This document shows, piece by piece, positions 1-64,000 of a DNA stretch of 64,000 nucleotides. The stretch lies in NCBI GenBank assembly GCA_964654975.1, contig CAZZKW010000002.1, positions 34,686 to 98,685 on the forward strand, written 5' to 3'. The stretch's first letter is position 1. Each line of letters begins with the position of its first letter. Origin of the DNA: an uncultured Woeseiaceae bacterium. GTDB lineage: Bacteria > Pseudomonadota > Gammaproteobacteria > Steroidobacterales > Woeseiaceae. Below the pieces are notes generated by a model. It searched no databases. It saw only the letters and a list, made by a program, of their open reading frames with translations, and was not told the origin of the DNA. Position numbers and translations under genes: made by a program.

Positions 1-730
1 GAACGTTGTCGATGTAGCCGCCTTGGCGATCAACGTAGCCGACTCCGCGAATCGCGAAATTATCGGACAGCGGTATGTTGAAATGACCGCTGACGTCGTA
101 ACTTTCCGAGCCGCCCCGGATCGTATACAAGCCCGCATCGATCTGACCGCTGACCGAATCAAAATCCGGTTTGTTTGTGATGTAGCGTATTGTTCCGGAC
201 TGCGAACTGGAACCGAACAAGGTTCCCTGCGGACCGGGCAACGACTCGATACGCTCTATGTCGATCAGGCGCACATCCAGTTGTTGAGAAATTGTTGTGA
301 TCGGCTGCTCGTCAAGGTAAATAGCGACCTGACTGTCAGTCCGGAATTCCTGCGTTCCGGTCGATACGCCGCGCATGATGACCGTGTTACGGCCTGGCAT
401 CGACGTGGCGAGGCTGGCGCTGGGCAGTGCGCGCATGAAGTCTTCCATGCCGTGCAATGCCTGTCGCTTGATGTCGGCTGTCGACAATGCGCTGATGCTT
501 TGCGGAACATCCTGCAGGTTCATCTCTCGTTTGGTCGCGGTGACAACAATTTCTTCAAGCGCATGGCTTGAGGGCTCTTGGGCGAGCGCTACGCTGACAG
601 GTGCGAGCGCGGTAGTGATTGCTGCGGCCAACGGCGTCAAGAAGAACCACCGCCTGTTCGGATCAGGCCAACTGCGCCGGGTATCAATACCTGCCGCAGC
701 CGTGTTTTTCCTATTCCGTGTTTTCGTCAT
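1..730 (-). CDS. TonB-dependent receptor, N-terminal part (3' end runs off the window)
   Basis: Absent from the ORF track because there is no stop inside the window. My reverse-strand translation from the ATG at 730-728 reads MTKTRNRKNTAAAG..LAQEPSSHALEEIVVTATKREMNLQDVPQSISALS..NTVIMRGVSTG..RIESLPGPQGTLFGSSSQSGTIRYITNKP. This shows a signal peptide, a TonB-box-like EEIVVTATK and plug-domain motifs. Confidence 0.85.
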   Translation of the reverse strand, partial: MTKTRNRKNTAAAGIDTRRSWPDPNRRWFFLTPLAAAITTALAPVSVALAQEPSSHALEEIVVTATKREMNLQDVPQSISALSTADIKRQALHGMEDFMRALPSASLATSMPGRNTVIMRGVSTGTQEFRTDSQVAIYLDEQPITTISQQLDVRLIDIERIESLPGPQGTLFGSSSQSGTIRYITNKPDFDSVSGQIDAGLYTIRGGSESYDVSGHFNIPLSDNFAIRGVGYVDRQGGYIDNV

Positions 731-779
731 CTTTAAGTCCCCCCGACCTGCCAAATTGTATTCGCCGAATTCGCGCGTT

Positions 780-812
780 GTTTGCGAATCGTTAGTCTCC
801 GTTTGCGCATCG
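780..812. repeat. Two copies of GTTTGCG(A/C)ATCG spaced 21 bp start to start, in the receptor/metF divergent intergenic region
   Basis: Read directly: gtttgcgaatcg at 780-791 and gtttgcgcatcg at 801-812. Looser TTGCGA copies follow at about 839-855. Confidence 0.4.
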
Positions 813-1210
813 AAGATGCTAAATCGGCGGAGGTGCAACTTGCGATGTTTTGCGAGCTGCCGTGGAACGATTCGTGAGAACAATACTATACGATTGAGCG
901 GTGTAGTTCACATCGGAATAATATTCGATCACCAACTCAGCCGGGGCTCCTCGACCGAACTGCCTTCGTAAGTTCGCAGTTCTGCGGAACATTATGCAGC
1001 TCCGCGCGAGGTGTCCTCGGCAACGGCAATTCGGACTACCGCCAGAACAGGATCACCGGGCAGAGAACCAACACGCCGAGTCCGTGACTCAACCACCGTT
1101 CGCTTTGATGTAAGAAGGTCTTTGGGCATGATGCCAATCTCATTGTGTGCGCGATTGGTCGCATACGGTACCGGGATGGGCAACTCGAGTTATCACAGGA
1201 AGGTGCAAAA

Positions 1211-2071
1211 ATGGAGCGTGTGAAATCAGAACTGCAACGTCAGGCTTTAACGGCGACCGTGAAAAGAGCGTACATGGAAATTTTCCCGGCGCGTTTTGTC
1301 GAAGCGCAACTCGATGTCCTGCAAGCAGGATCGTGCGTCGCGGTTACCTGCTCGCCGTCAAGCGGAATTGACGTGACCCTGGATGTGGCCGAGCGTCTCG
1401 TGGCACGAGGTTTCGAAACGGTACCTCACCTTGCCGCAAAATGTGTGCGTAGCGATGCTCACCTGAACGACATCATGAGTCGCCTCGACCACCTGAATAT
1501 TGAAGGCGTATTCGTGATCGGAGGTGATGCTGCGAAGCCAGCCGGGCCTCACGCTACCGCGCTGGATTTGCTGCGCGCCATCTCGGAGCATGATCACAAG
1601 TTGACGGAGATCGGAGTAGCGGCACATCCGGAGGGCCATCCGCATGTCGACGGTGAAGCACAGTTGACGTTGTTGGTGGAAAAGCAGGAATACGCCGACT
1701 ATTGCGTTACGCAGATGTGTTTTGATGCGTCCGTCTTGGCCGGCTGGCTCAAGCAGGCTCGGGATCGTGGTGTTACGTTGCCTGCGTGGCCCGGTTTGCC
1801 GGGCGTTGCTAGTCGCGCGCGCTTGATTGCCACTTCGCTGCGGATTGGCGTTGGCGAGTCGCTACGGTTTCTGAGTAAATCCGGACGTATCGCAGGTCAC
1901 CTGCTGAAGTCCAAAACCTATCGTCCGGATTCATTCTTGCTCGAACTCAGCCCGTATCTGACAGATCCGTATTACAACATCGTGAGCTACCACATTTTTT
2001 CCTTTAACCAGGTGGAGACCACTGAAGAATGGCGAAACGGATTCCTCACCGCGCTTCGGGAAACCTCGTAA
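1211..2071 (+). CDS. metF: Methylenetetrahydrofolate reductase family protein (divergent MetF)
   Basis: ORF 1145..2071. I prefer the ATG at 1211, preceded by AGGAAGG. AAHPEGHP and VTQMCFD match E. coli MetF AAYPEVHPEA and ITQFFFD. Confidence 0.75.
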   Translation: MERVKSELQRQALTATVKRAYMEIFPARFVEAQLDVLQAGSCVAVTCSPSSGIDVTLDVAERLVARGFETVPHLAAKCVRSDAHLNDIMSRLDHLNIEGVFVIGGDAAKPAGPHATALDLLRAISEHDHKLTEIGVAAHPEGHPHVDGEAQLTLLVEKQEYADYCVTQMCFDASVLAGWLKQARDRGVTLPAWPGLPGVASRARLIATSLRIGVGESLRFLSKSGRIAGHLLKSKTYRPDSFLLELSPYLTDPYYNIVSYHIFSFNQVETTEEWRNGFLTALRETS

Positions 2072-2093
2072 GCCGGTCGCGTCGTGGTGAGGC

Positions 2094-4112
2094 TTAAGCG
2101 CCGGCGTTTCTAACGCTGTTCGGTAGTTCGCTGATGATGGATTCGAAGTCCTCAATCCACAAGTCGAGGTGTTTTTCGTACTTTCGCCACGTGCCCAGAG
2201 CGCCGGTGTAAATGGGCTGTCGTACCTGCTCGGAGCTCGCGGTCCGGACTGCTCGCTTTGTCTCATGGAATCGAACGCAAGACTCTTCGAAAGGTAGCCC
2301 GCAATGATCGAGGATCCGCCGCACTTGCCCCTCCAGATCCGTCACCGTTTCCTCGTAGTGAACATCGAGAATTTTCCCGGGTAATACACGGTGCCAGTGT
2401 TTCATCACCGCGTCGTAACTGCGGTAGTAGTGCGACAGATCGATGGTGTCGTAGGTAAAGCTCTGCCCTCTCGCGAACAATTGTTTGTAACTTCCCAGGC
2501 AACTGTCGAGCGGATGGCGTCGGGCGTTGATAACTTTGGCGTTCGGCAGTATCAGGTGCAACAGGCCAATCAACGGGAAATTGTTCGGCAGTTTATCCGT
2601 AAAGAATGGCCGCTTGGTTTCCCGATGCCGTTGAACGGTATCCATGTATTCTTTTCCGTAGGCTCGCCAGTCTTTTCGGCGCAGTTCCGTCGCCGCATCC
2701 GGAAACTGCATGCCATCTTGCCGATAGCGACCGAAAGACGCTGCGATCTTGCTCAGAATCGGTAGCTCGGAAGTTCCTTCGACCTGGCTGTGACTGGCGA
2801 GAACTTGTTCCACCAATGTTGAGCCGGAGCGGGGCAGACCGACAATGAAAATGGGGTCCGGGGTTTTGAGTCCGTTGCCGCTGTGTTTGTACAGAAAGTC
2901 GTCATCGAACACTTTAAGGATTTGCTCGTGGCGCATCTCCATTTCCAGTGGATCATAGGACTCGAGTGGTCTTTGCTTGCGATTCCCGGTGTCGTAATAA
3001 TGCCAGGCCTTGTCGTAGTCCTTCCTGTCTTCATACGCCTTGCCGAGTGAGAACCGGAAATGAACCTCCTCACTGTCGGTTAGCCCGCCCTGACTTACTT
3101 GCTGCTCCATGGCATCGACTTCGTTTTCCTCAAAGCGGAAGATTTTCAGATTGGCCATGCTCCAGTACGCTTCGCCGAAATTCGGTTTGCCGGTGATTGC
3201 CGCCCGATAGGCTTGCAGGGCGCCGGCCTGGTTGCCGACGGTCTTCAACACGTGTGCGAACCCCAGCTGTGTACCCGGTGAATCGGGGTTGATCTCGATC
3301 GATTTTGCGAACGCCTCCACGCCTTTTTCAGGATAACTCGCCTGCGCATAGGCATTGCCTAATCCGGCCCAGGTGGCCGGGTTGTCCACGTCGAGTTTGA
3401 CCGCGGTTTGGTAGCATTCGACGGCATCGGTGTACTTGTTGGCTTCCAGTAACACCGTACCGAGCACCAGCCACGCGGCAGTGAAGTCCGGGGCGAGTGT
3501 TGTTGCACGCCTTAGCAGTGCCTCGGCATCGGGCAGGTTCTTGTCCTCGCGCCAATACGCGATGGCCAGATGACGCATCGCATCGACGTTGTCCGGACTG
3601 CTCTTCAGAACGTCACGAAACGCGGCAATCGCTTCGTCCTTTCTACCGGCTTTGAGGTGATCCATTCCCGCGGCGATTGCACCGGCTTCAGGGTCTTTTT
3701 CGAAAAACTCTTCGAACTGCTCGTCCGCTTCTGTGCCACGGCCAATCGCAGCCAGTGCTTGCCCCAGTTTCTTGTGCGCCAGTGGCAGACGGGGTTCGAG
3801 TTGAATCGCTTTTTCAAACGACGGAATGGCATCTTCGAAGCGAGCCTGCAACGCGAGGGCGCTGCCAAGGTCTTCGTGCAATTGCGGTATGTCAGGATGC
3901 AAAGACAAGGCAAAACGCAACTGTTCCTCGGCTTCAGGCAGCCGACCCTGTTTCATCAGCGCATTGCCCAGCAACCTCAAGTGGTCATTGCACCCGGGAT
4001 TGAGGACGAGATAGTTTCGGCAGATTTCCTCTGTGCGTAGCGGGCGATTGTCACGCATCGCCTGCACGGCTGCGCTGATACTGGTGTGCTTGTCGGAATT
4101 AGCCTGCTTCAC
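2094..4112 (-). CDS. TPR-repeat / sulfotransferase fusion protein
   Basis: 672 aa with a GTG start. The N-terminal ~380 aa consist of repeated TPR-like helices (ALxxxP..AxxxLG pattern). The C-terminal part carries the PAPS-binding loop IFIVGLPRSGSTLVEQVL and RRHPLDSCLGSYKQLF, typical of the sulfotransferase family. Confidence 0.8.
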   Translation of the reverse strand: MKQANSDKHTSISAAVQAMRDNRPLRTEEICRNYLVLNPGCNDHLRLLGNALMKQGRLPEAEEQLRFALSLHPDIPQLHEDLGSALALQARFEDAIPSFEKAIQLEPRLPLAHKKLGQALAAIGRGTEADEQFEEFFEKDPEAGAIAAGMDHLKAGRKDEAIAAFRDVLKSSPDNVDAMRHLAIAYWREDKNLPDAEALLRRATTLAPDFTAAWLVLGTVLLEANKYTDAVECYQTAVKLDVDNPATWAGLGNAYAQASYPEKGVEAFAKSIEINPDSPGTQLGFAHVLKTVGNQAGALQAYRAAITGKPNFGEAYWSMANLKIFRFEENEVDAMEQQVSQGGLTDSEEVHFRFSLGKAYEDRKDYDKAWHYYDTGNRKQRPLESYDPLEMEMRHEQILKVFDDDFLYKHSGNGLKTPDPIFIVGLPRSGSTLVEQVLASHSQVEGTSELPILSKIAASFGRYRQDGMQFPDAATELRRKDWRAYGKEYMDTVQRHRETKRPFFTDKLPNNFPLIGLLHLILPNAKVINARRHPLDSCLGSYKQLFARGQSFTYDTIDLSHYYRSYDAVMKHWHRVLPGKILDVHYEETVTDLEGQVRRILDHCGLPFEESCVRFHETKRAVRTASSEQVRQPIYTGALGTWRKYEKHLDLWIEDFESIISELPNSVRNAGA

Positions 4113-4123
4113 TATGTGCTTCG

Positions 4124-5518
4124 CTATAACGTTGACATGATTCGATACCAGAATTCTACGCTGTCATTGAACGCGGAAATCGCGATTCTCTCGTCGATTC
4201 CGTGTTCGCTGTTGCCCTCAGCCGACTGTGCGATCGCGGAAACGCCGTAGGTCGGAATACCGGCACTTCGTGTATACAAGCCATCCGTCGCGCCGGTAGA
4301 CATTCCGGCCTGGATTCGAATGCCCGGATACCGGTCGGTGGCCAGTTCTGTAATGCGGTCGAGAACTTCCGGAATCAGCGGAGAGGGCGGACTTATTTCC
4401 GGTTCATACGTACGGCGCATCTGGATAGTGTCGTCGGCGATGACTCGCAACAATTCGGCTTCGACATCCTCGGCCTTTTCCTGGGGCAGAATTCGGCAAT
4501 TGATGACCGCCTTCGCGTAAGTGGGTAACGCATTCTCGGCATGCCCGCCAAAAAGCTGCGTGGCAACGCAGGTCGTTCGCATTTGGGCGTTATAAAACGG
4601 TGTGCTCGCAAGGAGTTCGAGCTGCTCCTCGGTGGCCTTGTCGTCGGCAAGGTCGCGCATCGCAGAGGCGAGTGGTTCGTCAACTGAAGCTGCCGATGCA
4701 GCAAAGTAGGCACGGGTCACATCGTTCAGATTCACCGGAAAACGGTGTTCGCCGACGTGATTGAGCGCTTTGGCCAGCGCGTAGATCGCATTCTCCGACG
4801 GCGGCACAGAACTGTGGCCACCGGGATTGTTGGCCTGAATTTCGAGCGTCATGTATACCTTCTCAGCGGCCTGAACACTAAACGTCACGGCTGTTCCATC
4901 GATCAATTCCACACCGCCACCATCGGTGTTCAGCGCGAACTCGGCGTCCAGCAGCGGCGGGTGGTTCTCAAGCAGCCATCGAATGCTGAGCATGTTGGAT
5001 TCTTCGTCAAGGGTCAGAACGACGACAAGATCCCGCTCCGGAACGAAGCCTGCTTTTTTCATCCGAATAAGATTGGCGACGAGTGTTGCGGCACCGGTTT
5101 TATTATCCGACGTACCACGGCCGTACAGATACTTGTCACGAGCGACGAGTTCGTACGGGTCAGAAGACCAGTACTCTGCGACCGACGGTACGACGTCCAG
5201 GTGGGCCATCAGCAGGACCGGCCGCTTCTCGCCACTTCCACGCAGGCGCGCTACCAGGCCGCCGACCGTATCTTCCGGCCCCAGCAGTTGCACGTCTTCT
5301 TCAGGAAATCCTGCTGCGAGCAGATGTTCGGCCAACAACTCGGCGGATTCTCTGGAGCGTCCGGTTTCTTCGGTGCTTGGAATTGCAATCAACTCGCCCA
5401 GCAGCTCGAGTGCGGTCGGAGCAGCATCTGCTGCATTCGCGGTTTCCGTCAAAGCAAGACTGCTCATTAGCAACACAAAGGTAACGAGCCCTGTGGGTTT
5501 TCCGGGTAGTTTTCGCAT
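4124..5518 (-). CDS. Secreted M20/M28-type metallopeptidase
   Basis: 464 aa. Signal peptide ending TETANA. Contains MAHLDVVP, GRGTSDNKTG and LTLDEES metal-ligand motifs of the M20 family. Confidence 0.8.
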   Translation of the reverse strand: MRKLPGKPTGLVTFVLLMSSLALTETANAADAAPTALELLGELIAIPSTEETGRSRESAELLAEHLLAAGFPEEDVQLLGPEDTVGGLVARLRGSGEKRPVLLMAHLDVVPSVAEYWSSDPYELVARDKYLYGRGTSDNKTGAATLVANLIRMKKAGFVPERDLVVVLTLDEESNMLSIRWLLENHPPLLDAEFALNTDGGGVELIDGTAVTFSVQAAEKVYMTLEIQANNPGGHSSVPPSENAIYALAKALNHVGEHRFPVNLNDVTRAYFAASAASVDEPLASAMRDLADDKATEEQLELLASTPFYNAQMRTTCVATQLFGGHAENALPTYAKAVINCRILPQEKAEDVEAELLRVIADDTIQMRRTYEPEISPPSPLIPEVLDRITELATDRYPGIRIQAGMSTGATDGLYTRSAGIPTYGVSAIAQSAEGNSEHGIDERIAISAFNDSVEFWYRIMSTL

Positions 5519-5536
5519 TACTTCACTTCTCTCATT

Positions 5537-7561
5537 TCAGTACAACAGATACTTTTGGTACCAGCCGAGGTATCGGTCCAGCATGTCCCGCCGGAAACTC
5601 GGGCGGCTGATCTGGTGGTATTCGTCTGGGTAGATGATCAACGTGGAGTCAACGCCGAGACTTCGCAGCGCCTGGTACATTTGCTCGGAGTGTGCCGCCG
5701 GAACATTAATGTCCAGCGCGCCGCAGAGAAACAAAGTGGGCGTTGAAATCTTGTTCGCTTTGAGGAACGGATAAGACAACCGCAACCAGTTTTCGGGGTT
5801 TTCCCACGGCTGGCCGAGTTCCAGTTCCCAGTGTTGCACCCACTCATCAGAGCCGTAAACCGCCAGCATATTCGAAACGCCAGCGCCGCTGGTTGCAGCT
5901 TTGAAACGTGGGTCGGAGGCGATCGTATAGTTGGTCAACATTGCTCCGTAGCTCCAGCCGCCGATGCCCAGTCGGTCGGGATCGGCGATGCCTTCGTCGA
6001 CCACGTAGTCTATCGCCGCCAGCACGTCTGGAACATCACCGTGGCCGAGGTTGCCTTTTATTGCCAATTGAAACGCTTCACCTCTGCCCGAGCTGCCGCG
6101 CGGGTTGACGCCGAGGACGACGTAGCCGTTCGCCGCGAACAGTTGCCACTCGAAATTGAATTCCTTCCTGAACTGGCCGACAGGGCCACCGTGAATTCGC
6201 AAAATCGTCGGGTATCTTCGACCTTGTTCGAATCCAGGCGGCTTCACCATGAGCCCTCGTATTTGAGTGCCGTCCGGACTCGATACTTCGAAAGTTTCTG
6301 CAGTCCCAAGGCGGATATTTTCAAGCCAACCGTCGTTTTGTTCGCTGAGCCGGCGGACACTTCCATTGTCGACCTTGCCGATTTCGTAGGGTTGATCCGC
6401 CGACCCGTAAACAACAACGATCTGTCCGGATTCGCTGACGTCGAAAGAGCGAACGGTAACCGCGTCGCCCGTCAGCCGGGACGGTTTGCCGCCATCCGCC
6501 GGGACAGTCGCAACGTGCACACCCATCTCGTCTTCAACCAGGAAGTACACGGCACTACCGTCCGCCGACCATTGCGGCGACATGGCGTTGCGGTCCAGCT
6601 CTGCGGTCAGAATTCTGTCGGATTCTTCGGTGACCGATACAGCGCCCAACTGTGCCAGGCTGTAGTAGCTCAGGTTGGGTTCCCGATCAATGGTGTACAC
6701 GAGGTGTTTGCTGTCGGGACTCCACACGGGCCGTCCGCCCCAGCCTTCCGGGTTTGACTCGGCATAGCCTGTTTGAGTCAGGGGGGTGGAGTTTGCCGCG
6801 ACCCCGTCATCAACCACTGCCGTTGGGTCGATCGTATACACGTCCCAGTTCTGGTGACGATCCGGGTCCGCGCCACGCTTGCTCACAAACGCGATTCGCG
6901 AGCCGTCCGGCGACCAGGCTGGAAAAATTTCGTCGTAGAGACCGTCGGTGAGCGGCGTAAGAGCTCCCGACGCAAGCTCGACAATCTGCAAGTGGTTGCG
7001 CGAGTCGCCCAGGTAGCCGACACCGTCACGCTTAAAACGAAATCTGTCGATAACGATCGGCGCCGCCCGATCCCAGGACTGACTATCGTTGCTGCCGCCT
7101 TCGACAACGAGCACCAGGTGTTTGGCATCGGGCGCCCAGTCGAAGTCCGTTACGCCATTGGTGATTTCCGTTACCTGCTGCAGCTCGCCGGTTTTTGGCC
7201 GGTACAACCACAGTTGGCTGGCGGTTCCTTGCTCAGGGCCGCCGGAAAGGAATGCCAGGTATTGTCCGTTCTTGCTCCAGCGTGCGAAAAAAGCGCTGGG
7301 GTGTTGTGCCGAAATCTCGCGCGACTTTCCGGAACTCCAGTCCAGAATCCAGACGCTCCATTCCCGACTGTCCTCAGCTTCGTTGACGGTCGCGACGGTA
7401 AAGGCAACAGAATCGCCGTCCGGCGAGAATTGCACGTCGGATACGGCCCGCATTGAAAAAAGATCCGCGGACGACAACGGTCGTCGCGCCTCGTCAGCGT
7501 TTGCCACGACAGAAAGCCCGACTAATACCGTCGATAACAGTAAGCCCGATGTTCTATTCAT
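5537..7561 (-). CDS. Secreted S9 family serine peptidase (beta-propeller + alpha/beta hydrolase)
   Basis: 674 aa with a signal peptide. The N-terminal half has TolB/WD40-like repeats (FSPDG, WSPDG). The nucleophile motif is GGWSYGAM, with Asp (GALDINVP) and His (EYHQI) downstream. Confidence 0.85.
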   Translation of the reverse strand: MNRTSGLLLSTVLVGLSVVANADEARRPLSSADLFSMRAVSDVQFSPDGDSVAFTVATVNEAEDSREWSVWILDWSSGKSREISAQHPSAFFARWSKNGQYLAFLSGGPEQGTASQLWLYRPKTGELQQVTEITNGVTDFDWAPDAKHLVLVVEGGSNDSQSWDRAAPIVIDRFRFKRDGVGYLGDSRNHLQIVELASGALTPLTDGLYDEIFPAWSPDGSRIAFVSKRGADPDRHQNWDVYTIDPTAVVDDGVAANSTPLTQTGYAESNPEGWGGRPVWSPDSKHLVYTIDREPNLSYYSLAQLGAVSVTEESDRILTAELDRNAMSPQWSADGSAVYFLVEDEMGVHVATVPADGGKPSRLTGDAVTVRSFDVSESGQIVVVYGSADQPYEIGKVDNGSVRRLSEQNDGWLENIRLGTAETFEVSSPDGTQIRGLMVKPPGFEQGRRYPTILRIHGGPVGQFRKEFNFEWQLFAANGYVVLGVNPRGSSGRGEAFQLAIKGNLGHGDVPDVLAAIDYVVDEGIADPDRLGIGGWSYGAMLTNYTIASDPRFKAATSGAGVSNMLAVYGSDEWVQHWELELGQPWENPENWLRLSYPFLKANKISTPTLFLCGALDINVPAAHSEQMYQALRSLGVDSTLIIYPDEYHQISRPSFRRDMLDRYLGWYQKYLLY

Positions 7562-7634
7562 TAATCAGCGCCTCGCACTTTCTTGCGCATAGTCGACGTT
7601 GCAGCGCGTAGCCAAATTCGCTGTTCATCTCGGC

Positions 7635-8210
7635 CTAGATCGTATGGGTGAACGTCGCGGTCTGAACGTGCTCCGCCGGAACATAGTCGAAAATGAAAGT
7701 GATCCGATCTTCTTTACCTCGGTTAATGACGCTGTGATGCAGACGGTTATTTATTTCGTAGGCGTTGCCGGTTTCAAATTGATACGGTCGCCCATCGATA
7801 ACAAAACGCACTCCGCTGTTGGTGGTGATGGGTACGTGAATTCGGTGACCGTACTCAAACGAGGCATCCGAGTCAAAATGAGGATTGATACGTCCACCGG
7901 CCAGAAGCTTCGCGGCCACGGCCCGAATAACCGTGCCGCCGGGCGAATAGTGCTGCTTGATAATTTCGGCCATCAGGGGTTCGGCCTGCTCCGCCAGTCG
8001 ATTCCAGCCGGGCTCTTTCGAGATACTCAGGGTCGGCCAATCACCGCTACAAAATATGAGTACGATTGACTCCGTGCTGTTGTGCACATCGTAGTTTTGC
8101 TGGCGGAAGTTGTTTTCTGCCCAGGCGTCACCATCCTGAGCCAGGATCGCATCTCTAAGAGAAGCAACCGGCACGTCACCTAATTCCTGGAGGCGTATTC
8201 CAATGTCCAT
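7635..8210 (-). CDS. Aspartyl/asparaginyl beta-hydroxylase-like Fe(II)/2OG oxygenase (small, soluble)
   Basis: 191 aa. HFDSD (HxD) plus distal LHHSV fit the 2-His-1-carboxylate pattern. Overall resemblance to the AspH/LpxO catalytic domain. Confidence 0.6.
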   Translation of the reverse strand: MDIGIRLQELGDVPVASLRDAILAQDGDAWAENNFRQQNYDVHNSTESIVLIFCSGDWPTLSISKEPGWNRLAEQAEPLMAEIIKQHYSPGGTVIRAVAAKLLAGGRINPHFDSDASFEYGHRIHVPITTNSGVRFVIDGRPYQFETGNAYEINNRLHHSVINRGKEDRITFIFDYVPAEHVQTATFTHTI

Positions 8211-8404
8211 TGATCGACCTATATTGATGGCAAGGTGATTCTTGTTAGAACTAATTCAACAACCCTGGGGGTTCCCTTGTGGCTTCTATTTACTATAAGG
8301 TGTCGCTCGTTCGGAGGCCATCCCGATTTTTTTGTCAGATGATACTCGAGTAAAACAACGGGCCTGGTGGCAACCGCAGTCACTAATATCAGGAAAGAAC
8401 GACG

Positions 8405-9511
8405 ATGTCATTTCAAATAGCCATTGGTCCTAACGTAAACAAATCTCCCTACTTCGATGCAACCGTTGCGGACGGAGTTGCCGCGTTCTCGATTTACAAT
8501 CACATGTACATGCCCGCGAATTTCGGTGACCCTGACGGCGAATACGATCGTTTGATGAACGGCGTCGCTATGTGGGACGTGGCCGGTGAGCGTCAGGTTG
8601 AACTAGCCGGACCCGATGCCGGAGTTCTGGCGCAATATCTCACAGCTCGCGATATCTCGAGGGCGGTAGTCGGGCAGGGCAAGTACGTTCCTCTGTGCAG
8701 TCACGATGGCACGCTCATTAACGACCCGGTGTTACTCAAACTTTCTGAACACCGCTACTGGTTGTCGATCGCTGACAGCGACATTCGCCTGTGGGCGAAA
8801 GGTATCGCTGCCGAGCGTAAGCTGGATGTCGACATTACGGAACCGGACGTATCGCCGCTTGCCGTACAGGGGCCGAAAGCCGTCGAAGTGATTGCCGACC
8901 TGTTCGGCGATTGGGTGCGTGAACTGAAGTATTTCTGGTTCAGGGAAACTGACCTGGGGGGGATACCGCTTTTGGTGGTTCGTTCCGGGTGGTCAAAGCA
9001 GGGAGGGTTCGAGTTGTTTCTTCGAGATGGTACGCGCGGTACCGAGCTGTGGAAGCGTGTCAAGGACGCAGGCGCGAGCTACGGCATCGGTCCGGGCGCT
9101 CCAAACGACGTAGAACGAATTGAAAGCGGGCTGCTGTCTTACGGCGCCGACGTTGACGAACGAAGCAATCCCTTCGAGGTCGGTCTGGGGAAATACGTCA
9201 ATCTGGATTGCGACGACGAATTTGTCGGCAAGGCGGCCTTGCAGCGAATCGTGAGCGATGGAATAAGGCGGCAGCGCGTTGGCCTGATTTTGTCCGGCGA
9301 CCGAATAGACCAGAACGCACATCCGTACTCCGTGCGCCTGGCGGGCGAAGTCGTCGGGACGATGTCAGAAACGGTGTTCTCGCCGCGGCTAAAAAAGAAC
9401 ATCGCAATTGCGTTGATCGACGCAGGTATAGACGAGCAGGAGAGGGAACTGCTGGTAGACACAGGAGGTGAGACACGCCGCGCGACGGTAGCCGAACTGC
9501 CGTTTTGTTGA
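8405..9511 (+). CDS. dmdA: GcvT-family aminomethyltransferase, DmdA-like (probable DMSP demethylase)
   Basis: 368 aa. Segments WDVAGERQVELAGPDA, NDPVLLKLSEHRYWLSIADSD, EPDVSPLAVQGP, RSGWSKQGGFE, ERIESGLLSYG and GLGKYV parallel the Ruegeria and Pelagibacter DmdA sequences as I remember them. The size also matches (about 365 aa). Confidence 0.6.
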   Translation: MSFQIAIGPNVNKSPYFDATVADGVAAFSIYNHMYMPANFGDPDGEYDRLMNGVAMWDVAGERQVELAGPDAGVLAQYLTARDISRAVVGQGKYVPLCSHDGTLINDPVLLKLSEHRYWLSIADSDIRLWAKGIAAERKLDVDITEPDVSPLAVQGPKAVEVIADLFGDWVRELKYFWFRETDLGGIPLLVVRSGWSKQGGFELFLRDGTRGTELWKRVKDAGASYGIGPGAPNDVERIESGLLSYGADVDERSNPFEVGLGKYVNLDCDDEFVGKAALQRIVSDGIRRQRVGLILSGDRIDQNAHPYSVRLAGEVVGTMSETVFSPRLKKNIAIALIDAGIDEQERELLVDTGGETRRATVAELPFC

Positions 9512-9547
9512 GCGCCCGCCGTTGTCGGATCGGGTCACGGTGCGGGT

Positions 9548-11530
9548 TTATTCGGACTTGACGTAGTGATCGAACCAGGCAACGACTCGTTGCAGATAAT
9601 CCTTCTCAAATTCTTCGGACCATTCACCGTGGTGCGTGTCCGGGTATACGACCAGCTGAGAGTCCACACCTTTCATTTTCAGCGCCTGGTAAAACAGTTC
9701 CGCATTGAGTATCGGCACGTTCCAGTCGATGCGGCCGCCGAGAAATATCGTCGGGGTTACGACATTTCCTGCGCGTAACAAGGGTGATAATTTGTCGTAC
9801 TTTTCACGATTCTCCCACGGTACGCCGAGTTCCCACGTATACCATTGTTGATAGATGTCGTGCCCGACATTCGCCGCGATAAGGCTGTGGCCGGCGCCGG
9901 ATGCTGCAGCTTTAAACCGTTTCGTTTGCGTGATAATGACGTTCGTCATGTATCCACCGTAGGAATAGCCGGTGACGGCCATTCTTTCGGGGTCGGAATA
10001 ACCTTTTGCCACCGCATATTCAGCCGCGGCAATGACGTCGTCGTAGTCGACGACGCCCCAATTACGATAGATGGCACGCACAAAGTCTTGCCCGCGACCG
10101 CTTGAGCCGCGTGGATTCGGCTCGACGACGACATATCCGTTCGCGGCCAGGTACTGCGTTGCGAAGTCGTAGCCCCACGTGAATTGGCCAACGGGCCCGC
10201 CGTGAATCTTCAATACGGTTGGGTATTTTCTTTCCGGCCGATAGTCAGCCGGTGTTGTAATGAATGCTTCGATGACTGTGCCGTCTTTGCTTTCGAACGA
10301 AACCTTCAGTTTTTCGCCGACCCGCAATTCACTAAAGTATTCTTGGCTGATGTCGGTCAGTTGTGTCAGGTGTCCTTGGTGGAGTTTGTAGATATTCGTG
10401 TCGTCATTGCGGTTGTTAAAAGCGACGGCCAACGCATCCGTTGCGCCGATGTCGAAGGCACTGACGGATATGTCGCCATTGAGCAGAACTTCTATCGTTT
10501 CGTCCTGCACTTGAACTCGTGCGAGATGGCTGGCACCGCCGTTGTCAAAGCTGAAGTAGATCCAGTCGCCGTCCGCCGAAAATTCGAACGACGTGATCCA
10601 GCGATCCAGCGAGGTGGTGAGGATTCTGGCGTCTCCGCCCGCGGCCGGTATGATGGCGATGTTCGGCAAGCTGTACACGCCATCTTCGGCCGTCAGGTAG
10701 GCAATCTGTTTTCCGTCGGGGCTCCAGGACGGCGATTGTTTTACGGACGAATTGTCCGTCAACCGGTTCAATGGCCGAACTTCGCCGACATAATCAATCG
10801 CTATTGTCCAAAGGTCCGTCTGAAAACTCGCATCGGCGTCGTCCTCCCGGTTGCTGACAAATACCACCGAACGACCGTCGGGTGACCACGCCGCACCACT
10901 TTCCGTGTACTTGCCGGATGTCAGCTGGTTTAGAGAGCGGGTAGCGATATCGTAGATGTAAAGGTGTTCGGTCTGATCGGCCGTAACATAACCGTTGCCC
11001 GAGTCGCGCTTGAATTGTCGCGAGGTAATGACGACAGGTTTGGGTTCGGCGTCGTCGTCCTCGTCGCGAAGATCCTGATCTGAGTAGGATAGTAGCACCT
11101 GTGTTTCATCGGGCGACAAACTGGCGGACGATAGCCCGTGCTTCAGGCGCGTGACCTGCTTGACTCTGCCGCGTCGATTCGCCGGCAGTTTCCAGAGTTG
11201 ATACGTGTCGGTGAGGTCGGAGATAACGTAGATATATTTACCGTCGGCCGACCAAACCGGATTCCATGCGGATGCGGACGATGAAGAAATCGGTCTGGGC
11301 AACGTATCGCCAACGGCGGTTACAAAAACCGTGTAGTTCAACTCAAACGCGATTTGTTGGCCGTCCGGGGAAATTTGCGGTGTCCCCGGGAATTGAGTAC
11401 GACCGTAGTCTGCCAGAGTCAGCGCGCGTTTGGCCTCGACTGCAGGTTCGGCGTCAGCAAGCGCTGGCCCGGTATAGACGCACAACAACAGAAGGCAGAT
11501 CGCGTTCGTACCGGACGCGCGAATATTCAT
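9548..11530 (-). CDS. Secreted S9 family serine peptidase, paralogue of 5537..7561
   Basis: 660 aa with a signal peptide. Contains WSPDG propeller repeats, YPTVLKIHGGPVGQF, PNPRGSSGRG and nucleophile GYSYGGYM. The C-terminal domain is colinear with the other S9 gene. Confidence 0.85.
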   Translation of the reverse strand: MNIRASGTNAICLLLLCVYTGPALADAEPAVEAKRALTLADYGRTQFPGTPQISPDGQQIAFELNYTVFVTAVGDTLPRPISSSSASAWNPVWSADGKYIYVISDLTDTYQLWKLPANRRGRVKQVTRLKHGLSSASLSPDETQVLLSYSDQDLRDEDDDAEPKPVVITSRQFKRDSGNGYVTADQTEHLYIYDIATRSLNQLTSGKYTESGAAWSPDGRSVVFVSNREDDADASFQTDLWTIAIDYVGEVRPLNRLTDNSSVKQSPSWSPDGKQIAYLTAEDGVYSLPNIAIIPAAGGDARILTTSLDRWITSFEFSADGDWIYFSFDNGGASHLARVQVQDETIEVLLNGDISVSAFDIGATDALAVAFNNRNDDTNIYKLHQGHLTQLTDISQEYFSELRVGEKLKVSFESKDGTVIEAFITTPADYRPERKYPTVLKIHGGPVGQFTWGYDFATQYLAANGYVVVEPNPRGSSGRGQDFVRAIYRNWGVVDYDDVIAAAEYAVAKGYSDPERMAVTGYSYGGYMTNVIITQTKRFKAAASGAGHSLIAANVGHDIYQQWYTWELGVPWENREKYDKLSPLLRAGNVVTPTIFLGGRIDWNVPILNAELFYQALKMKGVDSQLVVYPDTHHGEWSEEFEKDYLQRVVAWFDHYVKSE

Positions 11531-11545
11531 GAGTGAGATTCTCAG

Positions 11546-12028
11546 CTACGTAAAAAGTCGAATTCTGCGCCGACTGCGCAACACCTGATCGATACCCATT
11601 CCCCGGCCGGCCGAGCAGGCCAACAGTGTGAACATCGCCCAGATGTACGCCGCTTCCAGACTGGGCATCCACACGCCCAGGCCGACAGCAAAGGTGTAAT
11701 TCAGGACCAAAAATATCCCGACCACGGCGCCAAAGCGCGTAAACAGTCCGAGAAAGATCGAAAAGCCAACGAGAAACTCGCCCCAGGCCACGAGTACTGC
11801 AAATTTACCGGCGTTGGGTATCACGACGGACTCCAGGAAAGGTCGGTAAAAGGCGTACGCGTTTTCAAGGTTTGCGGATGCAAATTCGAGCAGCCTGGAT
11901 TCGAACGCTGCGCCCCAGTTTCCCGAGGAGATCTTTTCCTGTCCGCCGATCAGAAACGCCAATCCGACAGACAATCGCAGCGGTAACAAGTAGAGGACTG
12001 AAACTTCGTGAATCTTCGACGTAGTCAT
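11546..12028 (-). CDS. DoxX family membrane protein
   Basis: ORF 11546..12058. I prefer the second Met (MTTSKIHE). It has four hydrophobic helices and the LRLSVGLAFLIGGQEK start typical of DoxX. Confidence 0.6.
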   Translation of the reverse strand: MTTSKIHEVSVLYLLPLRLSVGLAFLIGGQEKISSGNWGAAFESRLLEFASANLENAYAFYRPFLESVVIPNAGKFAVLVAWGEFLVGFSIFLGLFTRFGAVVGIFLVLNYTFAVGLGVWMPSLEAAYIWAMFTLLACSAGRGMGIDQVLRSRRRIRLFT

Positions 12029-12212
12029 AGCGAGGCTCCCCGGTAGTTGGCACGTCAATCTGAGCGCGAATTTCCCAAGTTTCGTCCGACGTACATCGGA
12101 CGTAAGGAGGATACCAGCTATTGGGGGGCTTGTGGATCAGCGCAGGGTCGATCTGGCTCGATATGCGACCACGCACTGCTCGCTCGGACTAACACCCGGA
12201 AGGTGTCGCTTG

Positions 12213-12692
12213 CTACAGTCCGCGGCCTTTTGCACTTCCGACCAGCTTGTTTGCTTCCATGTCATAGACTGCGCAGATCACTTCGCGGTCATCTTGTCGC
12301 CAGCCCTCGGGCGTAGGATACATCGCGAAAATGTCCAGCGATGACGACTCGTAATCCCGACCAACGAAGGACGCGAAGCGCTGTAAACACGATTCCTGCG
12401 CCAGCTCCCCGATCGCGTCGGTACCGGGGAAGGTATCGATATTGAGATCGAAAACAGCGAATGCCTCGTTGTCATGAGGTTCTGAGCAAGGTACGCCAGG
12501 TACGCTGGAGAACTCGGTTTCTTCTCCTTCGTATCCGCTGATATCGTCAAAGCAGTCGCCCACTCTGATCTGAAACGCGTCCACATTGCCTTCGTCAACA
12601 ATAGCGCCACTATCGTCTCTATCGACGTCAGTTACGGTGCTGTAGATGAAAAACCCCAAAGCGACCAGTATATAGATGCCCCAAGTTTTCAT
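12213..12692 (-). CDS. Membrane-anchored protein with a septum-formation-family-like Cys pattern
   Basis: ORF 12213..12758. I prefer Met at 12692 (MKTWGIYILVALGFF, preceded by GGGAG). It has one TM helix followed by GDCF..PCSEPHDNEAF..SCLQRF..VICAVY. Confidence 0.5.
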   Translation of the reverse strand: MKTWGIYILVALGFFIYSTVTDVDRDDSGAIVDEGNVDAFQIRVGDCFDDISGYEGEETEFSSVPGVPCSEPHDNEAFAVFDLNIDTFPGTDAIGELAQESCLQRFASFVGRDYESSSLDIFAMYPTPEGWRQDDREVICAVYDMEANKLVGSAKGRGL

Positions 12693-12943
12693 GGTTACTC
12701 CCAAGCATTGCGATTCGTGTTCTGCCAGCGAGTATAAGGAGTAGCAAACGCCAATCAAGGACCTGAGTCCCTGTTTCCTGCATTAGCTGTGATTGCGGAT
12801 TTTGCCGCGCAACAAAAGACGACGACCCGGATACCGGGGGAGGTAGAAGGAAACGCTGTGGCGATCGACGCTTTCAAGCGCACAACTGCTGACCGCAAAA
12901 CCGTCTACACTGTTGCATCGAGCGTATTCCGGGGAATTAAACG

Positions 12944-13981
12944 ATGTCAGTCTTCAAATGCATTTTGCTATCGGCGGCCCTGTGTGTTTCCGGCTGCGGC
13001 GTTTCACTGGCGGACAGCGCACCTGGTGAAAAGAAAATCGTTATCGCGCACCGTGGGGCAAGCGGGTATTTGCCGGAACACACGATAGCTGCCAAGGCCA
13101 TGGCGTATGCACAAGGCGCAGACTACATCGAACAGGACCTGGTGATGACCAGGGACGATGAGGTCATTGTCTTGCACGACCACTACCTCGACACGGTGAC
13201 GAACGTTCGCGACGTGTTCCCGGGTAGAAACCGTGATGACGACAGATATTACGTGATTGATTTTACGCTTGCGGAAATTCGGAAACTTGCCGTTTACGAG
13301 CGTTTCAGGTGGCGTGATGGCACGATGGATGCGGTGTTCGGAGACAGGTTTCCGGTTGGGAAGTCGTCATTTTCGGTGCATACACTCGCCGAGGAAATTG
13401 AACTCGTACAGGGTTTGAACGAATCTTCCGGGGGGTCCGTTGGTATATATCCCGAGATCAAGAGCCCCGCGTTTCACCGCCAGGAAGGTAAGGACATCTC
13501 GTCCGCAGTTCTCGGCATATTGAAGTCCTACGGCTATACAAAGGCTGCTGACAATATTTTTCTACAGTGTTTCGATGCGCTTGAGTTGCGCCGGATAGAT
13601 CGTGAGTTGATGCCGAGGATGGAGCTGGATCTGCCGTTGATCCAACTGCTTGACACAACGGCGGACCACAGCTTGCTATTGACCGAGAAGGGATTGAGGG
13701 AAATATCGGAATACGCGGTGGGCATCGGCCCCTCAATGCATCTTCTCGTTGAGCCGGATTCGGTCGCCGAAAATATCAGAGTGACGAACATCGTTGCCCT
13801 GGCGCATGCCATGGGTTTGCAGGTACATCCCTACACTTTCCGCCTGGAGGCGGACGAAATACCGCCGTACGCGGCCGACTTTGAAGACCTGTTACGAATT
13901 TTCTTGAATCAAGTCGGCGTTGATGGGGTTTTTACCGATTTTCCGGATTTGGCGGTGAGCTTTGTTGAGAGCGAAATGTGA
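12944..13981 (+). CDS. glpQ: Periplasmic glycerophosphodiester phosphodiesterase
   Basis: 345 aa with a signal peptide. KIVIAHRGASGYLPEHT is the GlpQ active-site start; EQDLVMTRDDEVIVLHD is also present. Confidence 0.9.
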   Translation: MSVFKCILLSAALCVSGCGVSLADSAPGEKKIVIAHRGASGYLPEHTIAAKAMAYAQGADYIEQDLVMTRDDEVIVLHDHYLDTVTNVRDVFPGRNRDDDRYYVIDFTLAEIRKLAVYERFRWRDGTMDAVFGDRFPVGKSSFSVHTLAEEIELVQGLNESSGGSVGIYPEIKSPAFHRQEGKDISSAVLGILKSYGYTKAADNIFLQCFDALELRRIDRELMPRMELDLPLIQLLDTTADHSLLLTEKGLREISEYAVGIGPSMHLLVEPDSVAENIRVTNIVALAHAMGLQVHPYTFRLEADEIPPYAADFEDLLRIFLNQVGVDGVFTDFPDLAVSFVESEM

Positions 13982-15315
13982 TCGGATTTCTGAAACCGCC
14001 CGCGCACCGCGAATCGCTCCCCGACGACGAAGTTGACGCTACCTACCGTCGTCTCCGTCTGCAGGTATTCGTTGGGATCTTTGTTGGATACGCCGGTTAC
14101 TACCTGGTTCGCAAGAACTTCTCTCTGGCGATGCCGTATCTGATAGAGCAGGGTTATTCAAAAACGGATCTCGGGTTCGCGCTGTCCGGCGTCGCTATAG
14201 CCTACGGACTTTCCAAATTCTTCATGGGCAACGTTTCGGACAGAAGTAACGCCCGTACGTTCATGGCGCTGGGGCTACTGTGTTCGTCGGTAATCATGAT
14301 TTTCATGGGCACGATTCCGTTTGCAACCAGCTCAGTCAGCATCATGTTCGTGTTGCTGATGGCGAACGGCTGGTTTCAGGGTATGGGTTGGCCGCCATCA
14401 GGGCGAGTGATGGTGCACTGGTTCTCGTCGGGCGAGCGCGGCACCAAGATGGCCATCTGGAACGTTGCGCACAACATCGGCGGTGGCATGGTCGGTCCGA
14501 TTGCGATTCTGGCAATGGCCGTATTCGCCGATTGGCATGCGATTTTGTACGTTCATGGGTTCTTTTCTCTGGCGATCGCCTTGCTTATTCTTGCGCTGGT
14601 TCGGGATACGCCGCAGTCCGAAGGGCTTGGCACTATCGAAGGCTATCGCAACGACTATCCGAAAGCATTTGAGTACGGTGAAACTCATGAGAATGAGCTT
14701 TCAGCAAAGGCAATCTTTCTCGAATACGTTCTTAACAACAAGTTCTTGTGGACCATTGCAATTGCTAACGCCTTTGTCTATTTCGTGCGCTACGGCGTAC
14801 TGGACTGGGCGCCAACCTACCTGAATGAGGTCAAGCATTTCTCCTTCGAGCAATCGGGTTGGGCGTATGCGTTCTACGAGTTCGCGGGCATACCTGGCAC
14901 GTTATTGTGCGGCTGGCTCTCGGACAGAGTTTTCAACGGTCGGCGCGCACCGGTATCGATCATGTACATGCTGGCGACCCTGGCTTGCGTTGTCGTCTAC
15001 TGGAAAAATCCGGTCGGCAACCCTAACATGGATATCGCGATGCTGGTTGGCATCGGGTTTTTCATCTACGGTCCGGTAATGCTGATCGGTGTACAGGCAC
15101 TCGATCTTGCGCCGAAGAAAGCGGCTGGAACCGCAGCGGGATTTACCGGTCTATTCGGATACGTTGGTGGCGCCGTAAGCGCGAACATTGTTATCGGAAT
15201 GGTGGTTGATGCAGCAGGATGGGACGCCGGTTTCGCTTTGATCGTCGGTGCTTGTATTCTGGCAATAGTCTTGATCTCATTTACGTGGCGTGCGGAGTTG
15301 AGACGGGGTTCCTGA
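13978..15315 (+). CDS. glpT: Glycerol-3-phosphate/phosphate antiporter (MFS)
   Basis: 445 aa, colinear with E. coli GlpT (YRRLRxQxFxGIFxGYAxYYLVRKNF, GMGWPP, PKKAAGTAAGFTGLFGY). The GTG start overlaps the glpQ stop by 4 nt (GTGA). Confidence 0.9.
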   Translation: MIGFLKPPAHRESLPDDEVDATYRRLRLQVFVGIFVGYAGYYLVRKNFSLAMPYLIEQGYSKTDLGFALSGVAIAYGLSKFFMGNVSDRSNARTFMALGLLCSSVIMIFMGTIPFATSSVSIMFVLLMANGWFQGMGWPPSGRVMVHWFSSGERGTKMAIWNVAHNIGGGMVGPIAILAMAVFADWHAILYVHGFFSLAIALLILALVRDTPQSEGLGTIEGYRNDYPKAFEYGETHENELSAKAIFLEYVLNNKFLWTIAIANAFVYFVRYGVLDWAPTYLNEVKHFSFEQSGWAYAFYEFAGIPGTLLCGWLSDRVFNGRRAPVSIMYMLATLACVVVYWKNPVGNPNMDIAMLVGIGFFIYGPVMLIGVQALDLAPKKAAGTAAGFTGLFGYVGGAVSANIVIGMVVDAAGWDAGFALIVGACILAIVLISFTWRAELRRGS

Positions 15316-15379
15316 GCCGTCCAAAGTGTTAACCAGGCTACGGTTGGACCTCATATCCACGACAGGCGAGAGGGGCAGT

Positions 15380-16633
15380 ATGAATACTCAGCGACACGAT
15401 ACCCGGTTTAGCGGGGGTGTGGTTTTGGCCGTGGCGTTTGCGCTCACAATCCCCGGACTGGCGACGTCGGACGAAGACTCCAAAACCACCGCAGCCAAAG
15501 CGCCGACGCATATGTCGGAGGCGTTGCGAGCGACGGTTCGCAAGGTCGTCGTTTTGCCGACCACCAGTCCAGTCAGCGGTGTTGTAACCGGCAGCTACGA
15601 CAAAGATACGCTTGGACTACTGGACGGCGCGATGTCCGGTTCACGAGTCGGTCGGGGCGTCTCCAGAGAAATCGGACCCGTTGTCGTCCGGTTTCCGATT
15701 CCGATTCTGACAATTCCCGGCGCGATATTCGGTGGCCTGACAGGAGGCGCGAAGCGTACAGTGCAGGATTTTCGTGACGCGCTTACCGACGATCTTGCGA
15801 ATTCGGCCAGCGAGCCGTTGTCCAACGATGCTCTTGCTTCGGACGTGTTCTGGAGTATTCGCGACGTACCCGGCCTGCAGCCGAAGGTATTAGCGCTAAC
15901 AACGCCTATCCCGGGTGATACAGAAGCAATCCTGTACGTGAGCCTGACCGACGTTGGCATCGATGTTGAAGACAACGTCGCCACCATCACGACAACTGCG
16001 CAAACGACGCTGCGACGAATGAGCGATGGCGCACACATTTACCAGAGTACCGTCCATTATCAGGACGCGGATACCCTGTCGAACTGGACCAAAAACGACA
16101 ACACGGCGTGGCGGGATTACACCAATTTTGCGCGACACTACATCAGCCGCGAAATTTCGGCGGAAGTGTTCGACAGAGTCGTGCTGAATCACGAGCTTCG
16201 TCCGGCAGAAAGCGACACGATCAAGCGAGTCAAAAAAGACGACTGGCGTGGTATTAGCAAGTCGTCGACACCGACGTTGGCATGGGAGTATTCAGCGTTG
16301 GATGGCAACGTATACGGTGTGTGGAGTAACAATATCGATCCTGCGGAGGTTTCATTCGACGTCGAAATATACGATTTGCACGAACTCGTTTACGGCGCGA
16401 AAAAAATTACCGGCCGCGATCATACGGTTGAGGTGGAACTCGAAAAGTGCAAGACCTATCGCTGGACAGTGCGACCGAATTACAAAGTCGGTAGCGACGT
16501 AAAATTCGGTGAGTGGATGAGATTGGAATCGGCAGCCGACAGCGGACGCGGAGGTGTTGGCACCCAGGCGTCAGTGGCGGCAGCGTACATTCAGGACTTT
16601 GCTTCGCTGGAGATCAAGTGTGGTCGTCGCTAG
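15380..16633 (+). CDS. Hypothetical secreted/envelope protein
   Basis: ORF 15326..16633. I prefer the ATG at 15380, preceded by GAGAGGGG. Signal-like VVLAVAFALTIPGLATS, no family motif recognised. The C-terminal ~110 aa look like a beta-sandwich (TPTLAWEY..YRWTVRP). Confidence 0.6.
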   Translation: MNTQRHDTRFSGGVVLAVAFALTIPGLATSDEDSKTTAAKAPTHMSEALRATVRKVVVLPTTSPVSGVVTGSYDKDTLGLLDGAMSGSRVGRGVSREIGPVVVRFPIPILTIPGAIFGGLTGGAKRTVQDFRDALTDDLANSASEPLSNDALASDVFWSIRDVPGLQPKVLALTTPIPGDTEAILYVSLTDVGIDVEDNVATITTTAQTTLRRMSDGAHIYQSTVHYQDADTLSNWTKNDNTAWRDYTNFARHYISREISAEVFDRVVLNHELRPAESDTIKRVKKDDWRGISKSSTPTLAWEYSALDGNVYGVWSNNIDPAEVSFDVEIYDLHELVYGAKKITGRDHTVEVELEKCKTYRWTVRPNYKVGSDVKFGEWMRLESAADSGRGGVGTQASVAAAYIQDFASLEIKCGRR

Positions 16634-16665
16634 CGCGCGTTTTCCAGGTTTGTCGAATAATGGTG

Positions 16666-19041
16666 CTACTGTGAGCCGTCGCGAAACGTGAAGTGCCGCT
16701 TCGGGCGCGCCTTGAGTTGCCACTCCAGTTGCTGCTCACTGGCTTTTTTCAGGGTGGAATACGCTTGCGCCTGACCCGCCGCGTATTGTTTTTCCCAGTC
16801 TTTATTCTCAAGTTCGACGCCGTACCAGGCGGCGGCATGACGGGTCAGGAACGGATTCCAGAGGTGCGCGCGACCGATTGCGACCAGGTCGGCCCGCCGA
16901 GTATGCAGAATTGTATTTACCTGTGCCGCTTCAGTAATCGCGCCGACCGCCATCGTCGCCATTTTCGGTACATTGCGAATCGCCTCGGAAAAGCCCGTTT
17001 GAAACATGCGTCCGTAGACGGGCTCCTGGTCCGGAACTGTTTGACCGGCTGAAACATCAATCAGGTTGCAACCGGCATCGCGAAAGGCTTCCGCGATTGC
17101 GAACGTGTCCGCTTCGGTGATGCCTCCCGGTTTCCAGTCGCAGGCCGAAATGCGAACAGACATCGGTTTGTGAGACGGCCAGACCTTGCGAATGGCGACG
17201 AATACTTCGAGCGGAAAACGCATTCGATTCTGGATTGAGCCACCGAATTCATCGCTGCGCGTGTTGGTCAGCGGTGATAAAAAGCTCGCTAACAGGTAGC
17301 CGTGGGCGCAATGCAGCTCCAGCAGGTCGAATCCGGCGCGATCGGACCGAATCGCAGCGTGCACAAAATCATCACGTACTTTGTCCATGCCGGCACGATC
17401 GATTTCTGTCGGTAACTGGCTTTCGCCATCGAACCATGGAATAGCGGAGGCTGATTGCAGTGGCCAGTTCTTATCGGCCTCTGCGATGGGGTGATCCATT
17501 GCTTCCCAGCCCAGTTGCGTGGATCCTTTGCGGCCGGCGTGCCCGAGCTGTATGGCGATTCTTGTATTCGTATTGTCGTGTACGAAGTCAACGATGCGGC
17601 GCCACTGTTGCTCGTGCGCGTCCGTCCACAGGCCGGGGCAACCGACGGTGATACGAGCCTCCGGCGACGGGCAGGTCATCTCAACAAACATCAGGCCCAT
17701 GCCGCCGCGCGCCGCGCCGCAGTAGTGGGCGAAATGCCAGTCGGTCAGATTGCCATTCTCGTCGGCTGAATACTGTGCCATTGGCGACATGACAACACGA
17801 TTACGCAGCTCCAGAGCGCCGAGTTTGTATTTGGTGAACATCGGAGTCGGCCGCGTCTCGCGGTAGTCGTAACCGGTTTCCTCAAAATAGCGCTGATACC
17901 ATTCGGTGTCAGCATCTGCGACGAACTCCGGATCGCGCAACAACAGATTGTCGTAGGTGACGGACTTTGCGCGGCACATGATCACCATCGCGAACTGATA
18001 GGGGTCCATGTCCAGCGAACGTTCCATGTGTTCAAACCAGGCGAGCGACACATCCGCGTTGTGTTGTGTGATCTGCACCGGGACGCGGCGGTCATCGTCG
18101 TAGGCTTGCATGACTTTTTCGATGCCGTCGTTTTCGAGATGCGCTACAGCGGCTTCGAACAGACCGATCGCGCAATCCATCGCGAGCTTGGTGCCGGAAC
18201 CGATTGAGAAGTGTGCCGAGGCTTTTGCATCGCCGAGAATCGCGATCTTTCCAACGCTCCAGTTATTGCAAAAAATGCGCGGGAACTGGCGCCAGTTCGA
18301 GCGATTCAGAATCAGCGGGTGGTCGTCGAGTTCCTGTTTGAAAATTCCCTGCAGGATGGTTGCCGATCCTGCCTCATCGAATTCTTCAAAGCCATGACCC
18401 TGCCAGCATGCATCGGTCATTTCGAAGATCCACGTGGACATTTCCCGGGTGTATTGGTAAGTGTGCGCGCAGATGACGCCGTGATCGGTCTCTTTGAAGA
18501 AAAACGTAAAGTCTGTCAGCGGGCGCGTGGAGCCCATCCAGCAAAAACGGTTGCTCCTGGTTGTCAGCGAAACGTCGAAGCCCTGCTCACTTTGACGTGC
18601 TTCGCGAATCGCAGAGTTGATTCCGTCCGCAGCAAGAATGAGGTCGGAATCTGCGAATCGCTCCTCGATCGATTCCGCATCGATATGTGCTTCGAAGTGC
18701 AACTCGACGCCGAGTTCCTCGCAACGCTGGTGCAGGATACTCAGCAAGTGCACTCTTGAGGTGCCACAAAACCCGTTGCCACGGCATTTCAGGGTTTCGC
18801 CTTTGTAGTGAATGTCGATGTCATCCCAGTACGCGAATTCAGAGCGCATGCGCTCGTAGACGCGCCGGTCGCGGGATTCGTACTCGTCCAGCGAGCTGTC
18901 GGAGAAGACCACGCCGAAACCGAAAGTGTCGTCCGGGCGGTTTTGCTCAAAGACCTCGATAACCCAGTCCGGTCTGGCCTTCTTGGTCAGAATTGCGAAG
19001 AATAAGCCGCCAGGTCCGCCGCCAACAATGGATATTTTCAT
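16666..19041 (-). CDS. Bifunctional aryl-CoA monooxygenase/reductase (FAD hydroxylase + OYE-like FMN reductase fusion; 2-aminobenzoyl-CoA monooxygenase/reductase or salicylyl-CoA 5-hydroxylase type)
   Basis: ORF 16666..19059 (TTG start). I prefer the ATG at 19041 (MKISIVGGGPGGLFF, a Rossmann start). The C-terminal half NRVVMSPMAQYSA..HCAHGYLLASFLSP..RADLVAIGR is Old Yellow Enzyme-like. 791 aa, about 88 kDa. Confidence 0.8.
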   Translation of the reverse strand: MKISIVGGGPGGLFFAILTKKARPDWVIEVFEQNRPDDTFGFGVVFSDSSLDEYESRDRRVYERMRSEFAYWDDIDIHYKGETLKCRGNGFCGTSRVHLLSILHQRCEELGVELHFEAHIDAESIEERFADSDLILAADGINSAIREARQSEQGFDVSLTTRSNRFCWMGSTRPLTDFTFFFKETDHGVICAHTYQYTREMSTWIFEMTDACWQGHGFEEFDEAGSATILQGIFKQELDDHPLILNRSNWRQFPRIFCNNWSVGKIAILGDAKASAHFSIGSGTKLAMDCAIGLFEAAVAHLENDGIEKVMQAYDDDRRVPVQITQHNADVSLAWFEHMERSLDMDPYQFAMVIMCRAKSVTYDNLLLRDPEFVADADTEWYQRYFEETGYDYRETRPTPMFTKYKLGALELRNRVVMSPMAQYSADENGNLTDWHFAHYCGAARGGMGLMFVEMTCPSPEARITVGCPGLWTDAHEQQWRRIVDFVHDNTNTRIAIQLGHAGRKGSTQLGWEAMDHPIAEADKNWPLQSASAIPWFDGESQLPTEIDRAGMDKVRDDFVHAAIRSDRAGFDLLELHCAHGYLLASFLSPLTNTRSDEFGGSIQNRMRFPLEVFVAIRKVWPSHKPMSVRISACDWKPGGITEADTFAIAEAFRDAGCNLIDVSAGQTVPDQEPVYGRMFQTGFSEAIRNVPKMATMAVGAITEAAQVNTILHTRRADLVAIGRAHLWNPFLTRHAAAWYGVELENKDWEKQYAAGQAQAYSTLKKASEQQLEWQLKARPKRHFTFRDGSQ

Positions 19042-19064
19042 CGTAAACCCTTGATTCAATAATG

Positions 19065-19120
19065 TTTTACTGGCAATCCATATTTATATTACACGTAAAG
19101 TATTTATATATAAAGTAAAA
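19065..19120. promoter_or_regulatory. AT-rich divergent promoter/operator region with repeats (candidate MarR operator)
   Basis: Read directly. Tandem 20-bp units tatttatattacacgtaaag (19081-19100) and tatttatatataaagtaaaa (19101-19120) are 15/20 identical. TAAAGTA occurs at 19096 and 19111. The inverted pair TTTTACT (19065-19071) / AGTAAAA (19114-19120) is also present. Confidence 0.5.
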
Positions 19121-19137
19121 TCGCTTATACTGTTCGC

Positions 19138-19611
19138 GTGCCATCCAAACCACTCATAATCGACAGTCGTGAGCAGCAGTGCGTCAGGTTGTGGCTGGAA
19201 CTGCTGCGCTGCGCGAAAACGCAGGAGACGAAGCTCGGTGCGCGGCTGCGGAAAAACTTCGGCCAAAGCCTTACCCGGTTTGATGCGTTGTCGCAGCTGT
19301 ATCGTGCGCCGGACACGACTCTGTTGGTCACCGAGCTTGCGACGCGTATGTTAGCGTCGAAAAGCAAGAACATTACGCGGCTGGTGGATCGCATGGAGGA
19401 GGACGGGTTGGTGAGCCGCCGACCGAATCCGGGTGACCGACGCAGCTTCGTCGTGAGTCTGACAAAAAAGGGGCGGTCGATCTTTGAGGAAATGGCAATC
19501 GAACACGGACACTGGGTTTGTAACGGGTTTCAGGGTCTCACTGCCGCTGAGCTGAGCACATTGCAGTCTTCGATGATTAAGCTGCGCGAGCATTTGGAAC
19601 AAGATGACTAA
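19138..19611 (+). CDS. MarR family transcriptional regulator
   Basis: 157 aa with a GTG start. The winged-helix segment is LTRFDALSQLYRAPD..TELATRMLASKSKNITRLVDRMEEDGLVSRRPNPGDRRSFVVSLTKKG. Confidence 0.85.
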   Translation: MPSKPLIIDSREQQCVRLWLELLRCAKTQETKLGARLRKNFGQSLTRFDALSQLYRAPDTTLLVTELATRMLASKSKNITRLVDRMEEDGLVSRRPNPGDRRSFVVSLTKKGRSIFEEMAIEHGHWVCNGFQGLTAAELSTLQSSMIKLREHLEQDD

Positions 19612-20356
19612 TCTTAGAGGCAGTCACGCATTGGTTACCGGCGGTGCAACCGGCATCGGTCTGGCAATAGCGAAAGCGCTTTGCGCCAGTGGTGTGCGAG
19701 TTACGGTTGCGAGTCGTAATATCCAGCGCATTGAAGAGGTGACAAAAGACCTCGATGCAGTGACGGGTATGGCACTGGACGTTACCGATTCCGGCAGTGT
19801 CAGGAGCGTGTTCGAGGCGGCTGGCCCGGTCGATATTCTCGTTAATAATTCGGGAATAGCGCTCGCCGCGCCATTCGACTCGACAACGCAGGAACAACTG
19901 GCGAACGTTATGGCCGTAAATCTGACGGGTGTTTTCCACTGTATGCAAGCAGCGTTGCCCGCAATGCGCGAACAGAACTACGGCCGCATCATCAACATCG
20001 CGAGCACCGCCGGTTTGCGTGGCTACGCGTACACATCGGCCTACTCGGCATCAAAGCACGGTGTGATAGGAATGACGCGGTCGTTGGCGCTCGAATTGGC
20101 ATCAACCGGAATCACGGCGAACAGTATCTGTCCGGGTTTCACGGATACGGAAATCGTCGCCGATGCGACCGCCAACATCAGCAAAGTTACCGGACGCACC
20201 CAGGACGAGGCGTTGGCGGAGTTGGTGAAGCACAATCCACAAAAACGACTTATTGCACCGGCTGAGGTGGCTGATACGGTGTTGTGGCTTTGCGGTGAAA
20301 ACAGCCACTCGATCAACGGACAAGCCATCGCCATCGCTGGCGGCGAGGTCATGTAA
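19604..20356 (+). CDS. SDR family oxidoreductase (3-hydroxyacyl-CoA dehydrogenase-like)
   Basis: 250 aa. Contains [12 protein letters not shown] and YSASK. The start overlaps the MarR stop by 8 nt. Confidence 0.8.
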
Positions 20357-20372
20357 TGAAGGAGTTGAGGTA

Positions 20373-21188
20373 ATGAGGATGGATCCGGAAAAGTTCTCGC
20401 CAAAGCATTTTCTTTGGGAGTTTTCAGACGGCGTGGCGACGGTGCGCTTGAATCGGCCGGAACGTAAGAATCCGTTGACGTTCGACTCCTACGCCGAACT
20501 GCGCGATACCTTTCGCGAGCTGGTGTACGTCAAAGCGGTTAAAGCCGTTGTATTGGCACCGAACGAAGGGAACTTCAGTTCCGGTGGAGACGTACACGAG
20601 ATCATCGCGCCGTTGGTTGATATGTCGATGGACGGTTTGATGGACTTTACACGTATGACCGGCGATTTGGTTAAGGCAATGCGCCATTGTCCGCAGCCGA
20701 TTATCGCTGCCGTAGACGGCATATCTGCAGGGGCCGGTGCGATCTTGCCGATGGCCTCGGACCTGCGTATCGGTACGCCGGACGCGAAAACCTACTTCCT
20801 GTTCAATCGTGTGGGACTTGCCGGCTGCGACATGGGTGCATGCGCGATCCTGCCGCGCATCATCGGTCAGGGCAGGGCGTCGGAGTTGCTGTTGACGGGG
20901 CGCGCCATGAGTGCCGACGAAGGGCTCGCCTGGGGTTATTTCAACAATGTGGTTGCTTCCGAGCATTTGTCGGAGGCCGCCGCGACCCTCGCAGCTCGGC
21001 TTGCCGCCGGTCCGACTTTTGCTAACGGTATCACCAAGAATCAGCTCAACATGGAATGGGACATGAGTCTCGACACGGCGATTGAGGCCGAAGCGCAGGC
21101 GCAGGCGATCTGCATGCAAACGGCGGACTTCAAGCGTGCCTACGACGCGTTCGTGGCAAAATCCAAACCCGTGTTCGAGGGAAACTAG
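20373..21188 (+). CDS. Enoyl-CoA hydratase/isomerase (crotonase) family
   Basis: ORF 20253..21188. I prefer the ATG at 20373, 8 nt after GGAG. Contains [19 protein letters not shown] and [11 protein letters not shown]. Confidence 0.85.
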
Positions 21189-21191
21189 ATC

Positions 21192-22373
21192 GTGGCCGAT
21201 GCAAGTTATCTGGAGTGGCCATTCTTCGAGGATCACCATCGGGAACTGGTGGCGAACCTTGACGTTTGGTGCGCCGAAAATCTGCTGGCCGTTGTCGATG
21301 CGGGTGATTTTCACCGCGACATAGATGCGAGTTGCCAACGCCTGTTGACAATGCTCGGCGAAGCCGGGTATTTGCGCTACTGCGTGCCGCGAGAATTTGG
21401 TGGCGTACACGAGGCGCTCGACGTTCGGTCGCTGTGTTTGATTCGAATGACACTCGCTTATCACTCCGGACTGGCGGACTTCGTTTTCGCCATGCAGGGA
21501 CTGGGTTCGGGGACGATATCACTGCTCGGTTCTGCTGCAACGAAAGCGAGCTACCTGCCCGGCGTTGCTGATGGCAGCCGTTGCGCGGCGTTCGCGTTGA
21601 CCGAGCCCGAGTCCGGTTCCGATGTTGCTGCGACACGAATGACAGCAGACCGAGAGGACGAAGAGTTCGTCATCAACGGCATCAAAACCTTCATATCAAA
21701 CGGTGGCATTGCACATCAGTACGTTGTTTTCGCGAGGACCGGAGAGGACAAGGGTGCGCGCGGTCTATCGGCGTTCGTTGTCGATGCCGATACGCCAGGA
21801 CTGGACGCCTCGGAACGTATTGCGGTCATCGCGCCGCATCCGCTGGCGACGGTTCGTTTCGAAAACTGCCGTATCCCGGCTGCCAATTTACTCGGTGTCG
21901 GTGGCGGCGGTTTCAAGGGCGCGATGGCAACACTCGATATCTTCCGCCCAACGGTGGGTGCCGCGGCGCTGGGATTTGCGCGTCGTGCGCTGGATGAGGC
22001 GACGGCGCGCTCGAACTCCCGCCAACTCTTTGGTGCGCCGCTGCACGACCTGCAACTGGTTCAGGCGACGCTGGGCGAGTGCGCACTGGACGTGGACGCC
22101 TCGGCTTTGCTCGTCTTTCGAGCCGCCTGGGCAAAAGACAATGGTCAGCCGCGGATAACGCGCGAAGCGGCAATGGCGAAACTGCATGCGACTGAATCGG
22201 CGCAGCAGGTTATCGACAAAGCGGTGCAGATATTCGGTGGCAGTGGCGTCGTTTCCGGCGTCAAGGTGGAGGAGCTGTACCGGGAAATACGCGCGTTGCG
22301 AATCTACGAAGGTGCGTCCGACGTACAAAAGATTGTTATCGCGCGCGCACACCTTGCAGCAGAGGCAACGTGA
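21192..22373 (+). CDS. Acyl-CoA dehydrogenase
   Basis: 393 aa with a GTG start 3 nt after the upstream stop. Contains [18 protein letters not shown] and [10 protein letters not shown]. Confidence 0.85.
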
Positions 22374-22374
22374 C

Positions 22375-22806
22375 ATGAGTAGAGTTTTCAAAACCGAGCG
22401 CCTGGTTCGGCACGGTCACACGGACCCGGCCGGGTTCATGTTTTACCCGCGGTACTACGAGATGATCGCCGGCGTGATCGAAGATTTCTTTCGCCTGGAG
22501 TTGAATCGGCCGTTTGGGGAAATGCATCTTAAGCAACGTGTTGGTCTGCCAACCGTGAACATCGAAACGAATTTCTACGCGCCGAGTTATTGTGACGATG
22601 TCCTTGAATTCTCGCTTGTGGTTGAAAAGATCGGCAGGGCATCGGTGACGCTCCAGATCACCGTGACCTGCGGTGACGAGCAGCGTCTGAGCAACCGACA
22701 AACAATTGCGAATGTCATGCTCGATGAGGTCCAGGCTGTTCCGTTCAGTGCCGATCTTCGCGAAGGTTTACTGGGTTTTCTGGTCCGTGAGGAGTCGTCC
22801 GTATGA
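22375..22806 (+). CDS. Hotdog-fold acyl-CoA thioesterase (4HBT/YbgC-like)
   Basis: ORF 22186..22806. I prefer the ATG at 22375, 1 nt after the ACAD stop. Contains VRHGHTDPAGFMFYPRYY with the catalytic Asp context. Confidence 0.7.
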   Translation: MSRVFKTERLVRHGHTDPAGFMFYPRYYEMIAGVIEDFFRLELNRPFGEMHLKQRVGLPTVNIETNFYAPSYCDDVLEFSLVVEKIGRASVTLQITVTCGDEQRLSNRQTIANVMLDEVQAVPFSADLREGLLGFLVREESSV

Positions 22807-23198
22807 ATATTCTCTTGCCCGACGGTTGGCCGATGCCGCATGGTTACTCAAACGGCGTTGCCACACACGCGGGCCGGCAGATATTTGTCGCCGGTATGAT
22901 TGGCTGGGACGAGCAGGGCGTGTTTCAGTCCGACGATCTTGTCGATCAGTTGCGGCAGGTATTGATGAACACAAAGGCCGTGATGGCCGCTGGCGGGGCG
23001 GAGCCGGAGCACATGGTGCGCATGACGTGGTACATCACGGACAAAAAAGACTATAGTTCACGGCTGAAAGAAATCGGTGCGGCGTATCGGGATATCATGG
23101 GCCGCAACTATCCGGCGATGGCATGTGTGCAGGTAGTGGCCTTGATGGAAGACCGGGCGAAGATCGAAATCGAAACAAGCTGTGTAGTGCCAACATGA
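22803..23198 (+). CDS. Rid (YjgF/YER057c/UK114) family protein lacking the RidA arginine
   Basis: 131 aa. The ATGA overlaps the thioesterase stop. The C-terminus YPAMACVQVVAL..KIEIE aligns with RidA FPARSCVEVARL..KIEIE, so the Arg is replaced by Met. Confidence 0.8.
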   Translation: MNILLPDGWPMPHGYSNGVATHAGRQIFVAGMIGWDEQGVFQSDDLVDQLRQVLMNTKAVMAAGGAEPEHMVRMTWYITDKKDYSSRLKEIGAAYRDIMGRNYPAMACVQVVALMEDRAKIEIETSCVVPT

Positions 23199-23213
23199 TG
23201 TCCGAGAGGGAAA

Positions 23214-23678
23214 ATGGCGACAACAATCAAGGCGGAAGATATCCCAACGCTGGTGGGCCAGGACCTTGCGCCTTCGCCCTGGTTGGAGATAACGCAGGAA
23301 CGCGTGAATCAGTTCGCAGCAGCGACCAACGACCACCAGTTTATTCACGTAGACCCCGATAAGGCGGCCAGGACGCCGTTTGGTGGTCCGATCGCGCACG
23401 GCTTCCTGTCGCTGTCGTTATTGTCCTATCTTAACGCTCAGAATGCGCTGGTCCCGGAAAATCTCAGCATGGGCATCAACTACGGATCGGACAAGGTTCG
23501 TTATCTGATGCCGGTTCGTGTCGGCAAGCGAATACGTTCCTTGCAAACCGTGCTGGAAGTGACGGAGAAAAAACCCGGCCACTGGTTATTGAAGACCAGG
23601 GTCACAGTCGAAATCGAGGGCGAAGAAACGCCGGCATTGATCGCCGAAATTTTGTCGATGTGGATTATCGGCGGCTGA
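23214..23678 (+). CDS. MaoC-like (R)-specific enoyl-CoA hydratase/dehydratase
   Basis: 154 aa. Contains FAAATNDHQFIHVDPDKAARTPFGGPIAHGFL, the MaoC hydratase motif. Confidence 0.85.
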   Translation: MATTIKAEDIPTLVGQDLAPSPWLEITQERVNQFAAATNDHQFIHVDPDKAARTPFGGPIAHGFLSLSLLSYLNAQNALVPENLSMGINYGSDKVRYLMPVRVGKRIRSLQTVLEVTEKKPGHWLLKTRVTVEIEGEETPALIAEILSMWIIGG

Positions 23679-23703
23679 CTCGGCATTTAGAACAGGGAAT
23701 TGT

Positions 23704-24612
23704 ATGAGCATTAGAATGGATGGCCAGGTAGCAATAGTCACCGGAGCGGGTCGGGGACTTGGGCGTTGTCACGCCCTGGCGCTTGCGGAGCGGGGCGCTA
23801 AAGTTGTCGTGAACGATCTGGGAGACGATAGCGGACACTCGCAGGATGCATCCGCGGTCGTGAAGGAGATTGAAGGCGGCGGCGGTTCGGCCGTTGCGCA
23901 CGGTGCCAACGTGGCCGACTTTGAACAGGTCGAGGACATGGTCCGTTTGGGTATGGAACGGTGGGGCCGGGTCGATATCCTCGTAAACAACGCCGGCATA
24001 TTGCGCGACAAGACCTTCCTGAAGATGTCGATGGACGAATTTCGCCTGGTGGTCGATGTGCACTTGATGGGTTCGGCGAACTGCAGCAAGGCTGTCTGGG
24101 AAATCATGCGTGAGCAGAGCTACGGGCGCATCGTTTTTACGACGTCCAGTTCCGGCCTCTACGGTAACTTCGGACAGGCAAACTACGGCGCAGCCAAGAT
24201 GGCGATGGTCGGTCTGATGAATACCCTGCACCTGGAGGGTGCGAAGTACGATATTCGGGTCAACTGCCTGGCGCCGACGGCCGGCACCGCGATGACCGAA
24301 GGATTGTTTCCCGAGCCGGTTTTCAAACTGATGGCGCCCGAGGCGGTCAGCCCGGGTATCGTTTTCCTGACCGGACCGGAAGCGCCGAGCCGCAAAGTAC
24401 TGAGTGCCGGCGGTGGCAGTTTTGCGGTATTCAAGGGTTTCGAGACGGAGGGGCTGAGTCTGGCGCCGGATGATGTGACGCCCGAAGGTATTGCCGCGGC
24501 GTGGCATGCCATCGATGACGAGGCGGGAATGCGTGAGTTGCAGAGTGGCTTCGAGCAACCGACCAAGTTTGCACAGCAAGCAGCGAAAAAACTTGGCTTG
24601 AAGCTGGACTAA
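23704..24612 (+). CDS. SDR oxidoreductase resembling the dehydrogenase domain of multifunctional enzyme type 2
   Basis: 302 aa. Contains TGAGRGLG, NNAGILRD and YGAAK, with a longer C-terminal tail as in MFE-2-type (3R)-hydroxyacyl-CoA dehydrogenases. Confidence 0.75.
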   Translation: MSIRMDGQVAIVTGAGRGLGRCHALALAERGAKVVVNDLGDDSGHSQDASAVVKEIEGGGGSAVAHGANVADFEQVEDMVRLGMERWGRVDILVNNAGILRDKTFLKMSMDEFRLVVDVHLMGSANCSKAVWEIMREQSYGRIVFTTSSSGLYGNFGQANYGAAKMAMVGLMNTLHLEGAKYDIRVNCLAPTAGTAMTEGLFPEPVFKLMAPEAVSPGIVFLTGPEAPSRKVLSAGGGSFAVFKGFETEGLSLAPDDVTPEGIAAAWHAIDDEAGMRELQSGFEQPTKFAQQAAKKLGLKLD

Positions 24613-24635
24613 ATTAACGGAACAGAGACATTAAA

Positions 24636-25817
24636 ATGAGAGAAGCAGTTATTGTATCGACAGCACGTACACCCATCGGCAAAGCTTATCGTGGGGCGTT
24701 TAACAATACCGAGGCACCGTCGCTGGGTGGGCATGCGGTCAGGCACGCGGTCGAACGCGCCGGGCTGGATCCGGCGGAAGTTGAGGACGTCGTCATGGGT
24801 TGCGCGCTGCCGCAGGGCACGCAGGGCGCCAATATCGCTCGTCAGGTGGCCCTGGCGGCCGGATTGCCGGTGACGACCGCCGGAATGACGGTTGATCGAC
24901 AGTGCTCATCCGGGATGATGGCGATCGCAGTTGCAGCCAAAACGGTTATTTCTGACGGCGTGGACATCTTGGTCGGCGGCGGGCTGGAGTCCGTCAGTCT
25001 GGTGCAGAACGAACACATGAACCTGTTTCGTGCGGGCGACCCGAAACTACTGGCGGTTCACGAGCATATTCACATGCCGATGATCGACACCGCGGAGGTC
25101 GTCGCTAAACGTTACGGAATTTCTCGCGATGCACAGGACGAATACGCACTGCAAAGCCAGCAGCGTACGGCGGCAGGGCAGGAAGCTGGCAAGTTTGATG
25201 ATGAAATTGTATCGATGTCCTCCAGCAAAGGCGTTATGGACCGGGAGACCAAGGAAATCAGTTTTGAGGATGTGACTCTGGAAAAAGACGAAGGTAATCG
25301 GCCGGGTACCAACCTCGAGGGTCTCGCATCGTTGAAACCGGTGCGCGACGGCGGTGCGATAACGGCGGGTAATGCGAGTCAACTGTCTGACGGCGCGTCG
25401 GCATGCGTCGTGATGGAGGCAAGTTTCGCCGAGAAACGAGGACTGCAACCGCTGGGAATTTATCGCGGTACGGCGGTGGCGGGTTGCGAGCCCGATGAGA
25501 TGGGTATCGGCCCGATTTTCGCAGTGCCGAAACTATTGCAACGCAATGGTCTGACGATGGACGATATCGGCTTATGGGAACTCAACGAAGCGTTCGCGGT
25601 GCAGGTTTTGTACTGTCGTGACAAACTCGGCATCCCCAACGACACGCTTAACGTTAATGGCGGCGCAATTTCTATCGGGCATCCCTACGGTATGTCGGGT
25701 GCACGAATGGTGGGCCACGCTTTGATTGAGGGCAAAAGACGCGGTGTGAAGTTTGTTGTTTGCACCATGTGCATTGGCGGTGGGCAAGGCGCCGCCTCGC
25801 TCTTTGAAGTCGCCTGA
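24636..25817 (+). CDS. Acetyl-CoA C-acyltransferase (thiolase)
   Basis: 393 aa. Contains [12 protein letters not shown] (Cys nucleophile), [20 protein letters not shown] and CIGGGQG. Confidence 0.9.
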
Positions 25818-26794
25818 TGCGGGCGCTGGTCTGCAGAGAATACGGTCCGCCGGAGTCGCTGCTGATCGAAGAACGAAGCGATCCGACGCCAGCCAGTGGC
25901 GAGGTACTGATCGACGTTGTCGCGGCCGGGATTAACTTTCCGGACGTACTCGCCATCGCCGGCACGTACCAGGTCAAGACGCCAACTCCGTTTGTGCCCG
26001 GCAACGAGGCCGCCGGGGTTGTGTCGGCTGTCGGCAATGGTGTCACTCAGTATTCGCCGGGCGATAAAGTCATCGTCAATTCGGCGGGCGGGGCGTTTGC
26101 CGAGAAATGTGTTGCGGACCAGAACGCGACGATGCGCTTGCCCGGCGGACTGGATTTCGAGCAGGGTGCGGGGTTTACCGTTACCTACGGCACCAGTTAC
26201 CACGCTTTGCGGCAAAGCGCCGAGCTGCAGTCGGGCGAAACCGCCCTGGTATTGGGCGCGGCGGGCGGTGTCGGAATTGCCGCGGTTGAGATAGCCAAAG
26301 CGATGGGCGCGAGGGTTATTGCGGCCGCGAGCAGCGACCGGAAACTCGCGTTTGCCAAGGAGGCGGGCGCCGATGAAACGATTAACTACACATCGCAGCC
26401 GCTGAAGGAAACCGTAAAGGAGTTGACGGACGGCAAGGGTGCGGACGTCGTCTACGATCCGGTGGGTGGTGAGTTGGCTGAGCAGGCATTCCGGGCGACC
26501 GCGTGGCATGGCCGTTATCTCGTTGTCGGTTTTGCCAGCGGCGACATCCCGAGTTTTCGCGCAAATATTGCATTGTTGAAAGAAGCAAGCATTGTCGGCG
26601 TTTGGTGGGGAACGTGGGCGGCCAAAAATCTGCAGCTGCAAATTCAGAACATGCAGGACCTGGCCGAGCTGATCGAGAGTGGAAAGATCAATCCTCGGGT
26701 CACTGAGTCGTACACACTGCAGGATTTCGTACAGGCATTCGCGGCAATTACAGAACGCCGAGCGCTTGGAAAAGTCATCTTGCGCTTGCAGTAG
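25817..26794 (+). CDS. NADPH:quinone oxidoreductase / zinc-type MDR family reductase
   Basis: 325 aa. The start overlaps the thiolase stop by 1 nt (TGATG). Contains GINFPD, PFVPGNEAAG and LGAAGGVG. Confidence 0.8.
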   Translation: MRALVCREYGPPESLLIEERSDPTPASGEVLIDVVAAGINFPDVLAIAGTYQVKTPTPFVPGNEAAGVVSAVGNGVTQYSPGDKVIVNSAGGAFAEKCVADQNATMRLPGGLDFEQGAGFTVTYGTSYHALRQSAELQSGETALVLGAAGGVGIAAVEIAKAMGARVIAAASSDRKLAFAKEAGADETINYTSQPLKETVKELTDGKGADVVYDPVGGELAEQAFRATAWHGRYLVVGFASGDIPSFRANIALLKEASIVGVWWGTWAAKNLQLQIQNMQDLAELIESGKINPRVTESYTLQDFVQAFAAITERRALGKVILRLQ

Positions 26795-26840
26795 GCGCTT
26801 GGGCGTGAGCATAAGCGACACGGAAAATTGTAGTAGAAAT

Positions 26841-26889
26841 AGTTAATTGCAATTTGCAAGTTAATGGGTTAGTTTGCAGTCCCTTGCAA
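26841..26889. promoter_or_regulatory. Cluster of palindromic TTGCAA hexamers upstream of the GST gene
   Basis: Read directly. TTGCAA occurs at 26847-26852, 26854-26859 and 26884-26889, and TTGCAG at 26874-26879. AGTTAAT flanks the first pair (26841 and 26860). Confidence 0.35.
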
Positions 26890-26911
26890 AACAAAAGTAA
26901 ATGGAGTGCCC

Positions 26912-27535
26912 ATGTTTCGTCTGTACGGATTCCCCACGCAAAATTCTTTGAAGCCGCTGTACGTATTGGCAGCAATTGACTGCGAATACGAGTTCGAGTT
27001 TGTGGACTTGTCCAAGGGCGAGCATAAGCGCGAGTCGTTCGCTGAGAAGACACCTATCGGAAAAGTGCCGGTGCTCGAACATGACGGTGAGCATCTTTTC
27101 GAGTCTGGTGCGATTTGTCGTTACGTGGCGAGTGTCACAGAATCGCCGTTGTATCCCGCCGATACGCTGCAACGCGCGCGCGTCGATCAATGGATGGATT
27201 TTTTCAGTTGCCACCTTGGGCGCTATCTTTCGACGATATTCTTCGAGAAGGTTATCAAGAGGAAGTTCAATATCGGTGAGCCGAACCAGGAAAATATCGA
27301 GGAAGCGACCCGATTCATCACCGAGCAATTCGCGATCTTGAACAATCACCTGGAAAGCTCCGATTGGCTGGCAAACGACGCATTGTCCATCGCCGACTTG
27401 TTCGCATTTGCGTACGTCGAACAGCATCGTGCAATCGACTTTTCGTTGCAGGACTTTTCAAATGTGCAAGCATGGTTCGAGCGGGTAGAAGCGCTTGAGA
27501 GCATTGCAAACGCGAAGTCGAGATTGCCTGCATAA
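26912..27535 (+). CDS. Glutathione S-transferase
   Basis: ORF 26906..27535. I prefer the ATG at 26912 after GGAG. It has the thioredoxin-like N-domain IGKVPVLEHDGEHLFESGAICRY and a helical C-domain. Confidence 0.8.
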   Translation: MFRLYGFPTQNSLKPLYVLAAIDCEYEFEFVDLSKGEHKRESFAEKTPIGKVPVLEHDGEHLFESGAICRYVASVTESPLYPADTLQRARVDQWMDFFSCHLGRYLSTIFFEKVIKRKFNIGEPNQENIEEATRFITEQFAILNNHLESSDWLANDALSIADLFAFAYVEQHRAIDFSLQDFSNVQAWFERVEALESIANAKSRLPA

Positions 27536-27546
27536 GAAATGTTGTC

Positions 27547-27574
27547 AATGCGGCGTCAGTCACCGCATTTTCTT
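27547..27574 (+). terminator. Rho-independent terminator candidate after the GST gene
   Basis: AATGCGG (27547-27553) pairs with CCGCATT (27563-27569) across a 9-nt loop, followed by TTCTT. Confidence 0.5.
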
Positions 27575-27634
27575 GTCGCGACCGAGGACTGGTAGCAGGT
27601 AATATCGGGGATTATCTGAGAACGGAATACCTGG

Positions 27635-28939
27635 ATGACGACCGCGAAAGACGGGATCGTAGCAAGAGCTCTACGAATATTTTCTGAAATTGAGCCGAAT
27701 GAGCTGAAGGCGACCTTGGTATCGACGTTTTTTGTGTTTGTACTGATGGCTTCGTACTACATTCTTCGCCCGATACGCGATGCGATGGCCAGTGACTGGA
27801 CCGACTCGGAAGTCAGTTTTCTCTGGAATATAAATTTCGTTGTCAGCGCCGCAATCGTTGCTGTGTACGGCTTTGCAGTATCACGAGTTCGGTTGCGTAA
27901 CGTTGTTCCGACGATGTACGGTTTTTTTGCCGTTACGTTTGTCGCGTTCTACTTTGGTATCTCTCTTGTCGACGATCGAGTACTCGTCGACAAGTTGTTT
28001 TACCTCTGGGTAAGTGTATTTGCACTTTTTCACGTGTCGGTCTTTTGGGCGTTCATGGCTGACACATTCAGGCCCGGGCAGGCGACGCGCCTGTTTGCGA
28101 TCATCGGTACCGGGGCGAGTGCGGGAGCGATCGTTGGTCCGGCAATTCCGGCGTTGTTCGCCGGAGTACTTGGCATCGATACTCTGATGTTGGTTGCCTC
28201 GAGCAGTTTGTTGGTCGTAATTCCACTGGTTTTCTACATCTACCACCTGAAGGCCGTCGAGCTCGGTAATCGTGGCTTCGAGGACGCCCGCAAGGACAAA
28301 ATCATCGGCGGGTACTGGTGGCAGGGGTTTCGATCCTTTGTGAGCAACCCCTATCTGTTGGGCATCGGTGCGTTCATATTGCTCTACGTTTTCATCGGAT
28401 CGTTCGTCTACTTTGAGCAGAAGAACCTCCTGGCCGATTTTTCAAGAGCAGAACGAACCCAGATTCTTGGCAGTATTGACTGGCTGGTAAATGTCCTGAC
28501 CTTCGGCATGGCGTTCTTCGTTACCGGGCGAATCGTGGGCAAACTTGGCATGCCGGTGGCGCTTGCCTTGATGCCGGTGCTGGTCTGTGCCGGTCTTCTT
28601 ATTCTTGCGTTCGCCCCGCTACTGACCGTCCTGCTGGCGCTGCAGGTTTTCCGCCGCGGGGGCAACTACGGACTGACCCGTCCGGCCCGGGAGATGCTGT
28701 TTACAAAAATTTCTCAGGAAGACCGATTCAAGGCGAAACCCGTGGTCGATATCGTCGTCTATCGAGGCGGCGATGCGGTCAGCGGATCACTATTCGCCTT
28801 CCTGACCGACGGGGTCGGTCTTGGTCTTGCGGCGGTGGCTGCTGTAGGATCAGCTATCGCAGCCGCCTGGGCAGGCGTTGGGATATGGCTCGGCAGGAAA
28901 TTCGATAACACGAAGAATACGAGGATTGAAGATGAGTAA
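27635..28939 (+). CDS. TLC/NTT-like (ATP:ADP antiporter family-like) polytopic transporter, substrate unknown
   Basis: 434 aa with about 11-12 hydrophobic helices. ELKATLVSTFFVFVLMASYYILRPIRDAM and FYLWVSVFALFHVSVFWAFMADTF..ATRLFAIIGTGASAGAIVG mirror the conserved helix 1 and helix 4-5 patterns of TLC nucleotide transporters. Confidence 0.55.
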   Translation: MTTAKDGIVARALRIFSEIEPNELKATLVSTFFVFVLMASYYILRPIRDAMASDWTDSEVSFLWNINFVVSAAIVAVYGFAVSRVRLRNVVPTMYGFFAVTFVAFYFGISLVDDRVLVDKLFYLWVSVFALFHVSVFWAFMADTFRPGQATRLFAIIGTGASAGAIVGPAIPALFAGVLGIDTLMLVASSSLLVVIPLVFYIYHLKAVELGNRGFEDARKDKIIGGYWWQGFRSFVSNPYLLGIGAFILLYVFIGSFVYFEQKNLLADFSRAERTQILGSIDWLVNVLTFGMAFFVTGRIVGKLGMPVALALMPVLVCAGLLILAFAPLLTVLLALQVFRRGGNYGLTRPAREMLFTKISQEDRFKAKPVVDIVVYRGGDAVSGSLFAFLTDGVGLGLAAVAAVGSAIAAAWAGVGIWLGRKFDNTKNTRIEDE

Positions 28940-30560
28940 GCTGTGGTTTGATCAGTACGATCCGTGGGTGCCACAGGAAATCGATCCGGATCAGTACAGC
29001 AGCGTTGTCGAAATGTTGTCGGAAGCGGGTGAGCGGTACAGCGACAAAGTCGCGTTCAGTAGTTTTGGGGCGACAAAGACCTACGCTGATGTGATGTCGT
29101 TATCGCGTGACTTCGCTGCGTACCTGCAAAACGAGTTGGGTGTCGTAAAAGGGGATCGTGTCGCCCTCATGTGCCCGAACATGATGGCATTTCCGATAGC
29201 AATGCTGGGCATACTTCGCGCGGGTGCCGTGCAGGTTAATGTTAATCCCATGTACACGGCCCGCGAACTCGAACATCAACTGAATGATTCTGAGGTCGAA
29301 ACGATTGTGGCGTTTTCGGGTTCTACCGCCACGCTGGCAGAAGTCGTCACCAACACCGGTATCAAGAACGTGATCGTCGCGGTGCTCGACGACTTTCTCG
29401 ACATCGAATTGCCGTCGCCGCCGACGGACGAAACTCTGAAAAACCCGATGACGTTCCTGGCTGCGACATCGGCTGGCAAAGAGATGCAATTTTCAGACGT
29501 CGAACTGAGCGGGGACGACCTGATTTTTTTGCAGTACACGGGCGGGACCACGGGTCTGTCGAAGGGCGCCATGCTGACGCATCGCAACCTGGTTGCGAAT
29601 ATTCTTCAGTTTGAGAGTTTCGCGGGCGACTATATTCGTTGTGGAGAGGATGTCGTTGTTACGGTGATTCCGATGTACCACATCTTCGCACTGATGGTGA
29701 ACACGTTGTCGTATTTCAAATTTGGGGCGACTAATGTCCTGATCGCGAATCCTCGCGACATGCCGGCATTCGTCGCCGAGTGGTCGAAATGGAAGGTCTC
29801 CGTTTTCACCGGTGTCAATACCCTTTACAACGGCTTGCTGCACACACCCGGTTTTGCGGATCTGGATTTCTCGAACCTGGGTTTCAGCATGGGCGGCGGT
29901 GCGCCAGTGCAAAAAGCCGTATCGGACAAATGGAAGGCAGTCACCGGCAAACACATCAAAGAGGGTTACGGGCTGTCCGAAACGTCGCCGATATTGACGG
30001 TTAATCCCTTCGGTATGGAGGAGTTCAAGAGCAGTATCGGCATTCCCTTGCCGTCGACGGACATTTCCCTGCGTGACGACGATGGCAATGAGGTTGCTCA
30101 GGGTGAGCGCGGCGAGTTATGCGCGCGGGGTCCACAGGTGATGAAAGGCTACTGGCGCCGCGAAGACGCGACCGCCGAAAGTATGACCGCCGACGGATAT
30201 TTCTGCACCGGCGATATTGCCGTGATGGACGAATCCGGATTTTTCCGAATTGTTGATCGTAAGAAAGACATGATTCTCGTCTCAGGATTCAACGTCTTCC
30301 CGAACGAGGTTGAGGCGGAAGTTGCGGCGATGGACGGCGTGCTGGAGTGTGCGTGTATCGGCGTGCCGAATGAGAAAACCGGCGAATCGGTCAAGATCTT
30401 TATCGTAAAGTCGGACGAATCGCTGACCCGCGAATCGGTACGGGAGTATTGCAAGGAGCGCCTGACGGGCTACAAAGTGCCTGTGCACATCGTTTTTATC
30501 GATGAACTGCCGAAATCAACCGTTGGCAAAATACTGCGGCGCGAACTCAGGGACCACTAG
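28932..30560 (+). CDS. fadD: Long-chain-fatty-acid--CoA ligase
   Basis: ORF 28878..30560. I prefer the ATG at 28932 (MSKLWFDQYDPWVPQEIDPDQY, matching E. coli FadD [22 protein letters not shown]). Contains NVNPMYTARELEHQLNDS and YTGGTTG. It overlaps the transporter stop by 8 nt. Confidence 0.9.
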   Translation: MSKLWFDQYDPWVPQEIDPDQYSSVVEMLSEAGERYSDKVAFSSFGATKTYADVMSLSRDFAAYLQNELGVVKGDRVALMCPNMMAFPIAMLGILRAGAVQVNVNPMYTARELEHQLNDSEVETIVAFSGSTATLAEVVTNTGIKNVIVAVLDDFLDIELPSPPTDETLKNPMTFLAATSAGKEMQFSDVELSGDDLIFLQYTGGTTGLSKGAMLTHRNLVANILQFESFAGDYIRCGEDVVVTVIPMYHIFALMVNTLSYFKFGATNVLIANPRDMPAFVAEWSKWKVSVFTGVNTLYNGLLHTPGFADLDFSNLGFSMGGGAPVQKAVSDKWKAVTGKHIKEGYGLSETSPILTVNPFGMEEFKSSIGIPLPSTDISLRDDDGNEVAQGERGELCARGPQVMKGYWRREDATAESMTADGYFCTGDIAVMDESGFFRIVDRKKDMILVSGFNVFPNEVEAEVAAMDGVLECACIGVPNEKTGESVKIFIVKSDESLTRESVREYCKERLTGYKVPVHIVFIDELPKSTVGKILRRELRDH

Positions 30561-30569
30561 CAGCCGGGC

Positions 30570-30965
30570 TCAGGCAGTTGGCAACAGCACCTGTTCACCG
30601 CCGATTCCGATGAACTTCTTTACGGTGCTGGCGCATCGCAAGGTCATTGCTTCGAGGATGATGTTGTGAATCTTGCCGGGCGCCTCGCCCGCAAGCTCTT
30701 CTTCGACGTGCAACTCGAGGTGTGAGCCGTTGACGCGGAACAGCAAAGAATGACTGGGCTCGTAACCGGACCAGCCTTTGAATTTCCAGGGTTCGCTGAA
30801 GCTCACTTTGCGGCCGTCTTTCAGCAGTGCAAAACACTCGGCATTTCGCAGCGGAACCTCAACGGAGTACTCGCTGACGTCGGTATGGCTCGCGCCCCGT
30901 AGCGGAATCAGGTCATCAAGCAGCGAAACGGCGTCCGGTATTGCTAGCGGTTGCGGCTGTATCAT
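30570..30965 (-). CDS. Hypothetical protein (orphan)
   Basis: 131 aa with an ATG preceded by GGGGAG. No recognisable motif. G+C is similar to the core genes. Confidence 0.55.
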   Translation of the reverse strand: MIQPQPLAIPDAVSLLDDLIPLRGASHTDVSEYSVEVPLRNAECFALLKDGRKVSFSEPWKFKGWSGYEPSHSLLFRVNGSHLELHVEEELAGEAPGKIHNIILEAMTLRCASTVKKFIGIGGEQVLLPTA

Positions 30966-31022
30966 GTCGATCTCCCCATTGGCTTTTGTGACTTGCTACC
31001 AGTCTACGCCAGGGGGTCATCA

Positions 31023-31059
31023 AATTTCACAGAAAGAATTTCACAGTGTTAATTTCACA
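31023..31059. repeat. Three perfect AATTTCACA direct repeats with 14-bp periodicity
   Basis: Read directly at 31023-31031, 31037-31045 and 31051-31059. They lie 58-94 bp upstream of the start of the 30570..30965 gene, at the edge of an AT-rich stretch. Confidence 0.9.
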
Positions 31060-31161
31060 AATTTATCGATCTTCAGCGTGTGTCTGCGGACTCGATAACG
31101 AACGGACGGTTTGGTTCGATGGTGGTGATTCTGCTGGTCCACCAAGCCAAGCCCGCAAGTA

Positions 31162-31485
31162 TCACGTTGACGGAGTGCTAGTCTTTAACTCTAATAACTC
31201 AAGAAGGAGCTTCGTGCGTTTGGACGACAATACTTGTTGTCCAAAAAAAGCCGGCATCACAATTGTAAAGACATGTAAGAAGGAGACTGGCTGCATAAAT
31301 ACATTCCAATTAAATGCATCCCAATATAGACCGGCAAGAATAAACGCACTTGCCATAACTAGTATGACTAGCAAGCCCCTACTACTACTGAGTTTGTTAA
31401 TTCTTAACTCAATTTTTCGGATTCTGGCATCGGGGGTTCTTATTTTGCAGTACGCCTCGGCGCTTTCGATCGTATTAATTTCCAC
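31162..31485 (-). CDS. Hypothetical small membrane protein (2 predicted TM helices)
   Basis: 107 aa with a GTG start 8 nt after GGAG. Hydrophobic segments GLLVILVMASAFILAGLYW and VSFLHVFTIVMPAFFG. A hand-counted 120-nt sample gives about 39% G+C. Confidence 0.45.
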   Translation of the reverse strand: MEINTIESAEAYCKIRTPDARIRKIELRINKLSSSRGLLVILVMASAFILAGLYWDAFNWNVFMQPVSFLHVFTIVMPAFFGQQVLSSKRTKLLLELLELKTSTPST

Positions 31486-31642
31486 TTACTTTTCTCCATA
31501 ACCTGGTTCGGTGTATCGCGTTTTGGCTAACTTCCCGGCGGCAAGTTCTGCGCATGTCAGGCATTTCGTGGTTTGGTACAGTATAAAGACCATTGTCGGC
31601 CGAAAACGCGTTTCGCAATATTTAGTACGTTACGCCTCAGCT

Positions 31643-32236
31643 TCATGGTTTATTAACGCATTGTGTGGGACCCTCCAACAGGGTCTCAGACCCATCGGGA
31701 TTTAGTCGCGTGATCGACGTGCGCCCTGAAATCGATAGCATAACGGACCAATAGTCTCGATCTACTGCTGGGCCGTCCAGCGACAACATGCCGGAGGCAT
31801 CCTTACCCAAATTCCATTCAACCGAATTGAGGAACTCTGAGTCGTAGACACCTTTTAGCCAAAGCGTGGCGCGCCGCCAAAACGAAAGGTTACGCCAATC
31901 GATACACGGCTCACCAAGCTTTCTTGAAAGAATAAGGAATTGTTTCTCCAGGATGGCATTGGCTTCCTCACGCGAGTTTGCCGGAAGTACAACAAACTGG
32001 CTTCCTACAATTCCGCTCGAGCACGAATACGCCACGTATCCGGTCTTATCCTCAAACTCGAATACAAATGCATAGAAACCCCGAGCTTCCGAAGCACCTT
32101 CGATCGCGACTGCACCATTCCCACGCTCAATCTCGGAAATATCAATACAAGGCGCACCGTGAGAAACGCCGCGTAGATCCGCTGCGGTTGCGGCACCGCC
32201 CAAGAGAAGCCAAAGTACGGGTAACGAAAATCTCAT
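31643..32236 (-). CDS. Hypothetical secreted protein
   Basis: ORF 31643..32254. I prefer Met at 32236 (MRFSLPVLWLLLGGAATAADL, a signal peptide). No family motif recognised. Confidence 0.55.
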   Translation of the reverse strand: MRFSLPVLWLLLGGAATAADLRGVSHGAPCIDISEIERGNGAVAIEGASEARGFYAFVFEFEDKTGYVAYSCSSGIVGSQFVVLPANSREEANAILEKQFLILSRKLGEPCIDWRNLSFWRRATLWLKGVYDSEFLNSVEWNLGKDASGMLSLDGPAVDRDYWSVMLSISGRTSITRLNPDGSETLLEGPTQCVNKP

Positions 32237-32521
32237 GATCACGCTGCGTAACAACTGATTCTACCGCGCCGACATTTGAGTCGAACGCGACGTAACCAGT
32301 TCATGTCGTTTCTCGGAAAATTCATCTAAGCACACTATAATACGCGCCGCGTGTGTCGCCGCAAGCGGAGTATAACGACGAACGTTTTTTGACAGGCGCC
32401 GACGTTGTCCATTCTCGCAGCCGGCTGTAGTCCCACCACTCTCTACCCTATTTCCGGTACGTTTCCGGCTTTTCCGACCGAGTACAATCGAATAACACCG
32501 CCCTATCGATACAACACGCCT

Positions 32522-34297
32522 ATGACCGCCTACAACCCACCCATCAAGGATATGCTTTTTGCGATCCACGAGTTATCTGGAATCGATCAGGTCCTGCAGA
32601 TCGAGAAGTTCGCCGATTTTGATACTGAGGTTGTGGACCAGGTTGTAGCGGAAGCCGGGAAGTTCGCCGCGGAAGTATTGTCGCCTATTAACATTCCCGG
32701 CGATCAGGCCGGCAGCCAGATTGTCGACGGCGGTGTTGTCGCTGCGCCCGGATTCGCTGCGGCGTACGGGCAATTTAGCGAGAACGGCTGGTCGAGTCTG
32801 GAGGCATCCCCGGAGTACGATGGCATGGGTATGCCGAGCATCGTTGCCGCCGCCGCCACGGAATCCTGGCAGGCGGCGTGCCTGTCATTTTCGCTCGGTC
32901 CAATGCTGACGGGCAGCGCGATCCACGCCATCGAGACACACGCTGCCGATGCAGTGCGCGCCAGGTACTTGCCAAAACTGACCAGCGGCGAGTGGAGTGG
33001 CACGATGAATCTGACGGAGCCCCAGGCAGGCTCCGATCTTTCGATTGTTGCGACCAAAGCGATCCGGGATGGTGATCATTACCGTATCAGCGGTACGAAA
33101 ATTTTCATCACCTGGGGCGATCAGGAGTTTACGGAGAACGTCATCCACCTGGTGTTGGCACGGTTGCCCGATGCTCCGAGTGGCGTTCGCGGTTTGTCAT
33201 TGTTTATCGTTCCGAAATTTCTGATCAACGACGACGGCAGCATCGGCAAACGTAACGATGTGTCGGTGGTGGGGATCGAACACAAGCTCGGCATCCACGC
33301 GAGTCCTACTTGCGTGATGTCCTTTGGTGAGAACGAGGGTGCCGTCGGTTTCCTGCTGGGAGAGGAAAATACCGGCCTTACCGGCATGTTCACGATGATG
33401 AACCACGCACGAATCCAGGTCGGAATCCAGGGCCTCGGCATTAGCGAGCGGGCGTATCAGCTAGCCCGGTCTTACGCTCTGGAGCGTAAGCAGGGCCGCA
33501 CCGTTGGCGCCAAAGGCAGTGTGACCATCGTTCATCACCCGGACGTTCGCAGAATGCTGTTGCTGATGAAGTCGCAAATCGAAGCGATGCGTGCGCTGGC
33601 CTATTACACCGCCGGCGTTGTTGATTTTTCGCGGCATTCGCCGGACGAACAGCAGCGCGCAAACGCCGCCAGTCGAAACGCGCTGTTGACACCGGTACTG
33701 AAAGCCTGGGCGACGGAGACGGCGCAGGAAGTGACGTCGCTGGGCGTGCAAATACACGGCGGTATGGGCTTCGTCGAAGAAACCGGAGCCGCTCAACACA
33801 TGCGCGATGCACGCATTCTCACAATCTACGAGGGGACGACGGGTATTCAGGCGCTGGATTTTGTGGGTCGCAAGATTTTGGCAGACGACGGCAAGGCGAT
33901 TCGTGAGTTGATCGCAGAGATGCGAACGCTCGATGACGAGCTCAATGGCGATGAACGGCTGACAGAAATACGTACCGCGTTAAGCGAGGGCGTCGACCAT
34001 CTGTCCGCTGCAACCGATTGGTTGATCGAGCAGGCGCCGGGTGATCCCGATGCGGCTGGTTCGGCATCGGTGAACATGCTTATGCTGGCCGGTACGGTGA
34101 TCGGTGGCTGGCAAACGGCGCGAGCGGCGCTTGCGATCACCGCCGGTGCATCGTCAGACGATGCGGCGTTTGCGGCGGCCAAGATAACGACTGCACAATT
34201 CTACGCGCAACACATCTTACCCAGAGCACGCGGGCTGCACGCCGCAGCAACCGCGGGTAGTCACGTGCTAATGGCGCTTCCCGAAGAGTCGTTCTGA
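32522..34297 (+). CDS. Long (591 aa) acyl-CoA dehydrogenase of the FadE/DmdC-type architecture
   Basis: ORF 32405..34297. I prefer the ATG at 32522 (MTAYNPPIKDMLFAIHEL, typical of the N-terminal extension domain). Contains NLTEPQAGSD, GTKIFITWGD and IYEGTTGIQALD, plus a C-terminal extra domain. Confidence 0.8.
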   Translation: MTAYNPPIKDMLFAIHELSGIDQVLQIEKFADFDTEVVDQVVAEAGKFAAEVLSPINIPGDQAGSQIVDGGVVAAPGFAAAYGQFSENGWSSLEASPEYDGMGMPSIVAAAATESWQAACLSFSLGPMLTGSAIHAIETHAADAVRARYLPKLTSGEWSGTMNLTEPQAGSDLSIVATKAIRDGDHYRISGTKIFITWGDQEFTENVIHLVLARLPDAPSGVRGLSLFIVPKFLINDDGSIGKRNDVSVVGIEHKLGIHASPTCVMSFGENEGAVGFLLGEENTGLTGMFTMMNHARIQVGIQGLGISERAYQLARSYALERKQGRTVGAKGSVTIVHHPDVRRMLLLMKSQIEAMRALAYYTAGVVDFSRHSPDEQQRANAASRNALLTPVLKAWATETAQEVTSLGVQIHGGMGFVEETGAAQHMRDARILTIYEGTTGIQALDFVGRKILADDGKAIRELIAEMRTLDDELNGDERLTEIRTALSEGVDHLSAATDWLIEQAPGDPDAAGSASVNMLMLAGTVIGGWQTARAALAITAGASSDDAAFAAAKITTAQFYAQHILPRARGLHAAATAGSHVLMALPEESF

Positions 34298-34314
34298 AGC
34301 TGGCGAAAAATGTC

Positions 34315-35607
34315 TCAAGGCTGCTTGTAGACTTTTCCGCCCTTCATAACAAAGTGTACATCCAGCAACTCTTCGATATTCTCGAGCGGGGAGGCATCGA
34401 CGGCGATGATGTCGGCGAACTTGCCAGCCTCGATCGTCGCGACGGAATCGCTCATGTCGATCAGATCCGCTGCGTTGATCGTTGCCGCGACGATCACGTC
34501 CATTTCCGCCATACCACCCTCGACCATCAGCACGGCCTCTTGGGCATTATTGCCGTGCGGCGATATGCCACTGTCGGTGCCGTAGGCGATGTTGACGCCT
34601 GCTTTGTGGGCCCTTTCGAATGACCCGGCCATGTCGTTGCCTACTCTTATCGCTTTCGCTTTCACCGCGTCACTCATGAAATCGGCATCGATCGCGAGCG
34701 TCGCGACGGTCTTGCCGGCGAGCAGGGTAGGGACCAGGTAGGCGCCGGTTTTCCTGAATAACTTTATCGCCCTGGGCCCGGTGTAGGAGCCGTGCTCGAT
34801 ACTCGCAACGCCGGCTTCCAGTGCCGCAACAATTCCGTCTTCGTGGTGAGCGTGGGAGGCAACCTTGCGACCCATGCGCGTAGCCGCCAGAACGACCTCC
34901 CGAAGTTCGTCCATTTCCATCTGTTGACCGGTGCCGGTTGCGCGGTCGGTCATCACGCCGCCGGTCGATGTGATCTTGATCAGGTCCGCGCCGTATTTGA
35001 TGGCGTTGCGGGCAGCGCGCCGACAGTCGTACGGTCCGTCGCAGATATTCGGTGAGGTCAGCATTTCCATCAGTTCTGGGCTCACCCCACTAATATCAGC
35101 GTGGCCGCCGGTGATACCAACACCGCCTGCGGCTATGATCCGCGGGCCGTCTATCCAACCCTTGTCGATGGCATCGCGCATGGCATACATTTCCTGCGGT
35201 GACGAACCGACGTCGCGAACGGTCGTGAATCCGGCTTTTAATGTATTCATCGCAAAATGGATACTGCGCATCTGCATCAACTGGTCCGACATTTTCAGCG
35301 CATCACTGTCATTTTTCGGCCCGAGTTCGCCCTGCAGGTGAACGTGCATGTCCAGCAGTCCCGGCAACACGAATTTCTCGCTGAGGTCGATGATACGAAC
35401 ATCACCGTCAAAATCGGTAGCGCTGGCAAACCCGTCAATCACCTCGACGATACGCTCATTGGTCACGACGATTGTCTGGTTTGCGCGAGGAGACTCACCG
35501 GGCACCGCCAGTAGTTCGCCCGCGTGGATCAATGTTGTCTCCGCAACAGCGGATACGCCGAGCGCCAGCAGGACAACGCTTGTCAGAAATTTGTAGCGAT
35601 GAATCAT
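34315..35607 (-). CDS. Periplasmic amidohydrolase-superfamily hydrolase (Xaa-Pro / Xaa-Arg dipeptidase-like)
   Basis: 430 aa with a signal peptide. Contains PGLLDMHVHL (HxH metal site), KITSTGG, VASHAHH and YGTDSG. Confidence 0.75.
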   Translation of the reverse strand: MIHRYKFLTSVVLLALGVSAVAETTLIHAGELLAVPGESPRANQTIVVTNERIVEVIDGFASATDFDGDVRIIDLSEKFVLPGLLDMHVHLQGELGPKNDSDALKMSDQLMQMRSIHFAMNTLKAGFTTVRDVGSSPQEMYAMRDAIDKGWIDGPRIIAAGGVGITGGHADISGVSPELMEMLTSPNICDGPYDCRRAARNAIKYGADLIKITSTGGVMTDRATGTGQQMEMDELREVVLAATRMGRKVASHAHHEDGIVAALEAGVASIEHGSYTGPRAIKLFRKTGAYLVPTLLAGKTVATLAIDADFMSDAVKAKAIRVGNDMAGSFERAHKAGVNIAYGTDSGISPHGNNAQEAVLMVEGGMAEMDVIVAATINAADLIDMSDSVATIEAGKFADIIAVDASPLENIEELLDVHFVMKGGKVYKQP

Positions 35608-35622
35608 GAGTGTTCCTATCGG

Positions 35623-37029
35623 TTACCGTATTTTTCTCAGGAATTTGAACTTCTTCTCGGTGTAAGGCGCGTAGCGAACGTCAAGGTCCGGCCACCAGCT
35701 GCGCCTCATCACCGCTTTCATATGGCTGAAAGTCTCGAAGCCTCTGCGTCCGCTATAAGCGCCCATACCGCTTTTACCAACGCCGCCGAAGGGCAACTCG
35801 TGAACGGCCATAAACATCATTACGTCGTTGACGCAGGCGCTGCCGCTACTGACGTTCTCCAGAAACTTTTCTTCGGCGGCTTTATCGTTCGTAAAGATGT
35901 AGGCGGCGAGCGGTTTGTCGCCGCCACGAATCTGTGCGATCGCCGCTTCCAGGTTTTCAGCGCGGGCTATCGGTAACACGGGGCCGAACGTTTCTTCTTG
36001 CATGACCGGGCTGTCCATTGCCACATTGCTCAACACCGTTGGTGCAATGTATCGATCCGACGCGTCCATCTCACCGCCAAAAGCAGGCGTATCCGATTCG
36101 ATCAGGCGACTGATGCGTTCGAAGTGACGATCGTTAATGATCCGGCCGTAGGAGTTCGATTGTTGCGGCTTGTCACCGAACATCTCGCGCACCGATTTTT
36201 CCAGTAATGGCAGTAGCAGTGCTTCCGTTTTGGCATCCGTCAGTATGTAATCCGGCGCGGTGCAAGTTTGTCCTGCGTTGGTGAACTTCCCCCACGCGAT
36301 TCGCCGCGCCGTTGTCTTAAGGTCGGCGTCCGGCATTACGACGCATGGGTTCTTGCCACCGAGTTCCAGCGTCACGGGCGTCAGGTGCTTCGCTGCCGCT
36401 GCCATGACGATACGTCCGACGTTGCCGCCGCCGGTGTACAGAATATGATCGAAAGGCTGGTCGAGTAGAGCGGTTGTCTCGGTGACGGCCCCTTCGACAA
36501 CCCTGATGCAGTCCGGATCGAGATATTCCGGCACCAGTTTTGCGAGCAGTGCCGATGTCGCCGAAGCAAGTTCCGACGGTTTTATGACGACGCAGTTGCC
36601 CGCTGCGATAGCAGCAGATACTCCCGCCAGGCACAGTTGCAGTGGATAATTCCACGCACCAATAACCAGTACCACGCCCAGTGGCTCGGCTTGAATCCAG
36701 CTCTTGCCCGGTTGCCCGACAATCGGTGTGCTAACGCGCTGCTTTCTTGTCCAGCGATTCAGTTTCTTGCGGCAGTACGCTGCGTCACCACCGACGTAGG
36801 CGGTCTCGGTCGCGTAGGATTCCATCGGAGATTTACCCAGATCGGAATGCAGGGCATCGAACCAGTCGCTTTCCCGCTCCTTCATCATTCGTTCTATTGC
36901 TTCGAGCTGAGCGCGCCGCCAGGCGAGGCTGCGAGTCTTGCCGCTAAGAAATACCGCGGTCAGATCCGAGAACAGGCCAGCGAAATCCGCGTCGGTGACG
37001 GGCTCGTGCCGTAGGGCGGGTTCGGACAT
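35623..37029 (-). CDS. Class 3 aldehyde dehydrogenase (fatty/coniferyl aldehyde dehydrogenase-like)
   Basis: ORF 35623..37131. The start is uncertain: I chose Met at 37029 (468 aa, typical for ALDH3), while 37131 would add 34 aa. Contains ELGGKNP and GQTCTAPDY (catalytic Glu and Cys). Confidence 0.8.
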   Translation of the reverse strand: MSEPALRHEPVTDADFAGLFSDLTAVFLSGKTRSLAWRRAQLEAIERMMKERESDWFDALHSDLGKSPMESYATETAYVGGDAAYCRKKLNRWTRKQRVSTPIVGQPGKSWIQAEPLGVVLVIGAWNYPLQLCLAGVSAAIAAGNCVVIKPSELASATSALLAKLVPEYLDPDCIRVVEGAVTETTALLDQPFDHILYTGGGNVGRIVMAAAAKHLTPVTLELGGKNPCVVMPDADLKTTARRIAWGKFTNAGQTCTAPDYILTDAKTEALLLPLLEKSVREMFGDKPQQSNSYGRIINDRHFERISRLIESDTPAFGGEMDASDRYIAPTVLSNVAMDSPVMQEETFGPVLPIARAENLEAAIAQIRGGDKPLAAYIFTNDKAAEEKFLENVSSGSACVNDVMMFMAVHELPFGGVGKSGMGAYSGRRGFETFSHMKAVMRRSWWPDLDVRYAPYTEKKFKFLRKIR

Positions 37030-37271
37030 GTCGGTTTGCTCTACCAATACTGGGGGCTTGATTCTGCCTGTCAGAGAGCTGGTAGGGAAGCGGTTATCGG
37101 GAGTGGGCATATCGTACGCCTGCATTTGCACGAAGTAGAATTGCAGTTTGTTGTTCCGAGAGCTAAGGAGTCAGGTATCTGGATGAAGTTTCTGATAAAC
37201 GCCATGTACTGGCTACAGAGCGAGGGTCCCAAAAACGGCCGCGGTAGAATCCGCTGTTCGGTGGAAAAATC

Positions 37272-37697
37272 ATGATTCCTCGTACCTGTGTGGCAATTGA
37301 AACTAAGAAATTCCCAATCCTAGATGGAGAGGATGATGAACTGGTTAATGAAGGGATGTATGGAAAAGCGTTATGCTTGTATCTAGAAAAGGAACTTCCC
37401 CTTGTGGGAATTGAAGTGCCTTTTTTTTGCTGCGAAGATTGGGGCTGGTGGATTGAGGTCAAAGACGATGATTTTAGCTTGGGTCTTTGTGTCTATTCAG
37501 ACCCTGGTACAGAAAAATATCCTAAAAAATACGCAGTTATCTCCTCTGTAACAAATGAAAAGAAATGGTCGTGGGAAAAATTTAAGAAAATTGAGATGTC
37601 CCACGGAGTGCTAAAGATAATGGACGCCATAGAAAAAGTGTGTCGCGAAGACAAGGAAATAGAGAATGTATCAAGACATGATGCTTTTCCTTTCTGA
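37272..37697 (+). CDS. Hypothetical small acidic protein (orphan, AT-rich islet)
   Basis: 141 aa. A hand-counted 120-nt sample gives about 40% G+C, against about 55% in a neighbouring core-gene sample. No motif recognised. It is Trp/Glu/Lys-rich and has no signal peptide. Confidence 0.5.
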   Translation: MIPRTCVAIETKKFPILDGEDDELVNEGMYGKALCLYLEKELPLVGIEVPFFCCEDWGWWIEVKDDDFSLGLCVYSDPGTEKYPKKYAVISSVTNEKKWSWEKFKKIEMSHGVLKIMDAIEKVCREDKEIENVSRHDAFPF

Positions 37698-37762
37698 ACA
37701 TATCCACCCAACAATTAGCTCTAGCGGATGCGCCAAACACGCGCGCCGTCGAGCATGGCGTT

Positions 37763-38077
37763 ATGTACTTCCCGATGATAACAGTTAGCGATAAAACCAA
37801 GAGCCGCGTAAAGATATTGTTCGCTGAGGCCGAATGGCAGCGCGTATCGGACTACTTGTTGAGTGAGTGTGGAGACAACTTGCCGCTGGTCGACGATTCG
37901 CGTCTCGAGTTGGCAGAGAGAATCCGTTTTGCTGTCCTAAAGTTATCGAACGGAGATTTCAGGCGGCTCGTGACAGAAACTGAGAACGCTGCAAGGGACT
38001 GGAGAGACACGCTTGTTGCAGCAGGATTCGGCGACGATACAAAAGCTCATTTGGCATGGGCGCCCGCCGTTCGCTAA
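37763..38077 (+). CDS. Hypothetical small protein (orphan)
   Basis: 104 aa, with an alternative Met 4 codons in. No clear RBS and no motif recognised. Confidence 0.4.
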   Translation: MYFPMITVSDKTKSRVKILFAEAEWQRVSDYLLSECGDNLPLVDDSRLELAERIRFAVLKLSNGDFRRLVTETENAARDWRDTLVAAGFGDDTKAHLAWAPAVR

Positions 38078-38443
38078 CGCACATAACCAGTTGGAGCAGC
38101 TGATCGTGAAAAGTAGGCATTCTTTCTTATTTTCTGCGTGCAGCAGCTGCCTAAAGTGTCATGCGTCAATCTAGCCCGCGAATTCTAGTCGGACTAATCG
38201 CAGCCTTTTCGTCGAGGTGGTGGCGATGCAGCGCAGTTAGCCCACGTATCTACGGGGATTCACTTCAGTTTGCAGATGCTATTGGCGGCGAGTTTGAGTT
38301 TGACCTGCAAGACGGGTCGTTTGGCTACACGAAAGCGAGTACCGAGTGCCCTGGCGATTGACACATAATCTGATGACGCAGGCGGGCGCCAAAATTGCCG
38401 CATGCCCTGAGCCCAGGCGGCTGGAGAACGAGGTGAACCACGC

Positions 38444-38800
38444 ATGAGAACGGCTTCTTGCCATTGCGGCGCTGTCCGCATTGAGTTCGCTGGCATGCCG
38501 AAGTCGCTGACGGAATGCAATTGCTCAATTTGTCGCAGGCTCGGAGTACTTTGGGCCTATTACACGCGGCAACAGGTGGATGTTATCTGCTCACCGGACG
38601 CGATATCCGCTTACATTTGGGGCGACAAATGTTTGGAGTTTTATCATTGCAACACTTGCGGTTGCGTGACGCATTACGAAAGCGTTGAAAAGAATGGCGA
38701 TAGTAGAATCGCGGTAAATGCGCGGATCATGCAGCCAGAGGAAATCGAGTCTATTTCAATCAGGAAGTTCGATGGCGCATCAATGGGGTCGGGAACCTAA
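38444..38800 (+). CDS. GFA family protein (CENP-V/glutathione-dependent formaldehyde-activating enzyme fold)
   Basis: 118 aa. The Cys pattern CHCGAV..CNCSIC..CNTCG is typical of GFA. GAGGTG lies 8 nt upstream of the ATG. Confidence 0.8.
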   Translation: MRTASCHCGAVRIEFAGMPKSLTECNCSICRRLGVLWAYYTRQQVDVICSPDAISAYIWGDKCLEFYHCNTCGCVTHYESVEKNGDSRIAVNARIMQPEEIESISIRKFDGASMGSGT

Positions 38801-38821
38801 CATGTTGGGTATCCGCGTGTT

Positions 38822-39850
38822 TTAAACTTCCTTCCCGGCTACGTCATCAACAGCATCCGAGGGCCGGTACTCCAGCCCTCCGTCTGCTGCGATGGCGAAG
38901 TACGCCGCAATGCCTAACTTGTTGGCGAGCGCCATTCCCTCCTCGGGGCCCAGGACGAGCAGCGCCGTCGCGACGGCGTCGGCATACGCGGTCGAGCTGT
39001 GAACCACGGTAACCGCCGAGAGTTTGTGCTGAACGGGGCGCCCCGTTCTCGGGTCAATCGTATGCGAATACGCGTTGCCCTCAAATTCGAAAAAATTCCG
39101 GTAACCACCGGAGGTCGCAAGACCTGAGTCACTGACGTGAATAATCGCAAGATCGTCTTTCGTGTTTCGAGACGGACTTTCAATCGCAATGGCGAAGCGC
39201 CGATTCTCAGCGTTATGGCCGCGGACCTTGATTTCCCCGCCGATCTCGACGAGGAAGTTGCTGAGGCCGGCAGACTCAAGCAACTCAGCAAGCTGATCCA
39301 CCGCGTAGCCCTTCGCCCATCCCGACAGGTCGATCGTCATTGCCGCCACAGGTTTTCGCAACGCCCCAAGCTCGCAGTCGATCCCGAGCTTCGAGTAACC
39401 GACGTAGTTACGGGCAGTCTCGACATCGCGGCCTGACGGTGGCTCATTCCTCATCGGTCCCGGCCCGAATCCCCACAGGTCTACCAGCGGCCCAACGGTG
39501 ATATCGAATGCACCGCCGGTCTCCCGTCCAATCTTCGCTGCCGCCGAAACCATGGCACACAGTTCTTTTGACACGGCGATCCAGTCGGTGGACACACTGA
39601 TATTGAACTTGCTGATCTCGGACGAGTCCCGATACGTTGAAGCGAGCGCCTCGATCTGATCCAGTCGTTGCTGAATCTTGGATCGTAGCGTGTCCAGCGA
39701 CAGCTCGGGGGCCGGGTTGACAACAATCACGCTGAAAGTCGTTCCCATGGAGTGACCGCTCAACGTCATCGTCGGGTCGGGCGTGTCGCCGCAAGCGACA
39801 AGAAACGCCATGGATAGAAAAATAAGGCTGACGGGTGACCGGGTTGTCAT
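38822..39850 (-). CDS. apbE: FAD:protein FMN transferase (ApbE lipoprotein)
   Basis: 342 aa. Lipobox FLVACG. Contains GAFDITVGPL, DLSGWAKGYAVD, TSGGYRN, HTIDPRTGRP and ADAVATA. Confidence 0.9.
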   Translation of the reverse strand: MTTRSPVSLIFLSMAFLVACGDTPDPTMTLSGHSMGTTFSVIVVNPAPELSLDTLRSKIQQRLDQIEALASTYRDSSEISKFNISVSTDWIAVSKELCAMVSAAAKIGRETGGAFDITVGPLVDLWGFGPGPMRNEPPSGRDVETARNYVGYSKLGIDCELGALRKPVAAMTIDLSGWAKGYAVDQLAELLESAGLSNFLVEIGGEIKVRGHNAENRRFAIAIESPSRNTKDDLAIIHVSDSGLATSGGYRNFFEFEGNAYSHTIDPRTGRPVQHKLSAVTVVHSSTAYADAVATALLVLGPEEGMALANKLGIAAYFAIAADGGLEYRPSDAVDDVAGKEV

Positions 39851-39976
39851 GGCGCGAGTATCTCAGTTGGTTTGTCGGAGCGCCAAGTTCGATCGATCAA
39901 TCGTGCGAAGAACGTTCGGTATTTGTAGAATTTAGCTACAATTGAAACCAAGTTTCGGGGTGGGGAATAAAACGTT

Positions 39977-42133
39977 ATGAATAACAAAGCTCTAGCAGTA
40001 TTGCTGCTCTCAGGGTCGCTTCTGGCCGCGTGTGGTGGTGACGATAATGAGGAACGGTCGGCGACGCAGGTGTCGGCCGAAGAAATTGCGGTCACCGAGG
40101 CCGAACTGGCGGGCAATCCCTTCATGGATGAATGGGACACGCCGTACGGCGTGCCGCCGTTTGCTGATATCAAGGCAGCTCATTATATGCCTGCCATGAA
40201 AAAAGGCATCCTGGAGTTGCGTGCGGAGATCGCTGACATCGTCGAGAACCCGGATGCGCCGACGTTCGATAATACGATTCTGGCACTGGAGATCGCGGGT
40301 AAATTGGTGTCCCAGGTCTCGGCGACGTTCTTCAACGTTGCCTCGACTGAGCTGAACGACGAATTACAAGTGCTACGAACGCAGTTGTCGCCAATGTTGA
40401 CGCGGGAGCGCGACGCGATCAGGTTGAACGATCGTTTGTTCGCTCGTGTGCAATCGGTCTATGAGCAAAAGGACGAGCTTGGACTGAACGAGCAGGACGC
40501 ACGGCTTCTTGAGCTACGTCATCGCAACTTTGTTCGTGCCGGCGCGGCGCTGGATGCAGACATCAGGCAACAGGTCGCGGATCTAAACGCAGAGCTTTCC
40601 AGTCTGACGACGCAGTTCGGGTTAAACTTGCTGGCGGCGACGAAAGGTTTCAAGCTGGAAATACGTGATGAGGCGCAGATGGCGGGTCTCAGCGAAAACT
40701 ACAAAGCGTCGGTGTGGGATGAGGAGGCAGGCGCCTGGGTAATCGGCCTGAACCGTTCGGCCTACGAGACTTTCATGACGCAGTCCGAGGTTCGTGAACT
40801 GCGCGAAAGACTGTTCGATGCTTACCGACTGCGAGCCTCTGCAGGCGAAAACGACAACGGACCGTTGGCGATCAAAGTTGCCCAGTTGCGTGCACAGCGT
40901 GCAGAACTCCTGGGTTACGCATCACACGCCCACTACCAGCTAGAAATGCGTATGGCGAAGGCTCCGGTGGCTGCGGAGGATTTCTTGTTGCGGGTCTGGC
41001 GTCCGGGACTTGCGCGCGCGAAGACGGAGCTTGCCGATATGCAGGCGATGGTCGCAGATGAGTTCAAAATAGCCGGGCACGACTGGTGGCATTACGCTGA
41101 AAAGGTTCGCAAGGCTCGTTTCGATCTCAACGAAACCGAGTTGATGCCGTATTTCAGCCTAGATGAGGTGCGTTCAGGTGCGTTCGAGATGGCCACGCGT
41201 TTGTTCGGAGTGACTTTCGAGCCGGTTGACGTCGTTGCTTGGAATCCGGTTGTGCGCTCTTACGACGTAAAAGACGATGATGGCAGTCACCTGGGTCTTC
41301 TGATGATGGACATGCACGCCCGCGAGTCAAAACGCGGTGGTGCGTGGATGAACAGCTATCGCGCCGCTTCGAATATTAACGGTGAGGTCATTCGACCGAT
41401 TATTACCAACAACCTGAATTTGTCGACACCGCCGGACGGCGAACCGACGCTGATGCGTTTTTCAGAAGTGGAAACGCTGTTTCACGAATTCGGTCACGGG
41501 TTGCACGGGTTGCTGACGAAGATTATCTATCCGACGTTCTCCGGTGTCGATGGTCCGCGTGACTACACCGAGTTCCCGGCGCAGATACTCGAGCATTGGG
41601 CGTCAGAACCCGAAATGCTGGCGGTGTTTGCACGTCACTACGAATCCGGCGACGTGATCCCCGAAGACCTGGTCGAACGCATGCGCGTTGCATCGAATTT
41701 TAACAATGGTTTCTCGACGACTGAATACATCGCCGCGTCGCTACTCGACTTACGCTGGCACATGCTGAGCGTCGAAGAGGCGGCGAAAATCACCGATGCC
41801 CGCGCCTTTGAGCAGGAGGTATTGCGTGGCTATGGCTTGATTGATGAGATCGAGCCGCGTTACCGCTCGCAATACTTCAGCCATATATTTGCCGGCGGAT
41901 ACTCAGCCGGTTACTACGCTTACCTGTGGTCGGAAATTCTTGACGCGGACGGTTTCGCGGCGTTCAAGCAGGCCGAGAATATCTTCGATCCCGAAACGGC
42001 GGCGCGTCTCAAGAAGTGGGTGTATCAATCGGGTGGGCTTCTCGAAGCGGATGAGTTGTACCGCAATTTTCGCGGCCAGGACCCGAGCATCGAACCCTTG
42101 CTGGAAGGACGCGGTTTCGAAGTTACGGAATAA
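39977..42133 (+). CDS. dcp: M3 family peptidyl-dipeptidase (Dcp-like), lipoprotein
   Basis: 718 aa. Lipobox LLAACGG. Zinc site FHEFGHGLH, and the downstream EFPAQILE segment (second zinc-ligand Glu region). Confidence 0.85.
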   Translation: MNNKALAVLLLSGSLLAACGGDDNEERSATQVSAEEIAVTEAELAGNPFMDEWDTPYGVPPFADIKAAHYMPAMKKGILELRAEIADIVENPDAPTFDNTILALEIAGKLVSQVSATFFNVASTELNDELQVLRTQLSPMLTRERDAIRLNDRLFARVQSVYEQKDELGLNEQDARLLELRHRNFVRAGAALDADIRQQVADLNAELSSLTTQFGLNLLAATKGFKLEIRDEAQMAGLSENYKASVWDEEAGAWVIGLNRSAYETFMTQSEVRELRERLFDAYRLRASAGENDNGPLAIKVAQLRAQRAELLGYASHAHYQLEMRMAKAPVAAEDFLLRVWRPGLARAKTELADMQAMVADEFKIAGHDWWHYAEKVRKARFDLNETELMPYFSLDEVRSGAFEMATRLFGVTFEPVDVVAWNPVVRSYDVKDDDGSHLGLLMMDMHARESKRGGAWMNSYRAASNINGEVIRPIITNNLNLSTPPDGEPTLMRFSEVETLFHEFGHGLHGLLTKIIYPTFSGVDGPRDYTEFPAQILEHWASEPEMLAVFARHYESGDVIPEDLVERMRVASNFNNGFSTTEYIAASLLDLRWHMLSVEEAAKITDARAFEQEVLRGYGLIDEIEPRYRSQYFSHIFAGGYSAGYYAYLWSEILDADGFAAFKQAENIFDPETAARLKKWVYQSGGLLEADELYRNFRGQDPSIEPLLEGRGFEVTE

Positions 42134-42914
42134 GTCGACCGACCGCCCACCAAAGACCGATCAGCCCGATGAGCGCTGAACCCGGCAGTACGACAAAGCG
42201 TCGATACTGCCGGGTACCGTCGGCATCGTTCAAAGTGCGTCGCAACATCAAGCCAAGTCCGGCTGCCGCCGCGATGACGCCGAGCTGACCGATCTCAACT
42301 CCGATGTTAAAGCCGACCAACGCGCTCCAGAACTGACCGGGTGGCAGCCCCAGTTCGCCGAAAAAACCGGCGAAACCCATGCCGTGGATCAGACCGAAGC
42401 CAAACACCACCGCGGGGCGCCACTTCGTCATGTCCCTGAAAATCAGGTTTTCCAGCGCGACAAAAGCGATAGTCAGTGCGATCAACGGTTCCACAACTGC
42501 CGCCGATGGCGTGAGAGCACCGCTCGCGGCCACCGCGAGTGTCACTGTGTGCGCCACCGTAAACGCCGATATCTGGATGACCAGCGCACGCAGGTGTACC
42601 GACGCGAGGAACACGGCAAGAACGAACAATATGTGATCGAGACCGCCGGGCAGGATGTGGCGCACGCCGATGGACAGGTAAAGTGCGGCTGTTGCCCACT
42701 TGCCGCGTTCTTCGCCGGATGCGTCCATCACGGCCGGTAGTCCGGAAAACCGCACATCGCTGTCTTTGCTGTCGAGTGAGGCCAACGCGGCGCACAGGGC
42801 AGGGTCCAGGCTGTCGTCGCCGGGTACGCAAAAGTCGTCCTCGGGATGGCCGTACGCGAGCGATGCACCGAAGAGAGTGAGCATCAGGATCGCCGGTCGT
42901 AAGAACTTGCGCAT
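42123..42914 (-). CDS. HupE/UreJ family membrane protein
   Basis: 263 aa with a signal peptide. Contains GVRHILPGGLDHILFVL and GLIHGMGFAG, with multiple TM helices. Confidence 0.75.
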   Translation of the reverse strand: MRKFLRPAILMLTLFGASLAYGHPEDDFCVPGDDSLDPALCAALASLDSKDSDVRFSGLPAVMDASGEERGKWATAALYLSIGVRHILPGGLDHILFVLAVFLASVHLRALVIQISAFTVAHTVTLAVAASGALTPSAAVVEPLIALTIAFVALENLIFRDMTKWRPAVVFGFGLIHGMGFAGFFGELGLPPGQFWSALVGFNIGVEIGQLGVIAAAAGLGLMLRRTLNDADGTRQYRRFVVLPGSALIGLIGLWWAVGRLIP

Positions 42915-43042
42915 GGCTTACACTTGAGTGTCAGAGGAGGCGATGTTCGCATAATTTTGACGCTGTATCGCGACAACGATGTTCTTCAATATCGATTGTT
43001 AGTCGGCCGATGGTCTGTGTGGCGTAGTGTTAGTATCCGGCC

Positions 43043-44221
43043 ATGAATCCGGCTCTGAAATTTGCCCCGCTACTCATGGCGCTGGCTGCGTGGCCGGCGT
43101 ACGGTGATTCTCAAACCGCAACGGCGGCCGCCGACGCGGAGCATTTCGGAGCACCGGAAGATCAGCTGTTTTGGGATTTCGAGCAGAAAGTCGCTGGCTT
43201 TCGCAACATGGACAAAATAATGCCTACCCGGGTTATTCTCGCCGGCGACGATCCCTTTCCGTTGCCGAGAGACGAGGTGGAACTGGGTAGTGTGGAATTC
43301 ACGTTCGAAGACAGGACCTGGACGGTTGACGAGTATGTGGACGAGCAAAAAGTCGCCGGACTGATTCTGGTCAAAGACGGTTTTATCGTCTACGAGCAGT
43401 ACGCGCTTGGCAATACTGAAGAGTCTCGTTGGGTGTCATACTCGGTCGCAAAATCGGTGACCTCGTTGTTGGTCGGCGCGGCGATTCGCGACGGCTACAT
43501 CGACAACGTCGATGAAACGGTTACCACTTACCTTCCAAGACTCAAAGGTTCGCCGTACGAGCAAACGAGTCTACGTAGTCTCTTGCACATGGCGTCCGGT
43601 GTCGAATGGAATGAGGACTACGCGGACCCGGAGTCCGACCTCAACAGTATGTCGTGGGCGACGCTTGCGAGCTACGACTACTTACTCAAGAAGGCGCGCG
43701 CCGCCCGGCCGGGAGACGTCTTTAATTACAATACGGCAGAAACAAATCTGGTGGGCAATGTCGTTCGCTCGGCCGTTGGCAACAATCTGTCAACCTATTT
43801 GTCGGAGAAAATCTGGAAGCCCTTTGGAATGGAGCGCAACGCCTACTGGGTATTGACCGAGCCCGGAGGTGGTGAGTTCGGCGGTGCCAGTATCAACGCG
43901 ACCCTGCGTGACTACGCGAGAATAGGGCTTTTCGCGTCGCGTGCGGGTGTCTTGCGCGACGGCACAAAAACGTTACCGGACGATTGGATGGTCGAATCGA
44001 CGACGCCGTCCAAAGGCCACCCGGGTTATGGCTATTTGTGGTGGCTGAGCGGCGACGGTGCGTACGCCGCGAGCGGGATATTTGGTCAACAGATATACGT
44101 AGACCCCAAAAACAACGTCGTTGTCGCTCAGCACAGTGCCCGTGACAACGCCAGTAACGAAAGGGATACGCAGTTCACGTTCGCGGCGATAGCAGCACTT
44201 GTCGATGCGACTGCAAACTAG
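43043..44221 (+). CDS. Secreted beta-lactamase-fold serine hydrolase
   Basis: 392 aa with a signal peptide. SxxK occurs as YSVAKSV and YxN as FNYNTAE. The class C/DD-peptidase-like fold is inferred. Confidence 0.75.
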   Translation: MNPALKFAPLLMALAAWPAYGDSQTATAAADAEHFGAPEDQLFWDFEQKVAGFRNMDKIMPTRVILAGDDPFPLPRDEVELGSVEFTFEDRTWTVDEYVDEQKVAGLILVKDGFIVYEQYALGNTEESRWVSYSVAKSVTSLLVGAAIRDGYIDNVDETVTTYLPRLKGSPYEQTSLRSLLHMASGVEWNEDYADPESDLNSMSWATLASYDYLLKKARAARPGDVFNYNTAETNLVGNVVRSAVGNNLSTYLSEKIWKPFGMERNAYWVLTEPGGGEFGGASINATLRDYARIGLFASRAGVLRDGTKTLPDDWMVESTTPSKGHPGYGYLWWLSGDGAYAASGIFGQQIYVDPKNNVVVAQHSARDNASNERDTQFTFAAIAALVDATAN

Positions 44222-44231
44222 GGAGATCATC

Positions 44232-45452
44232 ATGAAGACTCTGTCATTGATACTGTTGTTACCGCTTTGTGCTCTTGCAGATTCAGTCGAGCCGATTGAT
44301 GCGGTTGAGAATAATGTAAATGTGCGTATGTCACCGGATGCGGCGTCTGAGATTGTCGGTAAGCTTGACCAGGGCTTATCTGCAGAGTTGGTGGAGTCTA
44401 TTGAGGGCTGGCACGAGATCGCCTTGGTAGGCGGTGGGACGGGCTACATCAGCGCAGACTGGACACGGCTCGTTACTGCGCAAGACATAGCGGCCGAGAC
44501 AGTCGTTGAGGAGATCGTTGAGGAGATCGTTGAGGACGTTGTTGAAACCGAAGTTGCCGAGGACATTGTTGAGGATCTCGCCGGGGAAGAGGTGGCGCAG
44601 TTTGAAGATGTTGTGGAAGAAGCGGTAGTTCCGGAAGCTGTTGAAGAAACGGTTGCCGAGGAGCCTGTTAAAGAGGTAGTCGTTCAGGAATCCGTTGAGG
44701 AGGCGGTTGTTGAAGAAATCACCGGCCCGGTGGAAGAACAAGTCGTCGAAGTCGTCGAGGAAGCAGTTGCGCCACCAGTGGTGCCAGAAATAGTTGCGGC
44801 GCCGCTCGTACTCAAAGGCGCGAAAAACTACCTCGTGAAGTTCCGCGGCGAAACGCTTGGCGGCAATTCGCAGATTTACGATAACGGCAATCAGATCGGT
44901 ATTGGCACGACCGAGCCAAAGCAGCGTCTGGAAGTGAACGGCAGTATTCAGATCCACGAGCAAAACAGCAGCGTTGCGGGATTGATGATCACGCAGTCGT
45001 CCGGTGACACGGGTTATATCATGCACAATCGCGCCAGTACGTTGACTATAGGTGCAGGCTCTCAGGACCGGATCACGATTGACCGCGACGGCAATGTTGG
45101 ATTCGCAGTATCGCGCCCTGATCACCCTTTGGAAATGGTCAGCGGCGCCCATGTCACAGCTGGTGGTGCATGGACGAACAGTTCTTCGCGTGACATGAAA
45201 GAAAATATCGAATCACTTTCCGCGGGGCAGGCGACCGTTGCCCTGATGGCACTCGAACCCGTCGTTTTCAACTACCGGGCGGAGAAAGGTGAGGACTACG
45301 TAGGGTTTATAGCCGAAGATGTGCCGGATCTGGTTGCCACTGGCAAGCGTGATGCGCTTGGTAGCATGGACATTGTCGCCGTTTTGACGCGAGTTGTTCA
45401 GGAGCAGCAGCGGAAAATAGAAGAGCTGGAGGCTCGACTCGACGCCCAGTAG
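44232..45452 (+). CDS. Secreted SH3b domain / Glu-Val-rich linker / tail-fibre-like protein with C-terminal S74 intramolecular chaperone domain
   Basis: ORF 44199..45452. I prefer the ATG at 44232 after GGGAG (MKTLSLILLLPLCALA, a signal peptide). Residues ~22-82 are SH3_3-like (VNVRMSPDAASEIVGKL..GWHEIAL..GYISADW). Residues 89-190 are E/V-rich. GNQIGIGTTEPKQRLEVNG is fibre-like. SSRDMKENIESL..VVFNY..GFIAEDV.. followed by a coiled coil matches the S74 chaperone-of-endosialidase pattern. Confidence 0.75.
   Translation: MKTLSLILLLPLCALADSVEPIDAVENNVNVRMSPDAASEIVGKLDQGLSAELVESIEGWHEIALVGGGTGYISADWTRLVTAQDIAAETVVEEIVEEIVEDVVETEVAEDIVEDLAGEEVAQFEDVVEEAVVPEAVEETVAEEPVKEVVVQESVEEAVVEEITGPVEEQVVEVVEEAVAPPVVPEIVAAPLVLKGAKNYLVKFRGETLGGNSQIYDNGNQIGIGTTEPKQRLEVNGSIQIHEQNSSVAGLMITQSSGDTGYIMHNRASTLTIGAGSQDRITIDRDGNVGFAVSRPDHPLEMVSGAHVTAGGAWTNSSSRDMKENIESLSAGQATVALMALEPVVFNYRAEKGEDYVGFIAEDVPDLVATGKRDALGSMDIVAVLTRVVQEQQRKIEELEARLDAQ
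44505..44540 (+). repeat. In-frame 12-bp tandem repeat (gttgaggagatc x2 plus a degenerate third copy) inside the Glu-Val-rich segment
   Basis: Read directly: 44505-44516 and 44517-44528 are identical, and 44529-44540 is gttgaggacgtt. Related GTTGAAGA/GTTGAGGA units continue to about 44800. Confidence 0.85.
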
Positions 45453-45518
45453 GCCGGTGTGGTTCCGGTATTCTCCCGGCTTCGCGGATATTTACCCAAA
45501 ATAGAAAAGGTACACCTT

Positions 45519-46073
45519 ATGTCCTTCTTCCCATCCATTCCTGATCTTGAGTTGATCGGCCTTTTCAAGCGTTTTTCATCAAAAGGGATTCGTCCGCTGC
45601 TGGAGTACCATGATGAAATTCTTCGCAGCCCGTCAGAGCTGTCCGAGGGAGAACGTGAGCTCATCGCGGCCTATGTCTCATCGCTAAACGACTGTCACTA
45701 CTGTTTTCATGCGCACCGGGATCATGCGAAAGCCTGGGGAATCGATGCGGCCGTTTTCGGTGATATGACGATCGACGTCGAGCACGCGTCTTTGCCCTCG
45801 AAGCTAAAACCGGTGCTCGATTACGTGCGTCGGCTGACAACAGACCCTGCCAACGTGGCCGAGACCGACGTTCAGCCAATCTACGAGGCAGGGTATTCGG
45901 AAGATGCTCTGTTCGATATTATTTCAGTGACGGCGCTTTATAATTTCATGAACCGAATTCTCGAAGGCTCCGGTATTAAGAAGCATGTTCGTGTGCTGGA
46001 CATGAGCGACGAAATGCGCCGTAAGCATCGGTACAAGAATCTGTGGAAGATGATCGCCCCGCCCAGCACCTAA
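45519..46073 (+). CDS. AhpD-like / carboxymuconolactone decarboxylase family peroxidase-related protein
   Basis: ORF 45459..46073. I prefer the ATG at 45519 (MSFFPSIPD). Contains ERELIAAYVSSLNDCHYCFHAH (CxxC in the AhpD-like context). Confidence 0.7.
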   Translation: MSFFPSIPDLELIGLFKRFSSKGIRPLLEYHDEILRSPSELSEGERELIAAYVSSLNDCHYCFHAHRDHAKAWGIDAAVFGDMTIDVEHASLPSKLKPVLDYVRRLTTDPANVAETDVQPIYEAGYSEDALFDIISVTALYNFMNRILEGSGIKKHVRVLDMSDEMRRKHRYKNLWKMIAPPST

Positions 46074-46236
46074 ATTGGTGTTTAGTGTGCTGCTCGTCCC
46101 CAAAGGTTCTCAACAATTTCTTGATTCTCACTACTCACATTATCCCAATACACAACCGTGTGTGGGCATCCAGATGACTTCTGGGCGAAATCTTCCGCTA
46201 TAATCGCTCGCTGCTGTTTTAGTCTCGGAGGTTTCA

Positions 46237-46446
46237 TTGGAAACAGGTCTTTTGGATCAGGGCATTACGTTGATGCTGGTGGGTATGGGCACAGTGTTTG
46301 TGTTTCTGACGCTACTGGTACTCGCAATGTCGACCATGTCGGCTATTGCGATGCGTTTCAACTCAGCGATACCTAACGATGACATCGGCGAAGAAGAAAT
46401 TGCCGCGATCAGTGCTGCGATCATGCAGCATCGGCGGCGACAGTGA
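46237..46446 (+). CDS. oadG: Oxaloacetate decarboxylase (Na+ pump) gamma subunit
   Basis: 69 aa with a TTG start 5 nt after GGAGG. It has a single TM helix, [21 protein letters not shown]. Confidence 0.75.
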
Positions 46447-46457
46447 CCGGCGCCGAT

Positions 46458-48224
46458 ATGTCTGAAAAGAAACCTCTGGGTATTACCGAGCTGGTGTTGC
46501 GCGACGCACATCAAAGCCTGCTCGCCACGCGCATGCGCATTGAAGACATGCTGCCCATCGCTGGCAAGCTGGACGCGGTGGGATTCTGGTCTATGGAATC
46601 CTGGGGCGGGGCGACCTTCGATTCCTGTATTCGATACCTTGGGGAAGATCCCTGGGAGCGCATCCGCTTGCTGAAAGCGGCAATGCCGAACACGCCGCAG
46701 CAAATGTTGTTTCGCGGGCAGAATATTCTTGGTTATCGTCACTACGCCGACGATCTGGTTGAAAAATTTGTTGAACGTTGCGCGGTCAACGGCGTGGACG
46801 TATTTCGAATCTTCGATGCGCTTAACGACCTGCGAAACCTGGAGACGGCGGTAAAGGCGACGCTCGCTGTCGACAAACATGCGCAGGGTACGATTTCCTA
46901 CACAGTGAGTCCGGCGCACACGCTCGATCTGTGGATCGATCTGGGCAAACGCATCGAAGACATGGGTGCGCACTCGATATGCATAAAAGACATGGCGGGC
47001 TTATTGCGTCCGTACGTCGCGTACGAACTGATCACCAGGCTGAAGGCTTCGGTCGACATTCCGATACACATGCAGTGTCACGCGACCACGGGTCTGTCAA
47101 CCGCGACCTATATCAAAGCCGTCGAAGCCGGTATCGACAACATCGATACGGCGGTATCGTCGATGAGCATGACTTACGGCCACTCACCGACAGAATCCGT
47201 CGTCGCGTTGCTCGAGGGCACCGAACGGGATACTGGCCTGGACATGATTTTGATCGAAGAAATCGCGGCCTATTTTCGAGAAGTTCGTAAGAAGTATGCG
47301 CAATTCGAGGGTTCGCTGCGCGGTGTTGATTCCCGGATTCTGGTCGTTCAGGTGCCGGGCGGCATGCTGACGAATCTCGAAAACCAGCTGCGCGAGCAAA
47401 ATGCCAGCGAAAAATTTGACGAAGTACTGAACGAAATCCCGCGTGTGCGTGAAGACCTCGGGATGTTGCCGCTGGTGACACCGACGTCACAAATTGTCGG
47501 AACTCAGGCGGTCATCAACGTGTTGTCGGGATCGAGATATACCACGATCACCAAAGAAACCGCCGGTATCCTCAAGGGTGAGTACGGTGCAACACCGCTG
47601 CCGGTTGATGCGAAGTTGCAAGCGCAGGTTCTGGACGGTGACGAGCCGGTGACTTGTCGTCCGGCAGACCTTATCGAACCGGAACTCGTGCAGCAGACAG
47701 CCGAACTGCGGAGGATTGCCAAAGAAAAAAATATTCGGCTGGCCGACGAGGTGGTCGACGACGTGCTGACCTACGCACTGTTTCCGCAGATCGGTATCAA
47801 GTTCCTGCAGAATCGCGACAATCCAGACGCGTTCGAGCCGGCACCGACCGGCAAGCCTGCGGCAAGCGTGACCTGCGCAGCGCCAGCGAGCGAGTCCGGC
47901 GTGTATTCGGTACGCATCAACGGCAAGACCTACACCGTAGAAGTCGCGGCAAGCGGCCAACTCGGGGCAGTTACCGCGGCATCTGCAGCAGCGCCGGCGT
48001 CTTCGGCAGGCGGCGAGGCAGTAAACGCCGTGCTAGCCGGAAATATTTTCAAGGTTCATGTAGCGCCGGGGGATGCGGTCGAAAAGAACGACGCCTTGCT
48101 GGTCGTCGAAGCGATGAAAATGGAAACTGTGATCAGCGCGCCGAAATCCGGCACGGTGACCGAGGTGTTCGTCAACGAAGGCGATGCGGTCGCCGTTGGC
48201 GATGCGATGGTCGCGATCAGCTAG
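46458..48224 (+). CDS. oadA: Oxaloacetate decarboxylase alpha subunit (carboxyltransferase + biotinyl domain)
   Basis: ORF 46443..48224. I prefer the ATG at 46458. Contains [23 protein letters not shown] and the C-terminal biotinylation motif EAMKME. Confidence 0.9.
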
Positions 48225-48239
48225 TGCTGCATCCGTAAT

Positions 48240-49370
48240 ATGGACCTCATAAGGCAAATTTGGGTCGAGTCCGGCATTTATCAGATCAGCGTTGGTCAGA
48301 TTGTGATGATCGGCGTTTGTCTGCTGCTGCTTTATCTGGGCATTGTTCGCAAGTTCGAACCGTTGTTGCTGGTAACGATCGGATTTGGCGGTTTGCTCAG
48401 TAATATTCCGGGTGTTGAAATCGCGACCGGCTCCGGCCTGTTGCATCTGGCGTACACAACCGGAATTGAAACCGGTGTGTTCCCGCTGATTATTTTCATG
48501 GGCGTCGGCGCGTTGACGGACTTCGGACCACTTCTGGCGAATCCGAAAACCCTGTTCCTGGGGGCTGCAGCGCAATTCGGTATTTTCGCCACGCTGCTGG
48601 GAGCGCTGGGTTTGACGGAACTGGGCGTGATGGATTTCTCGCTTCGCGAGGCGGCGGCGATAGGCATCATCGGCGGTGCTGATGGACCCACGGCGATTTA
48701 CGTCGCCGGCAAACTTGCGCCCGACTTGTTGGGTGCGATCGCAGTAGCGGCCTATTCGTACATGGCGCTGGTACCGCTGATCCAGCCGCCGATCATGCGG
48801 CTTCTGACAACCGAGTCGGAACGCAAGATCGAAATGGTGCAGTTACGCGAGGTGTCGAGGACGGAACGAATCGTTTTCCCGTTGCTGCTGCTGCTGTTGG
48901 TCGCGTTATTACTGCCATCAGCGGCGCCGCTGCTGGGCATGCTGTGTTTCGGCAATCTGATGCGTGAGTGCGGTGTGGTTGATCGCCTGTCCGACACGAC
49001 GCAAAACTCTTTGATCAATATCGTGACGATCTTCCTGGGCTTGGCGGTGGGTTCAAAACTTGGCGCCGAGCAATTTCTCGACTGGAGCACGCTGAGCATC
49101 CTGATACTCGGCATGGTTGCATTCTCAATAGGCACGGCCAGCGGATTGCTGATGGGGAAATTGCTTAACAAGATTTCCAGCACGCCTATCAATCCCCTGA
49201 TCGGGGCGGCGGGCGTTTCGGCGGTGCCGATGGCGGCGCGAGTCGCCAACAAGGTCGGACTTGAGGCGAATCCGCAGAATATCTTGCTAATGCACGCGAT
49301 GGGACCTAATGTCGCAGGTGTCATCGGTTCTGCGGTGGCGGCCGGTATAATGATCATGTTCGCGTCGTAA
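48240..49370 (+). CDS. oadB: Oxaloacetate decarboxylase beta subunit (Na+-translocating)
   Basis: 376 aa, polytopic. The N-terminus and GADGPTAIY are typical of OadB/GcdB/MmdB. Confidence 0.9.
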
Positions 49371-49384
49371 ACGAAGACCCCGCT

Positions 49385-50233
49385 ATGTCCTTGTCCATCA
49401 TAATTCCAGCGAAGAACGAGAGCGGCGCAATCGCGTCGGTTGTCGCGACCGCGCGCGAACATTACCCGGACGCCGAGATCATTGTCGTCGATGATGGCTC
49501 GAGCGACGAAACCGCAAGCATTGCAGCTGCGGCCGGCGCGACGGTCGTGAGTCATATGGAGAGTCTTGGCAACGGTGCGGCGGTCAAATCGGGCGCACGA
49601 GCGGCGTCGGGCGAAATTCTCGCGTTTATGGACGGTGACGGCCAGCACACTGCCGCCGAATTAGCACCCCTTCTGCAGCGTGTCGAGGATGGCTATGAAA
49701 TGGCGATTGGCGCGCGAGACACCGGCTCGCATGCGAGTGTCGGCAGGTTGTTTGCGAACGGTCTGTATAACGGTATTGCGTCAATGATGAGTGGCCGCAG
49801 GATTCTGGACCTGACGTCCGGTTTTCGAGTTGCCAGAGCGAGCAAATTCAAGCAGTTCCTGTACTTGCTGCCCAACGGTTTTTCCTACCCGACAACCATT
49901 ACCATGGCGTTTCTGCGCAGCGGTTACGCGATTGCGTTCGAACCGATCTCAGCGGCGAAACGCGTGGGCAAGAGCCACATCCGCCCGATACGCGACGGCC
50001 TTCGTTTTCTCGTTATTATTTTCAAAATCGCGACACTGTATTCGCCGCTGAAGATTTTTCTACCGGCAAGCGGCTTGTTTTTCATGACCGGCCTCGGCTA
50101 CTACGCCTACACGTATATAAGCTCAGGCCGTTTCACCAATATGAGCATGCTGCTATTCAGCGCAGCCGTAATCGTTTTCCTGATCGGACTCATCTCCGAG
50201 CAGATAACGTCTCTAACTTACAGCCGATCTTAA
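49385..50233 (+). CDS. Family 2 glycosyltransferase with C-terminal TM helices (polyprenyl-phosphate sugar transferase-like)
   Basis: 282 aa. Contains IIIPAKNES, VVDDGSSDET and MDGDGQH (DxD region). Two C-terminal hydrophobic helices. Confidence 0.8.
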   Translation: MSLSIIIPAKNESGAIASVVATAREHYPDAEIIVVDDGSSDETASIAAAAGATVVSHMESLGNGAAVKSGARAASGEILAFMDGDGQHTAAELAPLLQRVEDGYEMAIGARDTGSHASVGRLFANGLYNGIASMMSGRRILDLTSGFRVARASKFKQFLYLLPNGFSYPTTITMAFLRSGYAIAFEPISAAKRVGKSHIRPIRDGLRFLVIIFKIATLYSPLKIFLPASGLFFMTGLGYYAYTYISSGRFTNMSMLLFSAAVIVFLIGLISEQITSLTYSRS

Positions 50234-51631
50234 AAAGTGGTCCTCCAGGACCTGGGCGACACAACTGGTTAGTCGTTTGCCGGTTTCGATGTGTAGGAAT
50301 TCGTTCGGTCCGTGAGCGTTCGACTTCGGTCCCAGTAATCCGGTGATCAGGAACTGTGCCTCGGGGAATCGCTCACCGAGCATTCCCATGAAGGGGATCG
50401 TGCCGCCCGTGCCCATATACATGGAGGGTTTTCCGAAGAACGCGGTTGATGCTTTTTGCATCGACGCTTCCAGCCAATCTGCGACTTCAGGTGCGTTCCA
50501 GCCCGCCATTGTCGATTCGAGTTCGAAGGCTACTTTCGCAAGCGGTGGCTTGTCAGCTTCCAGCGCGGACTCGACGGCCTCCGCCGCATCGTCTGCGTCG
50601 CAGGTCGGGGGCAAGCGGAAGGATAACTTGAGTTTGGTGTAGGGCAACAACACATTGCCGGCGTCCACCATCGCCGGCATGCCTTCCGCGCCGGTCACCG
50701 CGAGCATCGGTCGCCAGGTATTGTTCAGCAATAATTCGGCATGCGATTCCTGCGGTAAGGGATTCTCAACTGCCCACGGAAACTTTTCGTAAGCCAGTTC
50801 CTGCAGCGTCTCTGCTGCAAGCGCCGCTTGCTGCATTCGTTGCTGCGGGATTTCGACGTGTAAATCGTCGATGAGTATCCGTCCGGTCGCTTCGTCTTCG
50901 ATGCGACTGATGAGTTGGCGAGCGGTACGAAAACTGGATGGCACGATGCCGCTGGCCGTTCCGGAATGCACCCCTTCGGTCAGTACATCAACGCGCAGCG
51001 TGCCGGTGAGATTGCCGCGCAATGACGTCGTGCACCAAAGCTGGTCGTAGTTACCGCACTCGGCATCGAGGCACACGACCAGATCCGGCGCGCCGATGCG
51101 ATCTTCCAGCAGGTCAATGTAGTGCGGCAAATCGAAGCTGCCGCTTTCTTCGCAGCCTTCAATGAGGACGATGCAATGCGCGTGAGAAATGCCTTGCTCC
51201 TGCAGTGCGCGGATCGCGGTTAACGATCCAAATGCGGAATAGCCGTCGTCGGCGCCGCCGCGACCGTAGAGCTTTCCGTCCCGTATTGTGGGCGTCCAGG
51301 GATCGAGGTCGTCGTCCCAGCCGCTAAATTCCGGTTGTTTGTCGTAGTGGCCGTAGAGCAATACGATCTCGTCGGAAGCGCCGGGAATGTCGATAAACAG
51401 CACCGGTGTGCGGCCTTCTATTCTGACAACCTCAACCGTCATGTCCCGCAACGGTTGCGTCTTGCACCAGGCCTCCAGCATTTCAACGGCGCGCTCCATA
51501 TGGCCGTGCTCGGCCCAGTCGGGATCGAAGTGCGGCGACTTGTTGGGTATTTTTATGTACTCGGAGATTTGCGGGATAATCTCGTCGTCCCACATAGCAT
51601 CCACGAAGTCTGCGGTCTTTTTATGGTCCAT
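50213..51631 (-). CDS. M20 family dipeptidase (CNDP/carnosinase-like architecture)
   Basis: ORF 50213..51796. I prefer Met at 51631 (MDHKKTADFV, 472 aa). Contains YGHYDKQP, GRGGADDGYS and EGCEESGS. No signal peptide. Confidence 0.75.
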   Translation of the reverse strand: MDHKKTADFVDAMWDDEIIPQISEYIKIPNKSPHFDPDWAEHGHMERAVEMLEAWCKTQPLRDMTVEVVRIEGRTPVLFIDIPGASDEIVLLYGHYDKQPEFSGWDDDLDPWTPTIRDGKLYGRGGADDGYSAFGSLTAIRALQEQGISHAHCIVLIEGCEESGSFDLPHYIDLLEDRIGAPDLVVCLDAECGNYDQLWCTTSLRGNLTGTLRVDVLTEGVHSGTASGIVPSSFRTARQLISRIEDEATGRILIDDLHVEIPQQRMQQAALAAETLQELAYEKFPWAVENPLPQESHAELLLNNTWRPMLAVTGAEGMPAMVDAGNVLLPYTKLKLSFRLPPTCDADDAAEAVESALEADKPPLAKVAFELESTMAGWNAPEVADWLEASMQKASTAFFGKPSMYMGTGGTIPFMGMLGERFPEAQFLITGLLGPKSNAHGPNEFLHIETGKRLTSCVAQVLEDHFLRSAVS

Positions 51632-51651
51632 TATTTTTAGTCCGTTGTTGT

Positions 51652-53181
51652 TTATTGGCGGCCTGGAAACGAGAATTGTGCCTTCTCGCGAACGCCACCG
51701 GAAGGCCAGCGCTGAGTGATTGTCTTGCGTCGTGTGTAAAAGCGGACGCTGTCCGGTCCGTAGGCGAACAGGTCGCCGAACAGTGAGCGTTTCCAACCGC
51801 CGAAGCTGTGGTAGGACACGGGTACCGGCAGTGGTACGTTAATGCCGACCATGCCGGCCTGGATATTGTCCGCAAAATATCGTGCTGCCTCGCCGTCGCG
51901 AGTGAAGATGCAGGCGCCGTTACCGTACTCGTGGTCGTTAATGAGCTGCATCGCCTGTTCCTCAGACGCGGCGCGTACGACGCACAGCACCGGGCCGAAA
52001 ATTTCTTCCTGGTATATCCGCATGTTCGACGTGACGTTGTCGAACAGGCACGGCCCGAGGAAAAAACCGTCCTCGTAGCCTTCGACCGACAAATCGCGAC
52101 CGTCCACCACCAGCGTCGCGCCTTCTTCTACGCCGAGATCGACGTAGCCCTGTACTTTGTCGCGGTGAATCTTGCTCACCAGCGGCCCCATCTGATTGGA
52201 CATGTCGGTGCCGGTTCCGACCTTGAGTTCCGCGATTTGCTCTTGCAACTTGCCGACCACCGCATCGGCAACGTCGCCGCCAATACAAACGGCGACCGAG
52301 ATTGCCATGCAGCGCTCGCCACAAGACCCAAACGCCGCTCCCATCAGTGCGCTCACCGCGTTGTCGATATCCGCATCCGGCATCACGATGGCGTGGTTCT
52401 TGGCACCGCCAAGCGCCTGCACGCGCTTGCCGTTCTTGCTGCCCGTGTTGTAGATGTACTCGGCGATCGGTGTCGAACCGACGAAACTGATCGCCTGCAC
52501 GCGCTTGTCATTGAGCAGTGTGTCGACCGCTTCCTTGTCACCGTTAACAAGATTGAAGACGCCGTCTGGAAGGCCGGCTTCCTGCAGCAAGCGCGCGGCG
52601 ATCATCGGCGCCGTCGGATCTTTCTCAGACGGCTTCAACACAAACGTATTGCCGCAGGCTATTGCCATCGGATACATCCACATCGGTACCATCGCCGGGA
52701 AGTTGAACGGCGTAACACCGGCGACGACGCCCAGCGGCTGAAACTCGGACCAACTGTCGATACCCGGTCCAACGTTGCGCGAGTACTCGCCCTTTAGCAT
52801 TTCCGGAATGCCGCAGGCGTAGTCCACAACTTCGACACCGCGACCAAACTCGCCCATGGCGTCATCGAGTACCTTGCCGTGTTCGTCGGTAATCGCCGCT
52901 GCTATTTCGCCGGCGTGTTCTTCGAGCAATTGCTTGAACTTGAACATGATGCGAGCACGTTTTGCCGGTGGCGTGTTTCGCCAGGCCGGAAAAGCCGCCT
53001 GAGCGGCCGCAATTGCGCTTTCGACGGTTGCCTTCGACGCCATCGCAACGTGCCTTGTCACCGCGCCGGTCGCCGGGTTGGTTATCGGCTGTGGACGATT
53101 ATCATCGGCAACATCGGCATTGTCGATCAGGTGACCGACGACTTCGCCTGTGTCGGGATTGTCTGCAGGTGTGGCGTTCAT
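51652..53181 (-). CDS. mmsA: CoA-acylating methylmalonate/malonate-semialdehyde dehydrogenase
   Basis: 509 aa. Contains FNFPAMVPMWMYPMAIACGNTFVLKPSEKDP and GERCMA (catalytic Cys), characteristic of MmsA/BauC. Confidence 0.9.
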   Translation of the reverse strand: MNATPADNPDTGEVVGHLIDNADVADDNRPQPITNPATGAVTRHVAMASKATVESAIAAAQAAFPAWRNTPPAKRARIMFKFKQLLEEHAGEIAAAITDEHGKVLDDAMGEFGRGVEVVDYACGIPEMLKGEYSRNVGPGIDSWSEFQPLGVVAGVTPFNFPAMVPMWMYPMAIACGNTFVLKPSEKDPTAPMIAARLLQEAGLPDGVFNLVNGDKEAVDTLLNDKRVQAISFVGSTPIAEYIYNTGSKNGKRVQALGGAKNHAIVMPDADIDNAVSALMGAAFGSCGERCMAISVAVCIGGDVADAVVGKLQEQIAELKVGTGTDMSNQMGPLVSKIHRDKVQGYVDLGVEEGATLVVDGRDLSVEGYEDGFFLGPCLFDNVTSNMRIYQEEIFGPVLCVVRAASEEQAMQLINDHEYGNGACIFTRDGEAARYFADNIQAGMVGINVPLPVPVSYHSFGGWKRSLFGDLFAYGPDSVRFYTRRKTITQRWPSGGVREKAQFSFPGRQ

Positions 53182-53208
53182 GCGTATATCTCCGAAAACG
53201 GTTATTGC

Positions 53209-54531
53209 TTATTCGATCGTATCGATGACGCGGCGAATGGTCGCGAAAGACTGTTCCATTTCATCCGGGTTCGAGTTCAGGAAAGGCGAGAATTGCAAGG
53301 TATCCATACCGTTGCGAATCACCAGATTTTCCTCCCAAAAACATTTCTTGTGCGCCTCGCCGCCGCGAGCGCCGGGTGCATTGTCGCGTGGTGCCATTTC
53401 AATAGCGCCCATCAAGCCAAAGTTGCGCACATCAATGACGTGTTTGTGGTCCGCGAACGAGTGCAGCAAGTCTTCGAACTGCTGTTCCAGCTTCAACGCC
53501 TGTTCGAATGTCCCTTCCTCCTCATAGACGTCCATTGTCGCTAGTCCGGCGGCGGCGGCGACCGGGTGACCGGAATACGTGTAGCCGTGGAACAATTCGA
53601 TCATATTCTCCGGCCCGTGCATGAACGCGTCGTAGACTGAGTCACGGACCAGCACCGCGCCCATGGGGATAACGCCGTTGGTCAGTCCCTTGGCGACTGT
53701 GATGATGTCGGGGATGACGCCCAATCGGTCCGCGCCAAACGCAGCGCCGAGGCGGCCGAACGCAGCGATCACCTCATCGAAAATAAGCAGGATGCCGTGT
53801 TGGTCGCAGATCTCCCGCAAGCGCTCGAGGTAGCCAATCGGTGGCGGTATGACTCCTGTTGACCCGGCGACCGGTTCGACGATCACCGCGGCGATATTGC
53901 TGCCGTCGTGCAGGGCGCACAAGCCCAGCAAGTCGTCGGCCAGTTCTGCGCCGTGCGCGGGAAGGCCGCGCGAAAACGCGTTGCGTTCGATATCCAGCGT
54001 ATGGCGAATATGGTCGACTCCCGGAATCAGGTTGGCACTGAATGCTTTGCGGTTTGGCACTATTCCGCCGACCGACATGCCACCGAAATTGACGCCGTGA
54101 TAACCGCGCTCCCGACCGATCAGACGTGTACGACTGCCCTCACCGCGCGCGCGATGATAGCCGAGTGCGATCTTGAGGGCCGTGTCGACGGACTCCGATC
54201 CGGAATTGGTGAAGAAGCAGTGGTCGATGCCCTCAGGGGCCATCGCGGTAACGCGACCGGCGAGTTCGATGGCCTTGTTGTTCGCGACCTGAAAGGCCAT
54301 GCAGTAATCGAGTTTCGCGACCTGCTCTTGTACAGCCTGCACGATCCTGGGGTGGCAGTGGCCCAGACCTGAGGTCCAAAGCCCGGAAAACGTGTCGTAC
54401 AGCCGCGTGCCCTGCTCGGTGGTGTAGTAGTGACCGGCGGCGCCACTGATTACCCGCGGTTTCGACTTGAAATCGCGATTTGCCGTAAACGGCATCCAGT
54501 AGGCGTCAATGTTGCTGGTGGCTGAACTCAT
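53209..54531 (-). CDS. Omega-amino acid (beta-alanine)--pyruvate aminotransferase
   Basis: 440 aa, colinear with P. aeruginosa BauA as I remember it (WMPFxANRxF, GLWTxGxGH, LIGRxRGYHGVN, NIAAVIVEP, LLIFDEVIxAFGRLG, HGYTYSxHPVA). Confidence 0.85.
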   Translation of the reverse strand: MSSATSNIDAYWMPFTANRDFKSKPRVISGAAGHYYTTEQGTRLYDTFSGLWTSGLGHCHPRIVQAVQEQVAKLDYCMAFQVANNKAIELAGRVTAMAPEGIDHCFFTNSGSESVDTALKIALGYHRARGEGSRTRLIGRERGYHGVNFGGMSVGGIVPNRKAFSANLIPGVDHIRHTLDIERNAFSRGLPAHGAELADDLLGLCALHDGSNIAAVIVEPVAGSTGVIPPPIGYLERLREICDQHGILLIFDEVIAAFGRLGAAFGADRLGVIPDIITVAKGLTNGVIPMGAVLVRDSVYDAFMHGPENMIELFHGYTYSGHPVAAAAGLATMDVYEEEGTFEQALKLEQQFEDLLHSFADHKHVIDVRNFGLMGAIEMAPRDNAPGARGGEAHKKCFWEENLVIRNGMDTLQFSPFLNSNPDEMEQSFATIRRVIDTIE

Positions 54532-54687
54532 GCGGCATGCTCCGAGTGAGGAGGGCGAATCTTACGCCGGTACGGCGATCTTAAGCCAATAGTTATCTGC
54601 AAATAAATCCCGATGTCCCCTAGTCATCCGGCATCTATTAGTGGCAAAGTTACGTCCCTTCGGATTTGACAGCAGAGTTACAAGCCC

Positions 54688-55680
54688 ATGGGCCAGTTTG
54701 GTACAGAGTTTTGCGATCAGTTTTCGGTCGCGCGTTTCGAAAATGATACCTGGTCAGCCGCCGCGCTGCAGCCGCTGAAACCCTTGCAAATACACCCGGC
54801 GGCGCACGTTTTTCATTACGCGAGCAGCTGTTTCGAGGGTTTCAAGGCTTACCGCTGGGAGGATGGCGGGGCGCGAATCTACCGTCTGTCGGATCACGTC
54901 GCTCGTATGCAAAAGAGTGCAGCATCGCTGCGACTTCCGATTCCCGATGCCAAAATGCTGGCGGCGATGGTGGTGGAGCTAGTCGCCGCGCACGTTGACG
55001 ATATCCCGGAGCCGCCGGGTTCACTGTATTTGCGACCGACCCTGATTGGTACGCTGGAGAACATCGGAGCCGCGGCGGCGCCGTCGTCGGAGGCGACCTT
55101 GTTCGTCCTGGCATCGCCTGTTGGCGATTATTTCGCCAGCGGCGCGCCAACGCTGAAGCTACTGGTAGAAGACCAGCGCGCACGCTCTACCGAGCAACTC
55201 GGCAGTACCAAAACCGGCGGCAACTATGCGGCGGCGCTGGGTCCGACGCTGCAGGCAAAAGAGCAATACGGCGTTGATCAGGTCTTGTTCTGTCCCAACG
55301 GCGATGTGCAGGAGACCGGTGCAGCAAATTTCCTTCTGATTAGTGACAACGAGGTCATCACAAAGCCGCTGGATTCGACCTTTCTGCACGGTATGACGCG
55401 CGATTCCATTTTAAAGTTGGCCGGTGATCTCGGCTACGAAGTCACGGAAAGAAACTTCACCGTCACCGAGTTATTGGAACTGGTCAAGACTTACGAGGCA
55501 GCTTTGTCGGGAACAGCAGCGTGTTTGTCCTCGGTCGGGACGCTGGTCTACCGCGGTGAGGAAATCAAGGTAGGAGACGGCGGTGCGGGACCAAACGTCG
55601 AGAAGTTGCGCAAGGCGTTGCAGGACGTTCAGTACGGACTGGCCCCGGATACTTACGGCTGGCTGACCGAGATCGCCTAA
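54688..55680 (+). CDS. ilvE: Branched-chain amino acid aminotransferase (class IV)
   Basis: 330 aa. Contains HYASSCFEGFKAYR, LYLRP, TKTGGNYAA and GTAA. Confidence 0.85.
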   Translation: MGQFGTEFCDQFSVARFENDTWSAAALQPLKPLQIHPAAHVFHYASSCFEGFKAYRWEDGGARIYRLSDHVARMQKSAASLRLPIPDAKMLAAMVVELVAAHVDDIPEPPGSLYLRPTLIGTLENIGAAAAPSSEATLFVLASPVGDYFASGAPTLKLLVEDQRARSTEQLGSTKTGGNYAAALGPTLQAKEQYGVDQVLFCPNGDVQETGAANFLLISDNEVITKPLDSTFLHGMTRDSILKLAGDLGYEVTERNFTVTELLELVKTYEAALSGTAACLSSVGTLVYRGEEIKVGDGGAGPNVEKLRKALQDVQYGLAPDTYGWLTEIA

Positions 55681-57056
55681 ATCGCCTGCGAAAAGCGATT
55701 GTCGTTCTGCGTGTGGTCGACATAGCGATCGAAGATCATAGCAATGCTTCTGAGCAACAGGCGGCCTTTTTCGGTAATTTCGATGGCCGACGAGTCCAGT
55801 CGAATCAGGCCGTCGGCGGCCAGCGCCGGCAGGCGCTCCAGTTCAGCCGCGAAATAACTGACAAAATCGATATCGTGCGCGGCGTTGAAGTCGGCGAACT
55901 TAAGACTGTCGTAACACATCAACGCCTGAATGGCCGCGGCGCGAATGCGGTCGTCTTGGTCAACGACGATACCCCTTCTTATTGCGAGTTGACCGCTTTC
56001 TATTGATGCCTGGTATTTCTCCGTTGTTGCAGCATTTTGTGCGAAAACATTGCCAATGTTGCCGATTGCGCTGACGCCGAGTGCGACGAGGTCACAGTCC
56101 CGGTGTGTTGAATAGCCCTGGAAATTTCTCTGCAGGCTGCCGTTCGCGCGCGCGAGTACGAGTTCGTCCTCGGGCAGCGCAAAGTGGTCCATGCCGATGT
56201 ACTCGTAGCCGGAGCCGCAGAGCCTGTCGATGGTTCTGTGCAGAATGTCGAGCTTGACCTTCGGCGCCGGAATTGCAGCATCGTCAATCATTCGCTGGCC
56301 CTTAAAGCGATGTGGCAAGTGTGCGTAGTTGTAGATCGCCAGGCGGTCCGGACGCATGCCGATCACCAGATCCAGCGTGGTGTCAAAACTTGCTACCGTC
56401 TGATGCGGCAAGCCGTAGATGAGATCGAAGGAGATCGACTCAAACCCGACATCGCGGGCGGCCAGAACAAGATCGACAACGCTGTCGGGTGATTGCCTGC
56501 GGTTGACCGCATCCTGCACAATCGAGTCAAAGTCCTGAATACCAAGACTCAGGCGATTAAAGCCGAGTTGCGACAGTTGTCGAATGTCCTCTTCGTCAAC
56601 CGTTCGAGGGTCTACTTCGATCGAGAATTCGCGGCTTTCGCTTTCGTCCAGCGAGAACGCTTCACGTAGCTTGCTCATCAATTCGGTGAGTTGCTTACCG
56701 CTCAGGTAAGTCGGTGTCCCGCCGCCGAAATGCAGTTGCTCGACCCTGCGGTCTTTGTCAAACAGTTCTGACTGCATATCGATTTCGCAATGCAGCGTGT
56801 CCAGGTAGCGTTCGACGCGGCTCCGGTTGCGCGTGACGACTTTATTACAGCCGCAGTAAAAGCACAGCGAATGGCAAAACGGAATATGCACATACAGCGA
56901 CAGCGGGGCGCTACCGGCGTTACTGTCCAGCGCGTTCTGACAGTAATCGTCGAGCTTTAAGCTCTCGTCGAACTGCAGCGCGGTCGGGTATGACGTGTAG
57001 CGAGGACCCCGGCCGCCATACCGAACGACAAGGTCGGAATCAAAACAGACGCTCAT
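55677..57056 (-). CDS. hemN: Oxygen-independent coproporphyrinogen III oxidase (radical SAM)
   Basis: 459 aa, colinear with E. coli HemN: GPRYTSYPTA, LYVHIPFCHSLCFYCGCN, HFGGGTPTYL, NFQGYS. Confidence 0.9.
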   Translation of the reverse strand: MSVCFDSDLVVRYGGRGPRYTSYPTALQFDESLKLDDYCQNALDSNAGSAPLSLYVHIPFCHSLCFYCGCNKVVTRNRSRVERYLDTLHCEIDMQSELFDKDRRVEQLHFGGGTPTYLSGKQLTELMSKLREAFSLDESESREFSIEVDPRTVDEEDIRQLSQLGFNRLSLGIQDFDSIVQDAVNRRQSPDSVVDLVLAARDVGFESISFDLIYGLPHQTVASFDTTLDLVIGMRPDRLAIYNYAHLPHRFKGQRMIDDAAIPAPKVKLDILHRTIDRLCGSGYEYIGMDHFALPEDELVLARANGSLQRNFQGYSTHRDCDLVALGVSAIGNIGNVFAQNAATTEKYQASIESGQLAIRRGIVVDQDDRIRAAAIQALMCYDSLKFADFNAAHDIDFVSYFAAELERLPALAADGLIRLDSSAIEITEKGRLLLRSIAMIFDRYVDHTQNDNRFSQAI

Positions 57057-58087
57057 CCGGCGCGCCTGAAACTGTGCAGAAGATAAAGAGAAACAGTGAA
57101 CAGCAGCATTGCTACCGCCTGATGCATGACGCCGAGAAGCACCGGCACGGATAACAACAGCGTCGAAATGCCAAGCGCAACCTGCAGCAATACCGTGTGC
57201 AGCAAGGCGTTGACTGCGGGTCGACTGCGCGGCAGCAGCGTGGTGTTGCGTGCTTTAAGCCAGAAGCCGATGACAGCGACCAGCGTAGTAATTGCAAGTA
57301 TGCGGTGGTCCAATTGCACGGTCGTCGGATTGTCGAAAAAGTTACGCCAAAAGGGCTCGAGTGCCATCGTCCCCGGGGGAATCCAATGTTCGCCCATCAA
57401 CGGAAAGGTGTTGTAGATCTTGCCCGCCTTGAGTCCGGCGACGAAACCGCCCGAAAGGATCGTCATCGACGTCAAAATCGTCAATGCCAGCGATTTTCCG
57501 TACAAGGGATGCCGCTCATTGCTACTGGTCGGGAACAGCAGTGACATCGCGACCCAGAACATATATGCGTAGATGATAAAAGCCGCTGCAAGATGCGCCG
57601 TCAAACGATACTGGCTGACGTGCGGCAGGTCGACCAGACCGCTTTTGACCATGTACCAGCCAAGTACTCCCTGCATACCGCCCAACACAAACATCAACAA
57701 ATACTTGGGCCATTCGGTCGGTCGGATATAACCCCGGGTGACGAAGAAAACGAACGGAGCGAGAAATACGATGCCAATGGTTCTGCCAAGCAGGCGATGC
57801 AGGTACTCCAGCCAAAAAATGCTCTTGAACGCATCGACGTCCATGTGAGAGTTCACCTTGAGAAATTCTGGCGATTGCCGGTACAGATCGAACACGCGCT
57901 GCCATTCAGAGTCGCCGAAGGGCGGTAGCCAGCCGGTTAGCGGTCGCCAATCCGCCATTGAGAGCCCGGACCCCGTCAGGCGGGTGAAACCGCCCAGAAC
58001 GACCATCGCGAATACAAGACCGCAACAGATCAACAGCCATTTCGCGACGCTGCGATTTCGTGAGCGGATTTGGTCTGAATCGAGCAT
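57053..58087 (-). CDS. ctaA: Heme A synthase (COX15/CtaA)
   Basis: 344 aa with 8 hydrophobic helices. Contains GGFTRLTGSGLSM, EYLHRLLG and conserved His pairs. The stop overlaps the hemN ATG (ATGA). Confidence 0.85.
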   Translation of the reverse strand: MLDSDQIRSRNRSVAKWLLICCGLVFAMVVLGGFTRLTGSGLSMADWRPLTGWLPPFGDSEWQRVFDLYRQSPEFLKVNSHMDVDAFKSIFWLEYLHRLLGRTIGIVFLAPFVFFVTRGYIRPTEWPKYLLMFVLGGMQGVLGWYMVKSGLVDLPHVSQYRLTAHLAAAFIIYAYMFWVAMSLLFPTSSNERHPLYGKSLALTILTSMTILSGGFVAGLKAGKIYNTFPLMGEHWIPPGTMALEPFWRNFFDNPTTVQLDHRILAITTLVAVIGFWLKARNTTLLPRSRPAVNALLHTVLLQVALGISTLLLSVPVLLGVMHQAVAMLLFTVSLYLLHSFRRAG

Positions 58088-58174
58088 TGAATGGAAGGCC
58101 TTTCAACTGCTGCAGGAGTGAGCGATTCTAGCAGGCGAAAAGCCACCTACGTCAATGCGTGATAACCTCAATCC

Positions 58175-59329
58175 ATGAATATTTCGGACTGCAACAACAT
58201 CATGGATTTTCGCCGCATCGCGAAGCGGAAGTTGCCGTCACCTATTTTTCATTACCTTGATGGTGGTGCGGACGATGAATGGACCCTGGGCCGAAACAGT
58301 ACCGCCTTCAACGACTATGAACTCTTGCCGGCGCAGCTATCCGACGTCAGCAAACTGAGCCTGAAGACGACCTTGTTTGGTGAGCCGCTGGATTGGCCCG
58401 TGATCATTTCTCCGACCGGTGCGTCGAAGCTGTTTCACGCGGCTGGCGAGCCGGCCGTCGTGCGGGCCGCTGAGAAGTTCGGCATGATTTACAGTCTCTC
58501 GACGCTCGGGACGACTTCCATTGAGGATGTTGCTGCGGCGGGGCAGTGCCCGATGATGTTCCAGATCTACGTTTTCAAAGATCGCGGTCTGACGACCGAG
58601 TTCGTCAGGCGCTGTAAGGCGGCTGGGTACAAAGCGTTGTGTCTTACCGTGGACACTCCGGTGGCGGGTAATCGTGAACGCGACAATATTTACGGAATCG
58701 CGTCCGGCAGGCTAAAACTTCGCGGCGTAATGAGTGTGTTACGTCACCCGTGGTGGCTGTATCGGGCGACGATTCGCAAAGACCTCGAAATTGTGAACGT
58801 GACTGCCAGTCGTGGTTCTGAGCAATTCAGCGACCAGAGCATCAAGGAATACATTGACAGTCAATTTGATCGTTCGCTGACCTGGAAGGACGTGGAATGG
58901 CTGGCTGATCTGTGGCAGGGACCCTTGGTGATCAAGGGTGTCCAGACGGTAGCCGATTGCAGAAATGCCGCCAATTCCGGTGCGACCGCAGTCATGTTGT
59001 CGAACCATGGCGGTCGACAACTGGAAGCAGCGCCAGCGCCTGTGGACTGCATTGCCGATGTGGCGGATGCGCTGCATGATCGGCTGGAAATAATCTGTGA
59101 TGGCGGCGTGCGTCGCGGCACGCACGTTGTGAAGGCACTTGCGCTCGGCGCGAACGCCTGCAGCATCGGGCGTGGCTATCTGTACCCGCTCGCGGCCGGT
59201 GGTCAGACGGGGGTCGAACGCGCTCTGATGTTATTGCGCGAGGAGGTTGAGCGCACTCTCGCGTTGCTGGGATGCGATTCCATTGACAAGCTCGGATCGA
59301 GATTCGTTCGGCATCGAGGTCGCCACTAG
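58175..59329 (+). CDS. FMN-dependent alpha-hydroxy acid dehydrogenase (L-lactate dehydrogenase-like)
   Basis: 384 aa. Contains YLDGGADDE, LTVDTPVAGNRERD, SNHGGRQL and DGGVRRG. Confidence 0.85.
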   Translation: MNISDCNNIMDFRRIAKRKLPSPIFHYLDGGADDEWTLGRNSTAFNDYELLPAQLSDVSKLSLKTTLFGEPLDWPVIISPTGASKLFHAAGEPAVVRAAEKFGMIYSLSTLGTTSIEDVAAAGQCPMMFQIYVFKDRGLTTEFVRRCKAAGYKALCLTVDTPVAGNRERDNIYGIASGRLKLRGVMSVLRHPWWLYRATIRKDLEIVNVTASRGSEQFSDQSIKEYIDSQFDRSLTWKDVEWLADLWQGPLVIKGVQTVADCRNAANSGATAVMLSNHGGRQLEAAPAPVDCIADVADALHDRLEIICDGGVRRGTHVVKALALGANACSIGRGYLYPLAAGGQTGVERALMLLREEVERTLALLGCDSIDKLGSRFVRHRGRH

Positions 59330-59473
59330 CGTGCTGCATCTCATGATAATCGCGAGCGCTACACATTCTTGCGGGAATTGCCGGGCATTTGCGAGTACTA
59401 TTTGGTGTACGGTGCCCATTGCGGGCACAGCGTTGCAGCCGCCATCCAGCGGCAGTTTTGTGAAGAGGTAGTT

Positions 59474-59686
59474 ATGTCAGGCGAAAGAGTTGAAGGAACC
59501 GTAAAGTGGTTCAACGACGATAAGGGATTCGGTTTTATCGAACGCGAAGGTGGTCCGGACGTATTTGTTCACCATACCGCGGTACAGATGGAAGGATTCA
59601 AGTCCCTGAAAGAGGGACAGAAGGTCTCAATGGAAGTGACCCAGGGCGAGAAAGGGCCGCAGGCAGAGAACGTAATCGCGGAGTAA
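59474..59686 (+). CDS. Cold-shock protein (CspA family)
   Basis: ORF 59369..59686. I prefer the ATG at 59474 after GAAGAGG. Contains [15 protein letters not shown] (RNP1) and DVFVHH (RNP2). 70 aa. Confidence 0.9.
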
Positions 59687-59824
59687 GTCTGGCCGTTCCC
59701 GGCCGGCATCAGCGCAGCGACGAATCGAACCGGAACCAGCGCCGGCGCGACTTCGTGTTGTGCGCCCCGATGATCGGCCGCCCGCTCTTTCGCCTCTGCA
59801 GGACCAACAAAAGGAAAACCGGCT

Positions 59825-60205
59825 GTGAAGATTCGTATCAGAGACAATTCCCTTCGACTGCGTCTGACCCGTAGCGAAGTTGAGGCTATGCGCGAAGTCG
59901 GAGCGGTAACTTCTGCCACCGGTTTTCCCGGCGGTAAGCGACTTTGCTACTCACTGCAAAGCAGTCCGGCCAGCACCAGTCCGGCCGCACTCTATGCGGA
60001 AAACGAAATCATCGTGCGAATACCGGAAGCGACTGTTTTGGCCTGGGCCACCACAGAGCAGGTTTCGATTATGGGCGATCAAGTACTCGACGACGGACAG
60101 ATGCTCAGTATTCTGGTGGAAAAGGATTTCGTCTGCCTCGTGCCGCGGGACGGTGAAGATGAGTCGGACATGTTCGTGAATCCTGACAAGGACATGAAAT
60201 CCTGA
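59825..60205 (+). CDS. Hypothetical protein
   Basis: 126 aa with a GTG start. No motif I can name with confidence. Confidence 0.5.
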   Translation: MKIRIRDNSLRLRLTRSEVEAMREVGAVTSATGFPGGKRLCYSLQSSPASTSPAALYAENEIIVRIPEATVLAWATTEQVSIMGDQVLDDGQMLSILVEKDFVCLVPRDGEDESDMFVNPDKDMKS

Positions 60206-60223
60206 TAAGGAAAAAGGTAGCAG

Positions 60224-60919
60224 ATGAAGAAGAATCGCTACAGCCGATTTGAAAAAAGGACAATCAAATTCCTTCGCGAGTTGCGCGAAAACAATAATCG
60301 CGAATGGTTTAAGGTTAACAAGGCTCGCTACGACGAGGATGTGCTCGATGTTGCGTTGCGCTTTATTCAATCGATGCAGCAGCCGTTGGCGGATTTCGCG
60401 CCGAATTTCACGGCCGTAGCTACCCGCATGGGCGGTTCTCTGATGCGGGTTTACCGCGATACCCGTTTCTCAAACAACAAGCTGCCCTACAAAACGAATA
60501 TTGGTATTCAGTTTCGCCACGAGCGTGCCAAGGATGTGCATTCGCCGGGATATTACGTGCACATAGACCCGGACGAAGTATTCATAGGCGTCGGCATGTG
60601 GCGTCCCGATTCCGAACCCTTACGACAGATTCGCGAGCGCATCGCCGCGAAGAGTCCGCAGTGGCAACGAGCGATCAGTACCCCGGCGTTCAAACGGCAT
60701 TTCAGTCTGGGCGGCGAGTCTTTGCAGCGCCCGCCTCGTGGCTTCGACAAAGAACACCCGATGATCGACGACATCAAACGCAAGAGTTTCATTGCCGTTC
60801 GAACGATGTCGCTCGAAGATTGCCTGAAACCGCAGTTTCAACGCAGTGTTGAAACCTCGTTCAAGCAGGCGACGCCCTATATGGAGTTTTTGTGTGCGGC
60901 GGTCGGGGTGAAGTTCTAG
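60224..60919 (+). CDS. DUF2461 (TIGR02453) family protein
   Basis: 231 aa. Contains FLRELRENNNREWF, YRDTRFSNNKLPYKT and GYYVHIDPDEVFIGVGMW. Confidence 0.8.
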   Translation: MKKNRYSRFEKRTIKFLRELRENNNREWFKVNKARYDEDVLDVALRFIQSMQQPLADFAPNFTAVATRMGGSLMRVYRDTRFSNNKLPYKTNIGIQFRHERAKDVHSPGYYVHIDPDEVFIGVGMWRPDSEPLRQIRERIAAKSPQWQRAISTPAFKRHFSLGGESLQRPPRGFDKEHPMIDDIKRKSFIAVRTMSLEDCLKPQFQRSVETSFKQATPYMEFLCAAVGVKF

Positions 60920-61503
60920 CGGCCTAACGCGCTTCGCAGTTCTCGTAACAACGTGGCCGGGTCCGGCCGATCAGTGATGAATTTCGATAACTCGGTGTAG
61001 TGGATGATCCCGTCGGGATCGACGACCAGCGCTGTTGGCCAGATCGTGTCCGCTCCATATTCTTTGCGATGTTCATCGGGTACGCCGGATTCCTGCAGCA
61101 AGCCAAGTTGCCGGGTCACAGCGAGATCAGCGTCCAGCCAAAAGTCGAATTCGACCTCGAAGAATTCTGCCACGCGGCGGGTCGTCTCCAGCGGTTTTGG
61201 AGTGACGAGTATCAATCGAGCGCCGAGGCCGATGATGTCCTTGTAATGAACGCTCAGGTTTTCGATCTGCGAGCTGCAAAACGGACACCAGTTGCCGCGG
61301 ACAAACAGTAACACCGCGGCGCTGCCGTGGAGTTCAGTTGATCGGACCGGGTTGCCGCTTTCGTCGACTGCACGAAAATCCGGCAGTGCGTGCCCCTGGC
61401 GCAGTTGCGGCGGTACGGGTCGGCGAACCGGGCGAAAACGCCAGTAGGCGATTGCGCCGGCGGCGAGAATGGCGGCAAGAATTATCGGTGTGGTTTCGGC
61501 CAT
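60916..61503 (-). CDS. Membrane-anchored AhpC/TSA (redoxin) family protein
   Basis: ORF 60916..61605. I prefer Met at 61503 (MAETTPIILAAILAAGAIAYW, a TM anchor). Contains LLFVRGNWCPFCSSQ. Confidence 0.7.
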   Translation of the reverse strand: MAETTPIILAAILAAGAIAYWRFRPVRRPVPPQLRQGHALPDFRAVDESGNPVRSTELHGSAAVLLFVRGNWCPFCSSQIENLSVHYKDIIGLGARLILVTPKPLETTRRVAEFFEVEFDFWLDADLAVTRQLGLLQESGVPDEHRKEYGADTIWPTALVVDPDGIIHYTELSKFITDRPDPATLLRELRSALGR

Positions 61504-61589
61504 AGTTTCGCAGTATCGCCTTCGACTGGCCGTAGACACAAGGGCGGTTTTGTGGATACTGACAGGCGCCCACTCCCGCACGGAATTCG

Positions 61590-63524
61590 ATGAGTAACAA
61601 TCCAATAATTTGGCAGCCGGACACCGGTCGAATCCAGGACTCGGCGATGTTCCGCTTCATGCGACAGCAGGGGTTTGACGACTACGACTCGCTGCATCGT
61701 TGGTCCATCGACGATTCGCCGGCGTTTTGGACGGCGCTTTGCGACTATTGCGGTATACGCTTCGAGCGCCCGGCGGAATCGATTCTTTCTCGTCCCGAGA
61801 GCATCATCGACGCCGGCTGGTTCGCGGGTGCAGAGCTTAATTTCGCGGCACATCTTCTGCGCCATACCGGTAGCAAGGCAGCGCTTGTATTCTGCGGCGA
61901 GGACGGTGCCCGGCGAGAAATCAGTCGCGATGACTTGCGGGCGACAGTCGCGCGCGTGGCAGAGTCTTTGCGCGGCTGCGGCGTACGCAAAGGCGATCGT
62001 GTCGCGGGTCTGCTGCCAAACTGCCCGGAGGCAGTCATCGCTATGCTCGCAACGACGAGTATCGGTGCGATCTGGTCGTCGTGTTCGCCGGATTTTGGTA
62101 GCAACGGTGTTATCGACCGCTTCGGTCAGATCGAGCCCAAGGTCCTGTTCGTTGCCAATGCGTACTACTACAACGGCAAGACTTGTGACCTGCGTGCGAC
62201 GGTCGCGAGTGTTGCGGCGGCGATGCCGTCGTTGCTGAAAACCGTGGTGGTGCCGTTTGTCGGCTCGGCCTCAACAAGAATCGGAATTGATAACGAAGTA
62301 GCCTGGAGCGAGTTCCAGGCGGACGATGCGGCCCTTGAGTTCACGCCAGTCGAATTCAATCACCCGCTGTACATCATGTACTCCTCCGGGACTACCGGCG
62401 TTCCCAAATGCATCGTGCACGGACACGGCGGCACGCTGCTGCAGCAGAGCAAAGAGCACGTCCTGCACACCGGCGTGACCGAGCAGGACACGTTGTTCTA
62501 TTTCACGACCTGCGGCTGGATGATGTGGAATTGGCTGGTCTGCGGTCTTGGAACGGGTGCCACGCTGATTCTTTTTGACGGAGCGCCGTTCTTCAGGGAC
62601 GGCCGCATACTGTGGGAGATCGCGGAGCGTGAGGGCATTTCTATTTTTGGCACCAGCGCCAAGTATATCTCCGCGTTGCAAAATACCGCTGTCCGTCCCG
62701 CGGTGGATTTTTCGCTACCGGAGTTGCGAGTGGTGCTATCGACCGGATCGCCGCTGGCGCCGGAAAGTTTCGACTTTGTGTATGAGGTGATCGGTGACGA
62801 CCTGCAACTTTCCTCGATTTCGGGCGGCACGGACATACTGAGTTGTTTCGCGCTGGGAAATCCGATATTGCCGGTCCGCCGCGGGGAATTGCAATGCAAA
62901 GGTCTCGGGATGGCGACGGATGTTTTCGATGAGCAAGGTAACTCGATCGTTGGTGAACACGGTGAGTTGGTTTGCACCCGGCCGTTTCCGTCAACGCCGA
63001 CCGGGTTCTGGAACGACGCAGACGGTGCGCGTTACCGGGCGGCGTACTTCGAACGCTTCGACGGTGTATGGGCGCAGGGTGATCTCGCCGAGCTGACCGA
63101 CAGCGGTGGACTGGTCATACACGGGCGCTCGGACGCGGTGCTCAATCCGGGCGGCGTGCGTATCGGTACGGCCGAAATATACCGCCAGGTCGAGAAACTC
63201 GACGAAGTCGTCGAGAGTATCGCCATCGGCCAGAACTGGCAGGATGACGTTCGTATTGTGCTGTTTGTCCTGCTGCGTGACGGCGTCGACCTCGATGACG
63301 ACTTGATTGCGCGGATTAAAACGACTTTGCGTGACAACGCGACGCCCCGTCACGTACCGGCGAAAATAATTTCGGTCGCGGACATCCCACGCACCAAGAG
63401 CGGTAAGATTGTCGAGCTGGCCGTGCGTGCAGTGGTGCACGGTGAGGCGGTCAGGAACACTGCGGCAATTGCTAATCCCGAAGCGCTTGAGCACTACCGC
63501 GGTCTTTCTCAACTTGAAACCTGA
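61590..63524 (+). CDS. acsA: Acetoacetate--CoA ligase (acetoacetyl-CoA synthetase)
   Basis: 644 aa. The N-terminus [23 protein letters not shown] is typical of acetoacetyl-CoA synthetase. Contains [10 protein letters not shown] and TKSGKI. Confidence 0.85.
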
Positions 63525-63534
63525 GGCCTGTTCA

Positions 63535-64000
63535 ATGTCCGACTCCGAATTCATAGGCACTGAGATTATTCGCGGCAGCGTATTGCCCGAATGGATCGAT
63601 GTTAACGATCACATGAACGTCGCCTACTATGTTCTGGCGTTCGATTCTGCGGTCGATACGCTGTGGGAAAATTTCGGGATTACCCACGATCACGTGAGTG
63701 CTACCGGCAGTTCGACGTTTGCGGTCGAGAGTCATATCACCTGGCAGCGCGAGATGGCTGTTGCCGAGCCCTATGTCATCACGTCACAATTGCTGGCCTA
63801 CGACGACAAACGGATTCATCAATTCATGCGCATGTATCACGCAGAGAAACGGTATCTGGCATCAACGGCCGAATGGCTAAACCTGCACGTCGATCTTTCT
63901 GTCCGCAAAGTTACTCCCTGGCCGGACCCCATTCGCGAACACATCGCCGCGTTCGCGGACTCGCAACGGACCTCTGGGTGGCCACCGGAAGCGGGCAAGC
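63535..64000 (+). CDS. Hotdog-fold thioesterase-like protein (3' end runs off the window)
   Basis: Absent from the track because it has no stop. My translation from the ATG at 63535 reads MSDSEFIGTEIIRGSVLPEWIDVNDHMNVAYYVLAFDSAVD..FAVESHITWQRE. The DxNxHxN-AxY pattern is that of 4HBT-type thioesterases. Confidence 0.6.
   Translation, partial: MSDSEFIGTEIIRGSVLPEWIDVNDHMNVAYYVLAFDSAVDTLWENFGITHDHVSATGSSTFAVESHITWQREMAVAEPYVITSQLLAYDDKRIHQFMRMYHAEKRYLASTAEWLNLHVDLSVRKVTPWPDPIREHIAAFADSQRTSGWPPEAGK

Follow-up and report, generated by a model that had tools for sequence, protein, structure and literature searches.

The reaction of the 2-aminobenzoyl-CoA monooxygenase/reductase (ACMR) of Azoarcus evansii, which yields 2-amino-5-oxocyclohex-1-ene-1-carbonyl-CoA, is established. 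What follows the dearomatised product is still undescribed, in line with the original prediction for this locus: GapMind (2022) omitted the route "due to a lack of knowledge," and its later steps are marked as hypothetical or speculative in a 2025 review. In Arthrobacter Rue61a, the anthranilate-CoA ligase was verified, and cells grown on anthranilate contained the CoA ester of a C7H8O4 acid, which the authors tentatively assigned to cyclohexanedione-carboxyl-CoA. The Arthrobacter fusion flavoprotein is 46% identical to that of the window, the whole 64-kb stretch of DNA analyzed here. Comparison with 81 related loci (fusion gene plus neighbors) and with genomes lacking the fusion core indicated that an apparent ten-gene pathway in the window is probably two juxtaposed units, an abm-type anthranilate core (unit A, 16666–23198) and a resident block (unit B, 23214–30560) (Table 1).

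Table 1. Features of units A and B and of the control region, in window coordinates
Feature	Length	Coordinates	Strand	Remarks
Fusion flavoprotein	791 aa	16666..19041	-	FAD aromatic hydroxylase (N-terminal) and OYE-type FMN reductase (C-terminal)
Divergent AT-rich control region	96 nt	19042..19137	.	Candidate promoters and putative MarR operator
MarR-family regulator	157 aa	19138..19611	+	GTG start; first gene of operon; Pfam MarR, MarR_2
SDR1	250 aa	19604..20356	+	Classical SDR, like 3-hydroxybutyrate dehydrogenase and FabG; core
Crotonase-family protein	271 aa	20373..21188	+	PaaG-like isomerase/hydrolase type; core
Acyl-CoA dehydrogenase (ACAD)	393 aa	21192..22373	+	Core
Hotdog (4HBT/YbgC-type) acyl-CoA thioesterase	143 aa	22375..22806	+	Frequent core accessory
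Rid (YjgF/RidA) family protein	131 aa	22803..23198	+	Last core gene; Pfam Ribonuc_L-PSP
MaoC (R)-specific enoyl-CoA hydratase	154 aa	23214..23678	+	First gene of resident block
SDR2	302 aa	23704..24612	+	PRK07791-like SDR; resident block
Thiolase	393 aa	24636..25817	+	NCBIfam NF005494, 634.9 bits (above cut-off of 615); resident block
Quinone-oxidoreductase/MDR-family reductase (QOR)	325 aa	25817..26794	+	Resident block
Glutathione S-transferase (GST)	207 aa	26912..27535	+	Pfam GST_N, GST_C; resident
MFS transporter	434 aa	27635..28939	+	Pfam MFS_1; resident; translationally coupled to ligase
FadD/4CL-like AMP-dependent acyl-CoA ligase	542 aa	28932..30560	+	Overlaps MFS stop by 8 nt

The abm-type core and its control region

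After near-identical contigs, with their gene calls, had served to correct the start codons, the junctions from MarR through QOR were −8, 16, 3, 1, −4, 15, 25, 23, and −1 nt, the first being the predicted overlap of the MarR stop with the SDR1 start. The gaps and overlaps originally given for the following nine genes agreed with these values, as did their family order (SDR, crotonase, ACAD, thioesterase, Rid, MaoC, SDR, thiolase, and QOR). The prediction had ended the run at QOR, however, and overlooked the same-strand GST, MFS, and ligase genes, which continue it to 30560 after gaps of 117 nt (QOR-GST) and 99 nt (GST-MFS).

The predicted fusion of an FAD hydroxylase and an Old Yellow Enzyme (OYE) was present on the minus strand opposite MarR; its ORF spanned 16666–19059, of which the ATG at 19041 gives 791 residues. 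Its Pfam domains, FAD_binding_3 (residues 9–326) and Oxidored_FMN (residues 407–742), followed the two-domain layout of ACMR and SdgC to which it had been likened, and its top solved-structure matches were OYEs (residues 400–758) and VioD (residues 1–361). Its dN/dS was 0.058 against L081. From orthology and gene context, the fusion is predicted to be an ACMR-like 2-aminobenzoyl-CoA monooxygenase/reductase. The top NCBIfam model, NF006101, spans the whole protein and is named "bifunctional salicylyl-CoA 5-hydroxylase/oxidoreductase," the name that NCBI also gives to relatives. An SdgC-like enzyme would form gentisyl-CoA, from which the thioesterase of the cluster could then yield gentisate. 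This assignment is very unlikely: the model score of 975 bits was below the cut-off of 1078, no gentisate dioxygenase/cupin gene was found among the annotated ORFs between 11.5 and 48 kb, the cluster has a conserved Rid deaminase, and in sister loci there are genes leading from tryptophan to anthranilate as well as an anthranilate-type ligase. Moreover, in Ruegeria and Rhodococcus, proteins so named by NCBI occur in tryptophan contexts.

Seven genes (fusion, MarR, SDR1, crotonase, ACAD, thioesterase, and Rid) make up the canonical abm-type 2-aminobenzoyl-CoA cluster, a set widespread in bacteria. Among the 81 loci, ACAD was found in 56, SDR1 in 55, crotonase in 49, a MarR homolog near the fusion in 42 (tblastn), and Rid, a predicted enamine/imine deaminase, in 37. 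The thioesterase, previously taken for an addition special to the window, was found in 18, including the eight-gene operon of Ralstonia. The crotonase scored 470.6 bits against NCBIfam NF006107 (cut-off 330); its top solved structures were 3g64 followed by PaaG (4fzw_C), and one Asp aligned with the Asp of the PaaG GL(I/V)PD loop. ACAD contained the three core domains (N, M, and C-terminal _1) as well as a match to the alternative C-terminal model Acyl-CoA_dh_2. Its top partial NCBIfam matches, none of which reached its cut-off, were acryloyl-CoA reductase and cyclohexane-1-carbonyl-CoA dehydrogenase.

In the control region, two 19-nt direct repeats (19081–19099 and 19101–19119) flank the palindrome TTTATATATAAA. 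About 40 nt were kept in L081, L088, L001, L004, and L007, although the identities of the fusion protein were only 79–83% in the last three. The region also contained two promoter-like hexamer pairs, but the number of such pairs over the whole scanned region was at chance level. A MarR operator is putatively located here; MarR is probably a repressor of the divergent promoters that acts at the conserved AT-rich element, with the aryl-CoA as its probable signal.

The downstream block and its boundaries

MaoC, SDR2, thiolase, and QOR together with GST, MFS, and the FadD-like ligase constitute a resident block for fatty-acid-type beta-oxidation and uptake, which is highly conserved in this Woeseiaceae lineage. 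The host is a marine-sediment bacterium. The pairing with MaoC suggests that SDR2 is an (R)-3-hydroxyacyl-CoA dehydrogenase. Orthologs of SDR2 (79–86% identity) and thiolase (85–89%) were found in loci without the fusion core, and QOR orthologs (76–77%) directly followed thiolase in L086, L087, L091, L093, and L094. Those of MFS (70–79%) and the ligase (84–85%) were found in L084 and L091, and that of MaoC (84%) was at the same site in L084. GST occupied the same position in L081, L088, L084, and L091; the identities of its orthologs were 64–68%, compared with 70–89% for the others of unit B. A weak hairpin with a U-tract lies 3' of GST, of which the fold was not significant (z = −1.1).

L084 and L091 have the flanking hypothetical gene and the downstream MFS-ligase pair in common with the window, and L084 additionally has its flanking GDPD and MFS genes, but both are without the fusion core. 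Between their flanks is (MaoC)-SDR2-thiolase-(QOR)-GST. Homology to these fusion-less Woeseiaceae genomes stops at the stop codon of the hypothetical gene and resumes at most 15 nt before the MaoC ATG. Thus, the MaoC/SDR pair and QOR, which had been regarded as additions to the pathway, belong to the resident block. Unit A would have been inserted between the conserved hypothetical gene and MaoC.

The ten genes had been predicted to read as one unit, which holds for their physical packing, but comparative genomics gives two units of different origin. Alternatively, all ten (or thirteen) genes could form one dedicated hybrid pathway, in which MaoC, SDR2, thiolase, and QOR carry out the later ring-derived beta-oxidation, and MFS and the ligase import and activate the aromatic acid, the ligase taking the place of the canonical one. 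Canonical clusters lack a thiolase, so that one is needed from somewhere, all genes are under purifying selection, and the arrangement was unchanged in three independent contigs (the window, L081, and L088). The short Rid-MaoC gap, the loss of the native upstream region of MaoC, and the 4-coumarate/feruloyl-CoA ligase-like matches of the ligase also fit a single pathway. It is nevertheless unlikely. In relatives, no fusion core was found within 10 kb of the unit B orthologs (64–89%) at the same chromosomal site. In other, distant gammaproteobacteria, ACAD-SDR2-thiolase-QOR adjoins lipid-metabolism genes (wax-ester synthase, ACADs, and ligases). MaoC and SDR2 were found in none of the 80 other fusion loci, a thiolase homolog in one (L056), and a weak QOR-like match in one (L039). 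The ligase is nearest to FadD and MatB types, and the gaps around GST would allow separate transcription. Under the preferred two-unit reading, transcription from the unit A promoter probably now extends at least in part into unit B, because only 15 nt separate Rid from MaoC and the native region upstream of MaoC was replaced. Given this tight packing, unit B could have been functionally recruited.

Ligase and substrate

A dedicated ligase of 524–544 aa was near the fusion in 32 of the 81 loci and, reciprocally, the fusion was present in 29 of 44 metagenome loci (at least 9 kb) retrieved with this ligase. Its top solved structures were anthranilate-CoA ligase (4wv3) and benzoate-CoA ligase. 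In the fusion tree, the protein of the window was sister to that of L001 and nested in a Woeseiaceae/Kordiimonas clade, of which all other members with sufficient flank carry the dedicated ligase. Its absence from the window is derived. The prediction that the cluster has no aryl-CoA ligase stood in part: no ortholog of the canonical benzoate/anthranilate type was found in the 64-kb window, but the FadD-like acyl-CoA ligase lies downstream. Membership of the latter in the benzoate/anthranilate-CoA ligase clade was rejected, as its top solved structures (malonyl-CoA synthetase, feruloyl-CoA synthetase, 4-coumarate-CoA ligase, and FadD) scored 253–221 bits and 4wv3 only 133 bits; its score against the FadD model PRK08974 was 715 bits (cut-off 884).

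Anthranilate is a product of tryptophan. In L001, L006, L009, L010, L018, and L067, tryptophan 2,3-dioxygenase and/or kynureninase matches (tblastn, at least 43% identity) lay no more than 10 kb from the fusion, with Pfam confirmation in L001 only; L001, the sister locus of the window, and L006 had both. Moreover, both genes were annotated in L095, and the dioxygenase was present on the Ruegeria pomeroyi megaplasmid (L083). The substrate had been left open; since related loci usually carry the anthranilate-type ligase and several also these tryptophan genes, it is most likely anthranilate, as its CoA ester.

Neither tryptophan dioxygenase nor kynureninase was found in the window, and metagenomes yielded none of these two or of anthranilate-CoA ligase attributable to this lineage. 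Upon insertion of unit A, the dedicated ligase, plus the kynurenine-pathway genes where linked, may have been left behind, in which case the ligase function must come from elsewhere in the genome. As the ligase is otherwise nearly always cluster-linked, its loss might instead have stopped the pathway and left a non-functional remnant. Such a fate is extremely unlikely, given that the seven core genes were all intact and under purifying selection: dN/dS was 0.04–0.17 at dS of 0.2–0.5 between the window and L081, two ligase-less representatives, so that constraint persisted after the rearrangement.

Proposed pathway and comparison with known clusters

In the proposed pathway, the FAD domain would hydroxylate 2-aminobenzoyl-CoA para to the amino group, and the OYE/FMN domain would then use NAD(P)H to reduce the non-aromatic tautomer to the same product as in Azoarcus evansii. 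Rid may then hydrolyze the enamine/imine to 2,5-dioxocyclohexane-1-carbonyl-CoA and ammonium, and the PaaG-like crotonase may isomerize or hydrolytically open the beta-keto ring. SDR1 and ACAD would catalyze beta-oxidation-like redox steps, and the thioesterase might release or proof-read the CoA ester. For these later steps, cultured bacteria with a full cluster are better models. Similar to the abm cluster of Azoarcus evansii, which contains MarR, Rid/YjgF, and three beta-oxidation genes, the core of the window has the same genes, in keeping with the likeness originally drawn between the two.

The fusion protein and the surrounding core

The region between 16.6 and 30.6 kb of the window, which has a G+C content of ~55%, contained thirteen genes on the plus strand and one on the minus strand. 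The open reading frame (ORF) of the minus-strand gene, which encodes the fusion, was free of internal stop codons, and with the likely ATG at position 19041 the originally predicted length of 791 amino acid residues was reproduced. The fusion begins with MKISIVGGGPGG, a dinucleotide-binding motif, and possesses the Pfam domains FAD_binding_3 (residues 9–326) and Oxidored_FMN (residues 407–742). Among solved structures, residues 1–361 matched the flavin hydroxylase VioD and residues 400–758 matched OYE-family ene-reductases with up to 292 bits. The abm arrangement, in which a FAD monooxygenase and an OYE FMN reductase are joined in one polypeptide of ~780–800 residues, was found in the window fusion.

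At least 7999 homologs of the fusion were found at E ≤ 0.001, and many of the best ones were from marine bacteria. Among the matches listed, the best homologs were metagenomic (76–95% identity), and the best named ones were from Kordiimonas, Spongiibacteraceae, Emcibacteraceae, Ruegeria, and Labrenzia. Homologs carried the database names 'anthraniloyl-CoA monooxygenase' and 'bifunctional salicylyl-CoA 5-hydroxylase/oxidoreductase'. The closest genomic loci were from Woeseiaceae MAGs (79–83% identity), and a JGI metagenome contig of the window's own lineage (L081) was 95% identical to the window and collinear with it. A phd-like cluster of Corynebacterium, considered because of the 55% G+C content and a Septum_form match, was dismissed, as homolog and locus searches led to Woeseiaceae instead.

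The sole specific NCBIfam model, NF006101, is named for SdgC, the salicylyl-CoA 5-hydroxylase of Streptomyces sp. WA46. SdgC and the window fusion share the two-domain architecture, and the model was matched end to end (positions 1–764 of 768). The score of 975 bits was, however, below the curated equivalog cut-off of 1078 bits. Different from sdgC, the window fusion gene is accompanied by genes for a Rid deaminase and beta-oxidation enzymes and not by those of the gentisate pathway. Between 11.5 and 48 kb, the annotated ORFs included neither a cupin nor a gentisate dioxygenase, and the context of a salicylate-activating ligase and a gentisate 1,2-dioxygenase was not seen there. Both the score and the gene context argue against the fusion being an SdgC equivalog, and this identity is considered very unlikely.

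The window proteins were also mapped onto 81 loci with a fusion homolog. The MarR, Rid/YjgF, SDR, crotonase, and ACAD genes that are clustered in the window occurred as the same set in many of these loci as well as in the annotated operons of Ralstonia and Ruegeria. The hotdog thioesterase, originally regarded as a peculiar addition, was instead a common accessory of such clusters. Thus, the survey of gene neighborhoods upheld the abm core as a recurring cluster, but the genes from maoC onward formed a separate unit. Given its architecture, gene content, and orthology, the window core belongs, as judged from sequence, to the abm-type anthranilate-CoA clusters, a type that has been known since 2001, although it does not contain the ligase of these clusters.

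Features of the window, with their occurrence near the fusion in 81 loci and the identities of their orthologs
Feature	Position	Strand	Loci with gene near fusion	Ortholog identity to window	Remark
Conserved hypothetical protein	15326–16633	plus			417–435 residues
Spacer	16634–16665				32 nt
Fusion ORF	16666–19059	minus			
AT-rich element	19081–19119				~40 nt
MarR	19138–19611	plus	42/81		stop overlaps next start by 8 nt
SDR1			55/81		
Crotonase			49/81		
ACAD			56/81		
Hotdog thioesterase			18/81		
Rid			37/81		
Anthranilate-type CoA ligase			32/81		524–544 residues; not found in the window
MaoC				84%	
SDR2				79–86%	
Thiolase				85–89%	
QOR				76–77%	
QOR-GST spacer	26795–26911				117 nt
GST	26912–27535	plus		64–68%	
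MFS transporter	27635–28939	plus		70–79%	
AMP-dependent ligase	28932–30560	plus		84–85%	542 residues
131-aa ORF	30570–30965	minus			
Region around 131-aa ORF	30561–32400				1.8 kb
FadE-like ACAD	32405–34297				630 residues

Substrate and ligase

The dedicated anthranilate-type CoA ligases of related clusters had the anthranilate-CoA ligase 4wv3 and benzoate-CoA ligases as their best matches among solved structures. In a reciprocal test, 29 of the 44 metagenome loci that were found via this ligase and were at least 9 kb long also had the fusion. Tryptophan 2,3-dioxygenase and/or kynureninase genes were located within 10 kb of the fusion gene in L001, L006, L009, L010, L018, and L067 (tblastn, ≥43% identity), and both were backed by Pfam in L001, a locus of a Woeseiaceae MAG. 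Moreover, both genes are annotated by the fusion gene on a Rhodococcus plasmid (L095), as is tryptophan 2,3-dioxygenase on the megaplasmid of Ruegeria pomeroyi DSS-3 (L083).

In a neighbor-joining tree of 87 fusion proteins labeled by gene context, the window grouped with L081 and L088 of its own lineage, and the sister of this group was L001 with its genes for the ligase, kynureninase, and tryptophan 2,3-dioxygenase. The window belonged to a Woeseiaceae/Kordiimonas clade, of which every other member with enough flanking sequence had the ligase. This position beside L001 indicates that the window fusion is orthologous to enzymes in anthranilate/tryptophan contexts. In Arthrobacter sp. Rue61a, the ligase encoded beside the fusion was verified as an anthranilate-CoA ligase. 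Cells grown on anthranilate contained anthraniloyl-CoA along with a C7H8O4 acid in the form of its CoA ester, tentatively assigned by the authors as cyclohexanedione-carboxyl-CoA (PMC3534580). Given the ligase matches, the reciprocal test, the tryptophan genes, the tree, and the Arthrobacter data, the substrate, which the original prediction had left open, is most probably 2-aminobenzoyl-CoA. Conservation of Rid also fits the removal of an amino group.

No ortholog of the anthranilate-type ligase, kynureninase, or tryptophan dioxygenase was found in the 64-kb window, which agrees with the earlier claim that the aryl-CoA ligase is missing; the cluster thus has no dedicated 2-aminobenzoate-CoA ligase. 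A 524-aa ligase of this type matched only the FadD-like and ACS-like ligases of the window, with identities of 26–30%. The 542-aa ligase scored 715 bits with the FadD model PRK08974 and, among solved structures, 253 bits with MatB and only 133 bits with anthranilate-CoA ligase; it is therefore predicted to be of the FadD/MatB/4CL type. The phylogeny indicates that the loss of the anthranilate-type ligase from the window cluster is derived. The core genes were nevertheless all intact, and their dN/dS values between the window and L081 were 0.04–0.17 (dS 0.2–0.5). The intact reading frames and low dN/dS speak clearly against the core consisting of pseudogenes. As the core is not decaying without its ligase, the activating enzyme is probably supplied from elsewhere in the genome. 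A metagenome scan with the L001 ligase yielded no contig from the sample of L081 and none attributable to the window lineage.

The resident beta-oxidation block

The gene layout and families described earlier from marR to the QOR gene proved accurate in the annotation and on remeasurement of the junctions, which were −8, 16, 3, 1, −4, 15, 25, 23, and −1 nt with start codons corrected by gene calls in near-identical contigs. By spacing alone, these gaps of ≤25 nt are compatible with co-transcription. The gene run, however, does not end at the QOR gene as originally described, but continues on the same strand with the genes for GST, MFS transporter, and AMP-dependent ligase. A promoter and terminator scan between 15 and 32.5 kb gave counts equal to the shuffled expectation, and the fold of a hairpin 3' of the GST gene was not significant. 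The fusion gene and marR are separated by a divergent, AT-rich spacer of 96 nt. It contains an AT-rich element, which on the strand of the fusion gene reads TTTACTTTATATATAAATACTTTAYRTGTAA and includes two 19-nt direct repeats. The element was also found in L081, L088, L001, L004, and L007 of Woeseiaceae relatives, and is a candidate MarR operator or promoter. In addition, the QOR-GST spacer contains the imperfect palindrome TTAATTGCAATTTGCAAGTTAA, which may serve as a binding site for a regulator or as a separate promoter of the GST gene.

The genes from maoC onward were found without the fusion core at the same chromosomal site of relatives. In the Woeseiaceae-related MAG GCA_021773095.1 (L084), GDPD, MFS, a hypothetical gene, and six unrelated genes are followed by maoC-SDR2-thiolase-GST, DUF7009, a nap operon, MFS, and the 542-aa ligase. 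In GCA_021773035.1 (L091), a hypothetical gene, XdhC, and a nucleotidyltransferase are followed by SDR2-thiolase-QOR-GST, four small genes including that of a LysR regulator, MFS, and the ligase. Homologs of SDR2 numbered in the hundreds, with identities of 78–100%, and contigs with an identical SDR2 occur in NCBI and Logan. In more distant gammaproteobacteria, ACAD-SDR2-thiolase-QOR adjoins genes for wax-ester synthase, more ACADs, and ligases, and the block adjoins lipid genes in L086, L087, L093, and L094. No fusion core was found within 10 kb of the block in any of these four loci or in L084 and L091. Conversely, the other 80 fusion loci had neither MaoC nor SDR2. A thiolase homolog was found in only one of them (L056, 39% identity), and a weak QOR-like match likewise in one (L039, 27%). 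At the DNA level, the window is homologous to L084 up to the stop codon of the hypothetical gene (16633), and homology restarts no more than 15 nt upstream of the maoC ATG. Because of these contexts, the ortholog identities, the lack of overlap with other fusion loci, and the sharp boundaries, the genes from maoC through the ligase gene are assigned as a resident block for fatty-acid-type beta-oxidation and uptake, and the abm core (~16.64–23.21 kb), as the alignments place it, fills a variable slot directly upstream of this block. The FadE-like ACAD downstream fits a lipid-oxidation neighborhood. Thus, the proposed addition of MaoC, SDR2, thiolase, and QOR to the aromatic pathway is, for the most part, an artefact of their adjacency.

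In the window, L081, L084, L088, and L091, the slot is bounded on its left by the conserved hypothetical protein, which had no Pfam or NCBIfam match. Between this gene and the fusion gene, L081 carries a pair of small genes (12501–13093), one a 75-aa ORF and the other for a Fic-domain protein of 122 residues, and their counterpart in the window is just the short spacer; the slot is an insertion hotspot. Beyond the ligase gene, the 131-aa ORF weakly resembled the malate synthase G insertion domain (Pfam E = 1.8e-7), and its NCBIfam matches were far below cut-off. The region around it contained only short unannotated ORFs, and this may be a gene remnant. In the Roseomonas loci L026, L028, L029, and L042, MFS transporters 34–37% identical to that of the window are encoded ~6–8 kb away from the fusion gene. 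These matches are too weak and too far from it to tie the window MFS to the pathway.

The resident block would probably be transcribed in part from the promoter of the abm core or from one within the Rid gene, since the native upstream region of maoC was lost and only 15 nt are left. A functional wiring of the ligase-less core to the (R)-specific beta-oxidation block, the MFS transporter, and the FadD/4CL-like ligase, which would bring a housekeeping module under an aryl-CoA-responsive MarR, is considered unlikely. In one version, the block would supply the thiolytic steps that canonical clusters lack, and the locus would be the first to encode the whole route. In the other, an ortho-aminophenyl-alkanoate would be imported, activated at its side chain, and beta-oxidized directly to 2-aminobenzoyl-CoA, so that an aryl-CoA ligase would be unnecessary.

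Predicted route and comparison with known systems

The reaction characteristic of the abm type converts 2-aminobenzoyl-CoA, O2, and 2 NAD(P)H into 2-amino-5-oxocyclohex-1-ene-1-carbonyl-CoA. The FAD domain of the Azoarcus evansii enzyme hydroxylates 2-aminobenzoyl-CoA at C5, and its OYE domain reduces the non-aromatic tautomer to this product (PMC4539516). By analogy, the window fusion would catalyze the same hydroxylation at C5 followed by reduction. Rid would then hydrolyze the enamine/imine to 2,5-dioxocyclohexane-1-carbonyl-CoA. The crotonase exceeded the cut-off of NF006107, and its closest characterized relative was the isomerase PaaG. An Asp of the crotonase aligned with the Asp of the PaaG GL(I/V)PD loop, which we take to be the catalytic Asp136, and the canonical hydratase Glu pair seems to be missing when judged by eye. 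The crotonase might catalyze ring isomerization or the hydrolytic opening of the beta-keto ring. SDR1 and ACAD might catalyze beta-oxidation-like redox steps and the thioesterase might release or edit CoA esters.

The original statement that the later steps are undescribed is true for the whole field and not specific to this locus: the steps after 2-aminobenzoyl-CoA monooxygenase/reductase have been a gap since 2001 and are omitted from recent pathway resources, and a literature search on the downstream steps and on Ruegeria or Woeseia work on the pathway found only reviews calling the steps hypothetical. Cultured carriers of full operons, such as R. pomeroyi DSS-3, Ralstonia solanacearum, and Paracoccus denitrificans, are better models for these steps. 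Given that the fusion is very common and many of its best matches are marine, this route may be important for tryptophan/anthranilate turnover in marine sediments and seawater. The window locus adds evidence for the pathway in Woeseiaceae, a clean natural case of a core separated from its ligase, and a caution on NCBI naming. Proteins named 'bifunctional salicylyl-CoA 5-hydroxylase/oxidoreductase' by NCBI are found amid tryptophan 2,3-dioxygenase, RidA, and anthranilate-type ligases in L083, L095 (Rhodococcus qingshengii), L096 of R. solanacearum, and L001, and in L095 kynureninase joins tryptophan 2,3-dioxygenase. The name probably mislabels many anthraniloyl-CoA monooxygenase/reductases.

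The window was compared with AbmA of A. evansii by architecture, gene content, and context. The abm cluster of this bacterium shares with the window the ~87-kDa FAD monooxygenase/OYE reductase fusion, MarR, YjgF/Rid, SDR, crotonase, and ACAD (PMC4539516, PMC8388817). Different from that cluster, the window has neither a 2-aminobenzoate-CoA ligase nor an ABC binding protein, but contains a hotdog thioesterase; its fusion gene is divergent from the operon instead of inside it, and its core abuts the resident block. The eight-gene operon on the R. solanacearum megaplasmid (L096) encodes the fusion, SDR, MarR, crotonase, ACAD, ligase, thioesterase, and RidA. Except for the ligase, these are all shared with the window, as they are by the genes SPO_RS21860–21905 of R. 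pomeroyi apart from the thioesterase, and the fusions of both bacteria are 44–46% identical to that of the window. In both, however, the AMP-dependent aryl-CoA ligase is within the operon, of which the fusion is the first gene, and in R. pomeroyi tryptophan 2,3-dioxygenase adjoins it.

The closest fusion in the tree outside the window lineage was that of L001 (JAJFKV010000012.1), with an identical core gene order, a likewise divergent layout, and a shared AT-rich intergenic element. The identities were 83% for the fusion and 59–80% for the other core genes. Different from the window, L001 has the anthranilate-type ligase, kynureninase, tryptophan 2,3-dioxygenase, and a Crp-family regulator directly beside the fusion, and no MaoC, SDR2, thiolase, or QOR after Rid. 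Plasmid pAL1 of Arthrobacter sp. Rue61a (L082) encodes a fusion 46% identical to that of the window, with RidA and a thioesterase nearby (PMC3534580). Unlike the window, L082 and the Rhodococcus plasmid contain a cupin, a fumarylacetoacetate-hydrolase-family protein, and PaaX regulators along with the thioesterase, and lack the SDR/crotonase/ACAD/MarR set. This suggests that the actinobacterial fusion clusters follow a different downstream route from the same first enzyme, perhaps via 5-hydroxyanthranilate. Among these systems, the window locus is a known cluster type with a mildly interesting rearrangement.
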